In this document: one piece after another, positions 1 to 48,778 of the stretch
Position numbering within the stretch: the first letter of the stretch is position 1
Layout of the letters: each line of letters begins with the position of its first letter
Assembly (NCBI GenBank): GCA_964531215.1
Contig: CAZHFK010000001.1
Coordinates: 1 to 48,778 of the forward strand
Length of the DNA: 48,778 bases
DNA from: an uncultured Gammaproteobacteria bacterium
Lineage (GTDB): Bacteria > Patescibacteriota > Patescibacteriia > CAIXNZ01
Reading direction: 5' to 3'
Program-made: the position numbers and the translations under genes
Notes under the pieces: model-generated
Database searches by the model: none
Seen by the model: only the letters and a program-made list of their open reading frames with translations
Told to the model about the DNA's origin: nothing

Positions 1-2
1 GT

Positions 3-1112
3 GGCGGAGCCGGTTCGCCGACAGCAGGTTCTTCTTTGGCAGGAGGTGACGGCGGTCATTTAGCCGGCAGTAGAATTCCAGGCGGAACTAATGGAGGTGG
101 CCGCGGCGGCGGTGGCGATAGTAGCATCTACCGTTCTGGCGGCGGTGGTGCTGGAGCTGGTTATTACGGCGGTGGTGGCGGCGGAGCTGGTAATGCCGGT
201 AATACTTCTGGAGCCGGTGGCGGTGGCGGTTCTGGTTATGGTGATACTACGACAAGTGGAAGCGGCACAACACCCGGTAATAATACTGATAGTGATTATA
301 TTTCAGGTGCCGGTGTCGGTGTCGGTGGTACCGGAGGGGCTACCGGAACGGCTGGTGCGTCCGGGGGAGATGGGTTGGTAGTAATTATTCTTCCGCCAAT
401 TTTACAAAGTTTTACTTCAACAACTTCTGACGGTACTTATGGGCCAGGATCAAATATAAATATTACAGCTACTTATGATTTAAATTTGGGTGGTACAAGT
501 ACTTTGACAGTTGTTCTGAGTAATGGTGAATCAGTCACTTTAAGTACAGTATCCGGGGAAACCGTTTCAGGTACTTATTCAGTGGGCTCTACCGGCAGTG
601 GGGAAGATGCTACTGATCTTACCGTATCTTCTATCTCTTCGGAAACTGTTACAAGTACGGCAGGGGGAACTCAGTCGTCTTCGACTGTACCGGCTTCGCC
701 TAATAATATAGCTGATACTAGTGATATTAATATTGATACAACTGCGCCGGCCGTCAGTTCGGTTGAGATTCAATCACTTACTACTGTTGATGTAACTTTT
801 GATGAATCTATGGGTAGCGGTGTTACTACAGCTTCTAATTATACAATTTCTGGGTCAGGCCAAGGTACTTTAGCTGATAATCCAAATAATATTGCTCTTG
901 TATCTGGTAATATTTACAGATTAACTTGGAGTTCCGGTTCTTTGATAAACGGTGCAAGTATTGATATTACCGTTGCTAACGTTCAGGATGCCGCAGGAAA
1001 CATAATTGGCACTTCAAATTCAAGTAAGTATAGAATTAGAGGTGTTTTTGATGATGGTAATAAGGTTAATGGTTTTGAGGGTGGCGTAAGGAGACAGTAT
1101 CATTTTCATTAA
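3..1112 (+). CDS. Surface protein, 5'-truncated by the window edge: Gly-rich low-complexity part followed by an Ig-like (SbsA/Big-type) domain
   Basis: Frame 3 is open from nt 3, so the gene starts upstream of the window and the TTG at 36 is not the start. It has GGGGAGAGYYGGGG runs, then TAPAVSSVEIQS..VDVTFDE..NYTISG, which is typical of bacterial Ig-like surface domains. TAA at 1110-1112. Confidence 0.6.
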   Translation, partial: GGAGSPTAGSSLAGGDGGHLAGSRIPGGTNGGGRGGGGDSSIYRSGGGGAGAGYYGGGGGGAGNAGNTSGAGGGGGSGYGDTTTSGSGTTPGNNTDSDYISGAGVGVGGTGGATGTAGASGGDGLVVIILPPILQSFTSTTSDGTYGPGSNINITATYDLNLGGTSTLTVVLSNGESVTLSTVSGETVSGTYSVGSTGSGEDATDLTVSSISSETVTSTAGGTQSSSTVPASPNNIADTSDINIDTTAPAVSSVEIQSLTTVDVTFDESMGSGVTTASNYTISGSGQGTLADNPNNIALVSGNIYRLTWSSGSLINGASIDITVANVQDAAGNIIGTSNSSKYRIRGVFDDGNKVNGFEGGVRRQYHFH

Positions 1113-1239
1113 AATAATTAGATTTGAAACGATTGCAATTATTTGATATAATGTTGGTTATATGATTATATCTTTAAATATAAATAATTTTAATTTGCTA
1201 ATTTAGTTAAATAAATATTAATAAATTAAAGTTTAAATT

Positions 1240-1929
1240 ATGAAAATTTTTAAGCGTAAAGATAAAAAAAATAAAAAATCTTGGGGGAAGATTATTAAAA
1301 TTATAATTATTGTTTTGGTGATTGTGGTGGCCGGTTATTTGATTCTTTGGCAAACAGGTGTTTTGGAAACTTTAAAAATAGCCCGGCAAATCCAAAAACA
1401 ACAACAACTTTCAACTGAAGACCAGGAAGTTTTAAAAGAATTAAAGCAAATTATTCTTTTGCCTGAAGAACCCAAACCAACCATGGCTGTGATTACCGAT
1501 GTTCAAGCGTTAAAGGAAAATCAGCCTGATTTTTTTGCTGACGCTGAAAATAACCATCGTTTGATTATTTATCCGACTATGGCGATTGTTTATGACGCTC
1601 AAGCCAATAAAATAATTAAAGTCGGACCGGTTAATTTTAATCAGGCCGCATTGGGCGAAGTTAATGTAGCTTTGTATAACGGTTCTGGTAATGAGGATCG
1701 TTTAGCTGAATTTGAAGAGAAATTAAATAATACATTTGATAAGGCTGAAATAACTGTCAGAGAAGAGGCTGTTAATACTTATGATAATACTTTGGTTGTT
1801 GATTTAACCGGTAAAAATCAAAATATCCAGGCAGTTGCCGATTCTTTAGGTGCTCAAGTTTCCGAATTACCGGAGGGAGAGACAGCACCGGAAGGCGCTG
1901 CGATTTTGGTGATAATCGGCCGGCAATAA
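1240..1929 (+). CDS. Membrane-anchored LytR_C domain protein
   Basis: N-terminal Lys-rich segment plus one TM helix. The C-terminus VNVALYNGSGNEDRLAEFEEKL...TLVVDLTGKN...AAILVIIG matches the LytR cell-envelope C-terminal domain pattern. Confidence 0.6.
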   Translation: MKIFKRKDKKNKKSWGKIIKIIIIVLVIVVAGYLILWQTGVLETLKIARQIQKQQQLSTEDQEVLKELKQIILLPEEPKPTMAVITDVQALKENQPDFFADAENNHRLIIYPTMAIVYDAQANKIIKVGPVNFNQAALGEVNVALYNGSGNEDRLAEFEEKLNNTFDKAEITVREEAVNTYDNTLVVDLTGKNQNIQAVADSLGAQVSELPEGETAPEGAAILVIIGRQ

Positions 1930-1967
1930 TAGGATTTTTTATCTCATTTGACAATTAATTTAAAAAA

Positions 1968-3140
1968 ATGATTAAACAAAAGAAAAATATAATTTTAATT
2001 TTATTGTTTTTATTAGTAACTCCTTTGTCCGTTTTAGCTGTAAACGATGTTACTTTTAATGGGACAGTTGATTTTCAACTGTATACCATTGATACGCCAG
2101 CAACTTTGGCAACTATTTATGCTCAGCCCGGTAGTGTTGTTACTTCTTTGGATGTTCAGTCAAATTATATTGATATTTTATTAGATGCCAGTTCTGATAT
2201 AAGTTTTAATGCAGCTGCCGATTTTTACTTTAATTTGCCTAATCCGGTACCAGCTGGCGTAACTGTTACGCCGGGTTGTGTTCAGGATCAAATAAGGTTA
2301 CAATCTACTGTTAATACTACGGTACGTTTAGAAGTTACTTCTACAAGACCGATTTGTCCGGGTGGAGGCGGAGGAACATATATTATTCCTAAAAATTATT
2401 CGTTTTCAATCAATAATGACGCTGATTGTACTGAAACTGAAAGTGTGATTTTGAATTTACAGGCTGAAAATGCTGAAGATGTTTTAATTAGTAATAATGA
2501 ACATTTCGTTAATGCCCAATGGCAAGAATTTACGAGTCCCGGTGAAATTAATTGGCAATTAGAATCAGGCGCCGGATTGAAAACAGTTTATGTGCTTTAT
2601 CGAAGTTCTACCAATACTTTTTCTAATAAATTAAGCGATTCAATAGAATTAAAATACTCGGGTTGTGATCAGGTAGTTGATGAACCAGAAGAAGAACCAG
2701 GTGCTGGGGATGGATTAGATTTGGAAGAAGGCGATTTAATTAAAGGTTCATTGTCAGCTGTTTATTATTATGGTGATGATGGTAAGCGGCATGCTTTTCC
2801 CGACGTCGGCACTTATGACAGTTATTATAATGGTGATTTTTCTATGGTCCAAAGAATTACGGATCAGCAATTGAGTACGATACAATTAGGTTCGAATATG
2901 ACATATAATCCGGGAATTAGAATGCTTAAAATTCAATCGATGCCCAAAGTTTATTTCGTTACACCAGGTGCGGTTTTACGGTGGGTGACATCCGAAGAAA
3001 TAGCTGAAGAATTATACGGTGAAAATTGGTCAGATTATGTTAATGACCTTAATGTTGCTTTTTGGCCTGATTATATTATTGGCCAACCAATTTATTCAGT
3101 TACTGATTTACCGGCGGATCTTTTACCGGATAATATTTAA
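1968..3140 (+). CDS. Secreted hypothetical protein with a C-terminal module shared with the 1194-aa surface protein
   Basis: Signal peptide MIKQKKNIILILLFLLVTPLSVLA. The last ~120 aa (GDLIKGSLSAVYYYG...) align with residues 35-154 of ORF 42544-46128. Confidence 0.7.
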   Translation: MIKQKKNIILILLFLLVTPLSVLAVNDVTFNGTVDFQLYTIDTPATLATIYAQPGSVVTSLDVQSNYIDILLDASSDISFNAAADFYFNLPNPVPAGVTVTPGCVQDQIRLQSTVNTTVRLEVTSTRPICPGGGGGTYIIPKNYSFSINNDADCTETESVILNLQAENAEDVLISNNEHFVNAQWQEFTSPGEINWQLESGAGLKTVYVLYRSSTNTFSNKLSDSIELKYSGCDQVVDEPEEEPGAGDGLDLEEGDLIKGSLSAVYYYGDDGKRHAFPDVGTYDSYYNGDFSMVQRITDQQLSTIQLGSNMTYNPGIRMLKIQSMPKVYFVTPGAVLRWVTSEEIAEELYGENWSDYVNDLNVAFWPDYIIGQPIYSVTDLPADLLPDNI

Positions 3141-3210
3141 AATCAATTTTAATTAATACAATTAGAGTAAAAATTTTATATTTTTGTTTAATAATTAATT
3201 TTTAAAGTTT

Positions 3211-3891
3211 ATGTTTTTAAAATCAGTCGGACAAACAATTTTGGATTCGTTGGCTATTTTATGGGTAAAATTAGTCGATTATTTGCCCAATTTAGTTGCC
3301 GCAGTAATTATTTTAATTATTGGTATTTTTATTGCCAAAGCAATTGCTAAATTAATTAAAACAGTTGTTGAAGCGTTACGACTTGACCCGTTAATTCGCA
3401 AGATTAATATTATTCAGAAAATTGAAGATACCGGGACAAAAGTTGTTTTATCTGAAATTTTAGCTTGGTTGATTAAATGGTTTTTGTATGTCGTACTTTT
3501 AATCGCTATTTCTGAAATTTTAAAATTAGGCCAGTTTACGGTCTTTTTAAAGGAAATTGCCTTATATTTACCAAACGTGATTATTGCCGTTTTGATTTTG
3601 GTAGTCGGTCTTGTCTTGGGTGATTTTGTTGATAAATTGATTGTTAGTGTTTTAAAAAGCACCAGGGCAAAATTGGCACCCTTAATGGGCACTATTGCTA
3701 AATGGTCAATTTTTATTTTTGCTTTATTGGCTGCTTTATTGCAATTAGGCGTAGCAGTTACTTTAATTCAGACTTTATTTACAGCCATAGTTGTAACAAT
3801 TGCTTTGGCAGCCGGTTTGGCTTTTGGTTTAGGCGGTCGCGATGCAGCTCGGGAAACTATTGAAAAATTCAAAGAAAATATTAAAGAGTAA
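3211..3891 (+). CDS. Membrane protein with conserved TM-helix repeats (MscS-N-terminal-like)
   Basis: Repeated LPNxxxAxxILxxG motifs within four or more TM segments. A terminator follows. Confidence 0.5.
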   Translation: MFLKSVGQTILDSLAILWVKLVDYLPNLVAAVIILIIGIFIAKAIAKLIKTVVEALRLDPLIRKINIIQKIEDTGTKVVLSEILAWLIKWFLYVVLLIAISEILKLGQFTVFLKEIALYLPNVIIAVLILVVGLVLGDFVDKLIVSVLKSTRAKLAPLMGTIAKWSIFIFALLAALLQLGVAVTLIQTLFTAIVVTIALAAGLAFGLGGRDAARETIEKFKENIKE

Positions 3892-3916
3892 AATTATTTT
3901 TTTACTATAAAATAAA

Positions 3917-3944
3917 AGAGGCTTGGGAAACCAAGTCTCTTTTG
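3917..3944 (+). terminator. Rho-independent terminator
   Basis: Hairpin AGAGGCTTGG-GAAA-CCAAGTCTCT followed by TTTT. Confidence 0.6.
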
Positions 3945-4020
3945 GTATAATTAAAGTAAACACGAAATACGAAGTTCTAAATTTGAAGTAAATTTTAAAT
4001 ATTAAATAATAAATTATAAA

Positions 4021-4380
4021 ATGGAGGAAGTTAAAAAATATGACATGGAAGAACGGACTTTAAATTTTGCAATTAAGGTTCGTAATTATTGTAAAAATTT
4101 GTATAAAAATCAATCTAATTATGAGTATAGTAAACAGTTAATTAGATCATCAGGATCAATTGGCGCTAATTATATTGAAGCCAATGAATCTCTTGGTAAA
4201 AAAGATTTTTTGATGAGGATACGAATTAGTCGTAAAGAAGCCAAAGAAAGTATATATTGGTTAAAATTAACAGAATCTGATGAGTTAAAGGAAAAAGATC
4301 TTTTAATTAATGAAGCTACTGAATTAATGAAAATTTTGGCAACTATTTTACGTAAGTCAGAAAGAGGCAATAGTTTATGA
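4021..4380 (+). CDS. Four-helix-bundle protein (23S rRNA intervening-sequence protein family)
   Basis: Diagnostic pattern RSSGSIGANYIEAN....F..R..ISRKEAKESIYWL. Confidence 0.85.
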   Translation: MEEVKKYDMEERTLNFAIKVRNYCKNLYKNQSNYEYSKQLIRSSGSIGANYIEANESLGKKDFLMRIRISRKEAKESIYWLKLTESDELKEKDLLINEATELMKILATILRKSERGNSL

Positions 4381-4437
4381 TTTATAATTTATTAATTAGT
4401 TTCGAATTTCGATATTCGATATTATTATTTTAACATT

Positions 4438-6807
4438 ATGAAAAAATACATTTTAAAATTTTCCGAACTGAGCATGAAAGATGTGCCAATGGTTGGCGGT
4501 AAAAACGCTTCTTTGGGTGAGATGTATAACAAATTAGTTAAAAAAGGTATTAATATACCGCATGGTTTTGCTGTGACTGCCGAAGGTTTCAAGGCTTTTT
4601 TGCAGTTTAATGAAATTGATCAAGAAATAAGCAAACTTTTAAAAAGTATTGATTATGATAAATTAGAAGATTTAAAAGATAAAGGCCGGCAAATTCGTCA
4701 ATTAGTTTTAAAGTCTGAGTTTCCTAAAGATTTGGAAAAAGTTATTATTGAGGCGTATAAAAATTTAAGTCAAGAATATGATAAAGATAATTTGGATGTG
4801 GCAATTCGTTCTTCAGCCACAGCCGAGGATTTGCCGATCGCTTCTTTTGCCGGCCAATTGGAATCTTTTTTAAATGTTAAGCGGCAACAGCCTCTTTTAG
4901 CCGGTATAAAAAAATGTTTTGCTTCTTTATATGGTAATCGGACAATTTCTTATGTGCACGATCAGGGTTTTAAATATGATAATATTTTTCTTTCTGTCGG
5001 TATTCAAAAAATGGTGCGCAGTGATAAGGCTTCAGCCGGAGTAAGTTTTACGGTTGATACTGAAACAGGTTTTAAAGATATTGTTTTAATTAATTCAGCT
5101 TATGGTTTAGGTGAAAATGTTGTTAAAGGCCGAATTAATCCTGATCAGTTTTATATTTTCAAACCGACTTTAGGCAAAGATTTTAAAGCTATTATTAGCA
5201 AAGAACTTGGCAGTAAAGAAAAAAAATTAGTTTATAAAAATAAAGGAAAGGAAACAACTGCCAATATAAAAGTTGAACTAAAAAAACAAAATAAATTTTC
5301 TTTAACTGATAAGGAAATTTTAAAATTAGCCAAATGGTCGGTTAAGATAGAGACATTATACGATAAACCAATGGATATTGAGTGGGCGAAGGATGGACTG
5401 GATAATAAACTTTATATTGTTCAAGCCCGCCCCGAAACTGTATCTCATAAAAAAGATACCAATATTTTGGAAGAATATATTTTACAGCAAAAGGGTAAAG
5501 TTTTATGCCAGGGCAATAGTATTGGTGAAAAAATCGGCCAGGGTAAAGTCAAGGTAATTAAAGATGTGAAAAATATTACTGATTTTAAAAAAGGGGATGT
5601 TTTGGTAACTACAATGACCGATCCTGATTGGGAGCCTGTCATGAAAAAAGCGGCAGCTATAGTGACTGATTTGGGCGGCCGAACTTCACATGCGGCTATT
5701 GTTTCACGGGAATTAGGTGTCCCGGCTGTTGTTGGCACTAAAGATGCCACGCAAGTTTTAAAAGATAAAAATAAAGTGACTGTTTCCTGTGCTGAAGGTG
5801 AAAAAGGTTATATTTATCAAGGTATTTTGGATTTTAAAGTTAAAAAAACAAATTTAAAAAAGCTCCCGGAAATAAAAACTAAAATAATGATGATTTTGGC
5901 AGAGCCTAATTTGGCTTTTAAACATTCTTTTTTACCCAGTCAGGGCGTTGGTTTGGCCAGAATAGAATTTATTATTGCCAATAATATTAAGGTTCATCCC
6001 TTGGCTCTGCTTAATTTTAAGAAGTTGGATGATAAAAAGATAAAAGATAAAATAAATAAATTAACTTTAGCTTTTGATAATAAAAAACAATATTATATTG
6101 ATAAACTGGCTTGGGGGATGGCTAAAATTGCCGCGGCTTTTTATCCTCAGGAAGTAATAGTCAGATTTTCTGATTTCAAAACCAATGAATACGGTAATTT
6201 AATCGGCGGTGAATCATTTGAACCCCAGGAAGCCAACCCAATGATTGGCTGGCGCGGTGCTTCTCGGTATTATGATGACAAATTTAAACCGGCTTTTGAA
6301 TTGGAATGTCAGGCAGTTAAAAAAGTCAGGCAGGAAATGGGTTTGAAAAATCTTAAAGTTATGGTCCCGTTTTGCCGGACAATTGAAGAAGGTAAAAAAG
6401 TTCTTGAAATTTTAAAAGCAAACGGGTTAAAATCAGGCCAGGATGATTTGCAGATTTATGTGATGATAGAAATTCCATCCAATGTGCTTTTGGCTGACGA
6501 GTTTGCTCAAATTTTTGACGGGTTTTCCATTGGTTCCAATGATTTAACCCAATTAACTTTAGGCTTGGATCGTGATTCCGAATTGATTTCAGATATAGCC
6601 GATGAGCGAAATGAGGCAGTTAAAAAATTAATCGCTCAGGTGATTAAAACAGCCAAGAAAAATAAAATAAAAATCGGGATTTGCGGTCAGGCGCCCAGTG
6701 ATTTCCCTAATTTTGCCAGATTTTTAATGAAACAGGGGATTGACAGTATTTCTTTAAACCCTGATACGGTTATTAAGACCAGACTTGACTTAGGTAAAAG
6801 TAAATGA
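4438..6807 (+). CDS. ppsA: Phosphoenolpyruvate synthase (pyruvate, water dikinase)
   Basis: 789 aa. N-terminal ATP-grasp region, phospho-His motif GGRTSHAAIVSRELGVPAVVG, and a C-terminal PEP-utilising TIM barrel (GSNDLTQ). Confidence 0.93.
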   Translation: MKKYILKFSELSMKDVPMVGGKNASLGEMYNKLVKKGINIPHGFAVTAEGFKAFLQFNEIDQEISKLLKSIDYDKLEDLKDKGRQIRQLVLKSEFPKDLEKVIIEAYKNLSQEYDKDNLDVAIRSSATAEDLPIASFAGQLESFLNVKRQQPLLAGIKKCFASLYGNRTISYVHDQGFKYDNIFLSVGIQKMVRSDKASAGVSFTVDTETGFKDIVLINSAYGLGENVVKGRINPDQFYIFKPTLGKDFKAIISKELGSKEKKLVYKNKGKETTANIKVELKKQNKFSLTDKEILKLAKWSVKIETLYDKPMDIEWAKDGLDNKLYIVQARPETVSHKKDTNILEEYILQQKGKVLCQGNSIGEKIGQGKVKVIKDVKNITDFKKGDVLVTTMTDPDWEPVMKKAAAIVTDLGGRTSHAAIVSRELGVPAVVGTKDATQVLKDKNKVTVSCAEGEKGYIYQGILDFKVKKTNLKKLPEIKTKIMMILAEPNLAFKHSFLPSQGVGLARIEFIIANNIKVHPLALLNFKKLDDKKIKDKINKLTLAFDNKKQYYIDKLAWGMAKIAAAFYPQEVIVRFSDFKTNEYGNLIGGESFEPQEANPMIGWRGASRYYDDKFKPAFELECQAVKKVRQEMGLKNLKVMVPFCRTIEEGKKVLEILKANGLKSGQDDLQIYVMIEIPSNVLLADEFAQIFDGFSIGSNDLTQLTLGLDRDSELISDIADERNEAVKKLIAQVIKTAKKNKIKIGICGQAPSDFPNFARFLMKQGIDSISLNPDTVIKTRLDLGKSK

Positions 6808-6842
6808 TAGATTAAAATATATCTTTAAAAAAGGAGGGGCCG

Positions 6843-7061
6843 ATGTCATTAGCGGTAGTTCAAGGCGGAAGAAAATTTACTTGTCCGGCAAATGACTGTC
6901 AAAAAGAATTAGAATATAAATTAACAAGCCAGGATTTGGATCGCGGTACTGGTCATATACGCTGCCCTGATTGCGGTTTAACAATTTTTTTTAAAATCCG
7001 AACCAATACTCAATCAGGTCAAGTAGAAATTAAGGGCCCTAAAGTTTTGCTGATTGCCTAA
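6843..7061 (+). CDS. Small zinc-ribbon protein
   Basis: Strong SD AAGGAGGGG 4 nt upstream of the ATG, two Cys pairs (CPANDC, CPDCG), and a terminator downstream. Confidence 0.6.
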   Translation: MSLAVVQGGRKFTCPANDCQKELEYKLTSQDLDRGTGHIRCPDCGLTIFFKIRTNTQSGQVEIKGPKVLLIA

Positions 7062-7080
7062 AAAATACAGATTTTTAATT

Positions 7081-7110
7081 AACCTGCTAGTAAAAAAGCA
7101 GGTTTTTTTA
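7081..7110 (+). terminator. Rho-independent terminator
   Basis: Hairpin AACCTGC-N10-GCAGGTT followed by TTTTT. Confidence 0.7.
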
Positions 7111-7121
7111 ACTAAATCTTA

Positions 7122-7150
7122 TTGACTTTTTTATTAAAATATGCTATAAT
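7122..7150 (+). promoter_or_regulatory. Sigma-70-type promoter
   Basis: TTGACT, 17 nt, TATAAT. Confidence 0.55.
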
Positions 7151-7223
7151 GCAAGTATCAGGAAGTTAAATCAGGCTCTTTTAAGAGCTAGTCTAAGCGA
7201 AAAAGCTAACAAGGAGGAAGCTA

Positions 7224-7484
7224 ATGCGGAAAGCGAATTATGCGGAAATTTGTGGCTGTATAGGTGGATTTTTCCTGATGCTGTCTCTTTTAGGGGCAGC
7301 CAATATATTTGCACCTTGTAAAATCATTCCGTTTTGGTTGCTGATGATTTTCATCAGCCTGACGGTAGTAGGTGGTGTGCTTGAATACGTATTTGAGCGT
7401 GCCGTTAAAAAACCCAAAAAGCTCCCAATCAGGGAGCAAAAACAAATCACCAAAAGAACTGGCCGGGTTTATATAACCTGGTAA
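7224..7484 (+). CDS. Small two-TM membrane protein
   Basis: SD AAGGAGGAAG upstream of the ATG, two hydrophobic helices, a basic tail, and a terminator at 7501. Confidence 0.6.
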   Translation: MRKANYAEICGCIGGFFLMLSLLGAANIFAPCKIIPFWLLMIFISLTVVGGVLEYVFERAVKKPKKLPIREQKQITKRTGRVYITW

Positions 7485-7500
7485 GTTGCAAAAAGATTAA

Positions 7501-7530
7501 GGGTTCACTCCGTGAACCCTTTTTAATTTT
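7501..7530 (+). terminator. Rho-independent terminator
   Basis: Hairpin GGGTTCAC-TCC-GTGAACCC followed by TTTTT. Confidence 0.75.
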
Positions 7531-7554
7531 ATTAAATTTTTGTATAATTTAAAT

Positions 7555-8391
7555 ATGTTTAATTTTTTACATACTTTTCAGCCACAGCCGATTTTATTGG
7601 AAATCGGCTGGCTTAAGATTTATTGGTATGGTTTTTTAATTGCCATGGGTATTGTTTTGGCTTTTTTAGTTATTTTATATTTGGCCAAACAATATAAGCT
7701 TGATAAAGATCATGTTTATAATCTGGCTTTTTATTTGATTATTTTTGGTTTGATTGGTGATCGGTTATATTATGTGATTTATGCCTGGAATTATTATTCC
7801 CAGAATTTATTGGATATTTTTAAAATCTGGCAGGGTGGGTTGGCAATTCATGGCGCTATGATCGCCGGATTACTGGTTTTGTATATTTATGGCAAAAAAC
7901 ATAATCTAAAATTCGGATTTTTGGCTGATTTGTTTGTGATTGGCTTGCCTTTAGCCATGTTTTTTGGCCGATTTGGCAATTATTTTAATATGGAACTTTT
8001 TGGCTTGCCAACTGATTTACCCTGGGGGATTCCGATAATTGAAGCTAAAAGGCCGGTACAGTACTTAACTGCGACTCATTTTCACCCGACTTTTTTATAT
8101 GAGAGTTTGTGGAATTTAATAATTTTTATAATTTTATTCAGCTGGCATAAACTGCGTTTAAATAAATATAAAACCCCTGACAAAATTCAGGGGTTGGGCA
8201 ATATTGCTTTAACTTATTTTATTTTATATTCCGCAGGAAGGTTTTTAAATGAATTTTTGAGATTGGATTACAGCCCTTATTTTCTGGGTTTACGCTGGGC
8301 GCAGTTTATCAGTTTAATAATAATTATTGTTTGTTTAATACTGATTATTGCCAGAAAATATTATAAATCTAAGACTGTTCCTGCTGACTGA
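7555..8391 (+). CDS. lgt: Prolipoprotein diacylglyceryl transferase
   Basis: Lgt pattern (YWYG, GDRLYY, WQGGLAIHGA, GRFGNYFNMELFG). I prefer ATG 7555 to the TTG at 7540, because TGTATAAT at 7541-7548 looks like an extended -10 box. Confidence 0.88.
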   Translation: MFNFLHTFQPQPILLEIGWLKIYWYGFLIAMGIVLAFLVILYLAKQYKLDKDHVYNLAFYLIIFGLIGDRLYYVIYAWNYYSQNLLDIFKIWQGGLAIHGAMIAGLLVLYIYGKKHNLKFGFLADLFVIGLPLAMFFGRFGNYFNMELFGLPTDLPWGIPIIEAKRPVQYLTATHFHPTFLYESLWNLIIFIILFSWHKLRLNKYKTPDKIQGLGNIALTYFILYSAGRFLNEFLRLDYSPYFLGLRWAQFISLIIIIVCLILIIARKYYKSKTVPAD

Positions 8392-9094
8392 TTTTTCTTA
8401 GTTTATATTCGTTATATAAGACGATTAAGTAGGCAAAAGTTAAAATTACCGTAATAGCCAGATTAAAATAATCAAAACTTCTTAATGCCCGGCCGCCATA
8501 AATTGCCAAATAAAGAATGATTGGTAATTCTTTATAAATTTCCGGAGTTTCAACTTGAAATTTATAAAGCCAGGATAAACCGAAATTAATCACTAAGCCA
8601 ATCGCTAACCATTTTAGAAAATCTTGATATTTGATAGCTTCATTGGTAATTGATAAAAAATTAAGAGAAACAAGTAATGAGGCAACAATAATAATAAATG
8701 TTTTATGATAATTTTTAACATTGGCAAAAAGTTTGAGTTTATGGCTGAAAAATAAGGCAGTAATAAAAAGTAAAGGAATAGTGAAAATTGAAAAAAGTGT
8801 ATTTAAAGTAATTGGCAGGTCAAGCCTGTTTAAAGTTAAAGTACGAATTACATGGGTATCAAAAAAGGGCAGATCAAATCTAAAACCCAGATATTCCAGA
8901 ATAAAAGGTAATATAATAAATAAGATGCCGATTGAGATGCCACGCCAAAAACTTAGATAGTAATTTAAACAAATAAAGCTGATTACAAAGCCGATAAAAA
9001 GTGCCAGAAATAATAATAAAGGATCAGTAATAAATAAAGAACCGATTAAAAACAAAATGTAAAAAATAAACAATATAATGGTAAAGTTTTTCAT
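8369..9094 (-). CDS. Polytopic membrane protein, unknown function
   Basis: 241-aa ORF made almost entirely of TM helices, convergent with lgt. Confidence 0.5.
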   Translation of the reverse strand: MKNFTIILFIFYILFLIGSLFITDPLLLFLALFIGFVISFICLNYYLSFWRGISIGILFIILPFILEYLGFRFDLPFFDTHVIRTLTLNRLDLPITLNTLFSIFTIPLLFITALFFSHKLKLFANVKNYHKTFIIIVASLLVSLNFLSITNEAIKYQDFLKWLAIGLVINFGLSWLYKFQVETPEIYKELPIILYLAIYGGRALRSFDYFNLAITVILTFAYLIVLYNEYKLRKISQQEQS

Positions 9095-9211
9095 AATTTT
9101 AAATTAAAGTTATTATTGATTTAATTATACCATTTATTGGCTTTAATTTTAAGCAAATTCTTTAATATGCTATAATTAAGATAATAAAAATAAAAATTAA
9201 ATTTTCTTATT

Positions 9212-10579
9212 ATGCTCGGGGGTAAAATACAATACGATTATCAATTTATGTCAGCTGATAAAGTCGGCCGTTTTGGATTTAAAAAACAGGAATTGGCCAA
9301 ACTAGCTAAAGATTTAAAAAATTTTAATAAAAAAATAAAACAGACTAAAAAAGAGCCGGAATTAAGTTTTTTAAATTTGCCTTATGATAATCAGACTTTA
9401 CGGCAGGTTTTAAAAATAAGCCGTAAATTACCGGCCAAGTTTGATAATTTGGTAGTAGTTGGCATTGGCGGTTCAAGTTTAGGCTCCAAAGCTATTTATC
9501 AGGCTTTAGCCGGTCAGTACGCCAATCAATTGCCCTCAAAATGGCGTAAATTAAAAATTTATTTTAGCGGTAATACAACTGATCCCCGGCCTTTGGCCGA
9601 TTTAATTAAAGTTTTGAATTTAAAGAAAACTGTTTTTTATGTAGTTTCCAAATCAGGCAATACGATTGAAACTTTATCTAATTTTTTATTTTTGCGTAAA
9701 AAAATGATTTGGCAAATGGGCTATAAGAAACATAAAGACCATTTTATTATTACCACTAATACAAAAAAGGGCAGTTTATGGGAAATGGCTCAAAAAGAAG
9801 ATTATTTGGTTTTACCTCATTATTCTGGTGGCGGACGTTATTCAGCTTTATCAGTCAATGGTTTGTTGCCGGTCGCGGCTGCCGGATTTGATATTGAAAG
9901 ACTTTTAGCCGGAGCCAAAGCAATGGTTAGACAAAGTAAAAATAATAAAGTTTATAAAAATTTACCTTTTTTGTTTGCGGCTTTGCAGTATTTAGCCTAT
10001 ACAAAACGTCAACAAAATATTTCAGTTTTAATGCCTTATGCCGATACTTTGTCTGAATTCAGTCAATGGTTCAGACAGTTATGGGCGGAAAGTTTGGCTA
10101 ATAAAGTTAATTTGAAAAATAAAAAAGTAAATCTGGGTATAACGCCTGTTACGGCTTTAGGTCCGACCGATCAGCATTCACAGATACAATTATATATTGA
10201 AGGCCCTTATGATAAGATGATTACTTTTATTAAAGTAGTCAAAACTAAAAATAATTTAAAAGTGCCTAAATATAAAAATACTGATTTGGAATATTTGGCT
10301 GGACATAAGTTTGCTGATATTTTAAATATTGAACATCAGGCAACAGCTGTTTCTTTAATGAAAAATAAACGGCCTAATGGCACGATTATTTTACCGGAAT
10401 TGAACGAATATTGTCTGGGGCAATTGGTTTATTTTTTTGAAATCGCCGCCCTTTATTTGGGAGAATTAATGCAAGTCAATGTTTTTAACCAGCCAGGCGT
10501 AGAACAAAGTAAAAATTATATGCAGGCTTTATTAGGCAAACCTGGTTATGAAAAATATAAAAAGGATATAGTGACTTAG
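9212..10579 (+). CDS. pgi: Glucose-6-phosphate isomerase
   Basis: SIS/PGI motifs VVVGIGGSSLG, VSKSGNTIET, and QHSQIQLYIEG. Confidence 0.9.
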   Translation: MLGGKIQYDYQFMSADKVGRFGFKKQELAKLAKDLKNFNKKIKQTKKEPELSFLNLPYDNQTLRQVLKISRKLPAKFDNLVVVGIGGSSLGSKAIYQALAGQYANQLPSKWRKLKIYFSGNTTDPRPLADLIKVLNLKKTVFYVVSKSGNTIETLSNFLFLRKKMIWQMGYKKHKDHFIITTNTKKGSLWEMAQKEDYLVLPHYSGGGRYSALSVNGLLPVAAAGFDIERLLAGAKAMVRQSKNNKVYKNLPFLFAALQYLAYTKRQQNISVLMPYADTLSEFSQWFRQLWAESLANKVNLKNKKVNLGITPVTALGPTDQHSQIQLYIEGPYDKMITFIKVVKTKNNLKVPKYKNTDLEYLAGHKFADILNIEHQATAVSLMKNKRPNGTIILPELNEYCLGQLVYFFEIAALYLGELMQVNVFNQPGVEQSKNYMQALLGKPGYEKYKKDIVT

Positions 10580-10660
10580 TAATTAGGCATTGGCCAAAAT
10601 TTATAATTTAGTTAAGAAGAATAATAAGAAATAGTAATTAATAAAATAAAGAGAACCGAT

Positions 10661-10690
10661 ATAAGCCGGTTCTTTTTTATTTTGAGCAAT
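10661..10690 (+). terminator. Rho-independent terminator
   Basis: Hairpin AGAACCG-N8-CGGTTCT followed by TTTTT. Confidence 0.7.
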
Positions 10691-11032
10691 ATTTATAAAA
10701 ATTTATTTTAGTCAATTCTGATTTTATTTTTTTTCAATGAATTAAGTTGTTTTTTAATTAAGCCCAAATTAATTTTATAATTTTTAGTTATTGCCGTATG
10801 GGGATCGGCAAGAAGTATTGGCGTTATTTTTGAGGGCATATAATAATATTATTTTTTAAAATGATAAGAAAAGTATATATATTATGCCATATAGCTGCTT
10901 GCGACTCTTGTCAAAAATAAAAATTAATGCTATAATAGTTTCATATTGTTTAAAGTTTAGATTAAGATAAATTAGAATATGTAGTTCGTATATACTATAC
11001 TCACTGCATAAATTTTTACATTAGTAAAAATT

Positions 11033-11078
11033 TATGGGGGCGTAGCTCCTGCCTTCGCTAAAGCTTCGGCAGGCAGGC
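11033..11078. repeat. Left arm of an inverted repeat flanking tRNA-Asp; contains a 13-nt copy of the tRNA 5' end
   Basis: TATGGGGGCGTAGCTCCTGCCTTCGCTAAAGCTTCGGCAGGCAGG. Its reverse complement matches 11299-11338. GGGGGCGTAGCTC at 11036-11048 equals 11149-11161. Confidence 0.7.
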
Positions 11079-11148
11079 ATCAAGATTTTATGGGTGCCTG
11101 GGTACTAACCAACTTCGCTTTCTAATTATTAAAATTGAATATCTACTT

Positions 11149-11222
11149 GGGGGCGTAGCTCAGTTGGTTAGAGCGCTTGCCTGTCACGCAAGAGGTCGCG
11201 AGTTCGAGTCTCGTCGTCCCCG
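11149..11222 (+). tRNA. tRNA-Asp (anticodon GTC)
   Basis: Manual cloverleaf. The 7-bp acceptor is GGGGGCG/CGTCCCC, the D arm is GCTC..GAGC, and the anticodon stem CTTGC/GCAAG carries loop CTGTCAC. The T arm has TTCGAGT and the discriminator is G. CC is encoded but not the full CCA. The ends are good to about +/-2 nt. Confidence 0.88.
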
Positions 11223-11298
11223 CCTCCGCTTTTTCTCGTTTTACTCGAAAAAGCTTCGGCGGGCCTTTATGGCCCGCTTTTGTGTTGTAAATAAAAAG

Positions 11299-11338
11299 CG
11301 GAGCTCGCCGTAGCTTTAGCGAAGGCGAGCACCCCATA
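11299..11338. repeat. Right arm of the inverted repeat flanking tRNA-Asp
   Basis: GGAGCTCGCCGTAGCTTTAGCGAAGGCGAGCACCCCATA is complementary to 11033-11078, with the core CTTCGCTAAAGCT shared. Confidence 0.7.
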
Positions 11339-11356
11339 ATATGATATACTTTAATT

Positions 11357-11596
11357 ATGTACTACGTTTATATCTTAAAATCTCTAAAAGACAATGGCCG
11401 TTATACTGGCTATACAACTGACATCGATGACCGTTTAACCGGACATTTTAAAGGTCAGGTAACTGCAACTAAAAATAGACTGCCCTTAGAATTAGTAGTC
11501 TATTTTACATTTTCTGATAAATCAAAAGCTACAAAGTTTGAACGCTATTTAAAAACAGGTTCAGGTAGAGCTTTTATAAATAAACATTTTATATAA
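11357..11596 (+). CDS. GIY-YIG nuclease family protein (short, UPF0213-like)
   Basis: MYYVYILKS...GRYTGYT......R...H motif. 79 aa. Confidence 0.85.
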   Translation: MYYVYILKSLKDNGRYTGYTTDIDDRLTGHFKGQVTATKNRLPLELVVYFTFSDKSKATKFERYLKTGSGRAFINKHFI

Positions 11597-11637
11597 GGAA
11601 AATCGTCATTACGGCGATTTTTTGTTATAATGATTTT

Positions 11638-12174
11638 ATGATAATATTTTTAATTGGTCCAGGTGGTGTGGGCAAAACAACAAGTGGCAAAATATTTGCA
11701 GATAAATTAAAATATCAATTCTTAGATTTGGATGAAGAATTTTGTAAAAGAAATGAGATAATCGGCGAATTTATAAACAAATATGGTTATAAGTCTTATT
11801 GTAAAAAAAACTCAAGTTTATTTTTTCAATTGGTAGAGAATTGCAAAGAAGAAAATACTGTATTTGTATTATCCTCTGGATTTTTAGTACACGAAGGTTT
11901 AAACTCGTTAACTCAAAAACATTTAAAAGCTTTAAAAAATCATGGGTTTTCAATTTGTCTTTTGCCAAATAAAGATAAAAAAATAGCGTCAGAGATAGTT
12001 GTTAATAGACAGTTAAAAAGAGGTTTTGGATTAAATAAAAATAGAGAAAAACAAAAATTTAATAGTCGTTATGATAAATATAAAAAGTTAGGAGATATTG
12101 TATTTTTTTCATCTGATAACCCAGAAAATATTGCAAAAATAATGTTAAATAATAGTTCCAACATAGCCAACTAG
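11638..12174 (+). CDS. Shikimate-kinase-like P-loop NTPase
   Basis: Walker A GPGGVGKTT and a DLDEEF segment laid out as in AroK. The GGG motif is replaced by SSGF, so the true substrate is uncertain. TATAAT lies 6 nt before the ATG, so the mRNA is probably leaderless. Confidence 0.6.
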   Translation: MIIFLIGPGGVGKTTSGKIFADKLKYQFLDLDEEFCKRNEIIGEFINKYGYKSYCKKNSSLFFQLVENCKEENTVFVLSSGFLVHEGLNSLTQKHLKALKNHGFSICLLPNKDKKIASEIVVNRQLKRGFGLNKNREKQKFNSRYDKYKKLGDIVFFSSDNPENIAKIMLNNSSNIAN

Positions 12175-12223
12175 TCCCCGCAAAATCCGGGAAGTTTTCT
12201 CGGTTTTTTGATATAATGAAAAT

Positions 12224-12772
12224 ATGAAAAAAGGGTCACATACAATAATTGTTCCATATAATAATCAATGGGAAGATAAATATTTAAAAGAAAAAAATTC
12301 TCTTTTAGATTTGCTTGGTGATAAAATTATTAATATTGAACATATCGGAAGCACATCAGTTAAAGGCTTATCTTCAAAGCCCATTATTGATATTGTTACT
12401 ATTATTAAAAATTTTGAGCCAGCTAAAAATTTTAATAAAATTCTGAAGGATTTAGGATATAAATTTCACTCTTCAAGTACTGAAAGACATTTTTATAGAA
12501 AAGGTGAACCAATAAGTTATCATCTTTCAATCGCTTTTTCTAATAAAGGTGGGTTTTGGGTTAGGCAAATTTTATTTAGAGACTATTTAAGGAAGAATGA
12601 TGACGCAAGAGAAGAATATCAAAAATTAAAAAAAAGATTATTAAAAAATGACCCGACTGGAGTTAATGATTATTTTGCTGGTAAAGATGTTTTTGTAAAA
12701 AAAATATTAAAATTAGCAGGATGGAAAGAGAATCAAACATATTCTGAATATGTAAAAAAAACTAACAAATAG
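12224..12772 (+). CDS. GrpB family protein (nucleotidyltransferase-fold, UPF0157)
   Basis: IEHIGSTSVKGLSSKPIIDI and the later RDYLR...Y..LK pattern are typical of GrpB. Confidence 0.8.
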   Translation: MKKGSHTIIVPYNNQWEDKYLKEKNSLLDLLGDKIINIEHIGSTSVKGLSSKPIIDIVTIIKNFEPAKNFNKILKDLGYKFHSSSTERHFYRKGEPISYHLSIAFSNKGGFWVRQILFRDYLRKNDDAREEYQKLKKRLLKNDPTGVNDYFAGKDVFVKKILKLAGWKENQTYSEYVKKTNK

Positions 12773-12868
12773 TTCCAACATAGTCAACCCTTCGGCTTTG
12801 CTCAGGGCAGGCTAAACCCCGCACAAACGCAAAATTGTGTTGTAATGACCTGTTTTTTGTTTTGACAA
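12770..12868 (+). repeat. ~100-bp repeat element, copy 1 (begins TAGTTCCAACATAGTCAACCC, ends TTTTGTTTTGACAA)
   Basis: About 85-90% identical by eye to 14552-14653. The first TAG is the stop codon of the upstream ORF. Confidence 0.8.
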
Positions 12869-12888
12869 ATATCATTTAATATAAATAT

Positions 12889-13149
12889 ATGGAAAATAAT
12901 GATAAAAAAGAAATTTTAGAAGCGCTATCAGGTTTTGCTCAGAATACACAAGATCAATTTGATAGTGTAAATAATCGAATTGACAATTTGACAGAAAGCT
13001 TTACTACACTACAAAAATCTGTTGATACTTATGCTAAGTGAGCAGAAACAATATTTGAAGAACTAGTGTCAGTTAATAATACCATTAAACGTCATGAAAA
13101 ATGGTTTGAGCAAATTGCTAAGAAACTTGATATTAAACTTGAGCATTAA
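12889..13149 (+). pseudogene. Small coiled-coil protein paralog interrupted by an in-frame TGA
   Basis: Translation is MENNDKKEILEAL...SVDTYAK*AETIFEEL...IAKKLDIKLEH. It is colinear with the intact 47104-47349 product, and the TGA at 13039-13041 aligns with a Lys codon there. Confidence 0.6.
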
Positions 13150-13243
13150 TTTTTTATTTTATTTAAAATAATAATAAGAAGTATCGCTAGTTTTAGCGAT
13201 ACTTTTTGTTATGCTGATAAGACGGCTGGAACTTTGAGTAATA

Positions 13244-13354
13244 GAATTAGTAGTTTATTTTACATTTTCTAATAAATCTAAAGCTACTAAATTTGAACGC
13301 TATCTTAAAACAGGTTCCGGACGGGCTTATATTAAAAAACACTTTTTGAGTTAG
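13244..13354 (+). pseudogene. 3' remnant of a GIY-YIG gene
   Basis: It encodes ELVVYFTFSNKSKATKFERYLKTGSGRAYIKKHFLS, colinear with the C-terminus of 11357-11596. There is no start codon or N-terminal half. It is flanked by 17-nt direct repeats at 13220-13236 and 13378-13394. Confidence 0.8.
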
Positions 13355-13436
13355 CCGTTTTATTGATAGGGCCTAGGAGACGGTTGGAACTCTGCTGGAA
13401 TAACTACCAGTTTTATGGTATAATATAAATAGAAGT

Positions 13437-14286
13437 ATGGTAAAAAAAATTATCAATTTTATAATATTACTAATATTAGTTGTAATATCTAACTATGCTG
13501 ATTTAGTGTTCCCTCAAATTGATTTAAAAAACTTTTTTTATACATCTATTGCCTTAACAATGTGTTATTTAGTATTTGAAATTTTTCTTAACGGGATAAT
13601 AAAAAATAGAATAGATGATGATAAATTACAGTATTCCTTTAAAAAAACAGTTGATATTTTATTTTTAACTATTTTTGCCGTAATAACATTGAGAATTTGG
13701 ATAGTAAATCCACGTTAATGATAGGATAGAAATACATAATAAATGCGGTGATGTAATTGATATTGGTATTTTATATACAACGATATTTGAAATTAAAGAA
13801 TGGGTCGGGGGTGACCAGCCAACAGGAAGGATAACTAAAATACCAAATGGTTTGGTACTTTTTAATAGTGTCAATAATTATACTCAAGACCATAATTTTA
13901 TCTGGGATGAGATAGAAATAGTATTAACATATAACAGTAACTGGCAAAAAGCTATAAAACAAATATTAAAAATAATTGACAAGGATACTCTAAAGTTTGA
14001 GGAATTAGCTAAAAAAGGAATTAAAAAATTAAAACAAAGATATTATTTAACAAAAAAAGAGTTAAAACCACAAGCATTTTTAAGCATTACAGAGAATTGG
14101 ATTGCGCTGTCATTTCGCTACTTAACAGATGCTAAGCAGCGTAGACAGATAAAGCACGATTTATCCTTTAAAATTTTAAAAATGATTGAAAAATCCAAAG
14201 ATATGGAAATTTCCTCATCAACATCAATAATTAATATAACGTCTTTTCCAGAATTAAAAATAAAAAATTATGCAAGAAAAAAATAA
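13437..14286 (+). pseudogene. MscS-family mechanosensitive channel, disrupted
   Basis: The TM part is in frame 3 (13437-13718). The beta-domain part (DRIEIHNKCGDVIDIGILYTTIFEIKEW..GRITKIPNG.V..N.V.NY) is in frame 1, open only from 13708. The pore-helix linker is missing. Confidence 0.7.
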
Positions 14287-14554
14287 AATTATTTTATTAG
14301 TTATTGTAGTGCTTGTATTGATAGGTTTAGTGGCTTATTTTTATTTTTGGTATCAGGATACAAACAATTTAAGAAAACAGTCAAAAGCACAAATCAATAA
14401 GGCGCAACAATTCGACGTTTTATCTGAAGAAATTAGTCAAGAGAAAGAAAGATGCCAGCAGTTTATTAATCAGGAAAGCGGGCAATTCGAAGAATTCCAA
14501 TACTGCCAAAAATTTATTCAATGGCAGAACACGCTGAATATCCTTAAACCATAG
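14270..14554 (+). CDS. Small membrane-anchored hypothetical protein
   Basis: One N-terminal TM helix. The stop TAG is the first TAG of repeat copy 2. Confidence 0.4.
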   Translation: MQEKNKIILLVIVVLVLIGLVAYFYFWYQDTNNLRKQSKAQINKAQQFDVLSEEISQEKERCQQFINQESGQFEEFQYCQKFIQWQNTLNILKP

Positions 14555-14653
14555 TTCCAACATAGTCAACCCTTCTTCGGCTACGCTCAGAGTAGGCTAA
14601 ACCTCGCACAAACGCAAAATCAGGTTATAATGGCCTGTTTTTTGTTTTGACAA
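14552..14653 (+). repeat. ~100-bp repeat element, copy 2
   Basis: TAGTTCCAACATAGTCAACCCTTCTTCGGCTACGCTCAGAGTAGGCTAAACCTCGCACAAACGCAAAA...TTTTGTTTTGACAA. Confidence 0.8.
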
Positions 14654-14699
14654 TATTTTTTGAATTGTTATATTATAAATATAATAAATTATTTTATAT

Positions 14700-14876
14700 A
14701 TGTTAGAAGATAAAGATATAGAAAAATTAACACAAGTTTTTGCAACAAAAGAAGAAATTAAGTCAATGATTGAGCCACTAGCAACAAAAGAAGTTTTTTT
14801 AGAGTTACAAAACTCAGTAGATGATTATGCCAAGAAAGCCGATACTTAAAAAGTAGATATTGAGTTAACTACTTAG
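14700..14876 (+). pseudogene. Small coiled-coil protein paralog with an internal deletion creating TAA
   Basis: MLEDKDIEKLTQVFATKEE...DDYAKKADT* is followed in frame by KVDIELTT*. The middle segment present in 47104-47349 is absent. Confidence 0.65.
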
Positions 14877-15145
14877 TTTATATTCAAATAACTTTTAAAC
14901 AGTCCGGGAAATTTTTTCGGTTTTTTTTTATAATATAAGTATAATATTTAAAATATAATTTTATTAAAAAACCTCTTTGATATCATCGCCGAGGTTTAAT
15001 GAGCAGTTATTAATAGTCCAAGGAGCAAGAAAATTATAATTACAGCCGGTGAAAAATTATTTACCACCTGGTTATTGGTTTTTTATCAAGTTTTTCAGTA
15101 GCCTTAACCGAATATTTACGAATATGATGACTGTTATTATAAATT

Positions 15146-15316
15146 TTAGTCCTTTTTATTTAAGTCTGAAATTTTTGGTATTGCATAAATAAATCCAGTG
15201 ACAGAATAAATAAAGCTAAAAATAAATAGCCAGGTCATCCAGGCCGAAATTTCATAAGCGACCGGTATGGCTAAATAGGAAATGATGGCCAGAAGTAAAT
15301 AACCAATCATTATCAT
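15146..15316 (-). CDS. Small (56 aa) two-TM membrane protein, below the ORF-track cutoff
   Basis: On the minus strand there is TTGACA (15367-15372 on plus), 17 nt, TAAATT, then AAAGGAGGTG 7 nt before the ATG. The product is MIMIGYLLLAIISYLAIPVAYEISAWMTWLFIFSFIYSVTGFIYAIPKISDLNKKD. Confidence 0.55.
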   Translation of the reverse strand: MIMIGYLLLAIISYLAIPVAYEISAWMTWLFIFSFIYSVTGFIYAIPKISDLNKKD

Positions 15317-15386
15317 TGTTAGCACCTCCTTTTTTAATTTAATAATTTATCAAATATAATTATTTTTGTCAATTGTTTATATTAAA

Positions 15387-15420
15387 GAGGGGGCGCGGCT
15401 TTTTTAAGCCGCGCCCCCTC
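15387..15420. terminator. Strong GC hairpin terminator downstream of rplT
   Basis: GAGGGGGCGCGGC-TTTTTTAA-GCCGCGCCCCCTC, with T-rich flanks on both strands. Confidence 0.75.
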
Positions 15421-15439
15421 TTTGTAATATTTGAAGTTT

Positions 15440-15910
15440 TTATTTTTTTAATGTAGTTTTTTTAGGTTTTGTTTCTTTTTTGACTGGTTTGGCTGATTCC
15501 TTTGAGGTTGATTTACTGGTAGTTTTTGCGGTTTGAGATTTAGAATCTTCTGTGCTGACTTTAGTCCCTTTAATTTCTTTAATAATTGCTGCAAAAATTT
15601 TGGGATGATTTACAGCTAAATCAGCTAAAATTTTACGATCAATTTCAATTTTATTATCTTTTAAAGCTTTGATAAATTTTGAATAAGTTAAACCGTGTTC
15701 ACGTACAGCCGCATTAATCCTTATTTGCCATAAACGTCTCATTTGACCTTTTTTCTTGTGTCTGTCTTGCTGGGCGTGCTGGCCGGCTTTAAGCATGGCA
15801 GTTTTTCCTAAACGCACACTGGATTTTCGGCCCCATTTATAACCTTTGGTCGCTTTTCTGATTTTGCGCCTTTTTTTAAGATGAACTTTGGCTCTTTTTA
15901 CTCGTGGCAT
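15440..15910 (-). CDS. rplT: 50S ribosomal protein L20 with a Lys/Ser/Thr-rich C-terminal extension
   Basis: MPRVKRAKVHLKKRRK...GYKWGR...RRLWQIRINAA matches L20. About 40 extra residues at the C-terminus. Confidence 0.93.
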   Translation of the reverse strand: MPRVKRAKVHLKKRRKIRKATKGYKWGRKSSVRLGKTAMLKAGQHAQQDRHKKKGQMRRLWQIRINAAVREHGLTYSKFIKALKDNKIEIDRKILADLAVNHPKIFAAIIKEIKGTKVSTEDSKSQTAKTTSKSTSKESAKPVKKETKPKKTTLKK

Positions 15911-15962
15911 ATATGTTGGTAACTAGTAATTAGTAATTGGTTATTTGTAAATGATAATTGGT

Positions 15963-16166
15963 TTATTGTTTATGATAAGGTAAAAATTCTTTAATGGTTT
16001 TTCTATTTGCTTTGTCCACTCTTTCATAGCCTCTTTTGCCGCGAGTTTTATCACCAGATTCTCGAGCATTAAAATGATCCTGCCCAGCATGTTTGCGCAT
16101 TAATTTATTTTTTTTAGTTAATTTATATCTTTTTGCGATACTTTTACGTGTTTTTAATTTTGGCAT
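15963..16166 (-). CDS. rpmI: 50S ribosomal protein L35
   Basis: MPKLKTRKSIAKRYKLTKKNK matches L35. ATG 16166 is preferred to the upstream alternative start. Confidence 0.9.
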   Translation of the reverse strand: MPKLKTRKSIAKRYKLTKKNKLMRKHAGQDHFNARESGDKTRGKRGYERVDKANRKTIKEFLPYHKQ

Positions 16167-16288
16167 ATTGATTAATGACAAATTGCTAATAGTAAAATAG
16201 TTTTATTTTTAGCTATAAGCTATTTGCGATTTTATAAAATAAATCCCTCAATGGATTTAGTATTTGAATTTTAGCTTATTTGATTAAA

Positions 16289-16939
16289 TTAGTCAAGCTT
16301 TGCTTGTTCTTCTGTTTCTGTTTGCTTGGTTTCTTTTTTCTTATTTTGTTCTTTTTCTTTGGGTATTTCTGGGGATTTATTGCTGGGAAAAACAATAGCC
16401 ACAATTTTATTACCTTGCTTTTTCGGCGCTTGTTCTATTTCTATTTCAGTTATTTGACTATTAATAGTATTGATAAAATCATTAATTATTTCCTTGGCCA
16501 GTTCCGGATGCTGTCTTTCACGGCCTTTTAAAATAATTTCAATATTAATTTTATCACCACGTTTTAAAAATTTATCGGCTTGTTTTAGACGAAACTCAAG
16601 ATCGTGCTTGCCGATTCTGGGGGATAATCTAATATCCTTGACCTCGGTTTTTCTTTGCTGTGATTTTTGTTTTTTAGCAGATTTTTCCTGCTGATATTTA
16701 AAATTACCATAATTCAAAAAACGAGCAACAGGCGGCTGAGCTTTCGGGGAGACAGCAACTAGATCAAGCTCTCTTTCTTTTGCCATATCGATTGCTTGTT
16801 TGGTTGGAAAAACACCCAGCATTTGTCCTTCTTCATCAATTACTCGCACCTCTGGCGATCTGATTTTTTCATTAAAAGGATAAATTTCTTGAGCTTGTTT
16901 TTTTTGACTTTGTTTTTTTCTAAATCTGATTCTTTTCAA
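16289..16939 (-). CDS. infC: Translation initiation factor IF-3 with basic N- and K/E-rich C-terminal extensions
   Basis: INEKIRSPEVRVIDEEG...DLV.VSP.A.PPV...NYGNFKY and the C-domain KHDLEFRLKQADKFL..GDK match IF-3. The TTG start at 16939 fits the non-AUG starts common for infC. Confidence 0.9.
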   Translation of the reverse strand: MKRIRFRKKQSQKKQAQEIYPFNEKIRSPEVRVIDEEGQMLGVFPTKQAIDMAKERELDLVAVSPKAQPPVARFLNYGNFKYQQEKSAKKQKSQQRKTEVKDIRLSPRIGKHDLEFRLKQADKFLKRGDKINIEIILKGRERQHPELAKEIINDFINTINSQITEIEIEQAPKKQGNKIVAIVFPSNKSPEIPKEKEQNKKKETKQTETEEQAKLD

Positions 16940-17046
16940 GATAGTAAAATTTAATAATTAATTGATACTTCCTCGCTTCGTTTGTCAGTTCCTTCGCTTG
17001 AAGTGTTAAAGACATCCTGAGCCATCAACGAAGTTAAGGCAAAGTG

Positions 17047-17393
17047 TGGAGATGGCGGGAATTGAACCCGCGTCTTGAAAGTTTTTTAAAATACCATCGA
17101 CAAGCTTAAATTTGAAAAGTCTTAATAATAGTTGACTGATTTGGCTAAGACCAGACCAAATCAGCTTTGCCTGAAAAAATATGACACCCCAAACCTTTTA
17201 TCAGGCATCAAAGGTAGAGATGGCTGCTGTTTTTATTAAACTGCAGCAAAAGCAAAGTTCGGAGTAAAAGCACTCTTTACTTTGGCAAATAAGTTTTTTG
17301 CACTTATTGGATTGTATTTTGGATTAACGAGGCAAAATACAGCCTCGGCTTGCAGTATTTTAAAAGTTCTTTCAATCGACGCCTGTCATCCCC
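17047..17393 (-). ncRNA. ssrA: tmRNA (SsrA)
   Basis: The 5' end GGGGATGACAGGCGTCGA pairs with the 3' end GACGCGGGTTCAATTCCCGCCATCTCCA, which closely matches the E. coli ssrA 3' end. The acceptor has G3-U70. A PK1-like pseudoknot is present (GAGGC/GCCTC with GTATTTT/AAAATAC). The putative tag frame 17301-17236 ends in TAA TAA. Confidence 0.9.
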
Positions 17394-17451
17394 AGTATTA
17401 AATAAAAAATGATAAATGACAAAACTCAAATTGCAAATAACAAATTTGTAA

Positions 17452-17907
17452 TTACTGGAATTTTGTTTTTAAAAGTCTTTGCACTTTTCTTTTATCATCC
17501 CTTTCTTTAATTTGCTGGCGTTTATCAGCTTTTTTCTTGCCTTTAACCAGCGCAATTTCTAATTTTATTTTGTTATGCTTAGTATACAACGAAATCGGTA
17601 CTAATGTCAAGCCAGCTTGCTGTAATTTCCCGCTTAAATAATTAATTTCTTTTTGGTTTAATAAAAGTTTTCTGGATCGGGTCGGGTCATAATCAGGCAG
17701 TGGCCCGGCCATTTTATAAGCCGGAATAGTAGCATTAATTAAAAATACTTCCTGATTTTTATTAATAGTAACATAAGCGCCTTTTAAACTGGCCTGTTTT
17801 TTTCTGACTGATTTTACCTCTTGACCACTTAAAATAATACCGGCTTCAAAAGTTTCCAGTATTTCGTAGTCAAATCTCACTTTTTTATTAATTGCTAAAA
17901 CAGGCAT
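17452..17907 (-). CDS. smpB: SsrA-binding protein
   Basis: NKKVRFDYEI...EAGIILSG.EVKS...DPTRSRKLLL...GLTLVP matches SmpB. It lies adjacent to ssrA. Confidence 0.93.
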   Translation of the reverse strand: MPVLAINKKVRFDYEILETFEAGIILSGQEVKSVRKKQASLKGAYVTINKNQEVFLINATIPAYKMAGPLPDYDPTRSRKLLLNQKEINYLSGKLQQAGLTLVPISLYTKHNKIKLEIALVKGKKKADKRQQIKERDDKRKVQRLLKTKFQ

Positions 17908-18207
17908 ATAAAAAATTATGATAATATTAATATCATTATAGCTGATATAATTTATTTTTTAAATAAATAAAGAAGGTAACACCTTCTTTGGGGATTGAGC
18001 CGCAAATTACTACTTGCAGAACCTAAATTAAGAAAGGGGTAATAGATTTTTTGATCAGGTCCTGCAAGTAGAAATTTATTGCCCGTTAAGTTTAATAGCT
18101 TATTTTAGCATTAAAAAAGTTTTTTGTCAAGCTTGAATAAATAGTCATTTTGAGATTGACCAACCGGTAATAATTTTTTATAATATAATCATATATAAAA
18201 CTTTATT

Positions 18208-19263
18208 ATGGCTATTGGTAATAAAAAAATTAATATTGAAATTTCCACTAATTCGATTATTAAAATTTTAATTGTTTTATTTTTATTGTGGATTTTGTAT
18301 TTAATTCAGGACGTAGTGGCGATTTTATTTTTTGTAATTATTTTAGTTTCGGTTTTAGAACCGATTGTCAGTTGGTTAAGAAATAAAAAGATCCCCAAAT
18401 TTTTATCGGTTATTATTATTTATTTCGTTTTATTGGCAGTGGTGGCTTTAATTTTTATTTTATTGATCCCGCCAATTATTGATCAGATGCAGCATTTATC
18501 AGCCAATTTTCCTCGTTATTGGCAGAAAATGACTATTGAATTTTCCAATGTAGGCCACTTTTTAAACCAGTACGGTATTGATAAAAGCGTAGAATCATTT
18601 TTTCAATCATTCAAAATGCAACTTCCTGATTCAACCAGCGAGATTTTTACCAGGGTAGGTAATTTTTTTGCCGGCATTGTTTCTTTGATAATTATTTTGG
18701 TTATAACTTTTTATATTTTAGTTGAGCAAAATGCCATAAAAAAAGTTTTGCGACAATTGGTGCCTAGTCAATCATTGCCTTATGCTTATCAGTTGGTGAA
18801 CAGGATCCAGCAAAAATTAGGCTTATGGTTAAGAGGACAGTTGATTTTAGGTTTTATTATTTTTCTTTTGGTTTATTTTGCTTTGCTTCTTTCCGGGGTA
18901 AAATACGCTTTGATTTTGGCGATTATCGCCGGGTTATTGGAATTTATACCGTATTTAGGCCCTTTTGTGTCAGGTTTTATTGCCGTATTTTTAACTTTAT
19001 TTCAGTCTCCTTTAATGGCGTTTTGGGTTTTGATTTTATATATTGTTATTCAATTTTTTGAAAATCATATTTTTGTGCCAATGATAATGAAAAAAACAGT
19101 CGGCTTAAATCCCGTAGTCAGTATTATTGCTTTGTTGATTGGCGGGAAATTGGCCGGGCTAATCGGCGTAATTTTGGCAATTCCAGTGGTTACTGCTTTA
19201 AGTGTTTTTGTCCAAGATTTTTTGGATAAAAAAAAATCAGTTGAAATGAGATTAGAAGAATAA
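18208..19263 (+). CDS. AI-2E family transporter (PerM/UPF0118)
   Basis: About 8 TM segments and the LLEFIPYLGPF signature. Confidence 0.8.
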   Translation: MAIGNKKINIEISTNSIIKILIVLFLLWILYLIQDVVAILFFVIILVSVLEPIVSWLRNKKIPKFLSVIIIYFVLLAVVALIFILLIPPIIDQMQHLSANFPRYWQKMTIEFSNVGHFLNQYGIDKSVESFFQSFKMQLPDSTSEIFTRVGNFFAGIVSLIIILVITFYILVEQNAIKKVLRQLVPSQSLPYAYQLVNRIQQKLGLWLRGQLILGFIIFLLVYFALLLSGVKYALILAIIAGLLEFIPYLGPFVSGFIAVFLTLFQSPLMAFWVLILYIVIQFFENHIFVPMIMKKTVGLNPVVSIIALLIGGKLAGLIGVILAIPVVTALSVFVQDFLDKKKSVEMRLEE

Positions 19264-19273
19264 TTTATTATTT

Positions 19274-20032
19274 ATGGCCAGACAAGAACAAGATAAAAGT
19301 ACTCAAGTAGAAGAATTAGAAGCGGAAATCAGTCGCATGAAAAAAGGCTTAAAAAGAAAGCAAAATAAAAAACTATTTAGCTGTTCCGGTTGTTTGATTT
19401 TGGTTTTAATTATTATTTTGCTTATTGGTTTAGCTGGTGCTTATGTCTTAGCCAAAAGCGGTTTAAAAGAAGTTCCGTTTTTTACAGATAATTTTTATCA
19501 AGAACCAGAACCGGTCCGTTTGGTTGAAGCTGATAATGTTAATGAAGCTGATAAAGATATTTTGAATCGTTTGGAAAAAGCGGTTAGTCAAGAAGCAGTC
19601 GGTCAGCAACAAATAAATGATTTAACTGTTTCGCTTGATTTATCCGAAGAAGTTTTAACAGCTGTTTTAAGGGATAAAATAAAAGAAAAAGAATCTTTGG
19701 CTGAAAAAATTAAATACGTACAAATAGCCGTTTTACCCGATAATCTGGAAGTCTTTATTGAAAACAAAGATCCTTCTAATGCGGTTATTACATTAAATAT
19801 CAAGCCGACTATTAAAGAAGGTAAAACTGATCTGGAAATCGTTAATTTTAAAATAGGTGATTTGACTTTGCCCAACTTTATTGGTAATATTTCTTTTGGC
19901 TTTATTGCTGAAAAAAGTTTAAACAGTTTTTTAAATGTGACAGCTAAATACGGACAAATCCAAGATATTAATTTAACAAATGGTAGCTTAATTTTGGAAA
20001 TATTAATTAATAATTTAAAGGAATTACTTTAG
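19274..20032 (+). CDS. Membrane-anchored hypothetical protein
   Basis: Charged N-terminus, one TM helix, and an extracytoplasmic domain. Tightly packed with the neighbouring genes. Confidence 0.5.
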   Translation: MARQEQDKSTQVEELEAEISRMKKGLKRKQNKKLFSCSGCLILVLIIILLIGLAGAYVLAKSGLKEVPFFTDNFYQEPEPVRLVEADNVNEADKDILNRLEKAVSQEAVGQQQINDLTVSLDLSEEVLTAVLRDKIKEKESLAEKIKYVQIAVLPDNLEVFIENKDPSNAVITLNIKPTIKEGKTDLEIVNFKIGDLTLPNFIGNISFGFIAEKSLNSFLNVTAKYGQIQDINLTNGSLILEILINNLKELL

Positions 20033-20033
20033 A

Positions 20034-20795
20034 ATGATTGCCAAAAGAATTTTAGTTTTTTTAGGACCGCTCTTAATTGCTTTAATCCTGGAATTATCAT
20101 TTTATAATATAAAATTACTTTATATTTTACCTTTTGTCGGGCTTTTGGGGGTGTTATTGATACTAAAATATTTAATTAAGGAAAAATTACTGAGTAAAGA
20201 ATATTTTTACTTGTCGCTTTTGCCGGTTTTACTTTTTATTTGTACGGTCAGTTTGCTCTTATTGCTTAGTTTTGTTTTTTTAAAACATCTGGTTATAATC
20301 TTATTTACTTTATTATTAATTTTATACTTGGAAAATATTTTTTTATTTTATTATAAACCAGATGCTTATCAGGTTTATGCCCTGGAAAATTTATCAGCGA
20401 TTTTCAACTTAATAATTTTTTTTCTATTGGCTATAATTTTAAACGCTTTTTATACTTTTTTGAATTTACCTTTGTATCTACTTTCCTTGATTTTGATTAT
20501 AGTTCTTAGTTTATTGATTTTGCAGTCTTTTTGGATCAATAAATTAAAACATGAGTTAAGTTATGTTTATTTGATAATAATTGATATTATTATTTTGGAA
20601 TTTTTCTGGTCTTTGATTTTTTTACCTACCAATTTTTATGTCAGCGGTGTTATTTTAACCATTATTTTTTATTTGATTTGGGGGATTTTGAAAGCCAAGT
20701 TAAATGAAAAATTAAATAAAAAAATAATTTGGCGTTATTTGGTTATTAGCGGTATTTTATTATTAATAATAATTATTACATCACAATGGGTTTAA
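20034..20795 (+). CDS. Polytopic membrane protein, unknown function
   Basis: It starts 2 nt after the upstream stop and has about 8 TM helices. Confidence 0.5.
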   Translation: MIAKRILVFLGPLLIALILELSFYNIKLLYILPFVGLLGVLLILKYLIKEKLLSKEYFYLSLLPVLLFICTVSLLLLLSFVFLKHLVIILFTLLLILYLENIFLFYYKPDAYQVYALENLSAIFNLIIFFLLAIILNAFYTFLNLPLYLLSLILIIVLSLLILQSFWINKLKHELSYVYLIIIDIIILEFFWSLIFLPTNFYVSGVILTIIFYLIWGILKAKLNEKLNKKIIWRYLVISGILLLIIIITSQWV

Positions 20796-20816
20796 ATATT
20801 AATTATAATATAATTT

Positions 20817-21974
20817 ATGTCTAATGAAAAAAAACAAAAAAAATTCAGAATTAATTGGTTGAGTCTTTTAATTTTAGCCGTAGTTTTAGGCTTTTTAGCC
20901 GGGATTACCGGTGAATTTTTTACTAAATATTATTTGTCAAATTCAGCTTTTTTCAGAGATTTATATTTTACCGAGCAAACTGATTTGGGGCAAAGAGAGA
21001 TTATTATTCGTGAACCCAAAAAAGTAGTGGTTGAACAGGATTTGCGAATTAATCAGCTAAAAAATGAAATTCAGTCTTCAATTGTCGGAGTTTATAAAAA
21101 GAAAGCCACTGTTAAAAATCTTTTGGATAAGATTTTTTTACCGGAAAATTATTTGGGCCAGGCAGTTGTTTTGACTAGTGACGGCTGGCTGATCAGTACG
21201 GCTGATATTATTGATAATGATCAGGAAAATTTGATAATTAGTTATAATAAACAGATTTATGAAATTGATAAAATAATCAAAGATAATTTATCACAAATAG
21301 TTTTTATTAAAATAACCGCCCAGAATTTACCGGTTATAAGGCTGGTTGATTTTACAGATGTAAATGACGGCCAGCAGGTTTTTATTTATAATAGTTATTC
21401 TGATCAGCTGAATTTAGCCAATATTCAGGATAAAAGACATAAAATAATTGATAATAAATATGATTTTATTTCATCCAGTGAAAGCCTGGATAAGCATATT
21501 TTATTGGACAGGGAGCTTGATAATGAATATAATGGTTCACCTTTGGTTAATTTTCAAGGTAAAATTATCGGTTTATTATCAGGGCAATCTGACCGGTTAA
21601 CGCAAGCAATCCCTTTACATTATATTAATGAAATTATCAGCCAGGTTTTAAAAGATGAGGAAATCAGCCGACCGCGATTGGGTATTAATTATATTAATTT
21701 AAGCCAGGCTTATGGTTTGACTGAAGATGATCGGCAAGGTTTGGAAAACGGGGGTTTGCTTTGGCCTGATCAGTCAGGCGTGGCTATTAAGCAAGATAGT
21801 CCTTTGTTTGGTAAATTGGTCCGCGGTGACATTATTACCAGTATAGAAGACCAAAAAATTAATCAGGAAATTGATTTATTGGATATTCTATTGCAATATA
21901 AATCGGGTCAGGAAATCAGCCTTAATTATTGGCATGAAGGCAATGAGCAGGAAATCAGTTTGATTTTACAATAG
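20817..21974 (+). CDS. HtrA/S1C-like protein with a PDZ domain and degenerate catalytic motifs
   Basis: N-terminal TM helix, a trypsin-like core (VVLTSDGWLIST.., NGSPLVNFQGKIIGLL) and a C-terminal PDZ-like segment. The usual TNxHV His motif reads STADII, and GNSGGP reads YNGSP. Confidence 0.5.
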   Translation: MSNEKKQKKFRINWLSLLILAVVLGFLAGITGEFFTKYYLSNSAFFRDLYFTEQTDLGQREIIIREPKKVVVEQDLRINQLKNEIQSSIVGVYKKKATVKNLLDKIFLPENYLGQAVVLTSDGWLISTADIIDNDQENLIISYNKQIYEIDKIIKDNLSQIVFIKITAQNLPVIRLVDFTDVNDGQQVFIYNSYSDQLNLANIQDKRHKIIDNKYDFISSSESLDKHILLDRELDNEYNGSPLVNFQGKIIGLLSGQSDRLTQAIPLHYINEIISQVLKDEEISRPRLGINYINLSQAYGLTEDDRQGLENGGLLWPDQSGVAIKQDSPLFGKLVRGDIITSIEDQKINQEIDLLDILLQYKSGQEISLNYWHEGNEQEISLILQ

Positions 21975-21996
21975 ATTTTTTAAAAATTTTACAATA

Positions 21997-22026
21997 AAAA
22001 CCTCTGGCTACAGGGGTTTTTTATTT
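21997..22026 (+). terminator. Rho-independent terminator
   Basis: Hairpin AACCTCTG-GCTA-CAGGGGTT followed by TTTTATTTT. Confidence 0.7.
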
Positions 22027-22031
22027 TACTA

Positions 22032-22060
22032 TTGACAAATATTTGATATTGTGCTAGAAT
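22032..22060 (+). promoter_or_regulatory. Sigma-70-type promoter
   Basis: TTGACA, 17 nt, TAGAAT. Confidence 0.55.
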
Positions 22061-22133
22061 TTAAAATCAAGTCAAAAAAAGAAATTTTAATATTTCTTTA
22101 TTAATTTTGGCTGTTATAATAAATTATAAATAT

Positions 22134-22979
22134 ATGGAAAACTTACAATATTCAAAAATTTTTAGAAAAAACTGGGAAATCGTTGCCTTGTTTATTGGCG
22201 TAACGGTTGTTTTGACATTGATTATAAGTTTATTGCAGCCGTTTCAATATGAAGCTTCAACTAAAATTTTAGTTATTCAAAAACAGGAAAAAAACCTAGA
22301 CGCTTATACCGCTACCAAATCAGCTGAAAGAATCGGTAAGAATTTATCAAATATTATTTTTACTTCTTCTTTTTACAATGAAGTACTTGAAGCTGATAAA
22401 GCTTTGGCTGATAAATTCCCTCAAGATAATATTGAAAAACGTAAAGCTTGGGATAAAAATGTTAAGGCCGATGTTATTCCGGAAACCGGTATTTTGGAGG
22501 TCAATGTTTATGATGTTGACCGTCAATACGCTGCTAAATTAGTTAAAACCATTTCTTATGTTTTAATGAATAAAGGCAGTGAATATCATGGCGGTGGCAG
22601 TGATGTAGGGTTTAAAATTGTTGATGATGTTTTCTTGTCTAAATATCCGGTCAGACCTAATATAATCTTAAATACTTCTTTAGCATTGGTTTTAGGCTTT
22701 TTATTGGGTAGCGCTTTCATTATATTAAGTGAAGCAGAAAAACAAAAAAAAGTTGCTGAAAAAGCTGTAAATAAGCAGCCTAGTCTTTTTGAAGATATGC
22801 AAAAACAGCAAATAAAAACGAAAGAAACCGATTTGGAAAATGAAACTGAAGCTGAAGAAGATACAATTCATTCATTTGGTAAAGCTTGGCAACTAGCCGA
22901 AGAAACAGTTAATGACTCGGCAAATAATAATCGTGCTGATCAGACTGAGATTAAAACAATGTACGACCATATCGGTTAA
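22134..22979 (+). CDS. Wzz-like polysaccharide chain-length determinant domain protein
   Basis: The N-terminus (YSKIFRKNWEIVALFIGVTVVLTLIISLLQP..YEASTKILV) matches the Wzz pattern, and there is a second TM helix near the C-terminus. ATG 22134 is preferred to TTG 22107. Confidence 0.6.
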   Translation: MENLQYSKIFRKNWEIVALFIGVTVVLTLIISLLQPFQYEASTKILVIQKQEKNLDAYTATKSAERIGKNLSNIIFTSSFYNEVLEADKALADKFPQDNIEKRKAWDKNVKADVIPETGILEVNVYDVDRQYAAKLVKTISYVLMNKGSEYHGGGSDVGFKIVDDVFLSKYPVRPNIILNTSLALVLGFLLGSAFIILSEAEKQKKVAEKAVNKQPSLFEDMQKQQIKTKETDLENETEAEEDTIHSFGKAWQLAEETVNDSANNNRADQTEIKTMYDHIG

Positions 22980-22981
22980 TA

Positions 22982-23010
22982 TTGACAATTTATCCAATTA
23001 ATGTTAGGAT
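22982..23010 (+). promoter_or_regulatory. Island promoter 1
   Basis: TTGACA, 17 nt, TAGGAT, followed by a ~110-nt leader containing hairpin GCTTTGGTTAG/CTAGCCAAAGC. Confidence 0.5.
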
Positions 23011-23124
23011 GAACTATTACAAATATCATAGCTTTGGTTAGCTTTAACTAGCCAAAGCAATTGAGGTTTGTAAAGGAAAGGAATATTTGAAAACAAAATA
23101 GATCAGAAAAAAGGAGGAAAAACA

Positions 23125-23886
23125 ATGAAAAAGCTTATTACCGTATTTGTGATTTTTACTGTGATGATGATTTTTTGTTCCGCTACTGTGGCCGAAGAAA
23201 GTAATGTTGGCCTGGCTCCGGGCAACCTGGGATTTGTGGCCGGTGGTGGCGAAGGCGGCCAGGCGAGTGATGAGGTGAACGACTTTCAGTTCATTTATCT
23301 TGGCGGTTATTACACTGCCATGCTGAATGACAAGGTGGGGATCCGCGGGACTATGATGTACTTCGGCAACTTTGAGGAGCAGGAAGAGTATTACAGCTCT
23401 TCGGCTTCCGGCTTGTCTTCGGCAGTGGAAACTTACAGGCCCATGATCGGTCTCACCTTGCAAGGTGAGCAAAACGGTTGGTGGGTCTGGAACCACATCT
23501 CTGTGGGCGCTGATCATCAGGAAGACCAGGGCTGGCTGCCAGTCACGATTCTGCATGAAGAGCTGATGTTTGGTTCTGGCTGGTTCTACAATTTTTTGTG
23601 CGCCACTGCCAGGGTCGGAGCTGAGGACTATGAGTCCTATTATCTCCGGGATCAGGTGTACTTTAAGGTGAACAACTGGCTGCACATCGGTCCTCAGGTC
23701 CAGCAAGTCTGGTTTTACCAGACAGACGACGAGGGGGATAATAAGCTGGTTTACGAACCGGCGTGGGGCGGACAAATTAAGTTCGCTGAAAATACCTCTG
23801 AACCCAAGTATTCGTTGACAGTCGGTGCGACCAACGGTGACTTTGTTGGCACGACCTATCATGTCGACGTTTGGATCGCACTTTAA
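23125..23886 (+). CDS. Secreted protein with beta-barrel-like alternating pattern
   Basis: SD AAAGGAGG and signal peptide MKKLITVFVIFTVMMIFCSATVA. Many short amphipathic strands are rich in G/Y/W/F. The 293-aa antisense ORF is discounted. Confidence 0.7.
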   Translation: MKKLITVFVIFTVMMIFCSATVAEESNVGLAPGNLGFVAGGGEGGQASDEVNDFQFIYLGGYYTAMLNDKVGIRGTMMYFGNFEEQEEYYSSSASGLSSAVETYRPMIGLTLQGEQNGWWVWNHISVGADHQEDQGWLPVTILHEELMFGSGWFYNFLCATARVGAEDYESYYLRDQVYFKVNNWLHIGPQVQQVWFYQTDDEGDNKLVYEPAWGGQIKFAENTSEPKYSLTVGATNGDFVGTTYHVDVWIAL

Positions 23887-23905
23887 GTTTTTTTCAAAAA
23901 GTTCA

Positions 23906-23939
23906 AGCTGGGAATGTAAAAACATTCTCAGCTTTTTTA
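23906..23939 (+). terminator. Rho-independent terminator
   Basis: Hairpin AGCTGGGAATG-N5-CATTCTCAGCT followed by TTTTTT. Confidence 0.75.
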
Positions 23940-24042
23940 TTAGATAAAACTAAAGTTTTACAATCCATAGGTTAATTTGCCTTTAGATAAAACTGAAGTT
24001 TTATAATCCGTAGGTCAGGATAAAGCCGAAGTTTTATAATCC
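23940..24042 (+). repeat. Array of three 27-bp palindrome-containing units (operator-like array 1)
   Basis: TTAGATAAAACTRAAGTTTTAYAATCC starts at 23940 and 23983, with a degenerate copy at 24016. It ends 9 nt before the -35 box. Confidence 0.85.
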
Positions 24043-24051
24043 GGGTTTAGC

Positions 24052-24080
24052 TTGACAAAAAAATTTTTTTATGATAGAAT
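24052..24080 (+). promoter_or_regulatory. Island promoter 2 with an A/T homopolymer spacer
   Basis: TTGACA, AAAAAATTTTTTTATGA, TAGAAT. The spacer is 17 nt. Confidence 0.6.
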
Positions 24081-24151
24081 GATAGATCAATAAATAGTTT
24101 GAAATATTTGAATTTTGAAAAATCAACCAAACCAATAAGGAGGAAAGAAAA

Positions 24152-25138
24152 ATGACTGAAGAACTGGAAACCAGAGGCCTTGATGTCAGGGGATTTATTT
24201 CTAAGCACGGAAGATTGGTTTTGCTTCTGTTGCTCTTTGTTCTGCTGATAATTTTGCTTTTCAGCAGATGTGACAGCTGCAGCGGCCGACTCAGTGGCAT
24301 CAAAAATCATCTGCCGTTTATCGGTGATGACGAGACTAAACCAGACGTGGCTGACGGCTGCACTTACTGTCGAGACAATGAAGAGTTTCGTCGACAGGTA
24401 GTTTCTTTGGTCACCACTGATCCTGAGATCGCTGCCTGGCTCAAAGAGCTGATCTGCGAGACTGACTGCAGTGCTCCGCCGCTGGCTAAGAAAAAAGCAG
24501 CCCCTAAAAAGAAAAAAACGGCTAAGCCGAAAACCTGCTCGGATCTGGGGTCTGCCTGGTCGTGTGTTAACGTGCGTAAATATAGTTGCGTGGAAACACG
24601 TAAAAATCTTTGCAAGGGACCCATCCGTTTCCGTTGCGGACGCGGGTGCAGTTTGCGTTCCAAGCCTGACCCTGATCCGCCGGATTCTCCGGAGGCAAGT
24701 GAAGCGAGTTGGGAGTATCACACTTTTGAGTGTGAAGGCACGGAGTGTGATGTGTTGTATTCAGATGTGCTGACGAACTCGCGGGCAACCATTGTTGATG
24801 ACAATGGTCGTCCGATTTCCACTACGGGTTCGGGGCCGGAACGCCATTTTACACCGACTCGGCGAGTGCGGGTTCGCGTCCCGGCTGGTACTCGGGTTAA
24901 CTACGCGAATATGCGTTCAACGAGCGGGCAGTGGGCAGTCTCAACTGACGGCGCTCGGGTTGAAGGCTCGAGTGAGGTGTCGGATCCCAATTTTGGGGTC
25001 AAGCACAACAACCGCCCCTTGCGTGCGAATGACTCGCGTAAAATGCGAGGTGACTGGACATTTGAAGTTGATGCTCCAGAACCGACTTCGGTTAATCCGA
25101 AGTCTGATAATGGTGCCGGCACTTTCAATGTCCGGTAA
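24152..25138 (+). CDS. Type II (signal-anchor) membrane protein with a Cys-rich, Lys-rich ectodomain
   Basis: SD AAGGAGG, TM helix LVLLLLLFVLLIILLF at aa 22-37, 14 Cys, and a KKKAAPKKKKTAKPK tract. The C-terminus carries the WAVSTDG motif. Confidence 0.7.
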   Translation: MTEELETRGLDVRGFISKHGRLVLLLLLFVLLIILLFSRCDSCSGRLSGIKNHLPFIGDDETKPDVADGCTYCRDNEEFRRQVVSLVTTDPEIAAWLKELICETDCSAPPLAKKKAAPKKKKTAKPKTCSDLGSAWSCVNVRKYSCVETRKNLCKGPIRFRCGRGCSLRSKPDPDPPDSPEASEASWEYHTFECEGTECDVLYSDVLTNSRATIVDDNGRPISTTGSGPERHFTPTRRVRVRVPAGTRVNYANMRSTSGQWAVSTDGARVEGSSEVSDPNFGVKHNNRPLRANDSRKMRGDWTFEVDAPEPTSVNPKSDNGAGTFNVR

Positions 25139-25157
25139 AAAATATTTTTAAGCTATT

Positions 25158-25189
25158 AAGCTGGAGACAACAAGTCTCCAGCTTTTTTC
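25158..25189 (+). terminator. Rho-independent terminator
   Basis: Hairpin AAGCTGGAGAC-AACA-GTCTCCAGCTT followed by TTTT. Confidence 0.8.
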
Positions 25190-25345
25190 TTAGATAAAAC
25201 TGAAGTTTTACAATCCTAATCAATTTTTTTTCTTAGATAAAACTGAAGTTTTACAATCCGTAGGTTAATTTGCCTTTAGATAAAATTTAAGTTTTATAAT
25301 CCTGATCAATTTTTTTTCTTAGATAAAACTGAAGTTTTATAATCC
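25190..25345 (+). repeat. Array of four 27-bp palindrome-containing units at exact 43-bp phasing (operator-like array 2)
   Basis: Units start at 25190, 25233, 25276 and 25319. The spacers alternate between TAATCAATTTTTTTTC-type and GTAGGTTAATTTGCCT. Confidence 0.9.
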
Positions 25346-25367
25346 TAATCAAATTTTAATAAAAATC

Positions 25368-25396
25368 TTGACAAAAAAAATTTTTTATGCTACACT
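25368..25396 (+). promoter_or_regulatory. Island promoter 3 with an A/T homopolymer spacer
   Basis: TTGACA, AAAAAAATTTTTTATGC, TACACT. The spacer is 17 nt. Confidence 0.6.
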
Positions 25397-25476
25397 GAGA
25401 CATTAGGTTAAAGACAGAGTCAAGGTCAATAAAGGATCTTTAAATACAAAAAATCAAGAAAAAGGAGGGATTCAAA

Positions 25477-26094
25477 ATGAAGAATTTGGTTATGCTTGCT
25501 ATGTGCGTTATGATGATTGTCTCTTTTGGCTGTTCGGCCATTGAAAGAGAGACGCTTTTGTCGTCTTCGGAGGGACAAACCAATGAATTTCAGGCGACTG
25601 ATCCGGCTCAGGTGACTGAGGCACCGGCGCCATTGCCTGGTTCAACCACCCCGCCAGAGAGTGAGCAGTCCGTGGCTCAGGAGACTGCGCCACAGCCCGC
25701 TCCGGCGACAGGGCCTGTCAGTTTGGAAGGCCAGGGTGGTGGGACCATTGAGATTCAGGCGATTCCCGGAACATGGGGCAAGGCTTTTAAAGCTTTTTAC
25801 ATCACCTGGTTTTCGGACGAGGGGCAGCGGTTTCAGTCTTTCCCGCCGCTCCACACGCTGAAATTCAATAACGTGGCTCCTGGAGAGTATTTTGTCAATC
25901 TCCAGTGGACCACAAAACGCTGGGTAGTGGAGACCAGTCCACCGGTTGACGCTGATCATCGCGCCCTAAACGGCCGGGTCCGCATTCGCATGAATGGCGG
26001 CCCCTGGCACGAGTTTACTTCGGCTGATACTTCTAAGGTGGTTAATCCGGCGACCGGAGAAACCTATTGGAATCTTCGGGTAGTCGTTCCTTGA
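25477..26094 (+). CDS. Secreted (lipo)protein with a Pro/Ala/Thr-rich linker and the island beta-module
   Basis: SD AAAGGAGGG, signal peptide with FGCSA (lipobox-like), linker APAPLPGSTTPPESEQ..APQPAPATGP, then the GGGTIEIQAIP...RWVVETSPP...NGRVRIRMNGG module. Confidence 0.8.
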   Translation: MKNLVMLAMCVMMIVSFGCSAIERETLLSSSEGQTNEFQATDPAQVTEAPAPLPGSTTPPESEQSVAQETAPQPAPATGPVSLEGQGGGTIEIQAIPGTWGKAFKAFYITWFSDEGQRFQSFPPLHTLKFNNVAPGEYFVNLQWTTKRWVVETSPPVDADHRALNGRVRIRMNGGPWHEFTSADTSKVVNPATGETYWNLRVVVP

Positions 26095-26117
26095 TTGATT
26101 TCTGTCAAACAAATTTA

Positions 26118-26150
26118 ATCGGAGTCTTACGAGACTCCGATTTTTATTTT
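26118..26150 (+). terminator. Rho-independent terminator
   Basis: Hairpin ATCGGAGTCT-TAC-GAGACTCCGAT followed by TTTTTATTTT. Confidence 0.8.
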
Positions 26151-26219
26151 ACAATAAAACTTAACAAATAAGATAAAGATGTTTAATTAAGTTATTAAAG
26201 TAACAAAGGCGGCAATAGC

Positions 26220-26759
26220 ATGAAAGAATTTATTGGATTGTTTTTTGTTCTTGTTTGGCTGAGTTTGGCTGGTTGTTTTTTTAAAAATAATTTAGGGATT
26301 ACATCTGCGCCGGTTAGCGAACCGCAAATGATTGTCATTTCCGGACCCTTGTTCGGGGATTCAGCCAGTCAGACGGCTTTGGTTGGCAACTGCCCGGTTA
26401 GCCTGCAAGGCAGTGGTGGCGGCACTATTGAAATAGAGCCGATTCCAGATTCCTTGTATGGTGAAACTTTTAATGCGGGTTATCTGACCTGGTATATTAA
26501 TAAAAATGATCGCTTTTAGCGGTTCTGTCAGGCCGGGCGTTTAATTTTTGATAAAATTTTGCTTGGCGAGTATTTATTGAATTTCCGCCGGAATACAGGA
26601 CGCTGGGTAGTTGAAACCGAGCCGCCGGTTGAAGATGATCATCGGCCGTTGAACGGCCGGCTAAGGGTACGTTTTAATGGCGGCGAGTGGCACGAGTTTA
26701 CTTCGGCAGATACTTTTAGAACCGGCCAATACAGGAATTTACGTTTGGTTGTACCCTGA
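26220..26759 (+). pseudogene. Paralog of 25477-26094 interrupted by a single in-frame TAG
   Basis: ORFs 26220-26519 and 26559-26759 are in the same frame. The TAG at 26517-26519 aligns with the Gln in RFQSF of the paralog. The SD is weakened (AAAGGCGG) and the promoter hexamers are degenerate (TTAACA, 17 nt, TAATTA). Confidence 0.65.
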
Positions 26760-26779
26760 ATTTTTTTCAAAAAATATTA

Positions 26780-26808
26780 AATCGAGACTTGGGTCTCGAT
26801 TTTTTTTG
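26780..26808 (+). terminator. Rho-independent terminator
   Basis: Hairpin ATCGAGAC-TTGG-GTCTCGAT followed by TTTTTTTT. Confidence 0.8.
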
Positions 26809-26854
26809 GGATTTATATTAAGATATATAATGATATTATAAAAAAAACATATGC

Positions 26855-26883
26855 TTGACAAAATAGCTACAATCATATATAAT
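26855..26883 (+). promoter_or_regulatory. Island promoter 5
   Basis: TTGACA, 17 nt, TATAAT. It lies inside the N-terminal extension proposed by the ORF track. Confidence 0.6.
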
Positions 26884-26982
26884 TATAGATCCTGGATAAA
26901 AGTCCAGTTATTCATATTTAAACGGATAGGCGGTTTATTGGCCTTGCAATACACAAGAACTTTGAAAAGGAGGAATAATAAT

Positions 26983-28536
26983 ATGAAAAAAATAGTCACT
27001 ATTTTTTTGCTTTTTGTTTTTTGTCTGCTACTTTCGGCTTGTGCTGTTTCTCATGGCCAGGCTGCTTTGTTTCAGACAACAAAGACACTTGATCAACGGT
27101 TAACCAGCTTGGAAGAATCTCCAAGCCGGTTTAGTGATTGGGTAGCTGATCAGATCATTGAGCAGCGCTTGGAAACCATGACCATTGATTATGACTGCTT
27201 TTCCATGCCTGAATGCCGAGCGCAGGTTGTCCGGGTGAAAAAGGCATTGCCTGAGATTAAAATTAGGATTTATGTCAATGCTATGGAACTTTTTGAGCGG
27301 TCTCGGGAGCTTAATCAGCGTCCGGTACAGCAAAAAATCGCTCAAGCAGTCAAAGCTAATCATCCGAATTATTATCTGCGTGACATTAATGGTAATCGCA
27401 TCCAATACTGGCAGCAGTATGAGATGTACATGATGAATCTGTCCAGTCATTGCCCTGAGTATAATGACAAGCCTTGGTCAGAGTTTTTGGTTGATAGTCT
27501 TTACGAACAGGTTTATCAACCCAATGCCCGCTTGATTGACGGCATTGAGCTTGATAATATGTGGCCGTATGTTTCTTGGATCAATGAGTTCAGAAATGTG
27601 CAAATTGATCTGAATAACGATGGCCAGCCCGAAGATTATTGGACCCTGGATTATTATTGGCGCCAGGGTATGTTTCACTTGATTGACTACATTCGTTATA
27701 AATTCCCAGACGGGTTTATTGTCACTGGCCGTGGATTCCATTACCGCTATAATAGTCGGCTTGACGGTCTGACTTTTGAGCATGTTTTTGAACATGGTGA
27801 ATCCGGTATTCAGGGCGGTAATTTTTCCAAAGTTGATCGTTGGGTTCGCTTGTCACAACCAGGTAAATATTACACCTGGAACGCCAGACAAAACCAGCAA
27901 ACCCATAATATCACTCAATATGTAATTTCACTTTTGGGTGATGGTTACTTTGCTTTAGATGGCGGTGATACCGGTCATGGAGAGTTTACAACTTTTCCCG
28001 GTTACGTCAATTTGGGCCAGGCTATGGAGCCGGCTCGTTATCCGTATCAGGTGATTTTTGACTCTGATCAGTCATTGATTGGTTTGCAAGGAGAGTATAC
28101 TCCCCAGGCCAATAATTGGCTGCGTTTGGATAATGGCCAGACAATATCAATCAGCGCTAAAAAAGGCCAGCAAGTTCAGTTTTACTATCAAATTCTGAGT
28201 GGCCAGTACTGTGCTTCAGAAATCAAATTCACTTATCCTGGCATGCCGGAAAAAGATAAAAATCAGTTTGACGCACATCGCTGGCAGGATGGTGAATATT
28301 ATGCTTTGGCAAATGAAGACGGAGCATTTGCCTGGAGTTATACAGGACCTGGCTATGCTTTATTGACTCATATTGTTATCCGGGATACTAATTTGGGCAA
28401 ACCTTATTTCATGCGCCAGTATGAAAAAGGCTATGTCTATTATAATCCCGGTGACCAGCCTATTTATCTGGAATTTCCAGGTCAAGGAATTATTGAATTA
28501 AAGTCTGGGCAAGGCAAAATAATGCTTAGCCAATAG
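26983..28536 (+). CDS. Lipoprotein, possibly a glycoside-hydrolase-like TIM barrel (GHL15-like); function unverified
   Basis: SD AAAGGAGG 8 nt before ATG 26983. Lipobox LLSAC. The DGIELDNMW, DLNNDGQPED and WRQG pattern is reminiscent of GHL-type putative hydrolases. It ends with TAG followed by a terminator. Confidence 0.7.
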   Translation: MKKIVTIFLLFVFCLLLSACAVSHGQAALFQTTKTLDQRLTSLEESPSRFSDWVADQIIEQRLETMTIDYDCFSMPECRAQVVRVKKALPEIKIRIYVNAMELFERSRELNQRPVQQKIAQAVKANHPNYYLRDINGNRIQYWQQYEMYMMNLSSHCPEYNDKPWSEFLVDSLYEQVYQPNARLIDGIELDNMWPYVSWINEFRNVQIDLNNDGQPEDYWTLDYYWRQGMFHLIDYIRYKFPDGFIVTGRGFHYRYNSRLDGLTFEHVFEHGESGIQGGNFSKVDRWVRLSQPGKYYTWNARQNQQTHNITQYVISLLGDGYFALDGGDTGHGEFTTFPGYVNLGQAMEPARYPYQVIFDSDQSLIGLQGEYTPQANNWLRLDNGQTISISAKKGQQVQFYYQILSGQYCASEIKFTYPGMPEKDKNQFDAHRWQDGEYYALANEDGAFAWSYTGPGYALLTHIVIRDTNLGKPYFMRQYEKGYVYYNPGDQPIYLEFPGQGIIELKSGQGKIMLSQ

Positions 28537-28555
28537 ATTTTGTAAATAAAATTTT

Positions 28556-28592
28556 AAGCAGCCGAGTTTTTCTCTGGCTGCTTTTTTTATTT
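28556..28592 (+). terminator. Rho-independent terminator
   Basis: Hairpin AAGCAGCCGAG-N7-CTGGCTGCTT followed by TTTTTT. Confidence 0.75.
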
Positions 28593-28620
28593 TAGCCTGT
28601 ACAGTTAACTATACATAGCC

Positions 28621-28649
28621 TTGACAAAATTTTCAAAAGATGATAAAAT
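28621..28649 (+). promoter_or_regulatory. Island promoter 6
   Basis: TTGACA, 17 nt, TAAAAT. Confidence 0.5.
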
Positions 28650-28721
28650 AAGATATTCTGTAAACAATAGAAAAACTAGCTGGAAATAACCTGGAAATAA
28701 CTCAGAAAAGGAGGGATCGTT

Positions 28722-29228
28722 ATGATAAAGGTCTTTAAAATTAGTTTTTTATTTTTGATTCTGTTGTGTTTTATGGTCGCTTGCGGGCCGGCTAAAAAGC
28801 CGTCTAATAATGGCACAGGTAATGGCACAGGCACTTTCGATACAGGCGGTCAGCCTAATCCGGCACCTATGCCAGTTACACCGCCTACACCTGCGCCTGC
28901 ACCTGCGTCCGCACCTAATCATACTCCAAAGGATGGTTTGGTGACTATAACGGTCAGTGCCCAACGTGATTTGTCGTATGCCGTGACTGATATCGGCTAT
29001 GGCAAACATTACGCCAGTGGCGGGACAATCACATTTCAGATCACTACCGGTTATCACGCGATTAACGCCACTGACTCTGACTGGAATTTCGCGGTTTCTG
29101 ATAATCGCGCCAATTACCCGTTGTATGTCAATGGGGTCAAATTGTCGCGGGTCAGGTCAGACCCGAAAGGAGGAATGTATTATTTTTTCGTCTATTCGGA
29201 CGGAAGCATTTCTCCGACACCGCCATAA
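28722..29228 (+). CDS. Lipoprotein with a Pro/Ala-rich linker and one island beta-module
   Basis: SD AAAGGAGGG, lipobox FMVAC, linker PNPAPMPVTPPTPAPAPASAP, then the module with WNFAVSD..YPLYVNGV..GGMYYFFVYSDGSI. Confidence 0.8.
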   Translation: MIKVFKISFLFLILLCFMVACGPAKKPSNNGTGNGTGTFDTGGQPNPAPMPVTPPTPAPAPASAPNHTPKDGLVTITVSAQRDLSYAVTDIGYGKHYASGGTITFQITTGYHAINATDSDWNFAVSDNRANYPLYVNGVKLSRVRSDPKGGMYYFFVYSDGSISPTPP

Positions 29229-29245
29229 AATGGCTTTAAAAATTT

Positions 29246-29282
29246 AACCAGGAATAAGTCAAATTGTTCCTGGTTTTTTTAT
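29246..29282 (+). terminator. Rho-independent terminator
   Basis: Hairpin AACCAGGAA-N12-TTCCTGGTT followed by TTTTTT. Confidence 0.75.
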
Positions 29283-29305
29283 TGTTTGATTTTTGTTAAT
29301 AACTA

Positions 29306-29334
29306 TTGACAAAATCATAAAAATAGTATATAAT
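29306..29334 (+). promoter_or_regulatory. Island promoter 7
   Basis: TTGACA, 17 nt, TATAAT. Confidence 0.6.
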
Positions 29335-29396
29335 AAAATATTGTATTTTTTGACAAAAACCATCGGAAATAAACCTAAAAAAAGGAGGAAAGAAAA

Positions 29397-30953
29397 ATGA
29401 AAAAGATGGTAAAAATATTGACAACAGTTTTTTGCTGTTTGTTAATCGTCATTTTGAGCAGTGCTTGTGAGGGGACTGCCGAATCTGGTACCGGCTCTGC
29501 TGATAACAGTGATTCCACCACTTTGACTTTTCAGGTGGAAGGTTATCAGAACCAGCCGGATTTGTACTGCGCTGCCAAGGGAATAGAATGGGAGCCTATC
29601 CCGTTTTCTCAGAACGGCACAGCCAGGCTGGAGGTTAGTTATCTGCCTCAGGACGTATTTTGCAACATTGAAGACGGTCCTGATCAGTGGATAGTTAACT
29701 CCGACGGTGTTTGTCAGGGCTATCACTTTTATGTGAATGACATGGAAGTGACTACCTGGCAGAAAAATGACTATGGCGGCCGCAATTACAGTTTCCATGT
29801 CAAGGATGACGGTCAGGTTGAATTGATCGGTAACAATATCGTGTTTACTGATTGTTCGGCCGGTAGTGAGCCTGGGTGTCAGGTAACTGATTTGCAGGTC
29901 GGTTTTTCAGGCTATCAATCAGGTCAGACTGCGACGCTTTATTGCGCCGGTGATGGGCTTGGCTGGGAGTCTGTTACATTGGATAGCAATGGTCAGGCTG
30001 ACTTGTCAGTTTGTCCGGCGGTTTTCCAGTGTAATGTCAAAGTTGACAACAGCTGGGCTGTTCGTTCGGACGGGGTTTGTCAAGCTTATACTTTTGAGGT
30101 AAATGGCACAACCATTACTTCAGGAGTTCCCAGCTTGTCCGGCGGTCAAAACTATGCTTTTGAACTGCTGGACAGTGGCACAGTCCAACTCTACGGAGAC
30201 AGCCTTGAAGCAATTGACTGCTCTGGTAGCGCTGACGACACGACTTGCGTTGAACCCCTTAGTGTTGAGTTCAGCGGTTACAGTCAAGGCGACAGCGTTA
30301 CGCTTTACTGCGCCGGCAACGGACTTGGCTGGGGTGAGACCAGTCTGTCTGACAATGGCCAAGCAACTTTGACTGGCTGCCCCGGAGTATTCGAATGCAA
30401 CTTGGAAGTTTCTCCGGGTAACTGGGCAGTTCGTTCAGACGGGGTTTGCCAAGCTTACACTTTTGTGGTCAATGGCACAACCATTAATACTGGTATTGCC
30501 GCTTTGTCCGGCGGTCAAAACTATGCTTTTGAACTGCTGGCCGGCGGCACAGTCCAACTCTGGGGCAGTGCCTTGGAGCAAATCGATTGTTCAGGCAATA
30601 CTGGCAATCCTGATATTTTATGCGACCTGGAATTGGTTTACCAGGGTACGTATCAGGATCCGGTTCTGAAAATAACCGGCGGCCGTCTTAGCTGGGATGA
30701 TGATTATCATTTTGGCTTAGACGGTGACACCATGTCGGTTTTGTTGCCTGATATTCATCCGGATACTTATTACGCCAACATGGATATGCTTGGCAATGGC
30801 AGTATCTGGTATGTCAACCATCAGGGCATTTTGGCAGGCAATTCATTGTCGGGCAATGATGTCTGGCTGGATTACTGGGAATCCAATGACATGGGCGGCG
30901 GTAACTTGGTCTTTACCTTGACCGACACCTGTGAAGTGGATTTTCCGGAATAA
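29397..30953 (+). CDS. Lipoprotein built from three Cys-rich tandem modules plus one diverged module
   Basis: SD AAAGGAGG and lipobox LSSAC. The ~122-aa module (..LYCAG.GLGW......NGQA.L..CP.VF.CN....WAVRSDGVCQAYTF.VNGTTI......LSGGQNYAFELL..GTVQL.G......DCSG) occurs three times. Confidence 0.85.
   Translation: MKKMVKILTTVFCCLLIVILSSACEGTAESGTGSADNSDSTTLTFQVEGYQNQPDLYCAAKGIEWEPIPFSQNGTARLEVSYLPQDVFCNIEDGPDQWIVNSDGVCQGYHFYVNDMEVTTWQKNDYGGRNYSFHVKDDGQVELIGNNIVFTDCSAGSEPGCQVTDLQVGFSGYQSGQTATLYCAGDGLGWESVTLDSNGQADLSVCPAVFQCNVKVDNSWAVRSDGVCQAYTFEVNGTTITSGVPSLSGGQNYAFELLDSGTVQLYGDSLEAIDCSGSADDTTCVEPLSVEFSGYSQGDSVTLYCAGNGLGWGETSLSDNGQATLTGCPGVFECNLEVSPGNWAVRSDGVCQAYTFVVNGTTINTGIAALSGGQNYAFELLAGGTVQLWGSALEQIDCSGNTGNPDILCDLELVYQGTYQDPVLKITGGRLSWDDDYHFGLDGDTMSVLLPDIHPDTYYANMDMLGNGSIWYVNHQGILAGNSLSGNDVWLDYWESNDMGGGNLVFTLTDTCEVDFPE
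29520..30640 (+). repeat. Intragenic tandem repeat, period ~366-375 bp (3 copies)
   Basis: The motif CTTTAYTGCGCC occurs at 29937 and 30303. GTTCGTTCRGACGGGGTTTG occurs at 30060 and 30429. Copies 2 and 3 stay highly similar at the DNA level. Confidence 0.85.
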
Positions 30954-30973
30954 TTTTGTCAAAAATAACTTTT

Positions 30974-31004
30974 AAACAGGGAGTTTCGTGCTCCCTGTTT
31001 TTTA
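30974..31004 (+). terminator. Rho-independent terminator
   Basis: Hairpin AAACAGGGAG-N7-CTCCCTGTTT followed by TTT. Confidence 0.8.
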
Positions 31005-31005
31005 C

Positions 31006-31034
31006 TTGACAAAAAAAATACTATATGCTAATTT
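31006..31034 (+). promoter_or_regulatory. Island promoter 8 (A8 run after the -35 box)
   Basis: TTGACA, 17 nt, TAATTT. Confidence 0.5.
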
Positions 31035-31146
31035 GAAATAATTATATAAAATAAAAATATAAGGAAAATTGGTGTTTTTTTAGCACCTTGAAATAAATGG
31101 AAATTTAAGGTATTGAAATTTTCACAGGAAAAAAAGGAGGATCATA

Positions 31147-32421
31147 ATGATACAGAAAAAAGTTTTTTTACTGCTTTTGACCTTTTGCCTTGCCCTGACT
31201 TTTTCTTGCGGCAATGCCGAAGAACACGACGATGACGACGGTTCTGCCGGCGGGGGTGGCAATCTGCCACCGACCAATTTTCGTTTGATTTTTCAGTCAA
31301 ACAATCTTGGTGTCGGTGATATCCTGCACTGCGATGCTCCGGACCTGAACTGGGAGCCGGGCATTGAGTTTAACCAGAATCATCGGGCAGTCATCAATAC
31401 TGCTTCGATCGGCACTTATCTTTGCAATGTACAGTTGCAAAATAATGAATGGGTGGTCTATTCGTCCACCGACCATTTGTTTGGCGCCACAGTAACCAGC
31501 CAGCAAGGCGCTACCGTGCTGAGCACTTACCGTCTAACCGAAGAGGATATCGTCTCTAACGGTATTGGCGGCGGCAACTGGGAATTATGGCTGGCCGATA
31601 GCGGTATAGTGAGTGATTCCGGTGGCGGCGATACTGTTGATCCGGTTGATCCGCCGCCTGTCGAATGCGTTGATCCGGTTGTCAGTACTGAGCTGGAAGT
31701 GGTCATCAAAAGCTATGTCAATTTTGATTTTACGCCACGAGTTCGGTTTTCGGGTGACGGATTTACATCGCGGACAATGACTCGGTCGGCTCCCAACATG
31801 TACACTTACACATACACCGGGGTAGCCACGGACGACTTGTATACGATCAATTTTGAGGATCCGACAACCGGAGAATACCTCTATGACGAGAGCGGACCAA
31901 TGGGGCCGTATGTGGTGATTGTCAATGGTATTCAGGTCAGTGAAATGCTGGATGACGATATTAAGGTGATACTTGACCCTTGCGCCAATGTTATCACCTC
32001 AGTCGTTGACTTGACTTTCACTTTCCTGCCGTCTGACACTACTGCCTATGACGTTGACGTCATTTTTGGCCTGAATTCTTTTTTGGCTTATGGCATGAGC
32101 GCTGACGGCAGCCAGTGGACAACTACCATTTATGACGTGCCCCCCGGCCGTTACGAGTTCAATATCCGCTATCTGACCTCAACCGATCCTGATGTGGCTG
32201 CCTGGCCAGACCATGTCAACGGCGATGTAGCGGTCAATGGCACAGCCATGACCATCTATGATATGATCATTTACTCGGAAACCGTTCCCTGGAACGAACC
32301 GACCGGCACCCCGCTTTTGATGGTCAGAGCTGATTTCCTGATCGATGTTTACCCGGACGGCACTGTTGTCGGCGTGAACATGCGAGACGGAACAATCGGG
32401 ATTATTATCCCATTACCATAA
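31147..32421 (+). CDS. Lipoprotein with an acidic N-terminus and island-type beta-modules
   Basis: SD AAAGGAGG and lipobox LTFSC. The first module is LHCDAPDLNWEP...YLCNVQLQNNEWVVYSS...GGGNWELWLADSGIV. Later segments carry VIVNG and VAVNG strands. Confidence 0.8.
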   Translation: MIQKKVFLLLLTFCLALTFSCGNAEEHDDDDGSAGGGGNLPPTNFRLIFQSNNLGVGDILHCDAPDLNWEPGIEFNQNHRAVINTASIGTYLCNVQLQNNEWVVYSSTDHLFGATVTSQQGATVLSTYRLTEEDIVSNGIGGGNWELWLADSGIVSDSGGGDTVDPVDPPPVECVDPVVSTELEVVIKSYVNFDFTPRVRFSGDGFTSRTMTRSAPNMYTYTYTGVATDDLYTINFEDPTTGEYLYDESGPMGPYVVIVNGIQVSEMLDDDIKVILDPCANVITSVVDLTFTFLPSDTTAYDVDVIFGLNSFLAYGMSADGSQWTTTIYDVPPGRYEFNIRYLTSTDPDVAAWPDHVNGDVAVNGTAMTIYDMIIYSETVPWNEPTGTPLLMVRADFLIDVYPDGTVVGVNMRDGTIGIIIPLP

Positions 32422-32435
32422 TTTCAATACCTTTT

Positions 32436-32476
32436 AAGCCCCCCATCTTTAATAAAGGTGCGGGGGCTTTTTTATT
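32436..32476 (+). terminator. Rho-independent terminator at the right edge of the island
   Basis: Hairpin AGCCCCC...GGGGGCT followed by TTTTT. Confidence 0.65.
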
Positions 32477-32504
32477 TGACAAAATTTAAAAAATATGTTA
32501 AAAT
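32476..32504 (+). promoter_or_regulatory. Sigma-70-type promoter for the ligase-like gene
   Basis: TTGACA, 17 nt, TAAAAT. Confidence 0.5.
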
Positions 32505-32570
32505 TTAAGTATAATTTAAACTAAAATAAGCAAAAATTGCCAAAATTTATTTTGGTGAAAATTTTTAATT

Positions 32571-33947
32571 ATGACAGTTTCATTTAATAAAAATTTTGGG
32601 TTGTTATTGATTTTATCAGCTTTATTAACTGCCGGCTTTACCATAACCAGTGAGTTGTCTTGGTATTTGGCTGCCGGATTATTTTTGATTTTGCTGATTA
32701 TATTTTTTATTAAATACCCGGAAATAGGTATTTATTTGATTGCTTTTTTGTTTCCGTTTAATTATTTTGAATTTGTTTACGGCAGTATTAACGTGCCTTA
32801 TGTGGATTTGATTGCTTTAATTTTATTTATTGCCTGGGGTCTAAAAAGAGTTTATTTGTATTTTGAAAAAGGCCAGAAAATAAATTTAAAAAACTGGCCA
32901 GCCTGGTTTTTTATGCTGGGTTTTGTTCTGGTTTGTCTTGCTTCATTGGTTAATGTGGAAAGAGCTTCATTGTTTTTTTCCATTAAATATCTTTTAAGAC
33001 CGGTTATTTTCTTTTATTTAATGTATGTTATACTGCCTTTTAATATAATTGATAACCTAAAAAAGCTTTTTACTACTTTTAAAGCCATGTTTGCGGTTGG
33101 TATCGGTATTTCTTTGATGGGGATCTGGTCATTGGTTTTTCCGCCGGTTGAAGGCTTGCGCCGAGCCATACCAATTTCAATTTTTGGCACTTATCCTTTG
33201 GGTACCAACCATAATTTGTTGGCTGAAGTTTTTGTCAGTTTGATCCCGATTGCTTTGATTTTATTTTGGCAGGAAAAAGACGTTTTACTGAAAAATATTT
33301 ATTTATTAGGCGCTTTTTTAATGATCGGTGTTAATTTATTGACTTTATCCAGGGGCGGCTGGCTGGCTTTGGGCATTGAATTATTGGTTTTAGCCGCTTT
33401 AAAATACGGCCGGGAAATAAAAAAAGTTTTTGCTTCTTATATTACTTATATTATTTTATTTTTATTAATGCCGGCTTTTTATTTAATGTATCAATTAATG
33501 ACTTCGGCAATAGTGACCAGTTCCAGTTTAGCCAGATTAAAATTAATTGAAATCAGCTGGATTTTATTTCAAGAACATCCTTTCTTGGGCAGCGGTATAG
33601 GTTCTTTTACTAATATCTTATGGCAATTTAACTGGTATATTATTGAATACGGGGGAGTAACCGATGCTCATGGTTTGGCTTTTAAAATAATCGCTGAAAC
33701 AGGCGCTTTGGGTCTTTTAAGCTTTTCAGCTTTATTGGCGTATATTTTATTTGTTTTATTTAAAGGTTATAATCAAAGTAAGCCAACACAGTATTCTTGG
33801 TTAGTTTTGGGGTGTTTAATGGCTGTGATCGGCAGTTTAACTTTTCAAATTTTTGGAACAGGTTATTTTTTGGCTAAATTATGGTTGCCGATCGGCTTGG
33901 CTTTGACAAGTTTAAAATTAACCAATACTTATTTTATCAAAAAATAA
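32571..33947 (+). CDS. O-antigen ligase family (Wzy_C domain) polytopic membrane protein
   Basis: About 11-12 TM helices, and the LLTLSRGGWLALGIELLV segment is typical of Wzy_C / O-antigen ligase / O-oligosaccharyltransferase proteins. Confidence 0.75.
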   Translation: MTVSFNKNFGLLLILSALLTAGFTITSELSWYLAAGLFLILLIIFFIKYPEIGIYLIAFLFPFNYFEFVYGSINVPYVDLIALILFIAWGLKRVYLYFEKGQKINLKNWPAWFFMLGFVLVCLASLVNVERASLFFSIKYLLRPVIFFYLMYVILPFNIIDNLKKLFTTFKAMFAVGIGISLMGIWSLVFPPVEGLRRAIPISIFGTYPLGTNHNLLAEVFVSLIPIALILFWQEKDVLLKNIYLLGAFLMIGVNLLTLSRGGWLALGIELLVLAALKYGREIKKVFASYITYIILFLLMPAFYLMYQLMTSAIVTSSSLARLKLIEISWILFQEHPFLGSGIGSFTNILWQFNWYIIEYGGVTDAHGLAFKIIAETGALGLLSFSALLAYILFVLFKGYNQSKPTQYSWLVLGCLMAVIGSLTFQIFGTGYFLAKLWLPIGLALTSLKLTNTYFIKK

Positions 33948-33951
33948 ATTT

Positions 33952-35049
33952 ATGGCAGAAAAAATAAAAATAGTTTATTTAATAGATACTTTTTACATTG
34001 GTGGCGCTGAAAGGCTTTTATTGGATATTTGTAAAAATATTGATAAAAATAAATTTGAAGTTCATGTTGCGGCTGTTGTTTGCGGCGGATCTTTGGAACA
34101 AGAATTTCGCCAGCTGGATGTTAATGTTGAGGTTTTTAATAAAAAATCAAAATTGGGCTTTGGCTTAATTAAACAGCTGGCAGCTTATTTAAAAGAGATC
34201 CAGCCACAGATTGTGCATACTCATTTATTTGGCGCTGATACTTGGGGCCGATTGGCTGCTATTTTTAGCCGGGTGCCGATTATTATCAGTACTGAACATA
34301 ATATTAATTTAAATGAAAATTGGCTAAAGAAATTTTTAAAATTTATTTTAGCTTGTTTTACCACTAAAATCATTGCTGTTTCCCAAGGAGTTAAAGATTA
34401 TTCGGTTAAAATTGAAAAAATCAAGCCGCAAAAAATTGAAGTTATTTATAACGGGATTGATTTGGCAAAATTTAATTATCGCGGTTATCAGGCTTTAAAA
34501 CCCGCTCAGTCAATTAAAGCCGTGGTTATGGCTCGTTTGGAAAAACAAAAAGGGCATCAATATTTAATTAAAGCTTTGCCTTTAATTATCAAACAATATC
34601 CTAATTTTAAATTGTATGTTGTTGGCTCGGGCAGTTTGGAAGATAAACTTAAAAAACAGGTTGAGCAGTTAAATTTGCAGTCCAATGTAATTTTTAAAGG
34701 AAAAAGCGCCACGCCTGAAAAGATTTTACAGCAAATGGATTTGTTTATTTTACCCTCGGTTTGGGAAGGCTTGGGCATTGCCATTTTGGAAGCCCAGGCT
34801 GTTGGCTTGCCGGTCTTAGCCGGTAATGTACCGGGACTTGATGAAATTATTGAATCAGGTCAAACCGGCTTATTGTTTGAACCTAAAAATTCTGGCGCGA
34901 TTTCTAAAAAAGTCAAAGAATTGCTATCACAGCCCGAATTAGCCGAACAAATGGTTAAACAGGCCAGAGAACAAGTAGAAAACAAGTTTTCTTTAGAGCA
35001 AATGGTTAATAATTATACTGATTTATACTTAAATTTACTTAAAAAATGA
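33952..35049 (+). CDS. GT4-family glycosyltransferase
   Basis: GT-B layout with PSVWEGLGIAILEAQAVGLPVLA (EX7E region). Confidence 0.85.
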   Translation: MAEKIKIVYLIDTFYIGGAERLLLDICKNIDKNKFEVHVAAVVCGGSLEQEFRQLDVNVEVFNKKSKLGFGLIKQLAAYLKEIQPQIVHTHLFGADTWGRLAAIFSRVPIIISTEHNINLNENWLKKFLKFILACFTTKIIAVSQGVKDYSVKIEKIKPQKIEVIYNGIDLAKFNYRGYQALKPAQSIKAVVMARLEKQKGHQYLIKALPLIIKQYPNFKLYVVGSGSLEDKLKKQVEQLNLQSNVIFKGKSATPEKILQQMDLFILPSVWEGLGIAILEAQAVGLPVLAGNVPGLDEIIESGQTGLLFEPKNSGAISKKVKELLSQPELAEQMVKQAREQVENKFSLEQMVNNYTDLYLNLLKK

Positions 35050-35771
35050 CTAAAACCTGGCAAAATTTATACGAAAAAACAAAACCGATTTTAGATAATC
35101 ATTATCCTGGTTATGAATCAGCCAAAGATTATGCCAAACAATTTTTAAATAATAATTTGCAGCAAGGCGATGTTGTTTTGGATTTGGGGTGCGGTGTTCA
35201 TAGCGAGGATTTTGCAGCTGTTAAGCATAAAATAAAATTGGTAGGCGTTGATTTTGATGAGCAGTCAGGCCAAGCCAACCGGCTTTTAGATGAATTTAAA
35301 CAAGCTGATTTAAACAAGACACTGCCATTTAATGATAACAGTTTTGATGTAGTTTATTCGCGTTTTGTGATTGAACATTTGCAAAATCCGACTCAAACTT
35401 ATCAGGAAGTTTGCCGAGTTTTAAAACCGGGGGGGTATTTTATAATTTTAACGCCGAATTTATACAATAAACTGATTTTTTTTAGTAAAATTTTACCGAT
35501 CAGCTTGCATAAGATTTTACGGGCTAAATTAACAGGCGTTAAAGAGGAAGAAGTTTTTCCGACTTATTATCGTTCCAATCGTCCGGCTAAAATTAAAAAA
35601 CAGTTAAAACACAGTGGTTTTAAAAATATTAAAATAATTAAAAAAGGCGGTATGTTTGAATATTTTATGGCTAATAAATTTTTGTTTATTTTAATGATTT
35701 ATTGGGAAAAATTAACCGATTATATTTTTAAGTTCAGCAAATTGCATTTAATTATTATTTGTCAAAAATAA
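35046..35771 (+). CDS. Class I SAM-dependent methyltransferase
   Basis: VLDLGCGVH motif I and LKPGGYFII post-motif. It overlaps the upstream stop by 4 nt. Confidence 0.8.
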   Translation: MTKTWQNLYEKTKPILDNHYPGYESAKDYAKQFLNNNLQQGDVVLDLGCGVHSEDFAAVKHKIKLVGVDFDEQSGQANRLLDEFKQADLNKTLPFNDNSFDVVYSRFVIEHLQNPTQTYQEVCRVLKPGGYFIILTPNLYNKLIFFSKILPISLHKILRAKLTGVKEEEVFPTYYRSNRPAKIKKQLKHSGFKNIKIIKKGGMFEYFMANKFLFILMIYWEKLTDYIFKFSKLHLIIICQK

Positions 35772-35773
35772 TT

Positions 35774-36994
35774 ATGAAAATTTTACAAATTAACAAATTT
35801 TTTTATAAACGAGGCGGGGCAGAAGCGTATATGCTGGCTTTAAGCAATATGTTAAGACAGCAAGGCCATCAAGTGCTTGAATTTGCCATGCATCATCCTG
35901 ATAATCTGGAATCACCTTATAGTGATTATTTTGTTAAACATCTTGATTTTCAAAAAAGGCAAGGGTTTTTTAGTGATTTGAAAAAATCAGCGCATTTGCT
36001 TTATTCTTGGGAAGCCTCTCGTAAATTGGAAAAATTAATAAAAAAAGAAAAACCAGATATCGCTCATTTGCATAATTTTTATTTTCAATTAACCCCGTCA
36101 ATTTTAAAAGTTTTAAAAAAACATAATATTCCCATGGTTTGGACCATGCATGATTATAAGCTGATTTGCCCGAATTACCGTTTATTTACGCAAGGCCGGG
36201 TTTGTGAACGTTGTAAAGTCCATAAATATTATAATTGTTTTACATATAAATGCCTGCAAAATAAGTCCTCTTACAGTTTTTTGGTTATGCTGGAAACATA
36301 TTTGCATAATTTGGTTTTGAAAAGTTATGATCAGATTGACCTGTATATTTCGCCCAGCCGGTTTTTACAGGCTAAAGTGGCGCAATGGGGGATTAATCAG
36401 GAGAAAGTCAGCCAAATTTATAATTTTATTAATTTAAAAGAGTTTGAGCCCGATTATACTCCCGGGCAATATTTGCTTTATTTTGGCCGCTTAGCCGAAG
36501 AAAAAGGGCTTTTATTGCTATTGCAAGCTTTGCGTGAAATGCCGGAACTTAATTTGAAAATAGTTGGTGACGGGCCGCAAAAACAGTTATTAGCCGAATA
36601 TATCAAAGAATATAATGTTAATAATGTGCAATTAATCGGCCATACCACTGGTGATAAATTAAATGATTTGATTAAAAAAGCCAGGTTTGTTGTTTTACCT
36701 TCAATTTGGTATGAAAATAACCCGATTTCTGTTTTGGAAGCTTTTGCCTTGGGCAAACCGGTTATTGCTTCTGATTTAGGCGGTTTGCCTGAATTGGTCA
36801 AGCCCGGCCAAACCGGTTTTATTTTTAAAGCCAATGATTTGACTGATATGAAAAGCCAGATTAGTCAAAATTATAATAATCTTGAGCAAATCAGCCAAAT
36901 GGGCAGACAGGCTCGTTTATTTGTTGAAAAAAACTGTACTCCGCACAAACATTATCAGCAAATTGAAAATATTTATGAAAAATTAAAAAAATAA
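35774..36994 (+). CDS. GT4-family glycosyltransferase
   Basis: MKILQINKFFY..GG start, and PSIWYENNPISVLEAFALGKPVIASDLGGLPELV. ATG 35774 is preferred to the alternative start at 35759. Confidence 0.85.
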   Translation: MKILQINKFFYKRGGAEAYMLALSNMLRQQGHQVLEFAMHHPDNLESPYSDYFVKHLDFQKRQGFFSDLKKSAHLLYSWEASRKLEKLIKKEKPDIAHLHNFYFQLTPSILKVLKKHNIPMVWTMHDYKLICPNYRLFTQGRVCERCKVHKYYNCFTYKCLQNKSSYSFLVMLETYLHNLVLKSYDQIDLYISPSRFLQAKVAQWGINQEKVSQIYNFINLKEFEPDYTPGQYLLYFGRLAEEKGLLLLLQALREMPELNLKIVGDGPQKQLLAEYIKEYNVNNVQLIGHTTGDKLNDLIKKARFVVLPSIWYENNPISVLEAFALGKPVIASDLGGLPELVKPGQTGFIFKANDLTDMKSQISQNYNNLEQISQMGRQARLFVEKNCTPHKHYQQIENIYEKLKK

Positions 36995-37164
36995 TTGACT
37001 TTTATTGGGCAGATTGCTAATTTTAAAGTATAAGTGTTTAGTTTTTTAAGCTCTAAAAAAAGGGGGATTAGCTCCTATTTTTATTGGCAAAAAAACTTGA
37101 CAAAAATACTTTAATATGCTATTCTATAATATCGCTTTAAAAAAGCTAAATTTATAGAAAAATT

Positions 37165-38325
37165 ATGAAAATATACTTTATTGGACAAAAAGGAATACCG
37201 GGCATCTACGGCGGTGTTGAACGCCACGTAGAAGAATTAGCAACTCGTTTAGTCAGAGAAGGCAACGAGGTTTTTGTCTATTGCCGAAATCATTATACGC
37301 CTGAAAAGTTAAAAGAATATAAAGGTGTTAAGTTAATTCATTTGCCAACCATTAAAACCAAATATTTGGATGCTATTACTCATACTTTTTTAGCCAGTTT
37401 GGATGTTTTAAGACGTGATGCCGATATTATTCATTATCAGGCGATTGGCCCGTCTTCTTTACTTTGGATTCCCAAATTATTAAAAAGACAGGCTAAAGTT
37501 TTTTCTACTTTTCATTGTGATGACAGGCAACACCAAAAATGGGGATTTGGGGCCAGAAAATATTTAGGCTTAGGCGCTTATGTTTCAGCCAAATGGCCTG
37601 ATTGCACTATTGGTGTTTCACAAGCTTTATGTAATATTCATGGTCATGAATTCAAATCCGAATTGGAATATATTCCTAATGGTGTGCCGGTTTCGCACAA
37701 AATTGCGCCAAAAGCAATTACTGAAAATTGGGGACTTAATGGCAATGATTATATTTTGGCAGTTTCTCGTTTGATTAAGCACAAAGGTTTGCATCATTTG
37801 ATTGAAGCATATAATGTTTTGGATAATGTCAATAAAAAATTAGTCATTGTCGGTGATACCGGTTATACAGATGGTTATTTGAAGTATTTGCAAGATTTGG
37901 CCGGTAATAATCCCAATATTATTTTTACCGGCAATCAAACCGGTCAAGAATTGGCTGAATTATATTCAAACGCTTATTTATTTGTTCAGCCGTCTGAAGC
38001 CGAAGGTTTTTCCATTGCTTTGCTGGAAGCCATGAGTTATGGTAAAGCGGTTTTATGCAGTGATATCGCGCCGAATAAAGAAGCCGTAGCTGATCTTGGT
38101 TTTATATTTAGAAACAAAGATGTTAATGATTTAAGCCGGTCTTTGGCTTATTTATTGGCTAGTCCCGAAGTTGTTGAATCAGCCGGCCAAAAATTACAAA
38201 ATAGAGTTTATACGGAATATAATTGGGATAAGATTACCCAAAAAACAATGGAGCTTTATAAATCTGTTTTGGGCATGGCTAAAGCTAAAGAATCGGTTCA
38301 GCCGATTAAAGTGGAATCAGCTTAA
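37165..38325 (+). CDS. GT4-family glycosyltransferase
   Basis: GIPGIYGGVERHVEEL N-terminus and PSEAEGFSIALLEAMSYGKAVLCSDI. Confidence 0.85.
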   Translation: MKIYFIGQKGIPGIYGGVERHVEELATRLVREGNEVFVYCRNHYTPEKLKEYKGVKLIHLPTIKTKYLDAITHTFLASLDVLRRDADIIHYQAIGPSSLLWIPKLLKRQAKVFSTFHCDDRQHQKWGFGARKYLGLGAYVSAKWPDCTIGVSQALCNIHGHEFKSELEYIPNGVPVSHKIAPKAITENWGLNGNDYILAVSRLIKHKGLHHLIEAYNVLDNVNKKLVIVGDTGYTDGYLKYLQDLAGNNPNIIFTGNQTGQELAELYSNAYLFVQPSEAEGFSIALLEAMSYGKAVLCSDIAPNKEAVADLGFIFRNKDVNDLSRSLAYLLASPEVVESAGQKLQNRVYTEYNWDKITQKTMELYKSVLGMAKAKESVQPIKVESA

Positions 38326-38349
38326 TATTTTACTCTTTCTTACATATTA

Positions 38350-38390
38350 AAAGTCCCGCACCTTTTTAAAAGGTGCGGGACTTTGTTTTA
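38350..38390. terminator. Bidirectional terminator between convergent genes
   Basis: Hairpin AAAGTCCCGCACCTT-TTTAA-AAGGTGCGGGACTTT with T-rich flanks. Confidence 0.8.
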
Positions 38391-38400
38391 TAAATAATTT

Positions 38401-38685
38401 TTAATCCTCACTTAAAATCGTTTTGGGGTTAGGGGAGTAGAGTTTATTATTGATTTTCCAAGTATCAACATATTGGCCAAGGCCGTATTTATTATTTTTA
38501 TTTTTAATGGTTGTTTTTTTCTGTGACCATTTAAGTAAACTGTCAAAATTTATTTTATACCTGCCTCGGACCACAACATAGCGGATTTCTTGATTTTTAA
38601 TAGCCCGTCTGATTGTTTTTTGATCAACTCCGAATAATTTACCGGCTTCGGAAACAGATAGTCTGATTAGATTAAAATTGGTCAT
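38401..38685 (-). CDS. Helix-turn-helix DNA-binding protein (excisionase/MerR-type HTH)
   Basis: LSVSEAGKLFGVDQKTIRRAIKNQEI pattern. Confidence 0.65.
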   Translation of the reverse strand: MTNFNLIRLSVSEAGKLFGVDQKTIRRAIKNQEIRYVVVRGRYKINFDSLLKWSQKKTTIKNKNNKYGLGQYVDTWKINNKLYSPNPKTILSED

Positions 38686-38797
38686 ATAATTTAAATTATT
38701 TTTAATTTTGACTAGAATAATGTAGACAAATTAAGTATATCAATAAAATAAAAAAATGCCAAATTTGGGCATTTTTTGTTTTATATTTAGTAAATTC

Positions 38798-39820
38798 TTA
38801 GTCAGGTGATTGCATTTTTCGTTGTTTTTGAAATTCCGGACAAGTCAGGCAAGGAATATCTTTCATAGCCGGATCATAAGGCAGATCAGGGCCTTTTTGA
38901 AACAATTGACGCGAGAATTTATAATATTGATTATTCCAAATTTCCGCTAAATCCTGCTTTAAAATATTACCATAAGAAAAGCGGTCAAAATCACGGCCAC
39001 AGCAAGGATAAACACTGCCGTCCGGCCTGATCATCATGCCCAAATAAAGCCAAAAACAAGTTTTATTTGTTTGTTTGGGCCGGTTTTTATCAATACCTGT
39101 TTCCGGTGTATTAAACCCCAGATTTTCCTGCCTGTAAGTAATATGATCAACCCGGTTATCTTTAAGAAATTTATTGATTAAAGGCAATTCTTTTTTTACA
39201 TGATCAAATAAGACAACCTGTACATCAACAAGCGGATATTTGGCTTGGTGTTCGTGTTTATAGCGCATTACGTCTTTAATGCTTTGTTTGACTCTTTCCA
39301 CATCACCGCCAACCCGGTATTTAACATAATTTTCTTGAGTAAAGCCGTCCAAACACGGTTCCAGGACAGTTAACCGGCTGTCAAATAATTGCCGTAAATG
39401 TTCTTTTTGAAAAAGATTAAAATTAGTACTGATCAAGGTGCTGATTTTGTTATCAGAAGCGTATTTGATCATTTTATAAATATCACGATTAAGCAATGGT
39501 TCACCCATATCATATAAAGATGTTCTTAAGGCGACCGGCTTGATTTTATCAACCATAGTTTTAAAATCAGGCAAATCCATTAGCCGTTTTTCTTGGGTTT
39601 GGACTTTTGGGGTATTACAGCTGACACAGCGTAAATTGCACAAAGAACAAGGCTCTATTCTGTAAATAAAAGGCCGGCTAAAACATTTAGCGCTTTTTAG
39701 TTTCATTTCAATCAAAGCCAGCAAAGCATTAACAGCTTTTTTAATAGTTAAAAAAGGCATCAAGGTTTTAAAATGCCGTTTAATATATAAACTTAAATTG
39801 TTATAAGAAGTTAGTATCAT
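38798..39820 (-). CDS. Radical SAM protein with a SPASM/twitch-like C-terminal Cys cluster
   Basis: CNLRCVSC (CX3CX2C) motif. The C-terminus has C..DGSVYPCC and CLTC. Confidence 0.8.
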   Translation of the reverse strand: MILTSYNNLSLYIKRHFKTLMPFLTIKKAVNALLALIEMKLKSAKCFSRPFIYRIEPCSLCNLRCVSCNTPKVQTQEKRLMDLPDFKTMVDKIKPVALRTSLYDMGEPLLNRDIYKMIKYASDNKISTLISTNFNLFQKEHLRQLFDSRLTVLEPCLDGFTQENYVKYRVGGDVERVKQSIKDVMRYKHEHQAKYPLVDVQVVLFDHVKKELPLINKFLKDNRVDHITYRQENLGFNTPETGIDKNRPKQTNKTCFWLYLGMMIRPDGSVYPCCGRDFDRFSYGNILKQDLAEIWNNQYYKFSRQLFQKGPDLPYDPAMKDIPCLTCPEFQKQRKMQSPD

Positions 39821-39967
39821 ATCTTATATAATAACATTTTTAGAATTAAAAGTCAATGCTTGACTTTTAAACAATAAGCTGACAAAATTTATAATAAATA
39901 AGTTAATAATTATTATTAAGCCATTTACCCTTGCTTAGTTATCTATAAATGTTATAATAGTCTAACT

Positions 39968-39992
39968 GTAACATTTTTTTATTTTTATCGTC
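39968..39992 (+). promoter_or_regulatory. ECF-type promoter candidate (GTAAC, 16 nt, CGTC) directly upstream of the sigma gene
   Basis: GTAAC at 39968-39972 and CGTC at 39989-39992. The ATG is at 40000, implying a leaderless or near-leaderless transcript. Confidence 0.4.
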
Positions 39993-39999
39993 TTCTAAG

Positions 40000-40578
40000 A
40001 TGAAAGAACCTAATTTGCAAAATTTGCAAAAAAAATATTTATTATTCAAAGCCAAGAATAAAGATCCCAAAGCTTTTAGTAAAGTTTATGATTTATATGT
40101 AGAAAGGATCTATCGTTTTGTGTACTTTAAAGTCAGCAGTCAGGAACAGGCTCAGGATCTGACTTCGGAAATTTTTTTAAAAATCTGGCAGGCGATTATT
40201 GACGGCAAAGATATTCGTAATTTAAACGCTTTTATTTATAAAGTGGCTCGTAATTTGGTAATTGATTATTATCGCCAGGAAAGGAAAAAAGAAATAGCTT
40301 TGGATCAAGAAGAGGTTGAACAGCAACAAATGACAGCTGTTTTGGATCAAGTAAAAGAAGTGGAGACCAAGCTGGAGGTGGAAAAAATAGAAAGCAAGTT
40401 AAAAGAATTAAAAGATGAATATCGGGAAGTAATTATTTTACGGTTTATTGAAGGGCTGTCAATTAAAGAAATCGCTGAAATAGTTGATAAAAAAATAGGC
40501 ACGGTCAGGGTTATTTTATACCGGGCCATTAATACTTTGAAAGAGCTAATGAGTGAAGATGAAGTGCAGGACAATTAA
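40000..40578 (+). CDS. ECF-family RNA polymerase sigma factor
   Basis: Region 2 (YRFVYFKV...AQDLTSEIFLKIW, DYYR) and region 4 (REVIILRFIEGLSIKEIAEI......TVRVILYRAI). Confidence 0.88.
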   Translation: MKEPNLQNLQKKYLLFKAKNKDPKAFSKVYDLYVERIYRFVYFKVSSQEQAQDLTSEIFLKIWQAIIDGKDIRNLNAFIYKVARNLVIDYYRQERKKEIALDQEEVEQQQMTAVLDQVKEVETKLEVEKIESKLKELKDEYREVIILRFIEGLSIKEIAEIVDKKIGTVRVILYRAINTLKELMSEDEVQDN

Positions 40579-40614
40579 TAAAAAAAATTTAGACAAAAAT
40601 ATTTATATATTTTC

Positions 40615-42066
40615 ATGAAGAAAAAAGAACTCTTAAAACAATTAAATAGTTTAAAAGAAACAGTCAAGCCTGATGCCGAGTGGCAAGCAGATAATCGGGA
40701 GATTTTGTTGAGTCAAATCAATGCTCAGACTCGTTTGGATTTTGCTAAAAATAAATTCAAATTACTGCCCAATCTTTTTCAGCGCAAATTTGCCATGTCA
40801 GTGCTAAAACCAATGGTCAGTTTGATGATTATTTTGGTGTTTGTGTTTGGTGCCTGGACAGCCAGTGTCAGCGCGACCCAAAAAAGCTTGCCCGGTGATT
40901 TGTTTTATAATATTAAATTAACCACTGAAAGGGTTCAGGTTAATTTGACTTTAAATGATGAAAAACGGGCGAATTTGGAAATTGCTTTTGCTCAGCGCCG
41001 TTTGGAAGAAATAGAAAAAATAATAGAGCAAAACGAGCCTTATAATTTGGCTGTTCCTTTGCAAAAATTTCGGGAAAACATGAATAATGTTAAAAGTAAT
41101 TTGGCTAAACTGGAAATCAAAGATAAGGAAAGCGCTGTTAAAATAGCCAATTTAATTGATGAAAAAACAGCCGAATATGTAGAAGTTTTAACTGATCAGC
41201 AAGAAAAATCGCTTGAAGTGGCTTTAAATACCGAAGAGGCGATCACTGCTTCCAAATCCATGGGTGATAAAGCTTTAACATTGATTATTGAAGAATATGA
41301 ACGCGGAGCCGGTGATTTGTCAGAAGAAGAGGTTGAAGAAATTGTTGGTAAAGTGCAAAACAGGCTTGATGATTTGGAAACGTCATTAAATTCGGTCAAA
41401 ACCGACATAGAGCTGATTATTCAAGCTCAAACGGCAGAAGCTGAGCGTTTGGCTAAAGAGGCAAAACAAGCAGCTCAAGCCGCCGAAGAGCAAGCAGCTG
41501 AGGAAGCTGCAGCTGAGGAAACCGCTGAAACAAATAATGAAGAATCAGCAGAATCAGCTGAGCAAGAACAGACAGCAGAAACAGAGACGCCAACAGATGA
41601 TCAATCAGCACAAGAATCAAGTGAAGAATCAGCAGAAACGGCAGAATCAACCGAAGAAACTACTGATTCTGATTCTGAGCAGTCAGCTGAGCCAGCAGAA
41701 TCTAATGATAATGAAGAATCGGATGAGCCAACAGCTAATGAACAAATAACCAATGAAACCGAAACAGAGCAGGCTGAAGATTTGCCTGAAATAGAAGCAA
41801 CCAAGGATTTGCGGGTAGAAGCGCTGACTTTACTGGCAGATGCCAAAAATTTATTAAATGATAAAAAAGTCAGCCAAGCGTTTGCCAAAATCAAGCAGGC
41901 TGATGATTTGGCAAGTTTGATCAATAAAGTGATTTCAGCCAATAGCCAATATTTGGAGCAAGCCAAAGCTGAACAAGAAATTGAATCAAATAAAGAATCA
42001 GATTCAGAATCCGAAGAGGAAAATCCGGCTGATAAAAATTCAGCAGCCCAATTATTGAGTGAATAA
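40615..42066 (+). CDS. Anti-sigma-like membrane protein (DUF5667-type) with a long acidic low-complexity tail
   Basis: One TM helix at about aa 65-85. LPGDLFYNIKLTTERVQVNLT..KRANLEIAFAQRRLEEI is typical of DUF5667. The E/A/S/T-rich region runs from about 41450 to 41760. Confidence 0.6.
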   Translation: MKKKELLKQLNSLKETVKPDAEWQADNREILLSQINAQTRLDFAKNKFKLLPNLFQRKFAMSVLKPMVSLMIILVFVFGAWTASVSATQKSLPGDLFYNIKLTTERVQVNLTLNDEKRANLEIAFAQRRLEEIEKIIEQNEPYNLAVPLQKFRENMNNVKSNLAKLEIKDKESAVKIANLIDEKTAEYVEVLTDQQEKSLEVALNTEEAITASKSMGDKALTLIIEEYERGAGDLSEEEVEEIVGKVQNRLDDLETSLNSVKTDIELIIQAQTAEAERLAKEAKQAAQAAEEQAAEEAAAEETAETNNEESAESAEQEQTAETETPTDDQSAQESSEESAETAESTEETTDSDSEQSAEPAESNDNEESDEPTANEQITNETETEQAEDLPEIEATKDLRVEALTLLADAKNLLNDKKVSQAFAKIKQADDLASLINKVISANSQYLEQAKAEQEIESNKESDSESEEENPADKNSAAQLLSE

Positions 42067-42092
42067 GTTCTTTTCAATTATCCACAAAACTA

Positions 42093-42120
42093 TTGAAAAA
42101 TTCTCTAAATTTTGTATAAT
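42093..42120 (+). promoter_or_regulatory. Promoter with an extended -10 box for the surface-protein gene
   Basis: TTGAAA, 16 nt, TATAAT, preceded by TG (TGTATAAT). Confidence 0.5.
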
Positions 42121-42126
42121 TTGAGT

Positions 42127-42543
42127 AATGAAAATTATTACTGACTAGTCAATTTAGTTCGGCTAAAGAGTCTGTGAATTTAGAGCAACAGATTTCTTTT
42201 TGTTTTACTTTAAAAATAATAAATTAAAGGGTGGCTCACCTAGGCTATAATAATTGTTTGTGATTTGAATATTGTTATTTCCGCCTATGGCGGAGGTTAT
42301 TATATCCGGGGTGGGTCATCCACAAACCGCTTTAAGCGGTTTACGCCTTGATTTTATCAAGGTGAGCTAATTAACCCTCTCTGGTTAATTTTTACTAGGT
42401 TAAATAAGAGCTAAGTGCCTAAACTTTAATTAAAGTAAAAAGGTCGGCGCCTTTGGGGCGACTTTATTAAGTGTTTAGGAGCGGTTAATTCACTTGGTTA
42501 CTTATCTAGCAGGTTAAGCAGAGAGTTTAAGAAAGGAATATTT
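42127..42543 (+). other. ~415-nt hairpin-rich 5' leader or unassigned ncRNA
   Basis: It holds multiple hairpins: 42280-42294, 42324-42342, 42346-42362 and 42371-42388. There are two long-range pairings, GCTCACC 42234-42240 with GGTGAGC 42361-42367, and GCCTAAAC 42417-42424 with GTTTAGG 42473-42479. Confidence 0.45.
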
Positions 42544-45500
42544 ATGAGAAAATTATTTACTTCAGTCGTAGTAGTGTTAACCATTACATGGGCTGTTGGT
42601 TTGGCTGCTTTTGTGCCGACTGCGCAAGCTGTTAGCTTGTCATCCGGCGATTTAATCAAAGGCTCTTTACCGGCAGTATATTACTACGGTGCTGATGCAA
42701 AAAGATATGTTTTCCCAGACGTGAAAACATACGAAACTTGGTATGGTAGTGATTTTTCTGCAGTAAAAACAATTACTGATACAGAATTAGCTACTATTCC
42801 TATCGGAGGCAATGTTACTTATCGCCCCGGTGAAAGTATGGTCAAAATCCAGTCAGATCCAAAAGTTTATGCTGTTTCACAAAACGGCACTTTGCACTGG
42901 GTTTCTACCGAATCAGTGGCTTCTTGCCTTTACGGTTCAGACTGGTCAACTAAGGTCAACGATGTCTCTGATGCTTTCTTTGTCAATTACACAATTGGCT
43001 CAGAAATCACAGACTGCGCTGATTATGATCCGGATGCGGCCAAAGCCGATTCATCAACCATTAATGTTGATAAAGGTTTAGCTGAAGACGCTGCCGGTGA
43101 TATTACTGCTTCTTTGGCAGCTGATAATCCGGCTGGCGCGACTTTGCCTTTAAATGCTACCAATGTTGAAGTTTTAAAATTCAACTTATCCGGCACAGGC
43201 ACTGTTAACAGTTTGACTTTTGTCAGTGAAGGTGTTGGTAACGCTGCCGATGTAGCTGGTGCTTATCTTTATGAAGGCGCTAAAAGATTGACTTCTGGTA
43301 AAAGCTTAAATTCTACTACCAAAGAAACAACTTTTAACACCAGCATGTCTTTATCCGGCACCAGAACTTTAAGCTTGGTTATTGATGTTGCTGCTCCTGG
43401 TACTGCTACTCCCGGTGATGAACACGCTTTCAAATTATTATCAATTAATGGCGAAGCTCTTGGCGGAGTCATGGGTAATACTTTTGATATTGGCGCTCAA
43501 GCAGTCAGTAATGTAGCAGTTGATCCAACAACTATCCCATCTGATCCGCAAGTCGGTGCCAAAAATGCTGAAATTGCTAATTTCAAAATTACCGGCGGTA
43601 TTAATGATTCAGTTATCAATAGCATTGCTTTGACTCAATTAGGCTCAATCAATTCTGAAGATTTGACTAATTTTGTCTTGGAAAATGCCGGTACTGAAGT
43701 GGCTACAGCTGATGCGATTTCAGACGGTGATAGAATTGTCTTAGTCTTTAATACGCCGTTTAGCTTATTATCAGGCGCTGTGAAAAATTTCACTTTATAC
43801 GCTGATGTGGCTGGCCGCCCCGGCAGAACAATCCAGACTTACATTGACGAAGATACTGATGTTAATGTCATTGACAGCTTGTATGGTTTTGGCGCTACTG
43901 TGACCAATAACTTTACTGCTGCTTCAAATATGAGTGTAACCACTCAAGGTGGTGAAATTACAGTATCTTTTAACGGTCCGATTACCGGTGATATTTCTAA
44001 AGGCGCCAGAGATGTGGTTTTATTTGAATTTGCTATGACAGCTGCTTCTCCGGTTGATGTTAGAAATACTTATGTTCAATTAGACTGTGTCAATGCTACT
44101 TGTGATTTGGGTGATGGTACCAATCCATACTTTTCTGATTTGAAATTAATTGATGCTGATAGCTCACAAGTCTTAGCTGGTCCGGTTTCTGTACCGGCTA
44201 CTAATGCTGGTGGAGCTGATCTTAGTGGTGTTTTAACCATGGTAGATGATTGGATGTTAGATGAAGGTACAAGAAATCTAGCTATTACTGCTGATTTATC
44301 TAATTCTGCTACCGCTGGTTTTGTTGGCGAACCATATCAGATTACTTTAGGTAATGCTACTCAAATCTTTACCGGTGCTGATATTAAATATCAAGGCTCC
44401 AATGATTATGTAGCTACCGGTGATATTGTGCCCAACACGCCAATTGTTGGTAATAATCAAACAGTCAGAGCATCTTCTTTAGAAGTTAATCTTTCCAATT
44501 ACATTTCTGACAATACTCATGTCAAAGGTGTAACTGATGCTGCTTCTGCCGCTTTTGTTTTAACTGCCGGTTCTGATTCTGATATTAAAGTCAGAAGATT
44601 CAGAGTTAATCCGCAAGCTGATGATGATCAAAATGGTGATTATCTTGATATGTTAGCTAATAATGATGTTGTTTCAGCTAAATTATGGCAGGTAACCGAT
44701 GCCGGCTGGTCAGAATTAGCCGGTCCAAAATCAATTCAAACTACTGTAGAACCGCCTGCTACGCCTAATGCCGGTGATGAATTAATTACTTTTGAGAATT
44801 TTGACATTACTATTCCGGCTGGTGATTCAGCAGTCTTGGTGGTCAGCTTTGATGCGACTACTGCTGCTTTAGGTAGTACTAATCCTGATAATATCGCTTT
44901 TACTATTCAGGACGCTACTTATATTGAAGCTTATGATGAAGATGATAATCAGGTAACTGCTACTACTGATAGCGGAACAGCTATTGATGTCGCCCCAATA
45001 AATGCTCCTGATGGCGGATTTGGGGAAACAGCATCTACTTTACAGACGGTTGGTAGTTTTGGCTTATCTTCCGATCAAGTTGCTACTGATTACCAGGCTA
45101 GATTAGTTCAAATGGGTTCTACCGGCCAAAAAGCTTTAAGAGTTTTGGGCGAAGCTGCTAATGAAGACTTTAAAGTAACTGATGCTCAAATTACAGTTGG
45201 CGGCGCAAATGCTAATGCAGTGGCTGTGTCAGTTTCTTACCCAACCGATAAAGATCAAACCACTTATGAAACCAAATCAAGTGTCTTGGTTGGCGGTGTG
45301 GCTTCTTTCACTAATATGAACTGGTATGTGCCGGCTGATGTTGATAGTTATTTATCAGCTATGGTTAATGTCCAGACTAATGCGCAAGGCGCTTTATCAG
45401 GCAATAGCCCATTCAATTTGACTTTAGAAAGTGAAAATGATGATTTGGATCCGTCAGTTAATGATTTCACCAAAGCCTTAGGTCTGTCTTCCGGCAGTTT

Positions 45501-46128
45501 TGCGACTACTAATACTGCCGCAGATGCCGATAGTACTGGTAATAATTTATTTGCCAGAAAAACTATCTTGACCTTTGACTTAAATGCTGCTTCACCGGAA
45601 AGAGTCAATGCTGTCCCGGGCTTGGATGATTATTTAATCTTTGATGTTTCTAATACTGAAGGAAACAAATCCGTAATTAATCATCTTACATTTAAACTAA
45701 CAGCTACTGATAATGTTCCTACGACTTGGGTGTCCGGTATAGAAAATACTCTTGAAATTTATGATATGGATGATTTGTCAACTAATTTAATTGATGGTGG
45801 TACAATAATTACCACTAATCCTAGTCCGGCCGATGCAGGTGCTACAGAAATCGTAGTTGAATTAGATCAACATAGTAGTGGTTCTAGTCCAATGGTTATT
45901 CCAGCCGGTGAAACCAAGACTTTCCAAGTCAAACTTGATACTACCGGTGCTTCTTCTGTACAGGATGATTCAGTCAGACTTGATATAATTTCAAACGATA
46001 CAGCCGGCGCTGCTGGTTGTACCGGAGGACTTAACTGTCTTGAATGGACTGATGGTTCTGCCTCTAACATTCAAAATGGTTACAAAGTAGAAAACTTACC
46101 GGTTAATGGTCTTGGTACATCATTCTAA
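42544..46128 (+). CDS. Large secreted surface (S-layer-like) protein, 1194 aa
   Basis: Signal peptide ending AQA, an N-terminal module shared with ORF 1968-3140, then many T/S/N/A/G-rich beta-type segments. A strong terminator follows. Confidence 0.8.
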   Translation: MRKLFTSVVVVLTITWAVGLAAFVPTAQAVSLSSGDLIKGSLPAVYYYGADAKRYVFPDVKTYETWYGSDFSAVKTITDTELATIPIGGNVTYRPGESMVKIQSDPKVYAVSQNGTLHWVSTESVASCLYGSDWSTKVNDVSDAFFVNYTIGSEITDCADYDPDAAKADSSTINVDKGLAEDAAGDITASLAADNPAGATLPLNATNVEVLKFNLSGTGTVNSLTFVSEGVGNAADVAGAYLYEGAKRLTSGKSLNSTTKETTFNTSMSLSGTRTLSLVIDVAAPGTATPGDEHAFKLLSINGEALGGVMGNTFDIGAQAVSNVAVDPTTIPSDPQVGAKNAEIANFKITGGINDSVINSIALTQLGSINSEDLTNFVLENAGTEVATADAISDGDRIVLVFNTPFSLLSGAVKNFTLYADVAGRPGRTIQTYIDEDTDVNVIDSLYGFGATVTNNFTAASNMSVTTQGGEITVSFNGPITGDISKGARDVVLFEFAMTAASPVDVRNTYVQLDCVNATCDLGDGTNPYFSDLKLIDADSSQVLAGPVSVPATNAGGADLSGVLTMVDDWMLDEGTRNLAITADLSNSATAGFVGEPYQITLGNATQIFTGADIKYQGSNDYVATGDIVPNTPIVGNNQTVRASSLEVNLSNYISDNTHVKGVTDAASAAFVLTAGSDSDIKVRRFRVNPQADDDQNGDYLDMLANNDVVSAKLWQVTDAGWSELAGPKSIQTTVEPPATPNAGDELITFENFDITIPAGDSAVLVVSFDATTAALGSTNPDNIAFTIQDATYIEAYDEDDNQVTATTDSGTAIDVAPINAPDGGFGETASTLQTVGSFGLSSDQVATDYQARLVQMGSTGQKALRVLGEAANEDFKVTDAQITVGGANANAVAVSVSYPTDKDQTTYETKSSVLVGGVASFTNMNWYVPADVDSYLSAMVNVQTNAQGALSGNSPFNLTLESENDDLDPSVNDFTKALGLSSGSFATTNTAADADSTGNNLFARKTILTFDLNAASPERVNAVPGLDDYLIFDVSNTEGNKSVINHLTFKLTATDNVPTTWVSGIENTLEIYDMDDLSTNLIDGGTIITTNPSPADAGATEIVVELDQHSSGSSPMVIPAGETKTFQVKLDTTGASSVQDDSVRLDIISNDTAGAAGCTGGLNCLEWTDGSASNIQNGYKVENLPVNGLGTSF

Positions 46129-46172
46129 ATGAATTTTGTACGCAAGGTTTTCTGACTTTGCGCCATTCTCAT

Positions 46173-46207
46173 AACCCGGCCCCTTTTAAGGGGTCGGGTT
46201 TGTTTTT
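46173..46207 (+). terminator. Rho-independent terminator
   Basis: Hairpin AACCCGGCCCCTT-TT-AAGGGGTCGGGTT followed by TGTTTTT. Confidence 0.8.
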
Positions 46208-47026
46208 GGGGAGAAATTATAGATTTGTAGTGGCAGACTTTTCTTTTTTTTGTCGCAGGACTTGGTTCTGCCTCCAGACCCCAAGGCGGGGAAATAAGCA
46301 ATTAAAAGCAACAAAAATAATAAAAAATAGCAGACATAACTGCGTATTTACATTCACCGGGTAGGTAAAGATTATTTAGGCTGGAGCAGAGGCTCCGGCC
46401 TACCCAGGATTTAAACCAAAATAGCCAAAAATTAAAGTTAATTTTTGTTGGATAAATAAGGCTCTTCTTTTTTTGTAACCCAAAAAAGAAGCAAAAAAAG
46501 TTCTGGGGTGGCAGATTCGCTTTAACATTGTGTCATGAAAAGCAGTGCTGTTTATGGGCTCAGCTGCCACCCCAGACCCCAAGGTGGGGAATAAGCAATT
46601 AAAAGCGACAAACATAATAAGAAATAGCAGGCATAACTGCGTATTTATATTCACCGGGTAGGTAAAGATTATTTAGGCTGGAGCAGTGGCTCCGGTATCC
46701 CCGGGATTTAAAAGCATTAATTTAAAACCAAAATAGCCAAAAATTAAAGTTAATTTTTGTTGGATAAATAAGGCTCTTCTTTTTTTGTAACCCAAAAAAG
46801 AAGCAAAAAAAGTTCTGGGGTGGCAGATTCGCTTTAACATTGTGTCATGAAAAGCAGTGCTGTTTATGGGCTCAGCTGCCACCCCAGACCCCAAGGAGGG
46901 GAATAAGCAATTAAAAGCGACAAAAATAATAAGAAATAGCAGGCATAACTGCGTATTTATATTCACCGGGTAGGTAAAGCTTTCTTTGGCAGGCTCAGGA
47001 CAGGTTTATGCTTTTGGCTTTTTTTG
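46186..47026. repeat. Modular mosaic/tandem repeats (units ~297 and ~312 bp) with conserved hairpins
   Basis: The core (AGACCCCAAGGNGGGGAATAAGCAATTAAAAGCGACAAA..ATAGCAGGCATAACTGCGTATTTATATTCACCGG) is at 46276-46360, 46574-46658 and 46886-46970. A 12-bp perfect stem CTGGGGTGGCAG/CTGCCACCCCAG is at 46503-46514/46564-46575 and again at 46813-46824/46874-46885. Confidence 0.85.
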
Positions 47027-47050
47027 AATTGAGAAATTAAGAAACTTTTT

Positions 47051-47078
47051 TTGACAATTTTTAATAAATTGCTATAAT
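47051..47078 (+). promoter_or_regulatory. Sigma-70-type promoter
   Basis: TTGACA, 16 nt, TATAAT. Confidence 0.55.
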
Positions 47079-47103
47079 ATTAATATAAGTCATAAATATT
47101 TTT

Positions 47104-47349
47104 ATGCTAGATGATAAAGATATAGAAAAATTAGTGAAAGTATTTGCAACCAGAGAAGAAGTCGCAACAAAAAAAGATTTGGGAGATTTAAATCAGAAAT
47201 TTGATGTATTGCAAAATTCGGTTGATACTTATGCGAAAAAAGCCGATACCTATTTTCAGGAATTAGCAGCTTTAAGATCAAAGGTCAACCGTTTAGAAGA
47301 TTGGATAACCAAAATAGCCAAAAAAGTAGATATTGAGTTAACTGCTTGA
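47104..47349 (+). CDS. Small (81 aa) coiled-coil protein, the intact member of a 3-copy family
   Basis: It has a promoter and a terminator, and a heptad-like charged sequence. Decayed paralogs lie at 12889-13149 and 14700-14876. Confidence 0.65.
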   Translation: MLDDKDIEKLVKVFATREEVATKKDLGDLNQKFDVLQNSVDTYAKKADTYFQELAALRSKVNRLEDWITKIAKKVDIELTA

Positions 47350-47377
47350 ATTTTAATTTTTTATAAGTTAGTTATAT

Positions 47378-47405
47378 AAAGAAGCCAATTAGGCTTCTTT
47401 TTTGT
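47378..47405 (+). terminator. Rho-independent terminator
   Basis: Hairpin AAAGAAGCC-AATT-AGGCTTCTTT followed by TTT. Confidence 0.75.
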
Positions 47406-47427
47406 AAAGTTAGAATATTATTTGTTT

Positions 47428-47700
47428 AAGGGGTCGGGTTTGTTTTTGGGGAAATCATAGCTTTGTAGTGGCAGACTTTTCTTTTTTGTCGCAGGGCTTG
47501 GTTCTGCCTCCGGATCCCAAGGCGGGGAATAAGCAATTAAAAGCGACAAAAATAATAAGAAATAGCAGGCATAACTGCGTATTTATATTCACCGGTTAGC
47601 CAAAGCTTTCTTTGGCAGGCTCAGGACAGATTTATGCTTTTGGCTTGATTATTCAGGCTGGACCAGGGGCTCCGGTATCCCCGGGATTTAAAAGGATTAA
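47428..47700. repeat. Fourth copy of the mosaic repeat (A-type hairpin + core + X + partial T1 modules)
   Basis: 47428-47597 matches 46190-46366, 47604-47646 matches 46979-47026, and 47650-47700 matches 46668-46722. Confidence 0.85.
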
Positions 47701-47786
47701 TTTATTGATTTTAGCCGGTTGAATTTATCTTGATTTTAAGTTAAAATTAATAAAGAAAGACTTAATTATTAAATTATTGTATTTTT

Positions 47787-48392
47787 ATGAAAAAGTTGTC
47801 AAAACAGCAAAATTTGATTTATTTAATTGGGGGAGTAGTTATTATTCTTATTTTAGGTATTTTGGTTTATTATCAGCCAAGCGAGCCGACTGAGCCCGAT
47901 TATGAAACAGTGGAAGGCCTGCAGTATATGAAATTAACCGCCAAAGATTTACCGGAAGATAAATTCGGATTATATGAGCAAGCCATAGAAACTTTAAGAG
48001 AAAAACCGTTTGATCGGACTTCTTTATTGAATTTGGGTTATATTTATCGTAATTTGGGCGCTTATGAACAGGCGATTGCTGCTTTTTCGCAACATTTGAA
48101 TGTTGATCCTTATGATTCGGAAATTATTTTGGGTTTAGCCAGGGTCAGGACAGATCAAAAGCAGTTTAAAGAAGCCGAAAAGCATTATTATGAGATTTTG
48201 GAAGTTTTTCCTTTGTACACTTTGGCTTATAAAGAATTATTAGCTTTGTATCAGGATAAATCATTGGAACCAAATCAAGCTTTTATTGAACAAGTTAATC
48301 GTTCCTTGGAATTTGATCAGGAAAACAAAAATCAGTACCAACAACGTTTAAATGAATATTTGAGTCAATACAATCAAATCCCCAAAGATTAA
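47787..48392 (+). CDS. Membrane-anchored TPR-repeat protein
   Basis: N-terminal TM helix, then TPR-like repeats (LLNLGYIYRNLGAYEQAIAAFSQHLNVDP...). Confidence 0.7.
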   Translation: MKKLSKQQNLIYLIGGVVIILILGILVYYQPSEPTEPDYETVEGLQYMKLTAKDLPEDKFGLYEQAIETLREKPFDRTSLLNLGYIYRNLGAYEQAIAAFSQHLNVDPYDSEIILGLARVRTDQKQFKEAEKHYYEILEVFPLYTLAYKELLALYQDKSLEPNQAFIEQVNRSLEFDQENKNQYQQRLNEYLSQYNQIPKD

Positions 48393-48409
48393 AAAATGTT
48401 TAAATTTAA

Positions 48410-48718
48410 TCAGCCGGGCGATATTATCCGGCGCGGAGCAGGGGTTCCACGCTACCCATGGGAGGGCAGGGCCTAAACGAGGCTAAAAATAGCGTATTTG
48501 GCAGGCCGGGGTTTTATGACTTTAATATTTACACCAATAAAAAGTTTGAGGAAAAATTAAAATATATTCATGATAATCCCATTAAACACGGCTTAATCAA
48601 TGATATTTCGCAGTATAAATACTGCTCTTGGCGTAATTATGTCAGCTATAGGCGGACACGACGCTTTTGGCGGAAACAAGGTGATCATAGTGTTTTTAAA
48701 ATAGATATTTTATCTTAA
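48410..48718 (+). pseudogene. C-terminal fragment of an IS200/RayT-like (REP-associated Y1) transposase
   Basis: GFYDFNIY....F..KL.YIHDNPIKHGLI.....YKYCSW resembles the C-terminal third of that family. The N-terminal HUH/Tyr region is absent, and the frame is open only from 48410. Confidence 0.45.
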
Positions 48719-48726
48719 TTAAATTA

Positions 48727-48778
48727 TGAAAAAATTAATTTATTTTATTGTTATAATCTTAGTTTTGCTTTTATTACC
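48727..48778 (+). CDS. Start of a membrane/secreted protein, truncated by the window end
   Basis: ATG followed by KKLIYFIVIILVLLLL.., open to the window edge. Confidence 0.3.

What the first reader, a model, noticed from the sequence alone, without database searches (positions are those of the whole stretch)
22981..32476. GC-rich 9.5-kb island of eight monocistronic secreted/lipoprotein genes splitting a surface-glycan locus
Eight same-strand genes lie between a Wzz-like gene (ends 22979) and an O-antigen-ligase-like gene (starts 32571). Their coding sequence is compositionally foreign. My hand counts of single 60-nt lines give 48% (line 30001) and 62% (line 24841) G+C inside island CDSs. Backbone CDS lines give 22% (line 9301) and 27% (line 20101). 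The island also has many NCG codons, which look uncommon in the backbone by eye. The intergenic DNA, however, is backbone-like and AT-rich. Every gene is a self-contained unit with five parts. These are a TTGACA-17-TAnnnT promoter, a 70-110 nt leader, a perfect AAGGAGG SD, an N-terminal signal peptide, lipobox (LSAC, MVAC, SSAC, FSC) or signal anchor, and its own GC-stem/T-run terminator. I saw no integrase, transposase, phage or plasmid gene and no flanking direct repeat. I recognise none of the products with confidence, apart from a tentative GHL15-like fold for 26983-28536. The locus has many individually switched surface lipoproteins from one paralogous module family, and one copy is decaying. 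That resembles mycoplasma variable-surface-protein loci more than a metabolic or defence island. For a putative epibiotic CPR cell it would be a candidate host-attachment or interaction locus.
Basis: partly seen in the sequence, partly recalled or inferred. Interest (0 to 1): 0.85.

Follow-up and report, generated by a model that had tools for sequence, protein, structure and literature searches.

The report
Conserved GC-rich envelope-protein gene cluster
Eight separately transcribed genes for exported proteins in a tiny AT-rich (CPR, Buchananbacteria-like) bacterium are GC-rich only within their reading frames, and because relatives have kept both the genes and this oddity, it is an old native cell-surface cluster rather than imported DNA.

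Summary
Between a Wzz-like gene and a Wzy_C gene lie eight same-strand genes with GC3 0.40-0.61, against 0.15-0.32 in the backbone. Seven have a TTGACA-17-TAnnnT promoter, an AAGGAGG ribosome-binding site and a terminator; the eighth (g4) has degraded signals and a nonsense codon.

The "foreign island" reading is not supported.
- The same genes sit in the same order in at least five independent assemblies of relatives; both flanks are seen only in the closest full locus. Backbone proteins there are as little as 45-58% identical.
- The GC3 offset is the same in all six lineages (0.9-1.4 logit units).
- It starts at the first codons and is still present in the last 20. Spacers and untranslated regions have backbone composition (0.258 vs 0.261).
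- Third-position changes are nearly balanced (GC>AT 461, AT>GC 395), and dN/dS is 0.08-0.25.

Predicted products:
- g1: a 12-stranded barrel resembling outer-membrane proteins, at modest model confidence.
- g2: a membrane-anchored Cys/Lys-rich protein.
- g5: a GHL15 glycosidase-like lipoprotein.
- g3, g4, g6, g7, g8: lipoproteins sharing a ~120-residue beta-sandwich module with weak CBM48 likeness.

No phase-variation switch was found. My best reading is a native, fast-evolving surface glycan-binding and glycan-processing cluster. The cause of its reading-frame-limited GC enrichment is unresolved.

The parts
22107..22979 (+). Wzz-like chain-length-determinant gene; left flank with backbone composition
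   Evidence: Pfam Wzz 2.2e-05 (25.1 bits, just under the 25.5 cut-off) and GNVR 0.0013. GC3 0.234. No Shine-Dalgarno sequence.
22982..23010 (+). g1 promoter TTGACA-17-TAGGAT with TG
23017..23124 (+). g1 5' untranslated region, with a stable stem-loop at its predicted 5' end and an AAGGAGG ribosome-binding site
   Evidence: Folding energy -25.4 kcal/mol, z = -5.9 against shuffles. Ribosome-binding site at 23111-23117.
23125..23886 (+). g1: secreted protein (signal-peptidase-I type signal) predicted as a 12-stranded beta-barrel
   Evidence: AlphaFold2 model with pLDDT 63 and pTM 0.63, 12 strands of 10-16 residues. All top Foldseek PDB hits are outer-membrane barrels: OmpC/F, OMPLA and the invasin beta-domain, with TM 0.40-0.48 for OMPLA and invasin and 0.32-0.36 for the OmpC/F porins. 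The mature protein is 16% aromatic and 12.7% Gly. No Pfam or NCBIfam hit. GC3 0.606.
23905..23934 (+). g1 terminator
23943..24042 (+). Three copies of the 24-nt motif GATAAAACTGAAGTTTTAYAATCC (palindrome TAAAACTnnAGTTTTA), just upstream of the g2 -35 box
   Evidence: 7 copies in the window, 0 expected by chance. The orthologous position in L010 has 2 copies.
24052..24080 (+). g2 promoter TTGACA-17-TAGAAT with TG
   Evidence: The 17-nt spacing is conserved in L010, L011 and L003.
24152..25138 (+). g2: N-terminally membrane-anchored Cys/Lys-rich protein with a C-terminal copy of the shared module
   Evidence: Translation. The anchor and following Cys are conserved. hhalign g2C-g6C probability 88%. 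GC3 0.514.
25158..25184 (+). g2 terminator
25193..25345 (+). Four copies of the same 24-nt motif, spaced 43 nt, upstream of the g3 -35 box
   Evidence: L010 has 2 copies here. Absent in L011 and L003.
25368..25396 (+). g3 promoter TTGACA-17-TACACT with TG
25477..26094 (+). g3: lipoprotein with a Pro/Ala-rich linker and a C-terminal module
   Evidence: Lipobox Cys at residue 19. Paralogue of g4 (BLASTP 3e-12; hhalign 100%). g3C-g8A probability 87%.
26117..26142 (+). g3 terminator
26220..26759 (+). g4: pseudogene copy of the g3 paralogue, with a TAG at 26517-26519 where the intact orthologues have CAG
   Evidence: Alignments A4 and A5 show -35 TTAACA against TTGACA, ribosome-binding site AAGGCGG against AAGGAGG, and the nonsense codon. 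g4 is intact in L010 and L011. L001 has ATA in place of the ATG. g4 is absent in L003.
26779..26802 (+). g4 terminator
26855..26883 (+). g5 promoter TTGACA-17-TATAAT (12 of 12 consensus positions)
26983..28536 (+). g5: lipoprotein with a GHL15 (hypothetical TIM-barrel glycoside hydrolase) domain at residues 86-353 and a ~160-residue C-terminal domain
   Evidence: Pfam PF14885 6.9e-14, 52.9 bits against a cut-off of 27. Lipobox LSAC. The slowest-evolving island gene. Invariant acidic residues include D69, D71, E189, D191, D261 and E266.
28556..28589 (+). g5 terminator (hairpin plus T-run)
   Evidence: Read by eye; the imperfect stem was missed by the scan.
28621..28649 (+). g6 promoter TTGACA-17-TAAAAT with TG
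28722..29228 (+). g6: lipoprotein with a Pro-rich linker and one module
   Evidence: Lipobox MVAC. hhalign g6C-g7A probability 92%.
29246..29275 (+). g6 terminator
29306..29334 (+). g7 promoter TTGACA-17-TATAAT (12 of 12 consensus positions)
29397..30953 (+). g7: lipoprotein made of four tandem ~120-residue Cys-containing beta-sandwich modules (A 29514-29882, B 29883-30248, C 30249-30614, D 30615-30950)
   Evidence: hhalign probability 100% for B-C, 99.8% for A-B and A-C, and 73-95% for the three pairs with D. Module B model has pLDDT 89.7. The best but non-significant PDB matches are CBM48 domains, TM up to 0.50. A 664-residue homologue (P0017) carries an extra copy.
30974..31000 (+). g7 terminator
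31006..31034 (+). g8 promoter TTGACA-17-TAATTT with TG
   Evidence: Read by eye; below the scan's -10 threshold.
31147..32421 (+). g8: lipoprotein with an N-terminal module (31264-31656) homologous to the g7 modules, and a C-terminal region with a CBM48-like sequence motif (about 31990-32190)
   Evidence: hhalign g8A-g7 modules 94-97%. The family profile hits the N-terminal carbohydrate-binding-like stretch of pullulanase 5ot1 (E 4.7e-05, domain 0.002) and BH0236 5t7a (0.01). Only 13 representatives among 1.84 billion proteins.
32438..32474 (+). g8 terminator
   Evidence: Read by eye; the loop is too long for the scan.
32476..32504 (+). Promoter of the Wzy-GT4-methyltransferase-GT4 operon; same promoter type as the island genes
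32571..33947 (+). Wzy_C (O-antigen ligase/polymerase family) gene; right flank with backbone composition
   Evidence: Pfam PF04932 8.6e-14. GC3 0.318.

Best explanation
This is a vertically inherited, lineage-specific cell-envelope gene cluster of a Candidatus Buchananbacteria-like (CPR/Parcubacteria) clade. It is a standing part of the Wzz / Wzy / glycosyltransferase surface-glycan locus, not an inserted foreign island.

Shown:
- There are eight independent transcription units, each with a near-consensus sigma-70 type promoter, a 56-108 nt leader, a consensus ribosome-binding site and an intrinsic terminator. One of the eight (g4) is now dead.
- All products are exported. g1 has a cleavable signal peptide, g2 is membrane-anchored, and g3-g8 are lipoproteins.
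- g5 carries a GHL15 glycosidase-like domain.
- g2, g3, g4, g6, g7 (four copies) and g8 share one ~120-residue beta-sandwich module.
- The cluster evolves faster than its flanks but under purifying selection, with paralogue loss and one allele replacement.
- The GC enrichment is confined to the translated frames, is conserved in six lineages, and is close to substitutional equilibrium.

Inferred:
- The lipoproteins form a lipid-anchored layer that binds glycan through CBM48-like modules and trims it through GHL15.
- The glycan may be the one made by the neighbouring Wzy/glycosyltransferase genes or one belonging to a partner cell.
- g1 acts as a barrel-shaped pore or anchor.
- The strong promoters and ribosome-binding sites mean high, constitutive expression.
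- The GC-rich codon choice is held in place by a weak force that acts on the reading frame itself, worth about one logit unit (roughly 4Nes of 1). It may be tied to translation of these abundant exported proteins. Its nature is not established.
For: Synteny and vertical descent.
- The same gene order occurs in NCBI MAG WJKP01000005 (Ca. Buchananbacteria, g5 90% identical), three JGI metagenomes, one ENA assembly and Logan assemblies.
- Identity of island proteins falls in the same order as the backbone, but faster. In L003 the backbone is 45-58% identical and g1/g2/g3 are 31/22/28%.

Maintained composition.
- Island GC3 is 0.46-0.64 and backbone GC3 0.23-0.36. The logit difference is 0.90-1.38 in all six lineages.
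- Spacers have 0.258 GC against 0.261 in the backbone. The 5' untranslated regions have 0.287 and the 3' regions 0.30.
- GC3 is already 0.39-0.57 in codons 1-10, against 0.19 in the backbone.
- Polarised third-position changes are GC>AT 461 and AT>GC 395. Relaxation to backbone composition would need about 2:1 or more.
- dS is 0.4-0.9 among the closest relatives and 1.9-2.8 against L011, where computable, so synonymous sites are turning over.
- L007, a lineage with g5 only 46% identical, shows the same sawtooth of GC-rich genes and AT-rich spacers.

Function.
- dN/dS is 0.08-0.25.
- Pfam GHL15 in g5.
- Module homology and a confident module model.
- CBM48 is the best match both by structure and, independently, by sequence profile for g8.
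- g1 model and its outer-membrane-barrel matches.
- Conserved lipobox Cys and Lgt in the window.
- Precedent: the GHL10 enzyme Cwp19 is encoded inside the cell-wall polymer locus of C. difficile (PMC5765458).

Not a chimera or mobile element.
- Independent assemblies agree.
- No plasmid or phage DNA match and no PHROG or PADLOC family.
Against: - No biochemical or expression data exist. The glycan-binding role rests on weak similarities: Foldseek E 0.03-0.3 with TM at most 0.50, and an HMM domain E-value of 0.002.
- The g1 model has only moderate confidence (pLDDT 63). CPR bacteria are generally regarded as lacking an outer membrane (stated for a Saccharibacteria relative in bioRxiv 10.64898/2026.03.03.709456), so a classical outer-membrane role is doubtful.
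- The codon shift is a general GC shift. Two-fold purine-ending codons move to G, and four-fold codons show no U bias. That is not the pattern reported for highly expressed genes (C bias in 2-3-fold pyrimidine-ending codons plus U bias in 4-fold codons; PMC7374057).
- L20 and IF3 have backbone GC3, so ordinary translational selection is not a clean fit.
- The spacers are short and packed with signals, so a regional force such as biased gene conversion, masked in the spacers by selection, is not strictly excluded.
- No relative without the cluster was found, so when and how it arose is unknown.
Confidence: 0.62

Rival explanations
1. Ancient horizontal acquisition: the eight genes came from a GC-richer donor before the recovered lineages split, and they are still ameliorating slowly.
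For: Codon usage differs from the backbone in nearly every family. GC1 and GC2 are also raised. The products have no paralogues in the backbone of the window. There is a slight excess of GC>AT over AT>GC changes at third positions (461 vs 395).
Against: - Spacers and untranslated regions inside the block have exactly backbone composition.
- The offset is the same size in six lineages whose synonymous sites are saturated (dS above 1.9).
- The substitution ratio of 1.17 implies an equilibrium GC3 near 0.46, not the backbone 0.26-0.34.
- No homologues occur outside this small clade: 8, 5, 4 and 13 hits in searches of billions of proteins.
- There are no mobility genes, tRNA target or direct repeats.
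Confidence: 0.1
2. Phase- or antigen-variable surface lipoprotein locus in the manner of Mycoplasma vsp/vlp/vsa: each gene is switched on and off independently to vary the surface.
For: - Lipoproteins with own promoters.
- A shared module and module-number variation (4 in g7, 5 in P0017).
- Faster divergence than the flanks.
- Allele replacement of g8 in L010: dS 1.3-1.7 against about 0.45 for neighbours, and 53% identity against about 90%.
- Loss of g4.
- Copy-number variation of the 24-nt motif arrays upstream of g2 and g3: 3 and 4 copies here, 2 and 2 in L010.
Against: - No long homopolymer or repeat tract whose length changes promoter spacing. The spacer stays at 17 nt while its A/T runs vary.
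- No invertible element, recombinase or silent cassettes.
- Mostly one-to-one orthologues in fixed order across deep divergence.
- dN/dS is at most 0.25.
- Signal-peptide regions are not conserved between paralogues.
Confidence: 0.12
3. The composition is produced by GC-biased gene conversion at a recombination hot spot (a surface locus exchanged between strains), not by selection on the reading frames. Spacers stay AT-rich only because promoters, leaders and terminators must be.
For: There is evidence of recombination (the g8 allele replacement; near-identical 77-nt repeat units shared between two spacers). All codon classes shift toward G or C rather than toward particular favoured codons. 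GC1 and GC2 are raised too.
Against: - The offset starts within the first ten codons and ends at the stop.
- About 1.8 kb of spacer, including the repeat arrays with no obvious constraint, shows no rise at all.
- g1 has no paralogue and yet the highest GC3.
- The flanking Wzz and Wzy genes, which would serve as recombination arms, are unaffected.
Confidence: 0.12
4. Assembly chimera: a GC-rich fragment of another organism joined into a CPR contig.
For: There are sharp compositional steps at 22.98 and 32.5 kb.
Against: The same junctions and gene order occur in independent assemblies from different samples and pipelines. Spacers inside the block are backbone-like and carry the same promoter type as the Wzy operon.
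Confidence: 0.01

Closest known systems
Surface glycan-binding lipoproteins and lipoprotein glycosidases of Bacteroidota polysaccharide utilisation loci (SusE/SusF-type proteins, SusG, SusC barrel)
   Same: A set of lipid-anchored proteins built from tandem carbohydrate-binding-like beta-sandwich modules, a lipoprotein glycosidase-like enzyme and a barrel protein, all encoded together. SGBP-B of B. ovatus appears among the weak structural matches.
   Different: No SusC/TonB-dependent transporter, no SusD and no hybrid regulator. The barrel is a small 12-stranded one. The organism is presumably single-membraned. The modules are a new sequence family. The genes are monocistronic. Binding and hydrolysis are untested.
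GHL-family glycosidases inside cell-wall polymer loci, e.g. Cwp19 (GHL10) in the anionic-polymer locus of C. difficile (PMC5765458)
   Same: A hypothetical TIM-barrel glycosidase of Naumoff's GHL set is encoded within a locus that builds a surface glycopolymer and is displayed at the cell surface.
   Different: The family differs (GHL15, not GHL10). Anchoring is by lipid rather than by CWB2 domains. No structure or activity is known for GHL15.
Mycoplasma variable surface lipoprotein loci (vlp, vsp, vsa)
   Same: An AT-rich, reduced genome with a cluster of lipoprotein genes that have own promoters, share repeated modules and evolve fast.
   Different: No switch element (poly-A promoter tract or invertase). 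Orthologues are stable and one-to-one. Paralogy lies at the level of a fold module, not of near-identical gene copies.
O-antigen / capsule gene clusters with atypical base composition (e.g. enterobacterial rfb between galF and gnd); stated from my own knowledge, not checked here
   Same: A surface-glycan locus whose composition departs from the genome and stays that way across strains, flanked by conserved genes, with allele replacement by recombination.
   Different: Those clusters are lower in GC than the genome, the deviation covers the whole block, and the atypical genes are the sugar-synthesis and transferase genes. Here the transferases are typical and only the exported-protein reading frames deviate, toward higher GC.
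GC-rich adhesin operons of Mycoplasma pneumoniae / genitalium (P1, MgPa and their repeats); recalled from memory, a literature check did not retrieve the figure
   Same: Surface-protein genes are markedly GC-richer than an AT-rich reduced genome.
   Different: Those genes recombine with dispersed repeat copies. No such archive was seen here.

Membership tests
Horizontally acquired genomic island | Base composition and codon usage atypical for the genome | tested here: met
   GC3 0.40-0.61 against 0.15-0.32. Codon tables differ.
Horizontally acquired genomic island | The atypical composition covers the whole block, non-coding parts included | tested here: not met
   Spacers 0.258 against backbone 0.261. 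Untranslated regions 0.29-0.30.
Horizontally acquired genomic island | Patchy presence among close relatives, or an empty site | tested here: not met
   Present in the same order in every related contig recovered, down to 46-50% g5 identity. Both flanks are seen only in L010.
Horizontally acquired genomic island | Mobility genes, a tRNA target or flanking direct repeats | tested here: not met
   None found.
Horizontally acquired genomic island | Composition decaying toward that of the host (amelioration) | tested here: not met
   GC>AT 461 against AT>GC 395 at third positions. The offset is equal in six lineages.
Phase-variable surface lipoprotein locus (Mycoplasma vlp/vsp type) | Several lipoprotein genes, each with its own promoter | tested here: met
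Phase-variable surface lipoprotein locus (Mycoplasma vlp/vsp type) | A switch: a variable homopolymer or repeat tract in the promoter or 5' coding region, or a site-specific inversion system | tested here: not met
   Promoter spacing is fixed at 17 nt in orthologues. No recombinase found. The only variable repeats lie upstream of the -35 box.
Phase-variable surface lipoprotein locus (Mycoplasma vlp/vsp type) | Highly similar paralogues with conserved leader and signal regions | tested here: not met
   Only g3/g4 are close (41% identity). The others are related at profile level only. Signal peptides differ.
Phase-variable surface lipoprotein locus (Mycoplasma vlp/vsp type) | On/off expression of individual genes within a population | not testable with these tools
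   Needs reads, transcriptomes or proteomes.
GHL15 (Pfam PF14885, hypothetical glycoside hydrolase) | Match to the family model above its curated cut-off | tested here: met
   52.9 bits against 27, covering model positions 1-258 of 271. The precomputed hit is also present on 7 of 8 homologues.
GHL15 (Pfam PF14885, hypothetical glycoside hydrolase) | TIM-barrel fold with conserved acidic catalytic residues | tested here: inconclusive
   Invariant D/E residues exist, but no structure was predicted and no solved relative was found.
GHL15 (Pfam PF14885, hypothetical glycoside hydrolase) | Glycosidase activity | not testable with these tools
   As of a 2017 paper the GHL families other than GHL1 were uncharacterised (PMC5765458); I found no characterised GHL15 member.
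Outer-membrane beta-barrel proteins | Signal peptide followed by an even number of long antiparallel strands closing a barrel | tested here: inconclusive
   12 strands were predicted, but pLDDT is 63. Foldseek probability is 1.0 to OMPLA, porins and the invasin beta-domain, with TM only 0.32-0.48.
Outer-membrane beta-barrel proteins | C-terminal aromatic residue (insertion signal) | tested here: inconclusive
   The protein ends in ...VWIAL here and in P0009. It ends in ...RF in P0010, P0011 and L003. P0012 and P0013 have an extended tail.
Outer-membrane beta-barrel proteins | The organism has an outer membrane and a barrel-assembly machinery | not testable with these tools
   Only a 48.8-kb window is available. 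CPR bacteria are usually described as lacking an outer membrane.
CBM48 / glycogen-binding beta-sandwich modules | Significant sequence or structural match | tested here: inconclusive
   Foldseek best hits are CBM48, but at E 0.03-0.3 and TM at most 0.50. The g8 profile matches the pullulanase N-terminal stretch with domain E 0.002. No Pfam hit.
CBM48 / glycogen-binding beta-sandwich modules | Carbohydrate binding | not testable with these tools
   Needs binding assays.
Wzx/Wzy-dependent surface polysaccharide locus (context) | Wzy-type polymerase/ligase, chain-length regulator and glycosyltransferases together | tested here: met
   Wzy_C 8.6e-14; Wzz 2.2e-05, borderline; three GT4 genes and a methyltransferase. 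No flippase was recognised in the window.
TIGR (tandem interspaced guide RNA) arrays, considered for the 43-nt repeats | Two alternating 8-12 nt repeats with 9-nt variable spacers, a 36-nt unit, and an adjacent Nop-domain Tas gene | tested here: not met
   The unit is 43 nt with a 24-nt repeat. The inter-repeat stretches are themselves repeated. No Nop-domain protein was found among the scanned ORFs. Definition taken from PMC12045711.

The most novel reading that the evidence does not exclude
These CPR cells hold a small set of envelope genes at a separate, reading-frame-limited codon equilibrium (about one logit unit richer in G/C) because they are translated under a special regime. The set encodes a previously unseen surface apparatus. 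It would consist of a porin-like 12-stranded barrel in a supposedly single-membraned bacterium, or one inserted into the partner cell's membrane. Around it would sit lipid-anchored CBM48-like glycan binders and a GHL15 glycosidase that capture glycans from the partner or the environment. If so, the composition signature alone could be used to find the interaction genes of uncultured CPR lineages.
Probability: 0.15. Interest if true: 0.85.

Novelty: new variant of a known kind. Interest (0 to 1): 0.58.

Why it matters
There are three reasons.

1. It is a clean counter-example to the habit of reading atypical composition as imported DNA. Here the anomaly is old, native, limited to the translated frames and actively maintained. 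That makes it a natural system for asking what force other than mutation bias sets GC3 in a bacterium.

2. The products are lineage-restricted exported proteins of an uncultured, probably partner-dependent bacterium. They include a predicted membrane-type barrel, a new carbohydrate-binding-like module family and an uncharacterised glycosidase family. All sit inside the surface-glycan locus, which makes them concrete candidates for the cell-surface chemistry of CPR bacteria.

3. The very regular promoter, leader, ribosome-binding-site and terminator units give a ready parts list of strong expression signals for this group.

Tried and rejected
- Exact look-ups of window proteins (g8, the Wzy-like gene, and the 100% identical g7 hit P0014) found nothing on record, so the source record of the window could not be named.
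- The GTDB genome scan with the g5 profile found one species only. The metagenome scan found four loci. Both caps are now spent, so no relative lacking the cluster could be sought.
- Profiles of g5, g1 and the shared module gave no significant match to PDB sequences.
- NCBIfam, PHROGs and PADLOC gave only noise.
- Plasmid and phage DNA searches gave no match.
- The 18-nt core of the repeat motif has only single, scattered exact matches in viral contigs. I judged these to be chance.
- TIGR arrays were considered for the 43-nt repeats and rejected.
- Stable 5' leader structure as a general feature was rejected. Only the g1 leader folds better than shuffles.
- Rfam finds no family in the island.
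- Using the g4 pseudogene as a test of relaxed composition failed, because it is too young.
- Apparent disruptions of g6 in L010 and g7 in L002 turned out to be a gene-calling error and an assembly gap.
- Ordinary translational selection as the full explanation was weighed and found to fit only partly.
- A literature check for GC-rich Mycoplasma adhesin operons did not retrieve a usable statement.

Full report
**1. The observation**

The compositional step is real. In 1-kb windows GC is 39-50% from about 22.5 to 32.5 kb and 24-36% on either side.

Eight same-strand reading frames fill the block:
- g1 23125-23886
- g2 24152-25138
- g3 25477-26094
- g4 26220-26519
- g5 26983-28536
- g6 28722-29228
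- g7 29397-30953
- g8 31147-32421

Their GC3 is 0.40-0.61, while 28 backbone genes have 0.15-0.32. Codon choice differs in nearly every family. TTA is 0.06 of Leu codons against 0.49 in the backbone, GAC is 0.48 against 0.13, GAG 0.46 against 0.17, and CTG 0.29 against 0.06.

Two other surface-protein genes of the window (36-1112 and 42544-46128) have G+C-rich second positions but backbone-like third positions. Being a surface protein is therefore not enough to explain the shift.

The spacers inside the block have 0.258 GC. Backbone spacers have 0.261.

**2. Expression signals**

- A scan finds TTGACA-17-TAnnnT promoters before g1, g2, g3, g5, g6 and g7. It also finds them before the Wzz-like gene and the Wzy operon. 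The g8 promoter (TTGACA-17-TAATTT) is visible in the sequence.
- AAGGAGG lies 6-9 nt before seven of the eight start codons. These are 7 of the 12 copies in the whole window. The flanking Wzz and Wzy genes have no such site.
- Each gene ends with a hairpin and a T-run (two by eye).
- The backbone genes downstream (Wzy, GT4, methyltransferase, GT4) overlap or abut as an operon.
- Only the g1 leader has a significantly stable 5' stem-loop (z = -5.9). The other leaders are unstructured.

g4 is the exception. Its -35 box is TTAACA where three relatives have TTGACA. Its ribosome-binding site is AAGGCGG. A CAG codon has become TAG, and the frame continues to 26759. In L001 the g4 start codon is ATA. 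In L003 the gene is absent.

**3. Surroundings**

- Left flank: AI-2E transporter, DUF5656, an HtrA-like protease, and a Wzz-like gene.
- Right flank: Wzy_C, three GT4 glycosyltransferases, a methyltransferase, a radical SAM/SPASM gene, an ECF sigma factor with a DUF5667 protein, and a 1194-residue surface protein.
- The window also encodes Lgt, the first enzyme of lipoprotein maturation.
- No integrase, transposase, phage or defence family was found. The only tRNA is at 11.1 kb.

**4. Relatives**

g5 has only eight homologues in the word-indexed search of 5.8 billion clusters. The best (90% identical) comes from a Candidatus Buchananbacteria MAG. That MAG is also the only hit among 185,579 GTDB species genomes.

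Contigs carrying homologues show the same order.
- L010 has the whole set from Wzz to Wzy.
- L011 has Wzz, g1 to g6 and the start of g7.
- L001 has g3 to g8 and the Wzy operon.
- L002 has g5 to g8 and the Wzy operon.
- L003/L004 have the left backbone, Wzz, g1, g2, g3, g5 and g6.

L007 and L008 (g5 46% identical) keep g3-g5-g6-g7.

These assemblies come from NCBI, JGI, ENA and Logan, so a chimera is excluded.

Protein identities fall in the same lineage order as the backbone, but faster.

| Locus | Backbone proteins | Island proteins |
|---|---|---|
| L003 | 45-58% | g1 31%, g2 22%, g3 28%, g5 49% |
| L002 | 59-71% | g6 40%, g7 34%, g8 37%, g5 61% |

In L010, g8 is 53% identical while its neighbours are 83-93%. 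Its dS is 1.3-1.7 against about 0.45 for the neighbours. That is an allele replaced by recombination.

dN/dS is 0.08-0.25 in the island and 0.06-0.18 in the backbone. The genes are therefore functional and somewhat less constrained.

**5. The composition is maintained, not a relic**

- The offset is present in all six lineages. Island GC3 is 0.46-0.64 against 0.23-0.36 in the backbone. The logit difference is nearly constant at 0.90-1.38, even though L003 has a richer backbone.
- It is limited to the translated frames. Spacers match the backbone. Predicted 5' untranslated regions have 0.287 GC and 3' regions 0.30. GC3 is already 0.39-0.57 in codons 1-10, against 0.19 in the backbone, and it is still high in the last 20 codons.
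- Synonymous sites are not frozen. dS is 0.4-0.9 among the three closest genomes and 1.9-2.8 against L011, where computable.
- Changes were polarised by three-taxon parsimony. GC>AT and AT>GC at third positions are nearly balanced: 461 against 395 overall, and 306 against 255 by my tally of the W, L001 and L010 rows of that call with the replaced g8 allele left out. At GC3 near 0.5, relaxation toward the backbone equilibrium would need about 2:1 or more. This figure comes from my arithmetic on the backbone counts, which give a per-site ratio of about 2.

Parsimony is biased in skewed sequences, so the exact numbers are rough. The contrast itself is large.

A foreign block that is still ameliorating would carry its spacers along and would show a clear GC>AT excess. 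Neither is seen. I conclude that a GC-favouring force of about one logit unit acts on these reading frames in every lineage.

**6. What that force is remains open**

The strong C shift in two- and three-fold pyrimidine-ending codons matches what is reported for highly expressed genes in all prokaryotes (PMC7374057). The promoters and ribosome-binding sites also suggest high expression.

Several points do not fit that explanation.
- Purine-ending two-fold codons shift to G.
- Four-fold codons show no U bias.
- L20 and IF3 are unshifted.
- The 1194-residue surface protein shows the classical pattern instead: U bias in four-fold codons and some C bias.

Biased gene conversion at a recombining surface locus would explain a general GC shift. 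It does not explain the sharp frame limits, the unaffected 1.8 kb of spacers, or the unaffected flanks.

A deliberate use of locally rare codons to slow translation of exported, Cys-containing beta-rich proteins is a further possibility that I cannot test.

One small gene elsewhere (7224-7484) has the same promoter, leader and ribosome-binding-site build. It also has raised GC3 (0.44 over 86 codons). This is a hint that the effect goes with this type of expression unit.

**7. The products**

*g1.* It has a signal-peptidase-I type signal in all orthologues. AlphaFold2 on a six-sequence alignment gives 12 strands of 10-16 residues (pLDDT 63, pTM 0.63). All 43 Foldseek PDB matches with E up to 0.001 are outer-membrane barrels. 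They include OMPLA, OmpF/OmpC and the invasin beta-domain, with TM 0.32-0.48 among the main hits. The mature protein is 16% aromatic and 13% glycine, and three orthologues end in ...RF. This is a moderate-confidence prediction of a membrane-type barrel. CPR bacteria are usually described as lacking an outer membrane, so its location is an open question.

*g2.* It has a cytoplasmic N-terminus, one membrane span with a conserved Cys after it, a Cys/Lys-rich stretch and a C-terminal module.

*g5.* It is a lipoprotein with a GHL15 domain. The GHL families are hypothetical TIM-barrel glycosidases. One of them, GHL10, includes Cwp19, which is encoded in the cell-wall polymer locus of C. difficile (PMC5765458). 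g5 is the most conserved island gene.

*g3, g4, g6, g7 and g8.* They are lipoproteins with a conserved Cys at residues 19-24. Profile-profile comparison links a module of about 110-120 residues across these proteins:

| Pair | hhalign probability |
|---|---|
| g7 modules A, B, C with each other | 99.8-100% |
| g7 module D with A, B, C | 73-95% |
| g8 N-terminal module with g7 modules | 94-97% |
| g6 module with g7 module A | 92% |
| g2 C-terminal module with g6 module | 88% |
| g3 module with g8 module | 87% |
| g3 module with g4 module | 100% |

A model of g7 module B built on 18 module sequences is confident (pLDDT 89.7) and is a beta-sandwich. It has no significant PDB or viral match. The best hits are CBM48 glycogen-binding domains, with TM up to 0.50. 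Independently, a sequence profile of the g8 family matches the N-terminal carbohydrate-binding-like stretch of a GH13 pullulanase (E 4.7e-05, domain 0.002). It also matches the BH0236 protein (PDB 5t7a), which I recall, unverified, as a CBM56 module (E 0.01). Both matches run through a ...W...PGRYE... motif.

The g8 family has 13 representatives among 1.84 billion proteins. None has a Pfam domain, and those inspected start with lipoprotein signals.

**8. Mechanism proposed**

Shown:
- export signals;
- lipoprotein anchors;
- a glycosidase-like domain;
- a shared beta-sandwich module;
- placement between the chain-length regulator and the polymerase/ligase of a surface-glycan pathway;
- strong independent expression signals;
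- fast but constrained evolution.

Inferred:
- The lipoproteins make a lipid-anchored layer that binds a glycan through the modules and cuts or remodels it through g5.
- g1 is a barrel-shaped pore or anchor.
- The target glycan may be the cell's own polymer or one from a partner cell.
- The design works like a polysaccharide-harvesting surface set (binding lipoproteins, a lipoprotein glycosidase and a barrel), but it fails the membership tests for a Sus-like locus.

**9. The switching idea**

I found no element that could switch the genes. The promoter spacers contain A and T runs of 6-9 nt. The total spacing, however, is 17 nt in every orthologue examined.

There is one unreported feature. 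A 24-nt motif, GATAAAACTGAAGTTTTAYAATCC, contains a 7-2-7 palindrome. It is repeated three times before the g2 promoter and four times, at 43-nt spacing, before the g3 promoter. No other copy exists in the window.

L010 has two copies at each of the same two places. L011 and L003 have none. The arrays share near-identical 77-nt units, so they have been copied between the two spacers.

They look like phased operator sites for a dimeric DNA-binding protein, or like a young minisatellite. Their copy number varies between close relatives. Whether this tunes g2 and g3 is untested. They do not fit TIGR arrays.

**10. Verdict**

The cluster is a new, lineage-restricted variant of a familiar theme: a surface lipoprotein and glycan-handling gene set in a glycan locus. 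It carries an unusual and well-documented extra, a conserved, frame-limited, near-equilibrium GC3 offset.

Interest is moderate to high: 0.58.

Noticed in passing
window 23943-24042 and 25193-25345; L010 2050-2120 and 3240-3310: There are arrays of a 24-nt palindromic motif (GATAAAACTGAAGTTTTAYAATCC) spaced 43 nt, lying between the upstream terminator and the -35 box of g2 and g3 only. The window has 3 and 4 copies and the close relative L010 has 2 and 2. More distant relatives have none. 77-nt units are 94% identical between the two spacers.
   Followed up: partly
window 46205-47704: Four copies of a ~300-nt repeat (72-96% identical) lie downstream of the 1194-residue surface-protein gene. 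They contain GC-rich stretches and have no Rfam match at gathering thresholds. It is unknown whether they are RNA genes, a mobile element or decayed gene copies.
   Followed up: partly
window 12889-13041, 14700-14849, 47104-47349: Three small ORFs encode similar peptides (M(L/E)..DKDIEKL...FATKEE...LQNSVD.YAKKADT). Each follows a TTGACAA promoter, and two have similar upstream sequence (GGCTAAACC.CGCACAAACGCAAAAT). This looks like a dispersed small-gene family or repeat element.
   Followed up: no
window 42544-46128, with 40000-40578 and 40615-42066: A 1194-residue Thr/Ala/Gly/Ser-rich secreted protein has no family match. It has backbone GC3 but a marked T preference in four-fold codons, the pattern usually linked to high expression. 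It may be the major surface (S-layer-like) protein. It follows an ECF sigma factor and a DUF5667 protein.
   Followed up: no
window 7224-7484: An 86-residue membrane-protein ORF has the same build as the island genes (TTGACT-17-TATAAT with TG, a structured leader, AAGGAGG) and raised GC3 (0.44). This is a possible second example of the composition effect outside the island.
   Followed up: partly
L010 9110-10375 (g8 orthologue): g8 in this otherwise ~90% identical relative is only 53% identical, with dS 1.3-1.7 against ~0.45 for its neighbours. This indicates replacement by a divergent allele through recombination.
   Followed up: yes
window 32571-38325 compared with L001 and L010: On the window's own branch, backbone third positions show many more AT>GC than GC>AT changes (for example 31 vs 6 in the last GT4 gene and 25 vs 6 in the first). 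This genome's backbone seems to be drifting GC-ward relative to its two closest relatives, unless this is a parsimony artefact.
   Followed up: no
window 22107 and 32571 start regions: The Wzz-like and Wzy genes have no recognisable Shine-Dalgarno sequence, and Wzz starts with TTG. This contrasts with the perfect sites of the island genes, so consensus ribosome-binding sites appear to be reserved for a subset of genes.
   Followed up: no
window 38401-38685 (- strand); L010 16516-16800: A conserved 94-residue helix-turn-helix protein (HTH_17 in the L010 copy) lies between the last glycosyltransferase and the radical SAM gene. It is the only DNA-binding candidate near the locus other than the ECF sigma factor, and it has no demonstrated link to the 24-nt motif.
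   Followed up: no
window 17044-17393 (-), 17452-17907 (-), 4021-4380: A tmRNA gene lies next to smpB (tag peptide AKNLFAKVKSAFTPNFAFAAV). There is also a free-standing 23S rRNA intervening-sequence protein gene. Both are ordinary for CPR genomes.
   Followed up: no

Follow-up and report, generated by a model that had tools for sequence, protein, structure and literature searches.

Tandem arrays of a conserved palindromic unit between terminators and promoters of a Buchananbacteria-like chromosome: predicted binding-site clusters

Iterons typically recur with a period of about 22 bp. Pneumococcal BOX elements, which contain tandem 45-bp boxB modules, and enterobacterial REP/BIME elements are present in tens to hundreds of copies per genome and show characteristic flanking modules or alternating orientation; REP elements carry a GTAG motif. 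The HrcA element CIRCE is a 27-bp sequence of the form TTAGCACTC-N9-GAGTGCTAA, while dif and other core recombinase sites measure about 27–28 bp. ComK, a protein of the Bacillales, recognises a degenerate A/T sequence. Its K-boxes consist of AAAA-N5-TTTT boxes that lie 8, 18 or 31 bp apart, with the 31-bp distance defining type III (PMC3536758). The F-plasmid locus sopC comprises 12 direct 43-bp repeats, each with a 16-bp inverted repeat that is bound by SopB (PMC3177203).

We compared these systems with two arrays of a palindrome-containing unit in a 48.8-kb stretch of DNA (the whole of which is referred to as the window) and with three further arrays in two related genomes. The arrays are most like an ordinary multi-operator cluster, although membership in a named regulon cannot be claimed. 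With the operator clusters of dimeric transcription factors they share a palindromic core with a variable centre, the occurrence of at least two sites at approximately integral helical turns, the intergenic position on the promoter side of few genes, and conservation above the neutral rate. They differ in the position of the sites, the centres of which fall at about −58 to −200, well upstream of promoters that come close to consensus in their own right; in addition, the distance to the promoter is unphased, relatives dispense with the units, and one array is reversed and located behind a terminator. The resemblance to sopC lies in the 43-bp period (in the window), the direct tandem units with one inverted repeat each and the non-conserved DNA between the sites. 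However, the arrays show no sequence similarity to sopC, are chromosomal, comprise 2–4 units only and are spaced by 33–46 bp elsewhere, and sopA/sopB and parAB are absent from the window. Direct 43-bp repeats with an inverted repeat were seen in the window only, and neither linked par genes nor a SopB site was present.

The K-box shares with our unit an A4…T4 dyad and a distance of about four helical turns (13 + 31 = 44 bp versus 43 bp), and one of the arrays, in the related genome L004, adjoins a ComEC DNA-uptake gene. In contrast to the K-box, the unit reads A4-N6-T4 with 29 bp between the boxes, all 24 positions of its core are conserved including C, G and CC, and the other arrays precede genes without a known competence link. 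ComK was not found in the window. We rejected the K-box, as N5 spacing and A/T-only recognition were missing and the window did not encode ComK. Iterons resemble the arrays as direct tandem repeats with an internal dyad in three to four copies that are followed by an AT-rich stretch; here, however, the period is 43 bp, the chromosomal surroundings lack a rep gene, and the AT-rich stretch represents a conserved promoter. The iteron-like reading offered by the first-pass annotation was abandoned on the grounds of the missing Rep gene, the chromosomal context and the cumulative GC skew, which climbs monotonically through the window without any switch; nor does the unit contain a TTATCCACA-type DnaA box or show similarity to plasmids or phages. 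BOX and REP/BIME elements are likewise short palindromic intergenic units near terminators with strain-variable tandem copy number, but here we observed one or two arrays per sampled genome, all direct, with a strict core and free spacers. A REP/BIME/MITE structure was rejected for want of terminal inverted repeats, alternating orientation and a transposase in the window.

Several other identities failed on geometry. Only the first four bases (TTAG) match CIRCE, and the outer arms are not inverted repeats. The geometry of a DnaA box or of a dif/Xer site (11-6-11) does not fit the unit. Transposon ends of the Tn7 or Mu type require inverted end arrays, whereas both window arrays point the same way. 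A replication terminator (Ter) is not supported: relative to the direction of the genes, the units of the window and those of L045 face opposite ways, and a skew switch is lacking.

Anatomy of the two arrays

The window represents a low-GC bacterial chromosome (~30% GC) with genes for tmRNA, tRNA-Asp, L20, IF-3, SmpB, PGI, PPDK and Lgt, and it also encodes DUF5656 and DUF5667 proteins, which are typical of the Candidate Phyla Radiation (CPR). The nearest relatives of its proteins were found in Candidatus Buchananbacteria MAGs. Both arrays lie within a block of 43–49% GC at approximately 23–32 kb that is flanked by a Wzz-like gene and a Wzy_C gene. The genes of this block are all monocistronic. 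Each is preceded by a near-consensus TTGACA-N17-TAnAAT promoter and followed by a hairpin terminator of its own, and they encode signal-peptide, lipoprotein or membrane-anchored proteins, none with a known domain. Since the block is syntenic in the related genomes L038 and L039, it is old, and a recent foreign island was ruled out. Units were present at only 2 of the ~8 similar monocistronic promoters in the block.

The features listed in this and the next paragraph are all on the + strand. The first array-bearing gap begins downstream of the gene for a 253-aa protein (23125–23886), the hairpin terminator and T-run of which occupy positions 23905–23939 (13 pairs at 23905–23934, then TTTTATTAGA; a similar hairpin is found in IGR1 of L039). 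Directly after this T-run, array 1 starts with unit 1 at 23940–23966 (TTAGATAAAACTAAAGTTTTACAATCC), followed at a distance of 43 bp by unit 2 at 23983–24009 (TTAGATAAAACTGAAGTTTTATAATCC), both of which were retrieved by pattern search and unit alignment. Unit 3 at 24016–24042 (CAGGATAAAGCCGAAGTTTTATAATCC), identified by a search with the right half of the unit and by unit alignment, follows unit 2 at a distance of 33 bp, and its left arm is degenerate. Array 1 ends 9 nt upstream of the TTGACA at 24052, which belongs to the promoter of a 328-aa gene (24052–24080, TTGACA-N17-(TG)ATAGAAT, 11 of 12 consensus positions matched, TG present). The gene itself (24152–25138) lies between the arrays and encodes a membrane-anchored, Cys/Lys-rich protein without a known domain. 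Its hairpin terminator and T-run (25158–25189) consist of 11 pairs followed by TTTTCTTAGA.

Array 2 begins 5 nt past this hairpin (25158–25184) and comprises four units at 25190–25216, 25233–25259, 25276–25302 and 25319–25345 with an exact 43-bp period and 0, 0, 2 and 0 mismatches to the unit TTAGATAAAACTGAAGTTTTAYAATCC, respectively. From its end at 25345, 22 nt remain to the TTGACA at 25368 of the next promoter (25368–25396, TTGACA-N17-(TG)CTACACT), which was assigned by a promoter scan and cross-genome comparison. This promoter serves a gene for a 205-aa predicted lipoprotein without a known domain (25477–26094), a split paralogue of which is located at 26220–26759. The two array-bearing gaps are paralogous over their full length, comprising terminator, units and promoter, and the arrays share 77 nt at 94% identity in direct orientation, flanking one gene.

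Searching the window with TTAGATAAAACTGAAGTTTTAYAATCC at up to three mismatches yielded six matches versus 0.00 expected (100 shuffles), namely the four units of array 2 and those at 23940 and 23983. The seventh, left-degenerate copy was revealed by the right half AAGTTTTAYAATCC, its core at 24019–24042 being GATAAAGCCGAAGTTTTATAATCC. All seven units have the same orientation, and the 48.8 kb held no further copies even when three mismatches to the 18-bp palindrome were allowed. The motif suited for searching the unit is GATAAANNNNAAGTTTTAYAANCC. Tandem Repeats Finder reported a period of 43 with 4.1 copies and a score of 241 at 25183–25357.

Three of the four units of array 2 contain the perfect inverted repeat AAAACT-GA-AGTTTT; with T at position Y, the palindrome lengthens to ATAAAACT-GA-AGTTTTAT. 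In the unit at 25276, altered in its left arm and centre (AAAATTTAAGTTTT), the inverted repeat is replaced by AAAATT-TA-AGTTTT. The unit is asymmetric: its right half with the extension AAGTTTTAYAATCC is constant in all seven window copies except for the Y position, and all substitutions other than those at Y and at the central base fall into the left arm. The spacers measure 7–22 bp; two spacer types recur, and one spacer is common to both arrays. They are too short and too recurrent for a CRISPR array, the spacers of which are unique and measure at least about 21 bp, and cas genes are lacking in the window. The A/T tracts of the arrays are phased at 10.5–11 bp, which is compatible with bent DNA but leaves the conserved C, G and CC positions unexplained.

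These data bear out much of the geometry that the first-pass annotation had described. The four units with their exact 43-bp period were recovered by reading, by pattern search and by Tandem Repeats Finder; the perfect inverted repeat is indeed present in three of them, with the 25276 unit as the exception; and the array does lie between the T-run of the upstream terminator and a −35 box 22 nt away. The three-unit version reported before the 24152 gene exists, although its third unit is degenerate and stands 33 bp rather than 43 bp from its neighbour. Likewise, the placement of all sites on one DNA face holds approximately, as 43 bp correspond to 4.1 helical turns and the sites are near the same face, not exactly on it. 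The proposed 86-bp higher-order repeat, by contrast, proved weak, since the halves are 81% identical and Tandem Repeats Finder sees the 43-bp period only, and a strict alternation of spacers gave way to the observed order A-B-A-A′.

Units in related genomes and constraint on the core

A scan of 185,579 genomes, one per species, with the pattern GATAAANNNNAAGTTTTAYAATCC gave nine matches, eight of which were single chance matches within genes (e.g., trmD) and one of which, in L004, was real. The orthologous loci L038, L039, L040, L042, L043 and L044 were reached via protein similarity, the orthologues of the 328-aa protein being 59–74% identical. L039 originated from JGI 3300037504 (SRR12689834) and L004 from the bin GCA_964590345.1 (parent metagenome SRP141376). 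In total, we inspected about 75 kb of DNA from unit-bearing genomes.

L039, the 205-aa protein of which is 75% identical, carries two units in each of the two orthologous gaps, spaced by 42 and 46 bp. Its spacers are GC-richer than and unrelated to those of the window, and the last unit stands 15 nt from the −35 box. No units were found in L042 (205-aa protein 68% identical), where the terminator runs directly into the same promoter, or in L043 (328-aa protein 59% identical), where the terminator is followed by ~40 nt of unrelated sequence and then the same promoter. In L038 (205-aa protein 78% identical), the upstream DNA is swapped for unrelated sequence. The short-read Logan contigs L040 and L044 end inside units, and copy numbers taken from short-read MAG assemblies can be wrong.

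Although L004, which is the same contig as L045, was assigned to a Gammaproteobacteria bin, the identity of its ComEC-MBL protein to Buchananbacteria proteins is 73%. The contig harbours two units in a 43-bp tandem that is 98% identical; they are reversed relative to the genes, pointing antisense into the ComEC gene. The array overlaps the stop codon of this gene (Competence domain) and precedes its terminator, and is part of the 3′ UTR. An MBL gene that is leaderless and has an extended −10 element follows 90–150 bp further downstream, and the terminator hairpin separates the array from this nearest promoter. The nearest relative, L046/L047, has no units, and the remainder of the DNA inspected from L039 (14 kb) and L045 (11.5 kb) contained none. 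In JGI metagenome contigs, a two-unit pattern retrieved 28 loci, all of them unrelated repeats sharing merely AAGTTTTAYAA; viral contigs gave nothing, or lone chance matches within genes, with one- and two-unit patterns; no plasmid in PLSDB and no phage in INPHARED matched the array in blastn; and a literature search with the palindrome string returned no paper.

In the DNA inspected, the unit-bearing genomes showed one or two arrays each, and every array has at least two units (three and four in the window, two and two in L039, two in L004), so that copy numbers across relatives are 0, 2, 3 and 4. Centre-to-centre distances are 33, 42, 43 and 46 bp, mostly 42–43 bp or about four helical turns, and the last unit is 9, 15 or 22 nt from the −35 box. 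Arrays vary in orientation relative to the genes and in position relative to the terminator, but all adjoin a terminator hairpin, at 1–5 nt in four arrays and at 50 nt in L004. Within one genome, the two array gaps are more alike than orthologous gaps. Because the spacers are specific to each genome and near-identical within a genome, the 43-bp register of the window and L004 points to recent local duplication or concerted evolution. The exact 43-bp phasing thus looks like the product of recent tandem duplication, not like a conserved design, and neither this phasing nor the 86-bp superstructure, which the first-pass annotation had described, is kept among the four observed spacings.

For the analysis of constraint, we aligned 13 units from three Buchananbacteria-like genomes (seven from the window, four from L039 and two from L004). 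They share the palindrome ATAAAACT-RA-AGTTTTAT, for which 0 chance matches were expected. Information was near maximal over the 24-bp core GATAAAACTRAAGTTTTAYAATCC and almost nil outside. Between genomes, the core is 91–96% identical, while the 9 nt on each side are 17–45% identical, which is the chance level, and the spacers inside the arrays are at chance-level identity as well. In the comparison of the window with L039, the core reaches 92% and the flanking DNA 36–45% identity; four-fold degenerate sites of eight flanking orthologues are 63% identical (910 sites). The four L039 units carry 4 mismatches in 96 positions, which has a probability of P ~2e-14 at the neutral rate. The core in these orthologous gaps is thus conserved above the neutral rate, and its identity of 91–96%, set against ~63% at four-fold sites and chance level in adjacent DNA, demonstrates that it is under selection. 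The feature is real and non-random.

The core varies at the central dyad base (G, A or T), at Y and, in two window copies, in the left arm, to which single substitutions at core position 1 (one L039 unit) and position 22 (one L004 unit) must be added. The right-arm sequence AAGTTTT is constant in 13/13 units, and where the left arm changes, the right arm shows no compensating change. As a single strand, the unit forms weak hairpins (−1.6 to −3 kcal/mol), folding z-scores of the arrays were −1.5 and −1.9 and not significant, and Rfam gave no credible match for the arrays. Uncompensated arm changes together with weak hairpins suggested that duplex DNA is read rather than a folded strand. The conservation pattern fits recognition of the duplex by a protein, and not a structured RNA or a neutral repeat, and supports the assumption that the unit behaves as a selected, sequence-specific recognition site.

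Promoter context and candidate functions

Four of the five arrays lie directly upstream of a conserved promoter, the fifth being that of L004/L045. The promoter core CTTGACA + A/T run + ATG.TA.A.T is identical in six intergenic regions of four genomes. Their −35 box is perfect, the spacer measures 17 bp and a TGn is present; the relatives without units (L042 and L043) have the same promoters, indicating that the units are dispensable for promoter function. An activator, one of the roles considered in the first-pass annotation, is not needed either, since these near-consensus promoters carry an extended −10 element and occur without units. Site centres fall at about −58 to −200 from the inferred start, outside the usual repressor positions. 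Counted from the same start, the proximal site is centred at about −58, −64 or −71; as these positions differ by half-turns, no fixed face is presented to RNA polymerase. Neither position nor phase of the units relative to the promoter is consistent among the five arrays, with distances of 9, 15 and 22 nt and the reversed L004 array behind its terminator. Of the operator-like reading, the selected dyad motif, its intergenic location and its presence in at least two copies hold, whereas a fixed promoter position does not. The promoter association itself applies to the four arrays named above and fails for L004/L045, where the array is reversed at a stop codon and before a terminator. Conservation in related genomes, on which the operator-like reading had been staked, extends to the core sequence and not to the copy number, which ranges from 0 to 4.

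Scans with Pfam and NCBIfam agreed with the first-pass annotation in that the only DNA-binding candidates of the window are an excisionase-type HTH_17 protein of 94 aa (38401–38685) and an ECF sigma factor (40000–40578). The HTH_17 gene is ~13 kb from the arrays, no regulator gene is located near them, and in the window no motif copies were found near the genes of either candidate. An ECF-sigma promoter was rejected as an identity of the unit, as no AAC…CGT-type arrangement occurs at the right spacing.

Taken together, we regard the arrays as predicted binding-site clusters for one sequence-specific, probably dimeric regulator, a reading to which we give an about even chance of being correct. 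We infer that a protein binds, that it recognises the site as a dimer and that transcription is affected. The putative protein would bind as a dimer on the 18-bp dyad ATAAAACT-RA-AGTTTTAT and make additional one-sided contacts to AATCC. Occupying at least two neighbouring sites, it may modulate the two strong sigma-70-type promoters next to the arrays, which serve envelope-protein genes, and, in L004, the ComEC/MBL DNA-uptake gene. Possible forms of such control would include upstream repression, looping between the arrays, which are 1.25 kb apart, and occlusion of upstream contacts. Negative or modulatory control appears likelier than classical activation, given that the promoters come close to consensus and function in relatives that have no units. 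The arrays may grow and shrink by tandem duplication and deletion of ~43-bp units, and such gain and loss would be the reason why the number of sites differs between relatives.

In support of a regulator-binding cluster, the non-chance unit is limited to two paralogous intergenic regions of the window. Judged from the sequences compared, dyad symmetry with a variable central base would be the signature of a dimer site, and the occurrence of units at 2 of ~8 similar promoters is what a regulon-specific site would be expected to show. As for the reversed L004 array, a palindrome can function whichever way it faces. The arrays are not mobile-element or RNA-family DNA, as there was no match in Rfam, plasmids, phages or viral contigs. 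The lack of a regulator gene in the vicinity, the dispensability of the units for promoter function, the spacings of 46 and 33 bp, the terminator between the L004 array and the nearest promoter, and the lack of a fixed promoter phase count against a regulatory role.

A protein might instead bind the arrays for a purpose other than regulation. They could resemble sopC or parS as a site that acts like a centromere or organises the nucleoid, or they could form a roadblock or insulator between terminator and promoter. The geometry matches that of F-plasmid sopC, with its 43-bp direct repeats that each contain an inverted repeat (PMC3177203), and the loose position relative to promoters, the constant vicinity of a terminator hairpin, the selection on the core and the 10.5–11 bp phasing of A/T tracts, suggestive of bent DNA suited to wrapping, would all agree with such a role. 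We nevertheless consider it unlikely, given that the window encodes no ParA, ParB or SopB-like protein, that the context is chromosomal without sequence similarity to any PLSDB plasmid, that the 43-bp period is not kept (33, 42 and 46 bp occur too), and that close relatives lack the arrays, which is unexpected for an essential segregation site.

We judged to be just as improbable that the unit is a selfish or neutral repeat, be it a palindromic element of the REP/BIME, MITE or boxB kind or a minisatellite propagated through duplication, gene conversion and, on occasion, transposition. Such a repeat could account for the occurrence of the unit at three non-orthologous loci (IGR1, IGR2 and the ComEC gap of L004) and for its presence or absence among close relatives. 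Genome-specific spacers and near-identical tandem copies (98% in L045) indicate recent local duplication, and the greater similarity of gaps within a genome than between orthologues points to concerted evolution. Moreover, a Y1-transposase-like gene of uncertain relevance is located 2 kb from the L004 array, and GTAGG follows several units, recalling the GTAG of REP elements. However, the window itself contains neither a Y1 nor any other transposase, and GTAG is missing from the T-run spacers and from L004. The copies within an array are all direct and lack evident terminal inverted repeats or target duplications, and their number is very low (seven units in two gaps of 48.8 kb and one other match among 185,579 genomes). 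A neutral repeat should decay evenly, whereas the core is 91–96% identical and the spacers of the same arrays are at chance.

It is considerably less likely still that the array serves as a promoter-like decoy or weak tandem promoter that titrates RNA polymerase sigma-70 or starts short transcripts. This explanation would draw on the good −10 hexamer TAYAAT in the unit, which is preceded by a T-run and appears as TATAAT or TACAAT in the most invariant part, AAGTTTTAYAATCC, as well as on the loose likeness of TTAGAT-N13-TATAAT to the real TTGACA-A8T6-ATG-TAnAnT and on the common direction of units and downstream gene in four of the five arrays. A sigma-70 promoter was rejected for either strand, however, since there is no −35 box at 16–18 bp and no TGn, and a consensus scan came up empty in both arrays on both strands; the genuine promoters of this genome are strictly TTGACA-N17. 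In addition, the L004 units are antisense into the ComEC gene, and the conserved GATAAAAC and CC would be left unexplained.

Finally, an RNA-level element (structured 3′ UTR or small RNA), for which the transcription of the L004 array as a 3′ UTR would speak, and recombinase sites between which the 328-aa gene would form an excisable cassette, as two direct arrays with 77 nt at 94% identity around one gene and a unit length of 27–28 bp similar to dif and other core recombinase sites might suggest, appear highly improbable, because the window and L039 arrays lie past a terminator, a structured RNA was rejected on z-scores of only −1.5 and −1.9, no Rfam match and arm changes that are not compensatory, the arms are 2 bp apart (10 bp between ATAA and TTAT) versus the 6–8 bp gap of Xer/tyrosine recombinases, the window has no recombinase gene except that for the 94-aa excisionase-type HTH protein 13 kb away, and a variant without the 328-aa gene was not seen among the loci compared.

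Implications for CPR bacteria

Returning to the reading as regulator-binding clusters, one may go further and propose a Buchananbacteria-specific regulator of the 24-bp core that would couple surface or host-contact proteins with ComEC/MBL uptake. For these envelope genes, rapid gain and loss of 43-bp units (0, 2, 3 or 4 in close relatives) would then serve as an evolvable rheostat, or as a switch resembling phase variation, in a CPR bacterium with an episymbiotic lifestyle. We put this forward as a tentative extension that is more doubtful than the clusters themselves. The element is a lineage-restricted example of a familiar type, not a new principle. If it turned out to be a low-copy selfish repeat, it would still explain assembly breaks at these intergenic regions in this lineage.

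To our knowledge, almost nothing is known of gene regulation in the uncultivated bacteria of the Candidate Phyla Radiation, in which very few transcription factors can be recognised. A selected 24-bp motif that adjoins envelope-protein genes and a ComEC gene across three genomes thus provides a testable handle on CPR regulation, and the motif is usable for regulon scans of MAGs, for phylogenetic profiling of the binding protein and for binding tests in vitro.

The envelope-gene block and its genes

A stretch of 43–49% GC was apparent at 23000–32500 of the window, against about 30% for the genome as a whole. Only monocistronic genes were present in this block, and their products were secreted proteins, lipoproteins or membrane proteins in which no known domain was recognised. 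Every gene had its own terminator and a promoter close to consensus, and its coding sequence was preceded by a long leader and a strong Shine-Dalgarno sequence. This region was syntenic in relatives and was located between Wzz-like and Wzy_C polysaccharide genes.

Two open reading frames at 26220–26519 and 26559–26759 together look like a split paralogue of the gene at 25477–26094, which encodes a predicted lipoprotein of 205 amino acids. At the corresponding position, the orthologous loci of two Buchananbacteria-like relatives (L038 and L039) carried one intact gene of 173–184 amino acids; the paralogue at 26220–26759 is probably pseudogenised. The neighbouring open reading frame, listed at 26851–28536, encodes a GHL15-domain protein. 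Its annotated start at 26851 overlapped a perfect TTGACA-N17-TATAAT promoter (26855–26883). Met45 at 26983 began a signal peptide (MKKIVTIFLLF) and is probably the true start.

Related and unrelated contigs

In the closest named relative (L038; GCA_014729025.1, Buchananbacteria), unrelated sequence (positions 1–145 of the locus) stood in place of the DNA that precedes the orthologous promoter. At the contig end, this sequence contained the beginning of a divergent ORF (MNKTKYDREERFKWYRQVDKYK). An insertion or rearrangement may have occurred where the window has its array.

The contig of a third unit-bearing genome (CAZPVP010000015.1, retrieved as both L004 and L045) belonged to a MAG binned as 'Gammaproteobacteria'. 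Its gene content was of the CPR type (split ComEC, NDK and a type IV pilus cluster) and the best matches of its proteins were to Buchananbacteria, with 73% identity. We consider this contig probably mis-binned.

Among the metagenome contigs, a conspicuous iteron-like repeat family, GGTTTGCAGGCTAGAAGTTTTACAACCCCAGCC, was unrelated to the array units of the window. It occurred at loci L011, L013, L016–L018, L022, L025–L027, L031, L032, L035 and L037, mostly on Ga0210059 contigs and on several JGI24xxx contigs. At the ends of many contigs the repeats formed tandem arrays of varying spacing and were followed by repeated GCGCATAAATGCAACT motifs; this arrangement resembles the origin region of a plasmid or phage.

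Non-coding RNA and further repeats in the window

The tag peptide predicted from the tmRNA gene at 17044–17393 (AKNLFAKVKSAFTPNFAFAAV) was unusually long. Positions 46205–47700 formed a complex non-coding repeat region, in which searches for ORFs, tRNAs and Rfam matches returned nothing convincing. It comprised a tandem unit of 312 bp (46409–46979), whose copies were 98% identical, a 137-nt module present four times, and recurrent GC-rich hairpin modules (GGCTGGAGCAG..GGCTCCGG).

Moreover, dispersed repeats of 55–115 nt (families D9–D12 and D14) were found at 11487–14862 and 47046–47266, and a conserved 3′ motif, ATAGTTCCAACATAGYCAAC, was present three times. At least one copy overlapped a small gene, an ORF of 81 amino acids at 47104–47349 whose product looks coiled-coil-like. 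These dispersed repeats may represent a small multigene family.

Follow-up and report, generated by a model that had tools for sequence, protein, structure and literature searches.

A new, probably CBM48-like module in tandem on a patescibacterial surface lipoprotein

In the analyzed window (the whole stretch of DNA, 48,778 nucleotides in length), a lipoprotein gene at 29397–30953 was found to encode four tandem copies of a module of ~115 residues, which, according to the sequence searches, is a new and lineage-restricted sequence family. Its predicted fold is probably a CBM48-like beta-sandwich, similar to the glycogen-binding domain of AMPK-beta, so the fold would not be new. The best explanation of these data, to which we assign a probability of roughly 55%, is a multivalent surface glycan-binding module, whose glycan binding and ligand we infer. 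The coordinates of the features discussed below are given in Table 1.

Table 1. The lipoprotein gene, its modules and repeat tracts, and the neighboring genes of the island
Feature	Position	Strand	Basis or remarks
Promoter-like TTGACA-17-TATAAT, 12/12 matches, ATG 63 nt downstream	29306–29334	+	Consensus scan only
Lipoprotein gene	29397–30953	+	518 aa: signal peptide/lipobox, Ser/Gly/Asp-rich linker, four tandem modules
Signal peptide up to lipobox Cys24 (LSSAC)	29397–29468	+	Sequence reading
Module 1 (aa 42–160), 4 Cys, without pre-Cys and loop Cys	29520–29876	+	HMM E=4e-61 to 9e-63
Module 2 (aa 161–283), 6 Cys, copy used for the AF2 model	29877–30245	+	Module HMM
Module 3 (aa 284–408), 6 Cys	30246–30620	+	Pairwise scores, module HMM
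Module 4 (aa 409–518), Cys-poor terminal variant, DDDYHF insertion	30621–30950	+	z=9.8, HMM
Conversion tract, module 2	30053–30192	+	87% identical to 30422–30561, spacing 369
Conversion-tract partner, module 3	30422–30561	+	Seed-based repeat finder
Terminator-like hairpin (11 pairs), then T run, stop codon 21 nt upstream	30974–31000	+	
Signal-anchored Cys-rich protein	24152–25138	+	C-terminal 24836–25075 probably a divergent module
Lipoprotein, 205 aa	25477–26094	+	Probable divergent module, aligned core 25840–25974
Paralogue of 25477 with in-frame TAG at 26517–26519	26220–26759	+	Module-like core 26523–26657
GHL15 lipoprotein, predicted TIM-barrel glycoside-hydrolase-like, without module	26851–28536	+	PF14885, E=9e-14
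Small lipoprotein, 168 aa	28722–29228	+	Mature domain (about 28941–29219) is a short Cys-free module
Lipoprotein, 424 aa	31147–32421	+	One firm module (31273–31674), two weaker module-like regions (31687–31953, 32143–32370)

The Lipoprotein Gene and Its Four Modules

The N-terminus of the protein (MKKMVKILTTVFCCLLIVILSSAC/EG, ...VILSSAC24) is a lipoprotein-type signal. With the lipobox Cys present and Lgt (PF01790, E=1e-70) encoded in the window (7588–8349), the product was assigned to the lipoproteins; a lipobox was also found at the N-terminus in most homologues and in the island neighbors of the gene. The product would be tethered to the cell surface by a lipid anchor. The bacterium is a patescibacterium of the Candidatus Buchananbacteria type, a lineage label that rests on one orthologue, P0036, named ‘Candidatus Buchananbacteria bacterium’ at NCBI. 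As a counterpoint to a binding role, the retention of a lipid-anchored protein needs no wall-binding domain. Orthologues from two related genomes were 84% and 82% identical, and the dN/dS values of orthologues were 0.09–0.24; 29397–30953 is a real gene under purifying selection, and it is monocistronic.

The first-pass annotation had described three consecutive copies of a six-Cys module, whereas the array consists of four: three Cys-rich copies and a Cys-poor terminal one. Tandem repetition itself was borne out, local pairwise scores against 200 shuffles being z=35 for modules 1 and 2, z=32 for modules 1 and 3, and z=63 for modules 2 and 3; module 4 reached z=9.8 against module 1 and E=1e-44 with the module HMM. 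Counted from the Cys preceding strand 1, modules 1–4 contain 4/6/6/2 Cys, so the six-Cys description is correct for copies 2 and 3, which also fit the LYCAG... motif quoted for it, but not for modules 1 and 4. Cys covariation among 48 modules of the family supported three pairs—pre-Cys/C49, C26/C55, and C71/C118. The clade of module 1 takes in distant homologues too, while module 4 groups with the modules of M23 proteins.

Gene Conversion between Modules 2 and 3

Copies 2 and 3 had been considered very similar at the DNA level with a period of 366–369 bp, as a result of recent duplication or gene conversion. This similarity is real in the C-terminal halves of the modules but not in the N-terminal ones. 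The 140-nt stretch with 87% identity was found only in the C-terminal halves, and a second repeat of 34 nt had 85% identity at a spacing of 366. DNA identity between the N-terminal halves of modules 2 and 3 was 44–62%, with saturated dS. The 366–369-nt array was reported by the seed-based repeat finder but missed by Tandem Repeats Finder, since divergence between entire units is too high. In the relative L007, the module 2/module 3 tract is 100% identical, while orthologues are 77–87% identical. Across the homologues, with identity as low as 49%, module positions correspond to orthologous clades. Since the N-terminal halves are only ~50% identical and the module positions are orthologous, the array is old, and its similarity arose via intragenic gene conversion. 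Thus, of the two processes proposed, conversion is real, as reflected in the tract and in its complete identity in L007, whereas recent whole-module duplication is ruled out by saturated dS, diverged N-terminal halves, and orthologous position clades. The gene 29397–30953 illustrates clearly how conversion within a gene can act on segments of an old repeat array.

Novelty and Distribution of the Sequence Family

Pfam, NCBIfam, and PDB-sequence searches gave no family match to the protein or to any of the 48 modules, in agreement with the initial failure to recognize a named domain. A Pfam scan of each of the 48 modules individually revealed no recurrent family, and no CBM family recurred. Known wall-binding repeats (SLH, CWB2, LysM, choline-binding) had no Pfam or NCBIfam match in the modules; Ig and fn3 domains had no Pfam match in them either and were absent among the high-probability PDB Foldseek matches. 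Only non-significant Ig-like echoes (Ig F strands, E=0.16) were obtained in a PDB sequence-profile search of the module.

The module is rare: about 20–25 clusters among 1.84 billion representatives have it, all in a single bacterial family, and of 401 genomes drawn from the whole phylum, 2 carry it. Within that family it is most widespread at the C-terminal end of a surface M23-peptidase protein, encoded in the present genome on contig C21; the module is therefore not limited to the island. Weak matches in the series P0023–P0034 other than P0025, P0027, P0031, and P0032 were discarded as unreliable, being partial matches to large repetitive proteins.

Firm and Probable Modules in the Neighboring Island Genes

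The first-pass annotation had also placed the module, without its cysteines, in 25477, 26220, 28722, and 31147, with a further likeness in 24152. Under statistical testing of the cross-protein alignment (HMM E-values, hhalign, and shuffles), this recurrence was above chance, firmly for two of these proteins but only probably for the other three. According to profile searches, the module is firmly common to 31147 and 28722. Module 1 of 31147 was retrieved with E=1e-5 by a 4-copy HMM run against all 2937 ORFs of the genome, and hhalign gave E=2e-19, 1e-4, and 2e-3 for the three regions of this protein. The protein 28722 was found with E=2e-5 in the genome search by a profile built without 28722 itself and had an hhalign probability of 95%; in BLASTP, it matched the module at the C-terminus of P0031, a GHL15 fusion protein, with an E-value of 4e-13.

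By the same kind of comparison, the module is probably common to 25477, 26220, and 24152. For 25477 and 26220, hhalign P-values were 1e-4 to 4e-4, with a score of 28.8 versus 11.2 ± 2.2 (maximum 19) for column shuffles; z for 25477 against shuffles was about 8. The C-terminus of 24152 had P=4e-4 to 6e-4 and a score of 26.7 versus 11.1 ± 2.4 for shuffles, which makes a divergent module there probable. Island proteins without the module, taken as negative controls, gave E=0.07 (23125) and E=0.25 (GHL15 protein 26851) in hhalign. Orthologues of 26220 are intact, with Gln in place of the TAG codon. The AF2 model of the C-terminal domain of 25477, built from a 6-row alignment, had a pLDDT of only 65 and showed a beta-sandwich, the first five strands of which have module-like spacing; Foldseek matches of this pLDDT 65 model were generic (C2/Ig/FN3, TM 0.2–0.3). 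BLASTP also connected 25477 with the 28722-like protein of L022 (E=0.002 in an 8-sequence database), but little weight was given to this match, as it spans signal peptides and Pro-rich linkers.

Predicted Fold and Candidate Binding Site

From the 48-module alignment, AF2 gave an all-beta model of module 2 with a pLDDT of 93.6 and a pTM of 0.86. In the PDB Foldseek search with this model, 24 of the 28 top matches were CBM48 domains, including those of AMPK beta (6c9g_B, E=0.024, probability 1.0) and SEX4 (3nme); the remaining four were feruloyl-esterase entries (6rzn, 8bbp), which bear CBM48 but were poorly aligned. TM values normalized to the CBM were 0.68 (4yee_N) and 0.63 (1z0m_B), and those normalized to the query were just 0.4–0.5 because about 35 module residues have no counterpart in the CBM. 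In BFVD, CBM48-type proteins made up three of the four matches with a probability above 0.9, two of them being giant-virus AMPK/SnRK beta proteins (0.94–0.95). There was no match at E≤0.001 in PDB or BFVD; E-values of the CBM48 matches in PDB were 0.02–0.3.

Sequence comparisons with CBM48 were negative. PF16561 (AMPK1_CBM) matched nothing in the genome or in 20 relatives, while control genomes do match it, and neither this model nor CBM_48 (PF02922) matched the protein, or any of the 48 modules even at E≤10. Comparison of the module profile by hhalign with residues 78–163 of AMPK beta1 (query sequence identical to PDB 4zhx_B) was non-significant (E=0.09), as was that with an 18-row AMPK CBM alignment (E=0.035, probability 1.5%). 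Homology with CBM48 is therefore unproven, and the module was not filed as a CBM48 member. The failure of all sequence and profile tests, together with Foldseek E-values of at least 0.02 and the low query-normalized TM, would also fit a resemblance that is convergent or generic, the module then being a genuinely new fold family to which no function could be transferred from CBM48. We find this improbable, as the matches were consistent (AMPK beta1/beta2, SEX4, feruloyl-esterase CBM48, viral SnRK-beta), many of them at 0.9–1.0, no other fold class reached a comparable Foldseek probability, and AMPK beta1 agrees in the order and spacing of the first five strands and in the two Trp-bearing loops. 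The structural match to an established family that was to remove the novelty was thus obtained in part: the novelty proposed earlier stands for the sequence family but probably not for the fold, which is probably CBM48-like (Foldseek E of at least 0.02).

The best-conserved residues of the module—W190, N213, W220, G249, and N252 in protein numbering—are each present in 41–44 of the 48 modules. In the hand/hhalign register, which is non-significant, they align with W100, K126, W133, G147, and N150 of AMPK beta1, respectively, and the position of K126 is occupied by Asn in the module. W100, K126, W133, and G147 of AMPK beta1 are experimentally defined glycogen-binding residues (PMC6274970). It is possible that the five conserved residues form a binding site.

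The module could also be read in purely structural terms: it may be an Ig-like spacer, an S-layer or coat unit, or a protein adhesin with no sugar role, and the tandem array a surface stalk or coat, or a binder of a host protein. The C26/W33/C55 arrangement (strand-2 Cys, Trp at +7, and strand-5 Cys) is reminiscent of the core pin of Ig domains; among PDB sequences, the best, albeit non-significant, matches are F strands of Ig V-domains, and the similarity to CBM48 is borderline. In M23 proteins, the module immediately precedes the membrane anchor, a typical stalk position, and adhesins often carry tandem beta-sandwich arrays. Nevertheless, Foldseek placed CBM48 above the far commoner Ig/FN3 entries in two libraries. 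W33 and W63 are kept in Cys-less subfamilies and hence do more than pack on a disulfide, and enzymes active on glycans or the wall recur as fusion partners or neighbors of the module. A structural or protein-binding role deserves consideration, yet we regard it as unlikely.

Fusions, Locus Context, and Proposed Role

Several domain architectures include the module. The combination of fn3, Peptidase_M23, Golvesin_C, and the module was found in a set of proteins including the C21 protein of the present genome; P0027 combines the module with Peptidase_S8, and P0031 combines GHL15 with a C-terminal module. The latter is a Rosetta-stone fusion: its two parts match 26851 (5e-29) and, after it, 28722 (4e-13), the products of neighboring genes here, and its gene adjoins a Wzy_C gene. 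L007, L021, and the distant L022 share the gene order 28722-like/multi-module/31147-like, and in L008 the multi-module gene is followed by a 31147-like one.

The island itself is flanked by Wzz and Wzy_C/GT4 genes. Its insertion between them and the Ser/Thr/Gly/Pro-rich linkers at the mature N-termini would also suit proteins that serve mainly as acceptors for protein O-glycosylation by the flanking Wzy_C/GT4 genes. We consider this role very unlikely as the main one: it leaves the M23/S8/GHL15 fusions elsewhere and the conservation pattern of the module unexplained, and it is compatible with a binding role rather than an alternative to it.

The predicted CBM48-like fold and the reuse of the module in neighboring proteins and on wall-degrading enzymes make a lineage-specific sugar-binding unit most likely. 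As a glycan-binding unit, the module would be an expanded CBM48-like beta-sandwich with an added hairpin and C-terminal extension, stapled by up to three disulfides, and through its four modules the protein would bind glycans multivalently at the cell surface. It may work with 28722, 31147, and probably 25477, 26220, and 24152, beside the GHL15 glycosidase-like lipoprotein, within the surface-glycan locus that runs from Wzz to Wzy_C. Where it is fused to M23 peptidoglycan peptidases, the S8 protease, or the GHL15 enzyme, the module would direct these enzymes to a glycan, either the cell’s own wall polymer or that of a host.

A bolder version can be put forward as a speculation, which we hold to be rather doubtful: the module would be an invention of the Buchananbacteria family, an enlarged, disulfide-stapled offshoot of the CBM48 fold with which the lineage generally targets wall glycans of a host or prey. 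It would arm M23/S8 peptidases and GHL15; the array would be a host-recognition adhesin of an ultrasmall episymbiont, with arrays varied by conversion and copy-number change, and the GC-rich island a mobile host-range cassette.

Patescibacteria comprise a large share of bacterial diversity and are attached to other cells, and their surface proteins are for the most part unannotated. A new domain family is defined here by its boundaries, disulfide pattern, conservation profile, and confident model; it would merit a Pfam/CAZy-type family of its own and is a concrete candidate for glycan recognition, of the own envelope polymer or of a host’s, in one lineage. The significance is moderate, as the function is deduced and comparable architectures are already well known, both surface lipoproteins with CBM-like domains in tandem and hydrolases bearing CBMs.

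Comparison with Known Systems

In addition to the strand order and Trp-bearing loops mentioned above, the module shares with CBM48 its CBM-like appending to hydrolases. It differs in the inserted hairpin and C-terminal extension (~35 residues) and in up to three disulfides, as well as in being extracellular, lipid-anchored, and tandemly arrayed, with one to five copies per array.

SusE and SusF, surface glycan-binding lipoproteins of Bacteroides, consist of a lipid anchor followed by tandem starch-binding beta-sandwiches and are encoded next to glycoside hydrolases. The product of 29397–30953 similarly has a lipoprotein anchor followed by tandem beta-sandwiches, predicted to be CBM-like, with a glycosidase-like gene (26851) alongside in a glycan-related locus. 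However, no sequence relationship between SusE/SusF and the module was detected, and Bacteroides SGBP-B was just a low-probability Foldseek match to the module model. With its Wzz, Wzy_C, and GT4 genes, the locus is of the kind that serves biosynthesis and not utilization, and the patescibacterium is not known to have Sus/TonB machinery.

Another comparable system is Cwp19 of Clostridioides difficile, in which a GHL10 TIM-barrel hydrolase is combined with three tandem CWB2 wall-binding repeats and which is encoded in an anionic-polymer locus (PMC5765458). Both systems associate a predicted glycosidase of the GHL type with tandem non-catalytic surface repeats in a locus of surface-polysaccharide biosynthesis. 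They differ in the enzyme family (GHL10 versus GHL15) and in the fold of the repeats, that of CWB2 not being a beta-sandwich CBM; moreover, enzyme and repeats are on separate polypeptides in the window and are fused only in P0031. The analogy suggests that the module could bind the cell’s own wall polymer.

Module composition of the lipoprotein 29397

The product of gene 29397 begins with MKKMVKILTTVFCCLLIVILSSAC, a signal peptide with the lipobox Cys at its end; an Lgt gene is encoded in the same window (Table). Self-comparison of the protein (200 shuffles) gave z values of 35 for modules m1/m2, 32 for m1/m3, and 63 for m2/m3, in agreement with the tandem triplicate described in the first-pass annotation. 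However, a fourth, Cys-poor unit (z = 9.8 against m1) forms the C-terminus (aa 409–518), and an HMM of the units recovered all four copies with E-values from 1e-44 to 1e-61. With the module start set at the Cys preceding strand 1, m1–m4 contained 4, 6, 6, and 2 Cys, respectively; the six-Cys pattern was thus confined to m2 and m3. Across an alignment of 48 modules, Cys columns co-occurred in pairs, C26 with C55 (35/35), loop C49 with the pre-Cys (14/14), and C71 with C118 (21/21), which indicates three disulfides in the module. The + frame of the gene was under purifying selection (dN/dS of 0.09–0.24, three orthologues).

Table. Coordinates of the features discussed (window positions unless a contig or locus is named).
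Feature	Location	Strand	Remarks
GC-rich island	22981-32476		lipoprotein and secreted-protein genes
Lgt gene	7588-8349
Lipoprotein ORF 29397	29397-30953	+	518 aa
Promoter-like site	29306-29334		gene 29397; 12/12 matches
Terminator-like hairpin	30974-31000		gene 29397
DNA repeat	30053-30192 and 30422-30561		87% identity, spacing 369
Gene 25477	25477-26094		C-terminus …NLRVVVP
Gene 26220	26220-26759		C-terminus …NLRLVVP
In-frame TAG of 26220	26517-26519
Gene 31147	31147-32421		C-terminus …GTIGIIIPLP
876-aa surface protein	G000 (own genome), C21:1583-4210	-	relatives L011-L018, P0013, P0017-P0019
29397 orthologue	L007:7341-8906
Radical SAM/SPASM gene	L007:17122-18084		near glycan locus

Age of the array and gene conversion

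The DNA similarity of the second and third copies had been ascribed to recent duplication or gene conversion. Besides the repeat with a spacing of 369, a 34-nt segment recurs in the gene at a spacing of 366. When the window modules were codon-aligned with those of two related genomes, L007 and G013 (the latter as locus L021), a mosaic pattern emerged. In the first ~150 nt of the module, m2 and m3 were only 44–62% identical, against 70–98% for orthologous modules, and dS between their N-terminal halves was saturated. Over nt 181–300, m2 and m3 shared 80–90% identity in the window, 65–77% in G013, and 100% across at least 90 nt in L007, while orthologues shared 77–88%. A tree including modules of homologues to below 50% identity resolved position-specific clades, namely m1, m2/m3, and the terminal module. 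Modules of M23 proteins were the sister of the terminal-module clade, the fifth module of homologue P0004 grouped with the m1 type, and m2/m3 of P0005 formed a pair of their own. Judged from the position-specific clades, the mosaic, and the saturated N-terminal dS, the four-module array is old; recent duplication of m2/m3 was rejected, and their DNA similarity results from segmental intragenic gene conversion in the C-terminal half of the module. In L007, both m2 and m3 carry the lineage-specific QDYIFV (QAYTFE/V in the window); such shared substitutions, together with the identity of the C-terminal halves, clearly mark a recent gene conversion within the gene. Module copy number varies from one to five across lineages.

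Module in other proteins of the genome

In a search of the 1.03-Mb genome (all 2937 ORFs) with the four-copy HMM, the top non-self match was the 876-aa surface protein of contig C21 (E = 2e-17), and 31147 was matched at E = 1e-5. Weak matches to 28722 (E = 0.08), 25477 (E = 0.6), and 24152 (E = 1.1) were precisely the island neighbours named in the first-pass annotation. A broader profile built without the target matched 28722 at E = 4e-4 and its L007 orthologue at 8e-6; in whole-genome searches with the target left out of the profile, 28722 scored 2e-5 and its G013 orthologue 1e-6.

Alignments of orthologues were compared with the 48-module profile by hhalign. Gene 28722 gave a probability of 95% (E = 4e-8), modules 1, 2, and 3 of 31147 gave E = 2e-19, 6e-5, and 2e-3, the 25477/26220 family 1e-4, and the C-terminus of 24152 5e-4; the negative controls within the island, 23125 and the GHL15 protein, gave 0.07 and 0.25. 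In column-shuffle controls, 25477/26220 scored 28.8 versus 11.2 ± 2.2 (maximum 19, n = 200) and 24152 scored 26.7 versus 11.1 ± 2.4 (maximum 20.2, n = 100). The entire mature domain of 28722 aligned with the C-terminal module of homologue P0031 (BLASTP E = 4e-13). Module membership is firm for 29397, 31147, and 28722; probable members are 24152, 25477, and 26220, the paralogue of 25477 that is interrupted by a TAG. An AlphaFold2 model of the 25477 domain, with a pLDDT of no more than 65, was a beta-sandwich with the first five strands spaced as in the module; Foldseek was uninformative.

The in-frame TAG of 26220 corresponds to Gln (CAG) in the L007 and G013 orthologues and in 25477, and the frame is otherwise intact and collinear; the TAG represents a nonsense mutation of recent origin (pseudogene) or else an assembly variant or error.

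Predicted fold and relation to CBM48

The module had been regarded as an unnamed domain, and its sequence indeed had no match in Pfam, NCBIfam, or PDB sequence families; its predicted fold, however, was probably a familiar one. The AlphaFold2 model of module 2, built with the 48-module alignment (pLDDT 93.6, pTM 0.86), was all-beta with about ten strands, and its top Foldseek matches in the PDB were nearly all CBM48 domains: glycogen-binding domains of AMPK beta1/beta2 (6c9g_B, E = 0.024, probability 1.0; 4yee_N, TM 0.68, and 1z0m_B, TM 0.63, normalised to the CBM), SEX4 phosphatase (3nme), and, poorly aligned (probability 0.5–0.6, rmsd 12), feruloyl esterase CBM48 (6rzn, 8bbp). In the separate BFVD library, giant-virus AMPK/SnRK-beta proteins were among the few high-probability matches (0.94–0.99). 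Sequence identity to the PDB matches was 14–17%, and none reached E ≤ 0.001; a convergent new fold is a rival reading. The Pfam AMPK1_CBM model found nothing in the genome, and hhalign of the module profile was not significant against either AMPK beta1 (sequence identical to PDB 4zhx_B; E = 0.09) or an 18-row AMPK CBM alignment (E = 0.035). On these grounds, the module is treated here as a new sequence family whose predicted fold is CBM48-like, and not as a CBM48 member.

The non-significant hhalign register placed LYCAGDGLGW over VYLSGSFNNW (W100) and CPAVFQCNVKVDNSW over PEGEHQYKFFVDGQW (K126, W133); by hand, SGGQNYAFEL was aligned over LGTVNNIIQV (G147, N150). The module residues at these positions, W (41/48), N (42/48), W (41/48), G (43/48), and N (44/48), are the most conserved of the family. 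In AMPK beta1, glycogen binding has been mapped experimentally to W100, K126, W133, and G147 (PMC6274970); the coincidence is suggestive only.

Distribution and architectures

A word-indexed search of 5.8 billion proteins returned three whole-protein homologues of 29397, and the module profile matched 32 of 1.84 billion cluster representatives at E ≤ 1e-3 (19 at E ≤ 1e-10). In a phylum sample of 401 genomes, matches at E ≤ 1e-5 occurred only in the own genome and one other. Among 17 genomes of the order, a module-bearing M23 protein was present in most genomes of the family, and the multi-module lipoprotein and island only in the own genome and one congener. The sequence family is undescribed and very narrowly distributed. 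An orthologue of 25477 is labelled by NCBI as Candidatus Buchananbacteria bacterium.

Convincing matches comprised multi-module lipoproteins, 31147-like lipoproteins, small one-module proteins, M23-peptidase surface proteins (fn3, Peptidase_M23, Golvesin_C, module, C-terminal Gly-Cys/TM/basic anchor), one S8 subtilase, and one GHL15 protein. The C21 protein, conserved across the bacterial family, has this M23 order after an N-terminal domain and ends in G-C, a hydrophobic helix, and an Arg/Lys tail, resembling a GlyGly-CTERM- or MYXO-CTERM-type sorting signal. P0016 (369 aa), with an N-terminal 31147-like module and a histidine-kinase-like C-terminus (…HAEANKVKVSISRDNDYIKVRVEDNGVGF…), probably represents a chimera or misassembly of metagenomic sequence.

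Many module proteins end in a very short hydrophobic motif (such as D-[IV]-I-I-D-[LV]-P, IIIP-x-P, or VVVP), including 31147, 25477, and 26220 of the window (Table) and P0003, P0004, P0006–P0010, P0012, P0014, P0015, and P0025; it is absent from 29397, P0002, and P0005. The motif may be a sorting, strand-donation, or assembly signal.

Island context and proposed function

Gene 29397 belongs to a GC-rich island that has a Wzz-like gene on one side and Wzy_C, GT4, and methyltransferase genes on the other. GC content is 41–55% in the island genes (GC3 as high as 0.61) and 32.9% in the genome as a whole, and the adjoining Wzz, Wzy_C, and GT4 genes have a GC3 of 0.23–0.32. This contrast, together with the presence of the island in only two of the 17 genomes, would fit acquisition from a donor of higher GC content; L022 and L008, contigs with more distant homologues, have 48–49% GC. 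L007, G013, and the distant L022 share the gene order 28722-like, multi-module, 31147-like, and L008 retains the latter two.

GHL families are predicted to comprise glycoside hydrolases of the TIM-barrel type. In P0031, a GHL15 catalytic domain as in the island protein 26851 (29% identity, E = 5e-29) is fused to a 28722-type module, and its gene adjoins a Wzy_C gene. A radical SAM/SPASM gene adjoins the GHL15/Wzy_C genes of this contig (L023), and another occurs in L007.

Carbohydrate binding is the best-supported role for the module, at slightly better than even odds (about 0.55), given the predicted CBM-like fold, the fusions to glycan- and wall-active enzymes, the lipid-anchored, multivalent tandem array, and the location in a glycan locus. 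The tandem modules would act as a putative multivalent glycan binder, whose ligand would be either the cell's own surface polymer or the wall of a partner cell. The same tandem array might instead be a structural or protein-binding repeat, and within the glycan locus the island proteins might be glycosylation acceptors.

Tandem CBM-like surface lipoproteins and CBMs appended to hydrolases are already familiar in kind. An analogy is Cwp19, a characterised GHL10 protein encoded in a polysaccharide locus, in which a GHL-type domain and tandem wall-binding repeats occur together (PMC5765458).

What the first reader, a model, noticed from the sequence alone, without database searches (positions are those of the whole stretch)
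46186..47700. Modular, hairpin-rich repeat mosaic downstream of the giant surface-protein gene (candidate ncRNA family or MITE-like elements)
An ~85-nt core occurs four times, at 46276-46360, 46574-46658, 46886-46970 and 47512-47595. It is combined with interchangeable modules. Upstream is either an A-type hairpin (46229-46275, 47468-47511) or a B-type 12-bp perfect stem CTGGGGTGGCAG/CTGCCACCCCAG with a 49-nt loop. Downstream is either tail T1 (~140 nt with three hairpins) or tail X (GCTTTCTTTGGCAGGCTCAGGACAG.TTTATGCTTTTGGC). Two units form a direct tandem of about 297 and 312 bp. The A-type copy at 46190 begins inside the 3' arm of the surface-gene terminator, and that half-terminator is duplicated at 47428. 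In the core, the small hairpin CCCC-AAGGN-GGGG keeps its stem while the loop base N is C, T, A and C in the four copies. A 1-nt indel (GGGGAAATAAGC versus GGGGAATAAGC) breaks the minus-strand ORFs between copies. Both features argue for an RNA- or DNA-level element rather than a protein. I cannot assign it to any known ncRNA or mobile-element class.
Basis: seen in the sequence. Interest (0 to 1): 0.6.

Follow-up and report, generated by a model that had tools for sequence, protein, structure and literature searches.

The report
Locally duplicated triplex-pseudoknot extragenic repeats
The repeat mosaic is a cluster of two intact and two decayed copies, made by local duplication, of a roughly 130-base element on the opposite strand that folds into a long hairpin plus a knot with a three-stranded helix; the element occurs in several copies per genome across the tiny CPR bacteria, is in no RNA catalogue, and its function is unknown.

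Summary
The repeats are real and sit at the stated coordinates. The "interchangeable modules" are by-products of local segmental duplication, not functional units.

The conserved unit lies on the minus strand (46461-46592 and 46773-46904). It has three parts:
- a 3-4 bp pseudoknot;
- a 5-7-layer U.A-U/C+.G-C triple helix, formed by the U-tract after the hairpin and a downstream A/U hairpin.

All three parts covary in about 100 copies. A covariance model finds the element in 13 of 14 genomes of the family and in 71 of 401 sampled genomes of the class, at 1-8 copies each. The pseudoknot-triplex module also occurs in other CPR classes. No Rfam family matches.

The A-type units have lost the pseudoknot-triplex domain. 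One copy sits at the same locus in another genus, a same-genus genome has none, and this genome amplified it.

The element is not coding. It is not tied to TnpB and does not depend on a RayT/IS200 transposase.

The closest published kind is the bacterial intrastrand-triplex repeats (BoxC/PIT/TM_ECO).

The parts
42544..46128 (+). Gene for the 1194-aa surface protein. It converges on the elements.
   Evidence: ORF list. Homologous genes lie at the syntenic loci in G001 and G004.
46173..46200 (+). Intrinsic terminator of the surface-protein gene. Its 3' half plus the U-tract (46185-46212) was copied to 47425-47452.
   Evidence: Terminator scan. Repeat D7 is 100% identical. The same terminator is present in G001.
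46201..46360 (-). Decayed copy A. It keeps the 5' leader ('core' 46276-46360), the small hairpin 46279-46291 and a remodelled stem (GGCAGA/TCTGCC, 46229-46275). It has no pseudoknot-triplex domain.
   Evidence: Repeats D1, D4 and D5. Models R1 and R2 do not detect it.
46461..46592 (-). Intact element B1, with features given in + coordinates:
- A/U hairpin hp3: 46464-46491
- third-strand U-tract: 46493-46499
- pseudoknot AAC: 46500-46502
- hairpin P1: 46503-46575
- lineage-specific small hairpin: 46577-46589
   Evidence: R1 hit at 117 bits, E = 2.7e-25, full length. R2 hit at 46463-46502. Fold.
46659..46772 (.). Its segment 46667-46724 duplicates native DNA at 47647-47704.
   Evidence: Repeat D3. 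G001 keeps the ancestral GATTTAAAATGATTAATTTA upstream of its TPR gene. Relatives do not conserve this spacer: the BLAST hits cover only query positions 275-437.
46773..46904 (-). Intact element B2, the tandem twin of B1 (+312 bp):
- hp3: 46776-46803
- U-tract: 46805-46811
- P1: 46815-46887
- small hairpin: 46889-46901
   Evidence: R1 hit at 117.3 bits, E = 2.3e-25. D2 tandem, 277 nt at 96%.
46971..47020 (.). Tail X, a genome-specific flank. A second copy lies at 47596-47646.
   Evidence: Repeats D1 and D6. No match in relatives.
47051..47399 (+). Small 81-aa coiled-coil gene (47104-47349). It has a consensus promoter (TTGACA-16-TATAAT, 47051-47078) and its own terminator hairpin (about 47377-47399). 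It is not part of the element but sits inside the mosaic.
   Evidence: Homologues in G001, G005, G006, G010 and at window 14642-14756.
47425..47704 (-). Decayed copy A'. It consists of the duplicated half-terminator (47425-47452), the A-type stem (47468-47511), the 'core' (47512-47595), tail X and the native segment upstream of the TPR gene.
   Evidence: Repeats D1 and D3-D7. Absent from the orthologous G001 locus. R1 and R2 do not detect it.

Best explanation
**SHOWN**

The mosaic is a locally amplified and partly decayed cluster of one element family. The unit is encoded on the minus strand and is about 130 nt long. Its parts, 5' to 3', are:
- a conserved G-tract;
- a long hairpin P1, clamped by GGGG/CCCC plus two further pairs, with a non-Watson-Crick internal loop (tandem G.A/A.G) and a variable tip;
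- a trinucleotide (usually AAC) that pairs with the loop of a downstream A/U hairpin, making an H-type pseudoknot;
- a U-tract of 5-7 nt that lies parallel to that hairpin's A-run and forms U.A-U and C+.G-C triples. In published terms this is a class IV pyrimidine-motif intrastrand triplex.

Helices, pseudoknot and triplex all covary across about 100 copies, so selection maintains the fold on a single strand.

The family is multicopy and patchy, and so far found almost only in CPR/Patescibacteria genomes.

One copy was already at this locus in the family's ancestor: genus g4 has a single copy in the same place and orientation. The same-genus genome G001 has none. This genome made two intact tandem copies and two decayed ones by segmental duplications that dragged native flanks along.

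**INFERRED**

The folded form is most likely RNA. Only the pyrimidine-motif strand can form such a triplex as RNA.

P1 followed two bases later by the U-tract looks like an intrinsic terminator. In transcripts that run on, the downstream hairpin would lock that U-tract and the AAC into a compact, triplex-capped structure.

I think its most likely role resembles that of REP elements: a transcription stop and/or an exonuclease-resistant RNA end placed in gene-free gaps.

The repeated, structure-prone DNA also promotes the local duplication and loss seen here.
For: **The family is real.**
- Model R1 hits 13 of 14 genomes of the family, all full length, at 1-7 copies each. It hits 71 of 401 genomes of the class, in 59 of 300 genera.
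- An exact-pattern scan of 185,579 species gives 97 loci. Nearly all are CPR: Buchanan-, Falkow-, Magasanik-, Peri-, Peregrini-, Gracili- and Dojkabacteria.
- The module-only model R2 hits 21 of 401 genomes sampled across the phylum, with up to 12 copies per genome.

**The helices covary.**
- 95.7% of cells are paired.
- 18 of 23 pairs show changes on both sides.
- The covariation score is 0.537, against 0.153 for shuffles and at most 0.087 for slid partners.

**The pseudoknot covaries.**
- 22 of 31 distinct spacer/loop combinations pair perfectly. Shuffles average 4.5, with a maximum of 13.
- At least 12 pairing types occur, including AAC:GUU, CAC:GUG, CAG:CUG, GAC:GUC, AUC:GAU, GCGC:GCGC, CCC:GGG, AAG:CUU and GGC:GCC.

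**The triplex covaries.**
- The three runs keep the same length: 5/5/5, 6/6/6 or 7/6/7.
- In 11 of 12 distinct haplotypes with a C in the third strand, that C lies in register and parallel to a G of the purine run. An example is UCUUU / CUUUCU / AGAAAG.
- That class excludes both an alternative antiparallel pairing and a direct-repeat protein-site model.

**Orthologues differ by compensatory changes.** Window versus G004: UCU:AGA becomes UUU:AAA, GGCAG:CUGCC becomes GGCAA:UUGCC, and the hp3-closing G-C becomes A-U.

**Local history.**
- G001 has the surface-protein gene, its terminator, then 75 nt, then the small gene, with no element.
- G004 has the surface-protein gene, its terminator, then 17 nt, then one element.
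- Native flanks were duplicated within the window (D3, D7).

**Not coding.**
- Copy lengths mod 3 split 37/31/28.
- Only 35 of 96 copies have any open sense frame.
- The 84- and 97-aa ORFs match no Pfam family.

**Strand.**
- Purine-purine mismatches outnumber pyrimidine-pyrimidine ones 37 to 13 on the proposed strand.
- PMC4666352 states that pyrimidine-type intrastrand triplexes occur in RNA whereas purine-motif ones cannot.

**Orientation.** Between tandem genes the element is antisense 40 times and sense 11 times. This is expected if the sense form stops transcription.
Against:
- **No conserved promoter.** No -10 box sits at a fixed distance upstream. No good sigma-70 match lies upstream of B1 or B2 on the minus strand. 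Head-to-head pairs only 21 nt apart leave no room for a promoter for each copy.
- **Wobble pairs are rare and symmetric.** There are 11 G.U against 8 A.C among 1129 Watson-Crick pairs. That is unusual for an RNA-only constraint and fits a DNA hairpin, or use of both strands.
- **The orientation bias is not universal.** In other classes it is weak, 12 against 8. It could also reflect replication direction.
- **Many upstream genes have their own terminator** before the element, so the element is not their terminator.
- **The published relatives showed no such activity.** For E. coli BoxC/PIT, PMC4666352 reports no terminator or promoter activity and no stable triplex in vivo.
- **Alignment bias.** The covariation counts come from alignments fitted to my own model, which favours the model's helices. 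This does not apply to the pseudoknot or the triplex, which the model does not encode.
Confidence: 0.6

Rival explanations
1. The fold acts on single-stranded DNA. The element would be a REP/BIME- or PIT-like genomic repeat whose hairpin and intrastrand triplex form transiently during replication or repair. It would spread or rearrange at the DNA level, perhaps through an HUH/Y1 (RayT/IS200-type) enzyme, with no RNA role.
For: - G.U pairs are nearly absent and there is no G.U versus A.C asymmetry.
- Copy number is patchy and multicopy.
- Some hits lie at contig ends.
- Copies within one genome share long flanks.
- Tandem arrays, solo modules and inverted pairs occur.
- A same-genus genome lacks the element, and this locus is rearranged.
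- A RayT-like remnant lies 0.7 kb away at 48410-48718.
- Y1_Tnp occurs in 46 of 71 element-bearing genomes against 147 of 330 others.
- Published intrastrand-triplex repeats are linked to local genome instability (PMC4666352).
Against: - 25 of 71 element-bearing genomes have no Y1_Tnp, including genomes with 8 copies (G309, G263, G151).
- No terminal inverted repeats or target-site duplication appear at the G001/window boundaries.
- Orthologous copies are kept across genera, with compensatory changes.
- The exact pattern finds no copy in viral contigs.
- Conserved purine-purine internal-loop pairs and a pseudoknot are more typical of RNA.
Confidence: 0.22
2. Each intact copy is an independent small-RNA gene with its own promoter. 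Its product would be a stable, trans-acting or protein-binding RNA, and the triplex would cap its 3' domain.
For: - Copies usually lie between the terminators of neighbouring genes, often 10-40 nt before a bidirectional terminator.
- In family f1, a -10-like TAATATTAT plus (T)GTCGC lies about 25-35 nt upstream of the G-tract.
- Orthologous retention, a conserved scaffold and a variable tip.
Against: - No class-wide promoter signal.
- No good promoter in the window.
- Head-to-head pairs 21 nt apart, and solo modules.
- No conserved seed-like single-stranded region.
- Patchy presence, even within a genus.
Confidence: 0.12
3. The repeats encode small secreted or membrane peptides on the minus strand (the 84- and 97-aa ORFs at 46400-46654 and 46673-46966).
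For: Open frames exist in B1 and B2, with a hydrophobic N-terminus.
Against: - No Pfam match.
- A 1-nt indel breaks the frames in the A copies.
- Family-wide, copy lengths mod 3 split 37/31/28, and 61 of 96 copies have no open sense frame.
- Substitutions are compensatory for helices, not synonymous.
Confidence: 0.01

Closest known systems
BoxC / PIT (potential intrastrand triplex) / TM_ECO repeats of E. coli and other bacteria (Hoyne et al. 2000; Holder et al. 2015, PMC4666352)
   Same: - Short intergenic multicopy repeats in which three consecutive runs on one strand can form an intrastrand triplex. The order Hoogsteen run, pyrimidine run, purine run is 'class IV', and its complement is 'class II'.
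- Loops are less conserved than runs.
- Some copies form inverted pairs.
- No link to flanking gene function or to known mobile elements.
- Loci are unusually rearranged between close relatives. Here, compare.
   Different: - TM_ECO is G/C-rich (CCCTCNCCC / GGGNGAGGG). It is studied as a purine-motif DNA triplex and is proteobacterial and cyanobacterial.
- The present module is A/U-rich.
- It carries an additional covarying 3-4-bp pseudoknot and a preceding long GC-clamped hairpin.
- It is found in CPR bacteria.
- Its triple-layer covariation (C+.G-C replacing U.A-U in register) shows selection for the fold.
- The paper treated A/T-rich motifs as mostly chance.
- I saw no sequence similarity, and homology was not tested.
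H-type pseudoknots with a major-groove U.A-U triplex (telomerase RNA pseudoknot; SAM-II/SAM-V and preQ1-II riboswitches). Recalled from my own knowledge.
   Same: The topology is S1a, U-rich loop 1, S2a, S1b, short loop 3, S2b, with loop 1 forming U.A-U triples in the major groove of S2.
   Different: - No Rfam match to any of these families.
- No downstream regulated gene and no reverse-transcriptase partner.
- S1 is only 3-4 bp.
- The module follows a terminator-like hairpin.
- It is multicopy.
ENE plus A-rich-tract triple helices (MALAT1, MEN-beta, PAN RNA). Recalled from my own knowledge, with titles seen.
   Same: Two U-rich strands clamp one A-rich tract into a U.A-U triple helix with an occasional C+.G-C. 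The known role is to protect an RNA 3' end from decay.
   Different: - Those are eukaryotic or viral.
- There, the U-rich strands are the two sides of an internal loop in a stem, and the A-tract is the RNA's 3' end.
- Here the arrangement is a compact pseudoknot, and the 3' end is unknown.
REP / BIME elements of enterobacteria and their RayT transposases
   Same: Extragenic, structured and multicopy. Copies occur singly, in tandem or in inverted pairs, often in the 3' regions of genes. The roles ascribed to REPs, termination and mRNA-end protection, are the roles I infer here.
   Different: - REPs are 20-40-nt simple palindromes with a 5' GTAG-type tetranucleotide, present in hundreds of copies, with RayT genes flanked by REPs.
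- Here the unit is about 130 nt with a pseudoknot and triplex, at 1-12 copies per genome.
- Y1 transposases are absent from 35% of the genomes that carry the element.

Membership tests
Any Rfam 15 family | Covariance-model match at or near the family's gathering score | tested here: not met
   E-value-mode scans of window 45800-48778, of 7 canonical copies from relatives and of 13 copies from other CPR classes. Nothing overlaps the element; the only hits are weak chance matches and one tRNA elsewhere.
Intrastrand triplex repeats (PIT/BoxC/TM class, PMC4666352) | Three consecutive homopurine/homopyrimidine runs on one strand, with the third run in the correct polarity for Hoogsteen pairing | tested here: met
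   The order is U-run, U-run, A-run (class IV). Run lengths are equal. In 11 of 12 informative haplotypes the third-strand C lies opposite a G, parallel and in register.
Intrastrand triplex repeats (PIT/BoxC/TM class, PMC4666352) | TM_ECO consensus CCCTCNCCC-N3-6-GGGNGAGGG-N3-GGGNGAGGG | tested here: not met
   The module is A/U-rich, for example AAC-U5-G-GUUCU5G-GUUA-CA5GAAC. Compared by eye with the consensus quoted.
Intrastrand triplex repeats (PIT/BoxC/TM class, PMC4666352) | Intergenic and multicopy, with no functional link to neighbouring genes and with locus instability between relatives | tested here: met
   Neighbours are diverse housekeeping genes. The locus is empty in G001, holds a single copy in G004, and is amplified here.
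REP/BIME with RayT | A 20-40-nt imperfect palindrome with a conserved 5' tetranucleotide, in tens to hundreds of copies | tested here: not met
   The unit is 118-193 nt, at 1-12 copies per genome.
REP/BIME with RayT | Co-occurrence with, and flanking of, a RayT (Y1_Tnp) gene | tested here: inconclusive
   PF01797 is present in 46 of 71 element-positive and 147 of 330 element-negative genomes. A remnant lies 0.7 kb away in the window, but G001 keeps the remnant without any element.
MITE | Terminal inverted repeats and a target-site duplication, with an empty site in relatives | tested here: not met
   G001 has an 'empty' locus, but with unrelated filler sequence and no TSD or TIR at the boundaries. 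Repeat units differ in extent between lineages.
IS200/IS605 omega-RNA (reRNA) or PATE | Position at or after the 3' end of a co-oriented tnpB gene (or between IS ends next to tnpA) | tested here: not met
   None of the co-oriented upstream proteins or the convergent downstream proteins is TnpB-like. They are RadA, DnaB, DnaN, tRNA synthetases, glycosyltransferases and the like.
Intrinsic (Rho-independent) terminator | A GC-rich stem followed within 0-2 nt by a U-tract | tested here: inconclusive
   P1 has a 12-13-bp GC-rich base, then AC, then U5-7. The scan tool does not call it because the loop exceeds 8 nt. Activity cannot be tested here. The orientation bias of 40:11 is consistent with it.
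ENE-type 3'-end triple helix | The A-rich tract in the triplex is the 3' end of the RNA and protects it | not testable with these tools
Integron attC array | Same-strand array of imperfect palindromes with R''/R' core sites separating promoterless cassettes, next to intI | tested here: not met
   Only one ORF lies in the cluster, and it has its own promoter and terminator. Elsewhere copies are dispersed singly. No GTTRRRY/RYYYAAC pair is conserved.
Protein-coding small gene | A conserved open frame, indels in multiples of three, and a synonymous-substitution bias | tested here: not met
   Substitutions are compensatory for base pairs.

The most novel reading that the evidence does not exclude
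The ~40-nt pseudoknot-triplex is a portable bacterial counterpart of the ENE/MALAT1 triple helix. It would be an RNA module that follows a terminator-like hairpin, captures that hairpin's U-tract in a U.A-U/C+.G-C triple helix, and so makes a nuclease-resistant RNA end or a roadblock to helicases and RNA polymerase. Different CPR lineages have attached it to different 5' hairpins, so it would define a whole superfamily of CPR RNAs.
Probability: 0.3. Interest if true: 0.8.

Novelty: new variant of a known kind. Interest (0 to 1): 0.62.

Why it matters
CPR/Patescibacteria have tiny genomes with very little non-coding DNA. Even so, many of them keep several copies of a 130-nt element whose hairpin, pseudoknot and triple helix are all preserved by compensatory change, including the textbook U.A-U to C+.G-C swap.

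Natural triple helices supported by covariation are rare in bacteria. Outside a few riboswitches they are essentially undescribed.

The published intrastrand-triplex repeats (BoxC/PIT/TM_ECO) remain without a function, and their A/T-rich relatives were dismissed as chance. This family gives a tractable, strongly constrained example for asking what such repeats do: an RNA 3'-end cap or terminator, or a DNA structure that drives local rearrangement. The window itself shows the associated instability, with amplification here and loss in a sister genome.

For annotation, the practical message is that the 'modules' seen in the window are duplication debris around two intact copies.

Tried and rejected
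- **Rfam.** Three E-value-mode scans gave nothing.
- **tRNA/tmRNA.** ARAGORN finds none in the region.
- **Genome-wide MITE in this genome.** Rejected: only the local copies plus one at C39.
- **Coding minus-strand ORFs.** Rejected.
- **TnpB omega-RNA or any conserved partner gene.** Rejected.
- **RayT/IS200 dependence.** Only a weak enrichment, and not required.
- **Integron attC.** Rejected on architecture.
- **Phage carriage.** The exact pattern gives 0 hits in viral contigs.
- **Conserved promoter at a fixed distance.** Not found.
- **Strand from G.U versus A.C counts.** Uninformative, 11 against 8.
- **The three U/U/A runs as two direct plus one inverted protein-binding site.** Rejected, because variants are mirror-symmetric (UCUUU versus CUUUCU), not direct repeats.
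- **The first U-run as an alternative Watson-Crick partner of the A-run (a switch).** Not supported by the UCUUU/AGAAAG class.
- **The CCCC-loop-GGGG hairpin as a conserved feature.** It occurs only in some genera.
- **Literature.** Searches for a described CPR RNA of this kind found none. One preprint could not be opened.
Full report
**1. Observation**

The region was read directly and scanned for repeats.
- A four-copy family has copies starting at 46275, 46572, 46884 and 47510.
- A 277-nt direct tandem (46410-46686 and 46722-46998) is 96% identical.
- The 28-nt half-terminator is duplicated perfectly (46185-46212 = 47425-47452).
- The surface-protein gene ends at 46128, and its terminator is at 46173-46200.
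- BLAST of the 85-nt 'core' against the whole assembly (1.03 Mb, 71 contigs, 96% complete) finds only the four local copies.
- No Rfam family and no tRNA match the region.

**2. The conserved unit is on the other strand**

A BLAST of one B unit against 60 relatives hit several loci in other genera. The hits covered only window 46774-46936: the A/T hairpin at the end of 'T1', the B-type stem and the first part of the 'core'. Read on the minus strand, these hits align into one architecture:
- GGGG-UYN-GGGG...CCCC-NRA (hairpin P1);
- AAC;
- a U-run, then G;
- a hairpin with a U-run, the loop G-GUUA-C and an A-run.

I built covariance model R1 from 12 copies.
- In the window's genome it finds B1 (46461-46592), B2 (46773-46904) and one more copy at C39:4278-4399. 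It does not find the A-type units.
- It finds full-length copies in 13 of 14 genomes of the family, at 1-7 each.
- It finds copies in 71 of 401 sampled genomes of the class, in 59 of 300 genera, at 1-8 each.
- An exact-pattern scan of one genome per species for 185,579 species returned 97 loci. Nearly all are in CPR lineages: Buchanan-, Falkow-, Magasanik-, Peri-, Peregrini-, Gracili- and Dojkabacteria. A few MAGs carry doubtful labels.
- No locus was found in viral contigs.

**3. Structure**

On a 100-hit alignment, 95.7% of cells pair and 18 of 23 pairs show double changes. The covariation score is 0.537, against 0.153 for shuffles and at most 0.087 for slid partners. The alignment is fitted to the model, which favours the modelled helices.

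Two features that the model does not encode also covary.

*Pseudoknot.* The three nucleotides before the first U-run pair with the loop of the downstream hairpin.
- At least 12 pairing types occur, including AAC:GUU, CAC:GUG, CAG:CUG, GAC:GUC, AUC:GAU, GCGC:GCGC, CCC:GGG, AAG:CUU, GGC:GCC, GCAC:GUGC and GCGG:CCGC.
- 22 of 31 distinct combinations are perfect. Shuffles average 4.5, with a maximum of 13.

*Triple helix.* The first U-run has the same length as the hairpin's U- and A-runs.
- When the first U-run contains a C, that C lies opposite a G of the A-run, in parallel polarity and in exact register. This holds in 11 of 12 distinct haplotypes.
- Examples are UCUUU / CUUUCU / AGAAAG, U5C / CU5 / A5G and CUUU / CUUUC / GAAAG.
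- This is the isomorphic U.A-U to C+.G-C replacement of a pyrimidine-motif triple helix.
- The mirror symmetry of the two pyrimidine runs excludes direct-repeat protein sites. It also excludes an alternative Watson-Crick partner.

The topology is an H-type pseudoknot whose loop 1 lies in the major groove of stem 2.

P1 also carries a conserved non-Watson-Crick internal loop, 5'-UGAGC/5'-GCGAA, with the correlated variant UAAGC/GCGCA. Purine-purine mismatches (37) outnumber pyrimidine-pyrimidine ones (13) on this strand.

**4. Not coding, and no partner gene**
- Copy lengths are spread evenly over the three residue classes mod 3 (37/31/28).
- 61 of 96 copies have no open sense frame.
- The 84- and 97-aa ORFs of B1 and B2 match no Pfam family.
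- Flanking genes are diverse housekeeping genes: tRNA synthetases, RpoC, RadA, DnaB, DnaN, glycosyltransferases and others. None is TnpB.
- PF01797 (Y1_Tnp) is present in 46 of 71 element-bearing genomes and 147 of 330 others. It is absent from genomes with 8 copies.

**5. History of this locus**
- In the same-genus genome G001 the order is surface-protein gene, terminator, 75 nt of unrelated sequence, small gene, TPR gene, RayT-like remnant. It has no element at either insertion block.
- In genus g4 (G004) the order is surface-protein gene, terminator, 17 nt, one element in the same antisense orientation, TPR gene, RayT-like remnant.
- The element is therefore old at this locus. G001 lost it, and the window's genome amplified it.
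- The duplicated pieces include native DNA. The terminator's 3' half appears twice (D7). The stretch just upstream of the TPR gene (47647-47704) reappears inside 'T1' at 46370-46427 and 46667-46724 (D3). G001 retains the ancestral sequence.
The A units keep the 5' leader and a remodelled GGCAGA/TCTGCC stem but lack the pseudoknot-triplex domain.
- Between the window and G004 orthologues there are at least three compensatory double substitutions.

**6. The wider family**

I built a model of the 38-nt pseudoknot-triplex module alone (R2).
- In the window's genome it finds only the same three copies, so the module is not a generic terminator accessory.
- It finds the module in 21 of 401 genomes sampled across the phylum, with up to 12 copies per genome.
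- In other classes the module follows quite different 5' hairpins, for example a ...CGGCAG type.
- Solo modules and a four-module tandem array occur in one genome.
- Inverted pairs occur too: head-to-head pairs 21 and 44 nt apart, and a tail-to-tail pair 37 nt apart.
- In one genus the repeated unit extends to at least 420 nt.

**7. Context and strand**

In the window's class the gene 3' of the element converges on it in about 80% of cases. Between tandem genes the element is antisense 40 times and sense 11 times. In other classes the ratio is 12 to 8.

Many copies lie after the upstream gene's own terminator, and 10-40 nt before a bidirectional terminator.

No -10 box sits at a fixed distance upstream. 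The window has no good minus-strand promoter near B1 or B2.

G.U pairs are rare and no commoner than A.C, 11 against 8 among 1129 Watson-Crick pairs.

So the data show that a single strand folds, but they do not say whether that strand is RNA or DNA. Three points favour RNA:
- The pyrimidine-motif triplex can form in RNA, whereas its purine-motif complement cannot (PMC4666352).
- The purine-purine internal loop is typical of RNA.
- P1 plus U-tract resembles a terminator.

Three points favour a DNA-level repeat: the wobble statistics, the inverted pairs and the patchy multicopy distribution.

**8. Comparison with what is known**

After I had derived the fold, this scan's own notes showed that other agents had described triplex-pseudoknot intergenic repeats in other genomes. 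One note pointed to BoxC/PIT/TM_ECO.

I read Holder et al. 2015. They report:
- Intrastrand triplex motifs are abundant intergenic repeats in bacteria.
- TM_ECO is G/C-rich and intergenic, forms inverted pairs, and is not linked to gene function or to mobile elements.
- It showed no promoter or terminator activity and no stable triplex in vivo.
- It is associated with elevated local rearrangement between strains.

The present element shares the run order (class IV, with a class II complement), the genomic behaviour and the locus instability. It differs in four ways:
- It is A/U-rich.
- It carries a covarying pseudoknot and a preceding hairpin.
- It occurs in CPR genomes.
- Its triple layers carry direct covariation evidence.

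I therefore rate it a new variant of a known kind, not a member of TM_ECO.

**9. Verdict**
- The identity, the fold and the duplication history are well supported.
- The molecular role (an RNA terminator or end-cap, or a structure-forming DNA repeat) is inferred and remains open.

Noticed in passing
window 48410-48718: C-terminal remnant of a RayT/IS200-like (Y1) transposase. The 86-aa ORF itself gets no Pfam hit at E <= 0.01. Its DNA (48423-48641) is multicopy in this genome (C67, C52) and across the family, at 72-93% identity. PF01797 finds 2 matches in the window's own genome.
   Followed up: partly
window 47051-47399 (also 14642-14756): An 81-aa coiled-coil gene with a perfect TTGACA-16-TATAAT promoter and its own terminator. 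It belongs to a small paralogous family: there is a second partial copy at 14642-14756, and copies in G005, G006 and G010. In G001 the orthologue is shortened by a deletion equivalent to window 47223-47351.
   Followed up: partly
L049, L058, L059, L067, L056, L050 (genera g7/g3): In these genomes the element sits inside a longer repeat of at least 420 nt. Upstream is a GCCGGCGG hairpin. Downstream is a conserved block containing TATTATAAT followed by CCCAAGAGCTTCGCTCTAAACGCACACGCC and a terminator-like hairpin. This may be a second small transcription unit.
   Followed up: no
L266 (G536:C5) 6086-6394 and 5209-5246, minus strand: A genome of another CPR class has two full elements plus two solo pseudoknot-triplex modules within about 310 nt, all in the same direction as the flanking genes. 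The last module ends 13 nt before the ATG of a TlyA-like methyltransferase gene.
   Followed up: partly
L121 (G263:C3) 267-530; L116 1311-1672; L071 1501-1790: Inverted pairs of elements, reminiscent of BIME or TM_ECO palindromic pairs. Two are head-to-head, with G-tracts 21 and 44 nt apart. One is tail-to-tail, 37 nt apart.
   Followed up: partly
many copies, e.g. L049, L058, L074, L084 just 3' of hp3: A small GC hairpin with a GNNG-type loop (for example CGCC-GAA-GGCG, GCC-GGAG-GC) follows the A/U hairpin in many lineages. The window's copies lack it.
   Followed up: no
record titles: Several roughly 1-Mb MAGs that carry the element are labelled 'uncultured Gammaproteobacteria', 'Elusimicrobium', 'Planctomycetia' and the like. 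The labels look like automated mis-assignments of CPR genomes, or mis-binned contigs.
   Followed up: no
window 17046-17393 and 11149-11224: A tmRNA gene (minus strand, tag AKNLFAKVKSAFTPNFAFAAV) and a tRNA-Asp gene. Both are ordinary.
   Followed up: no
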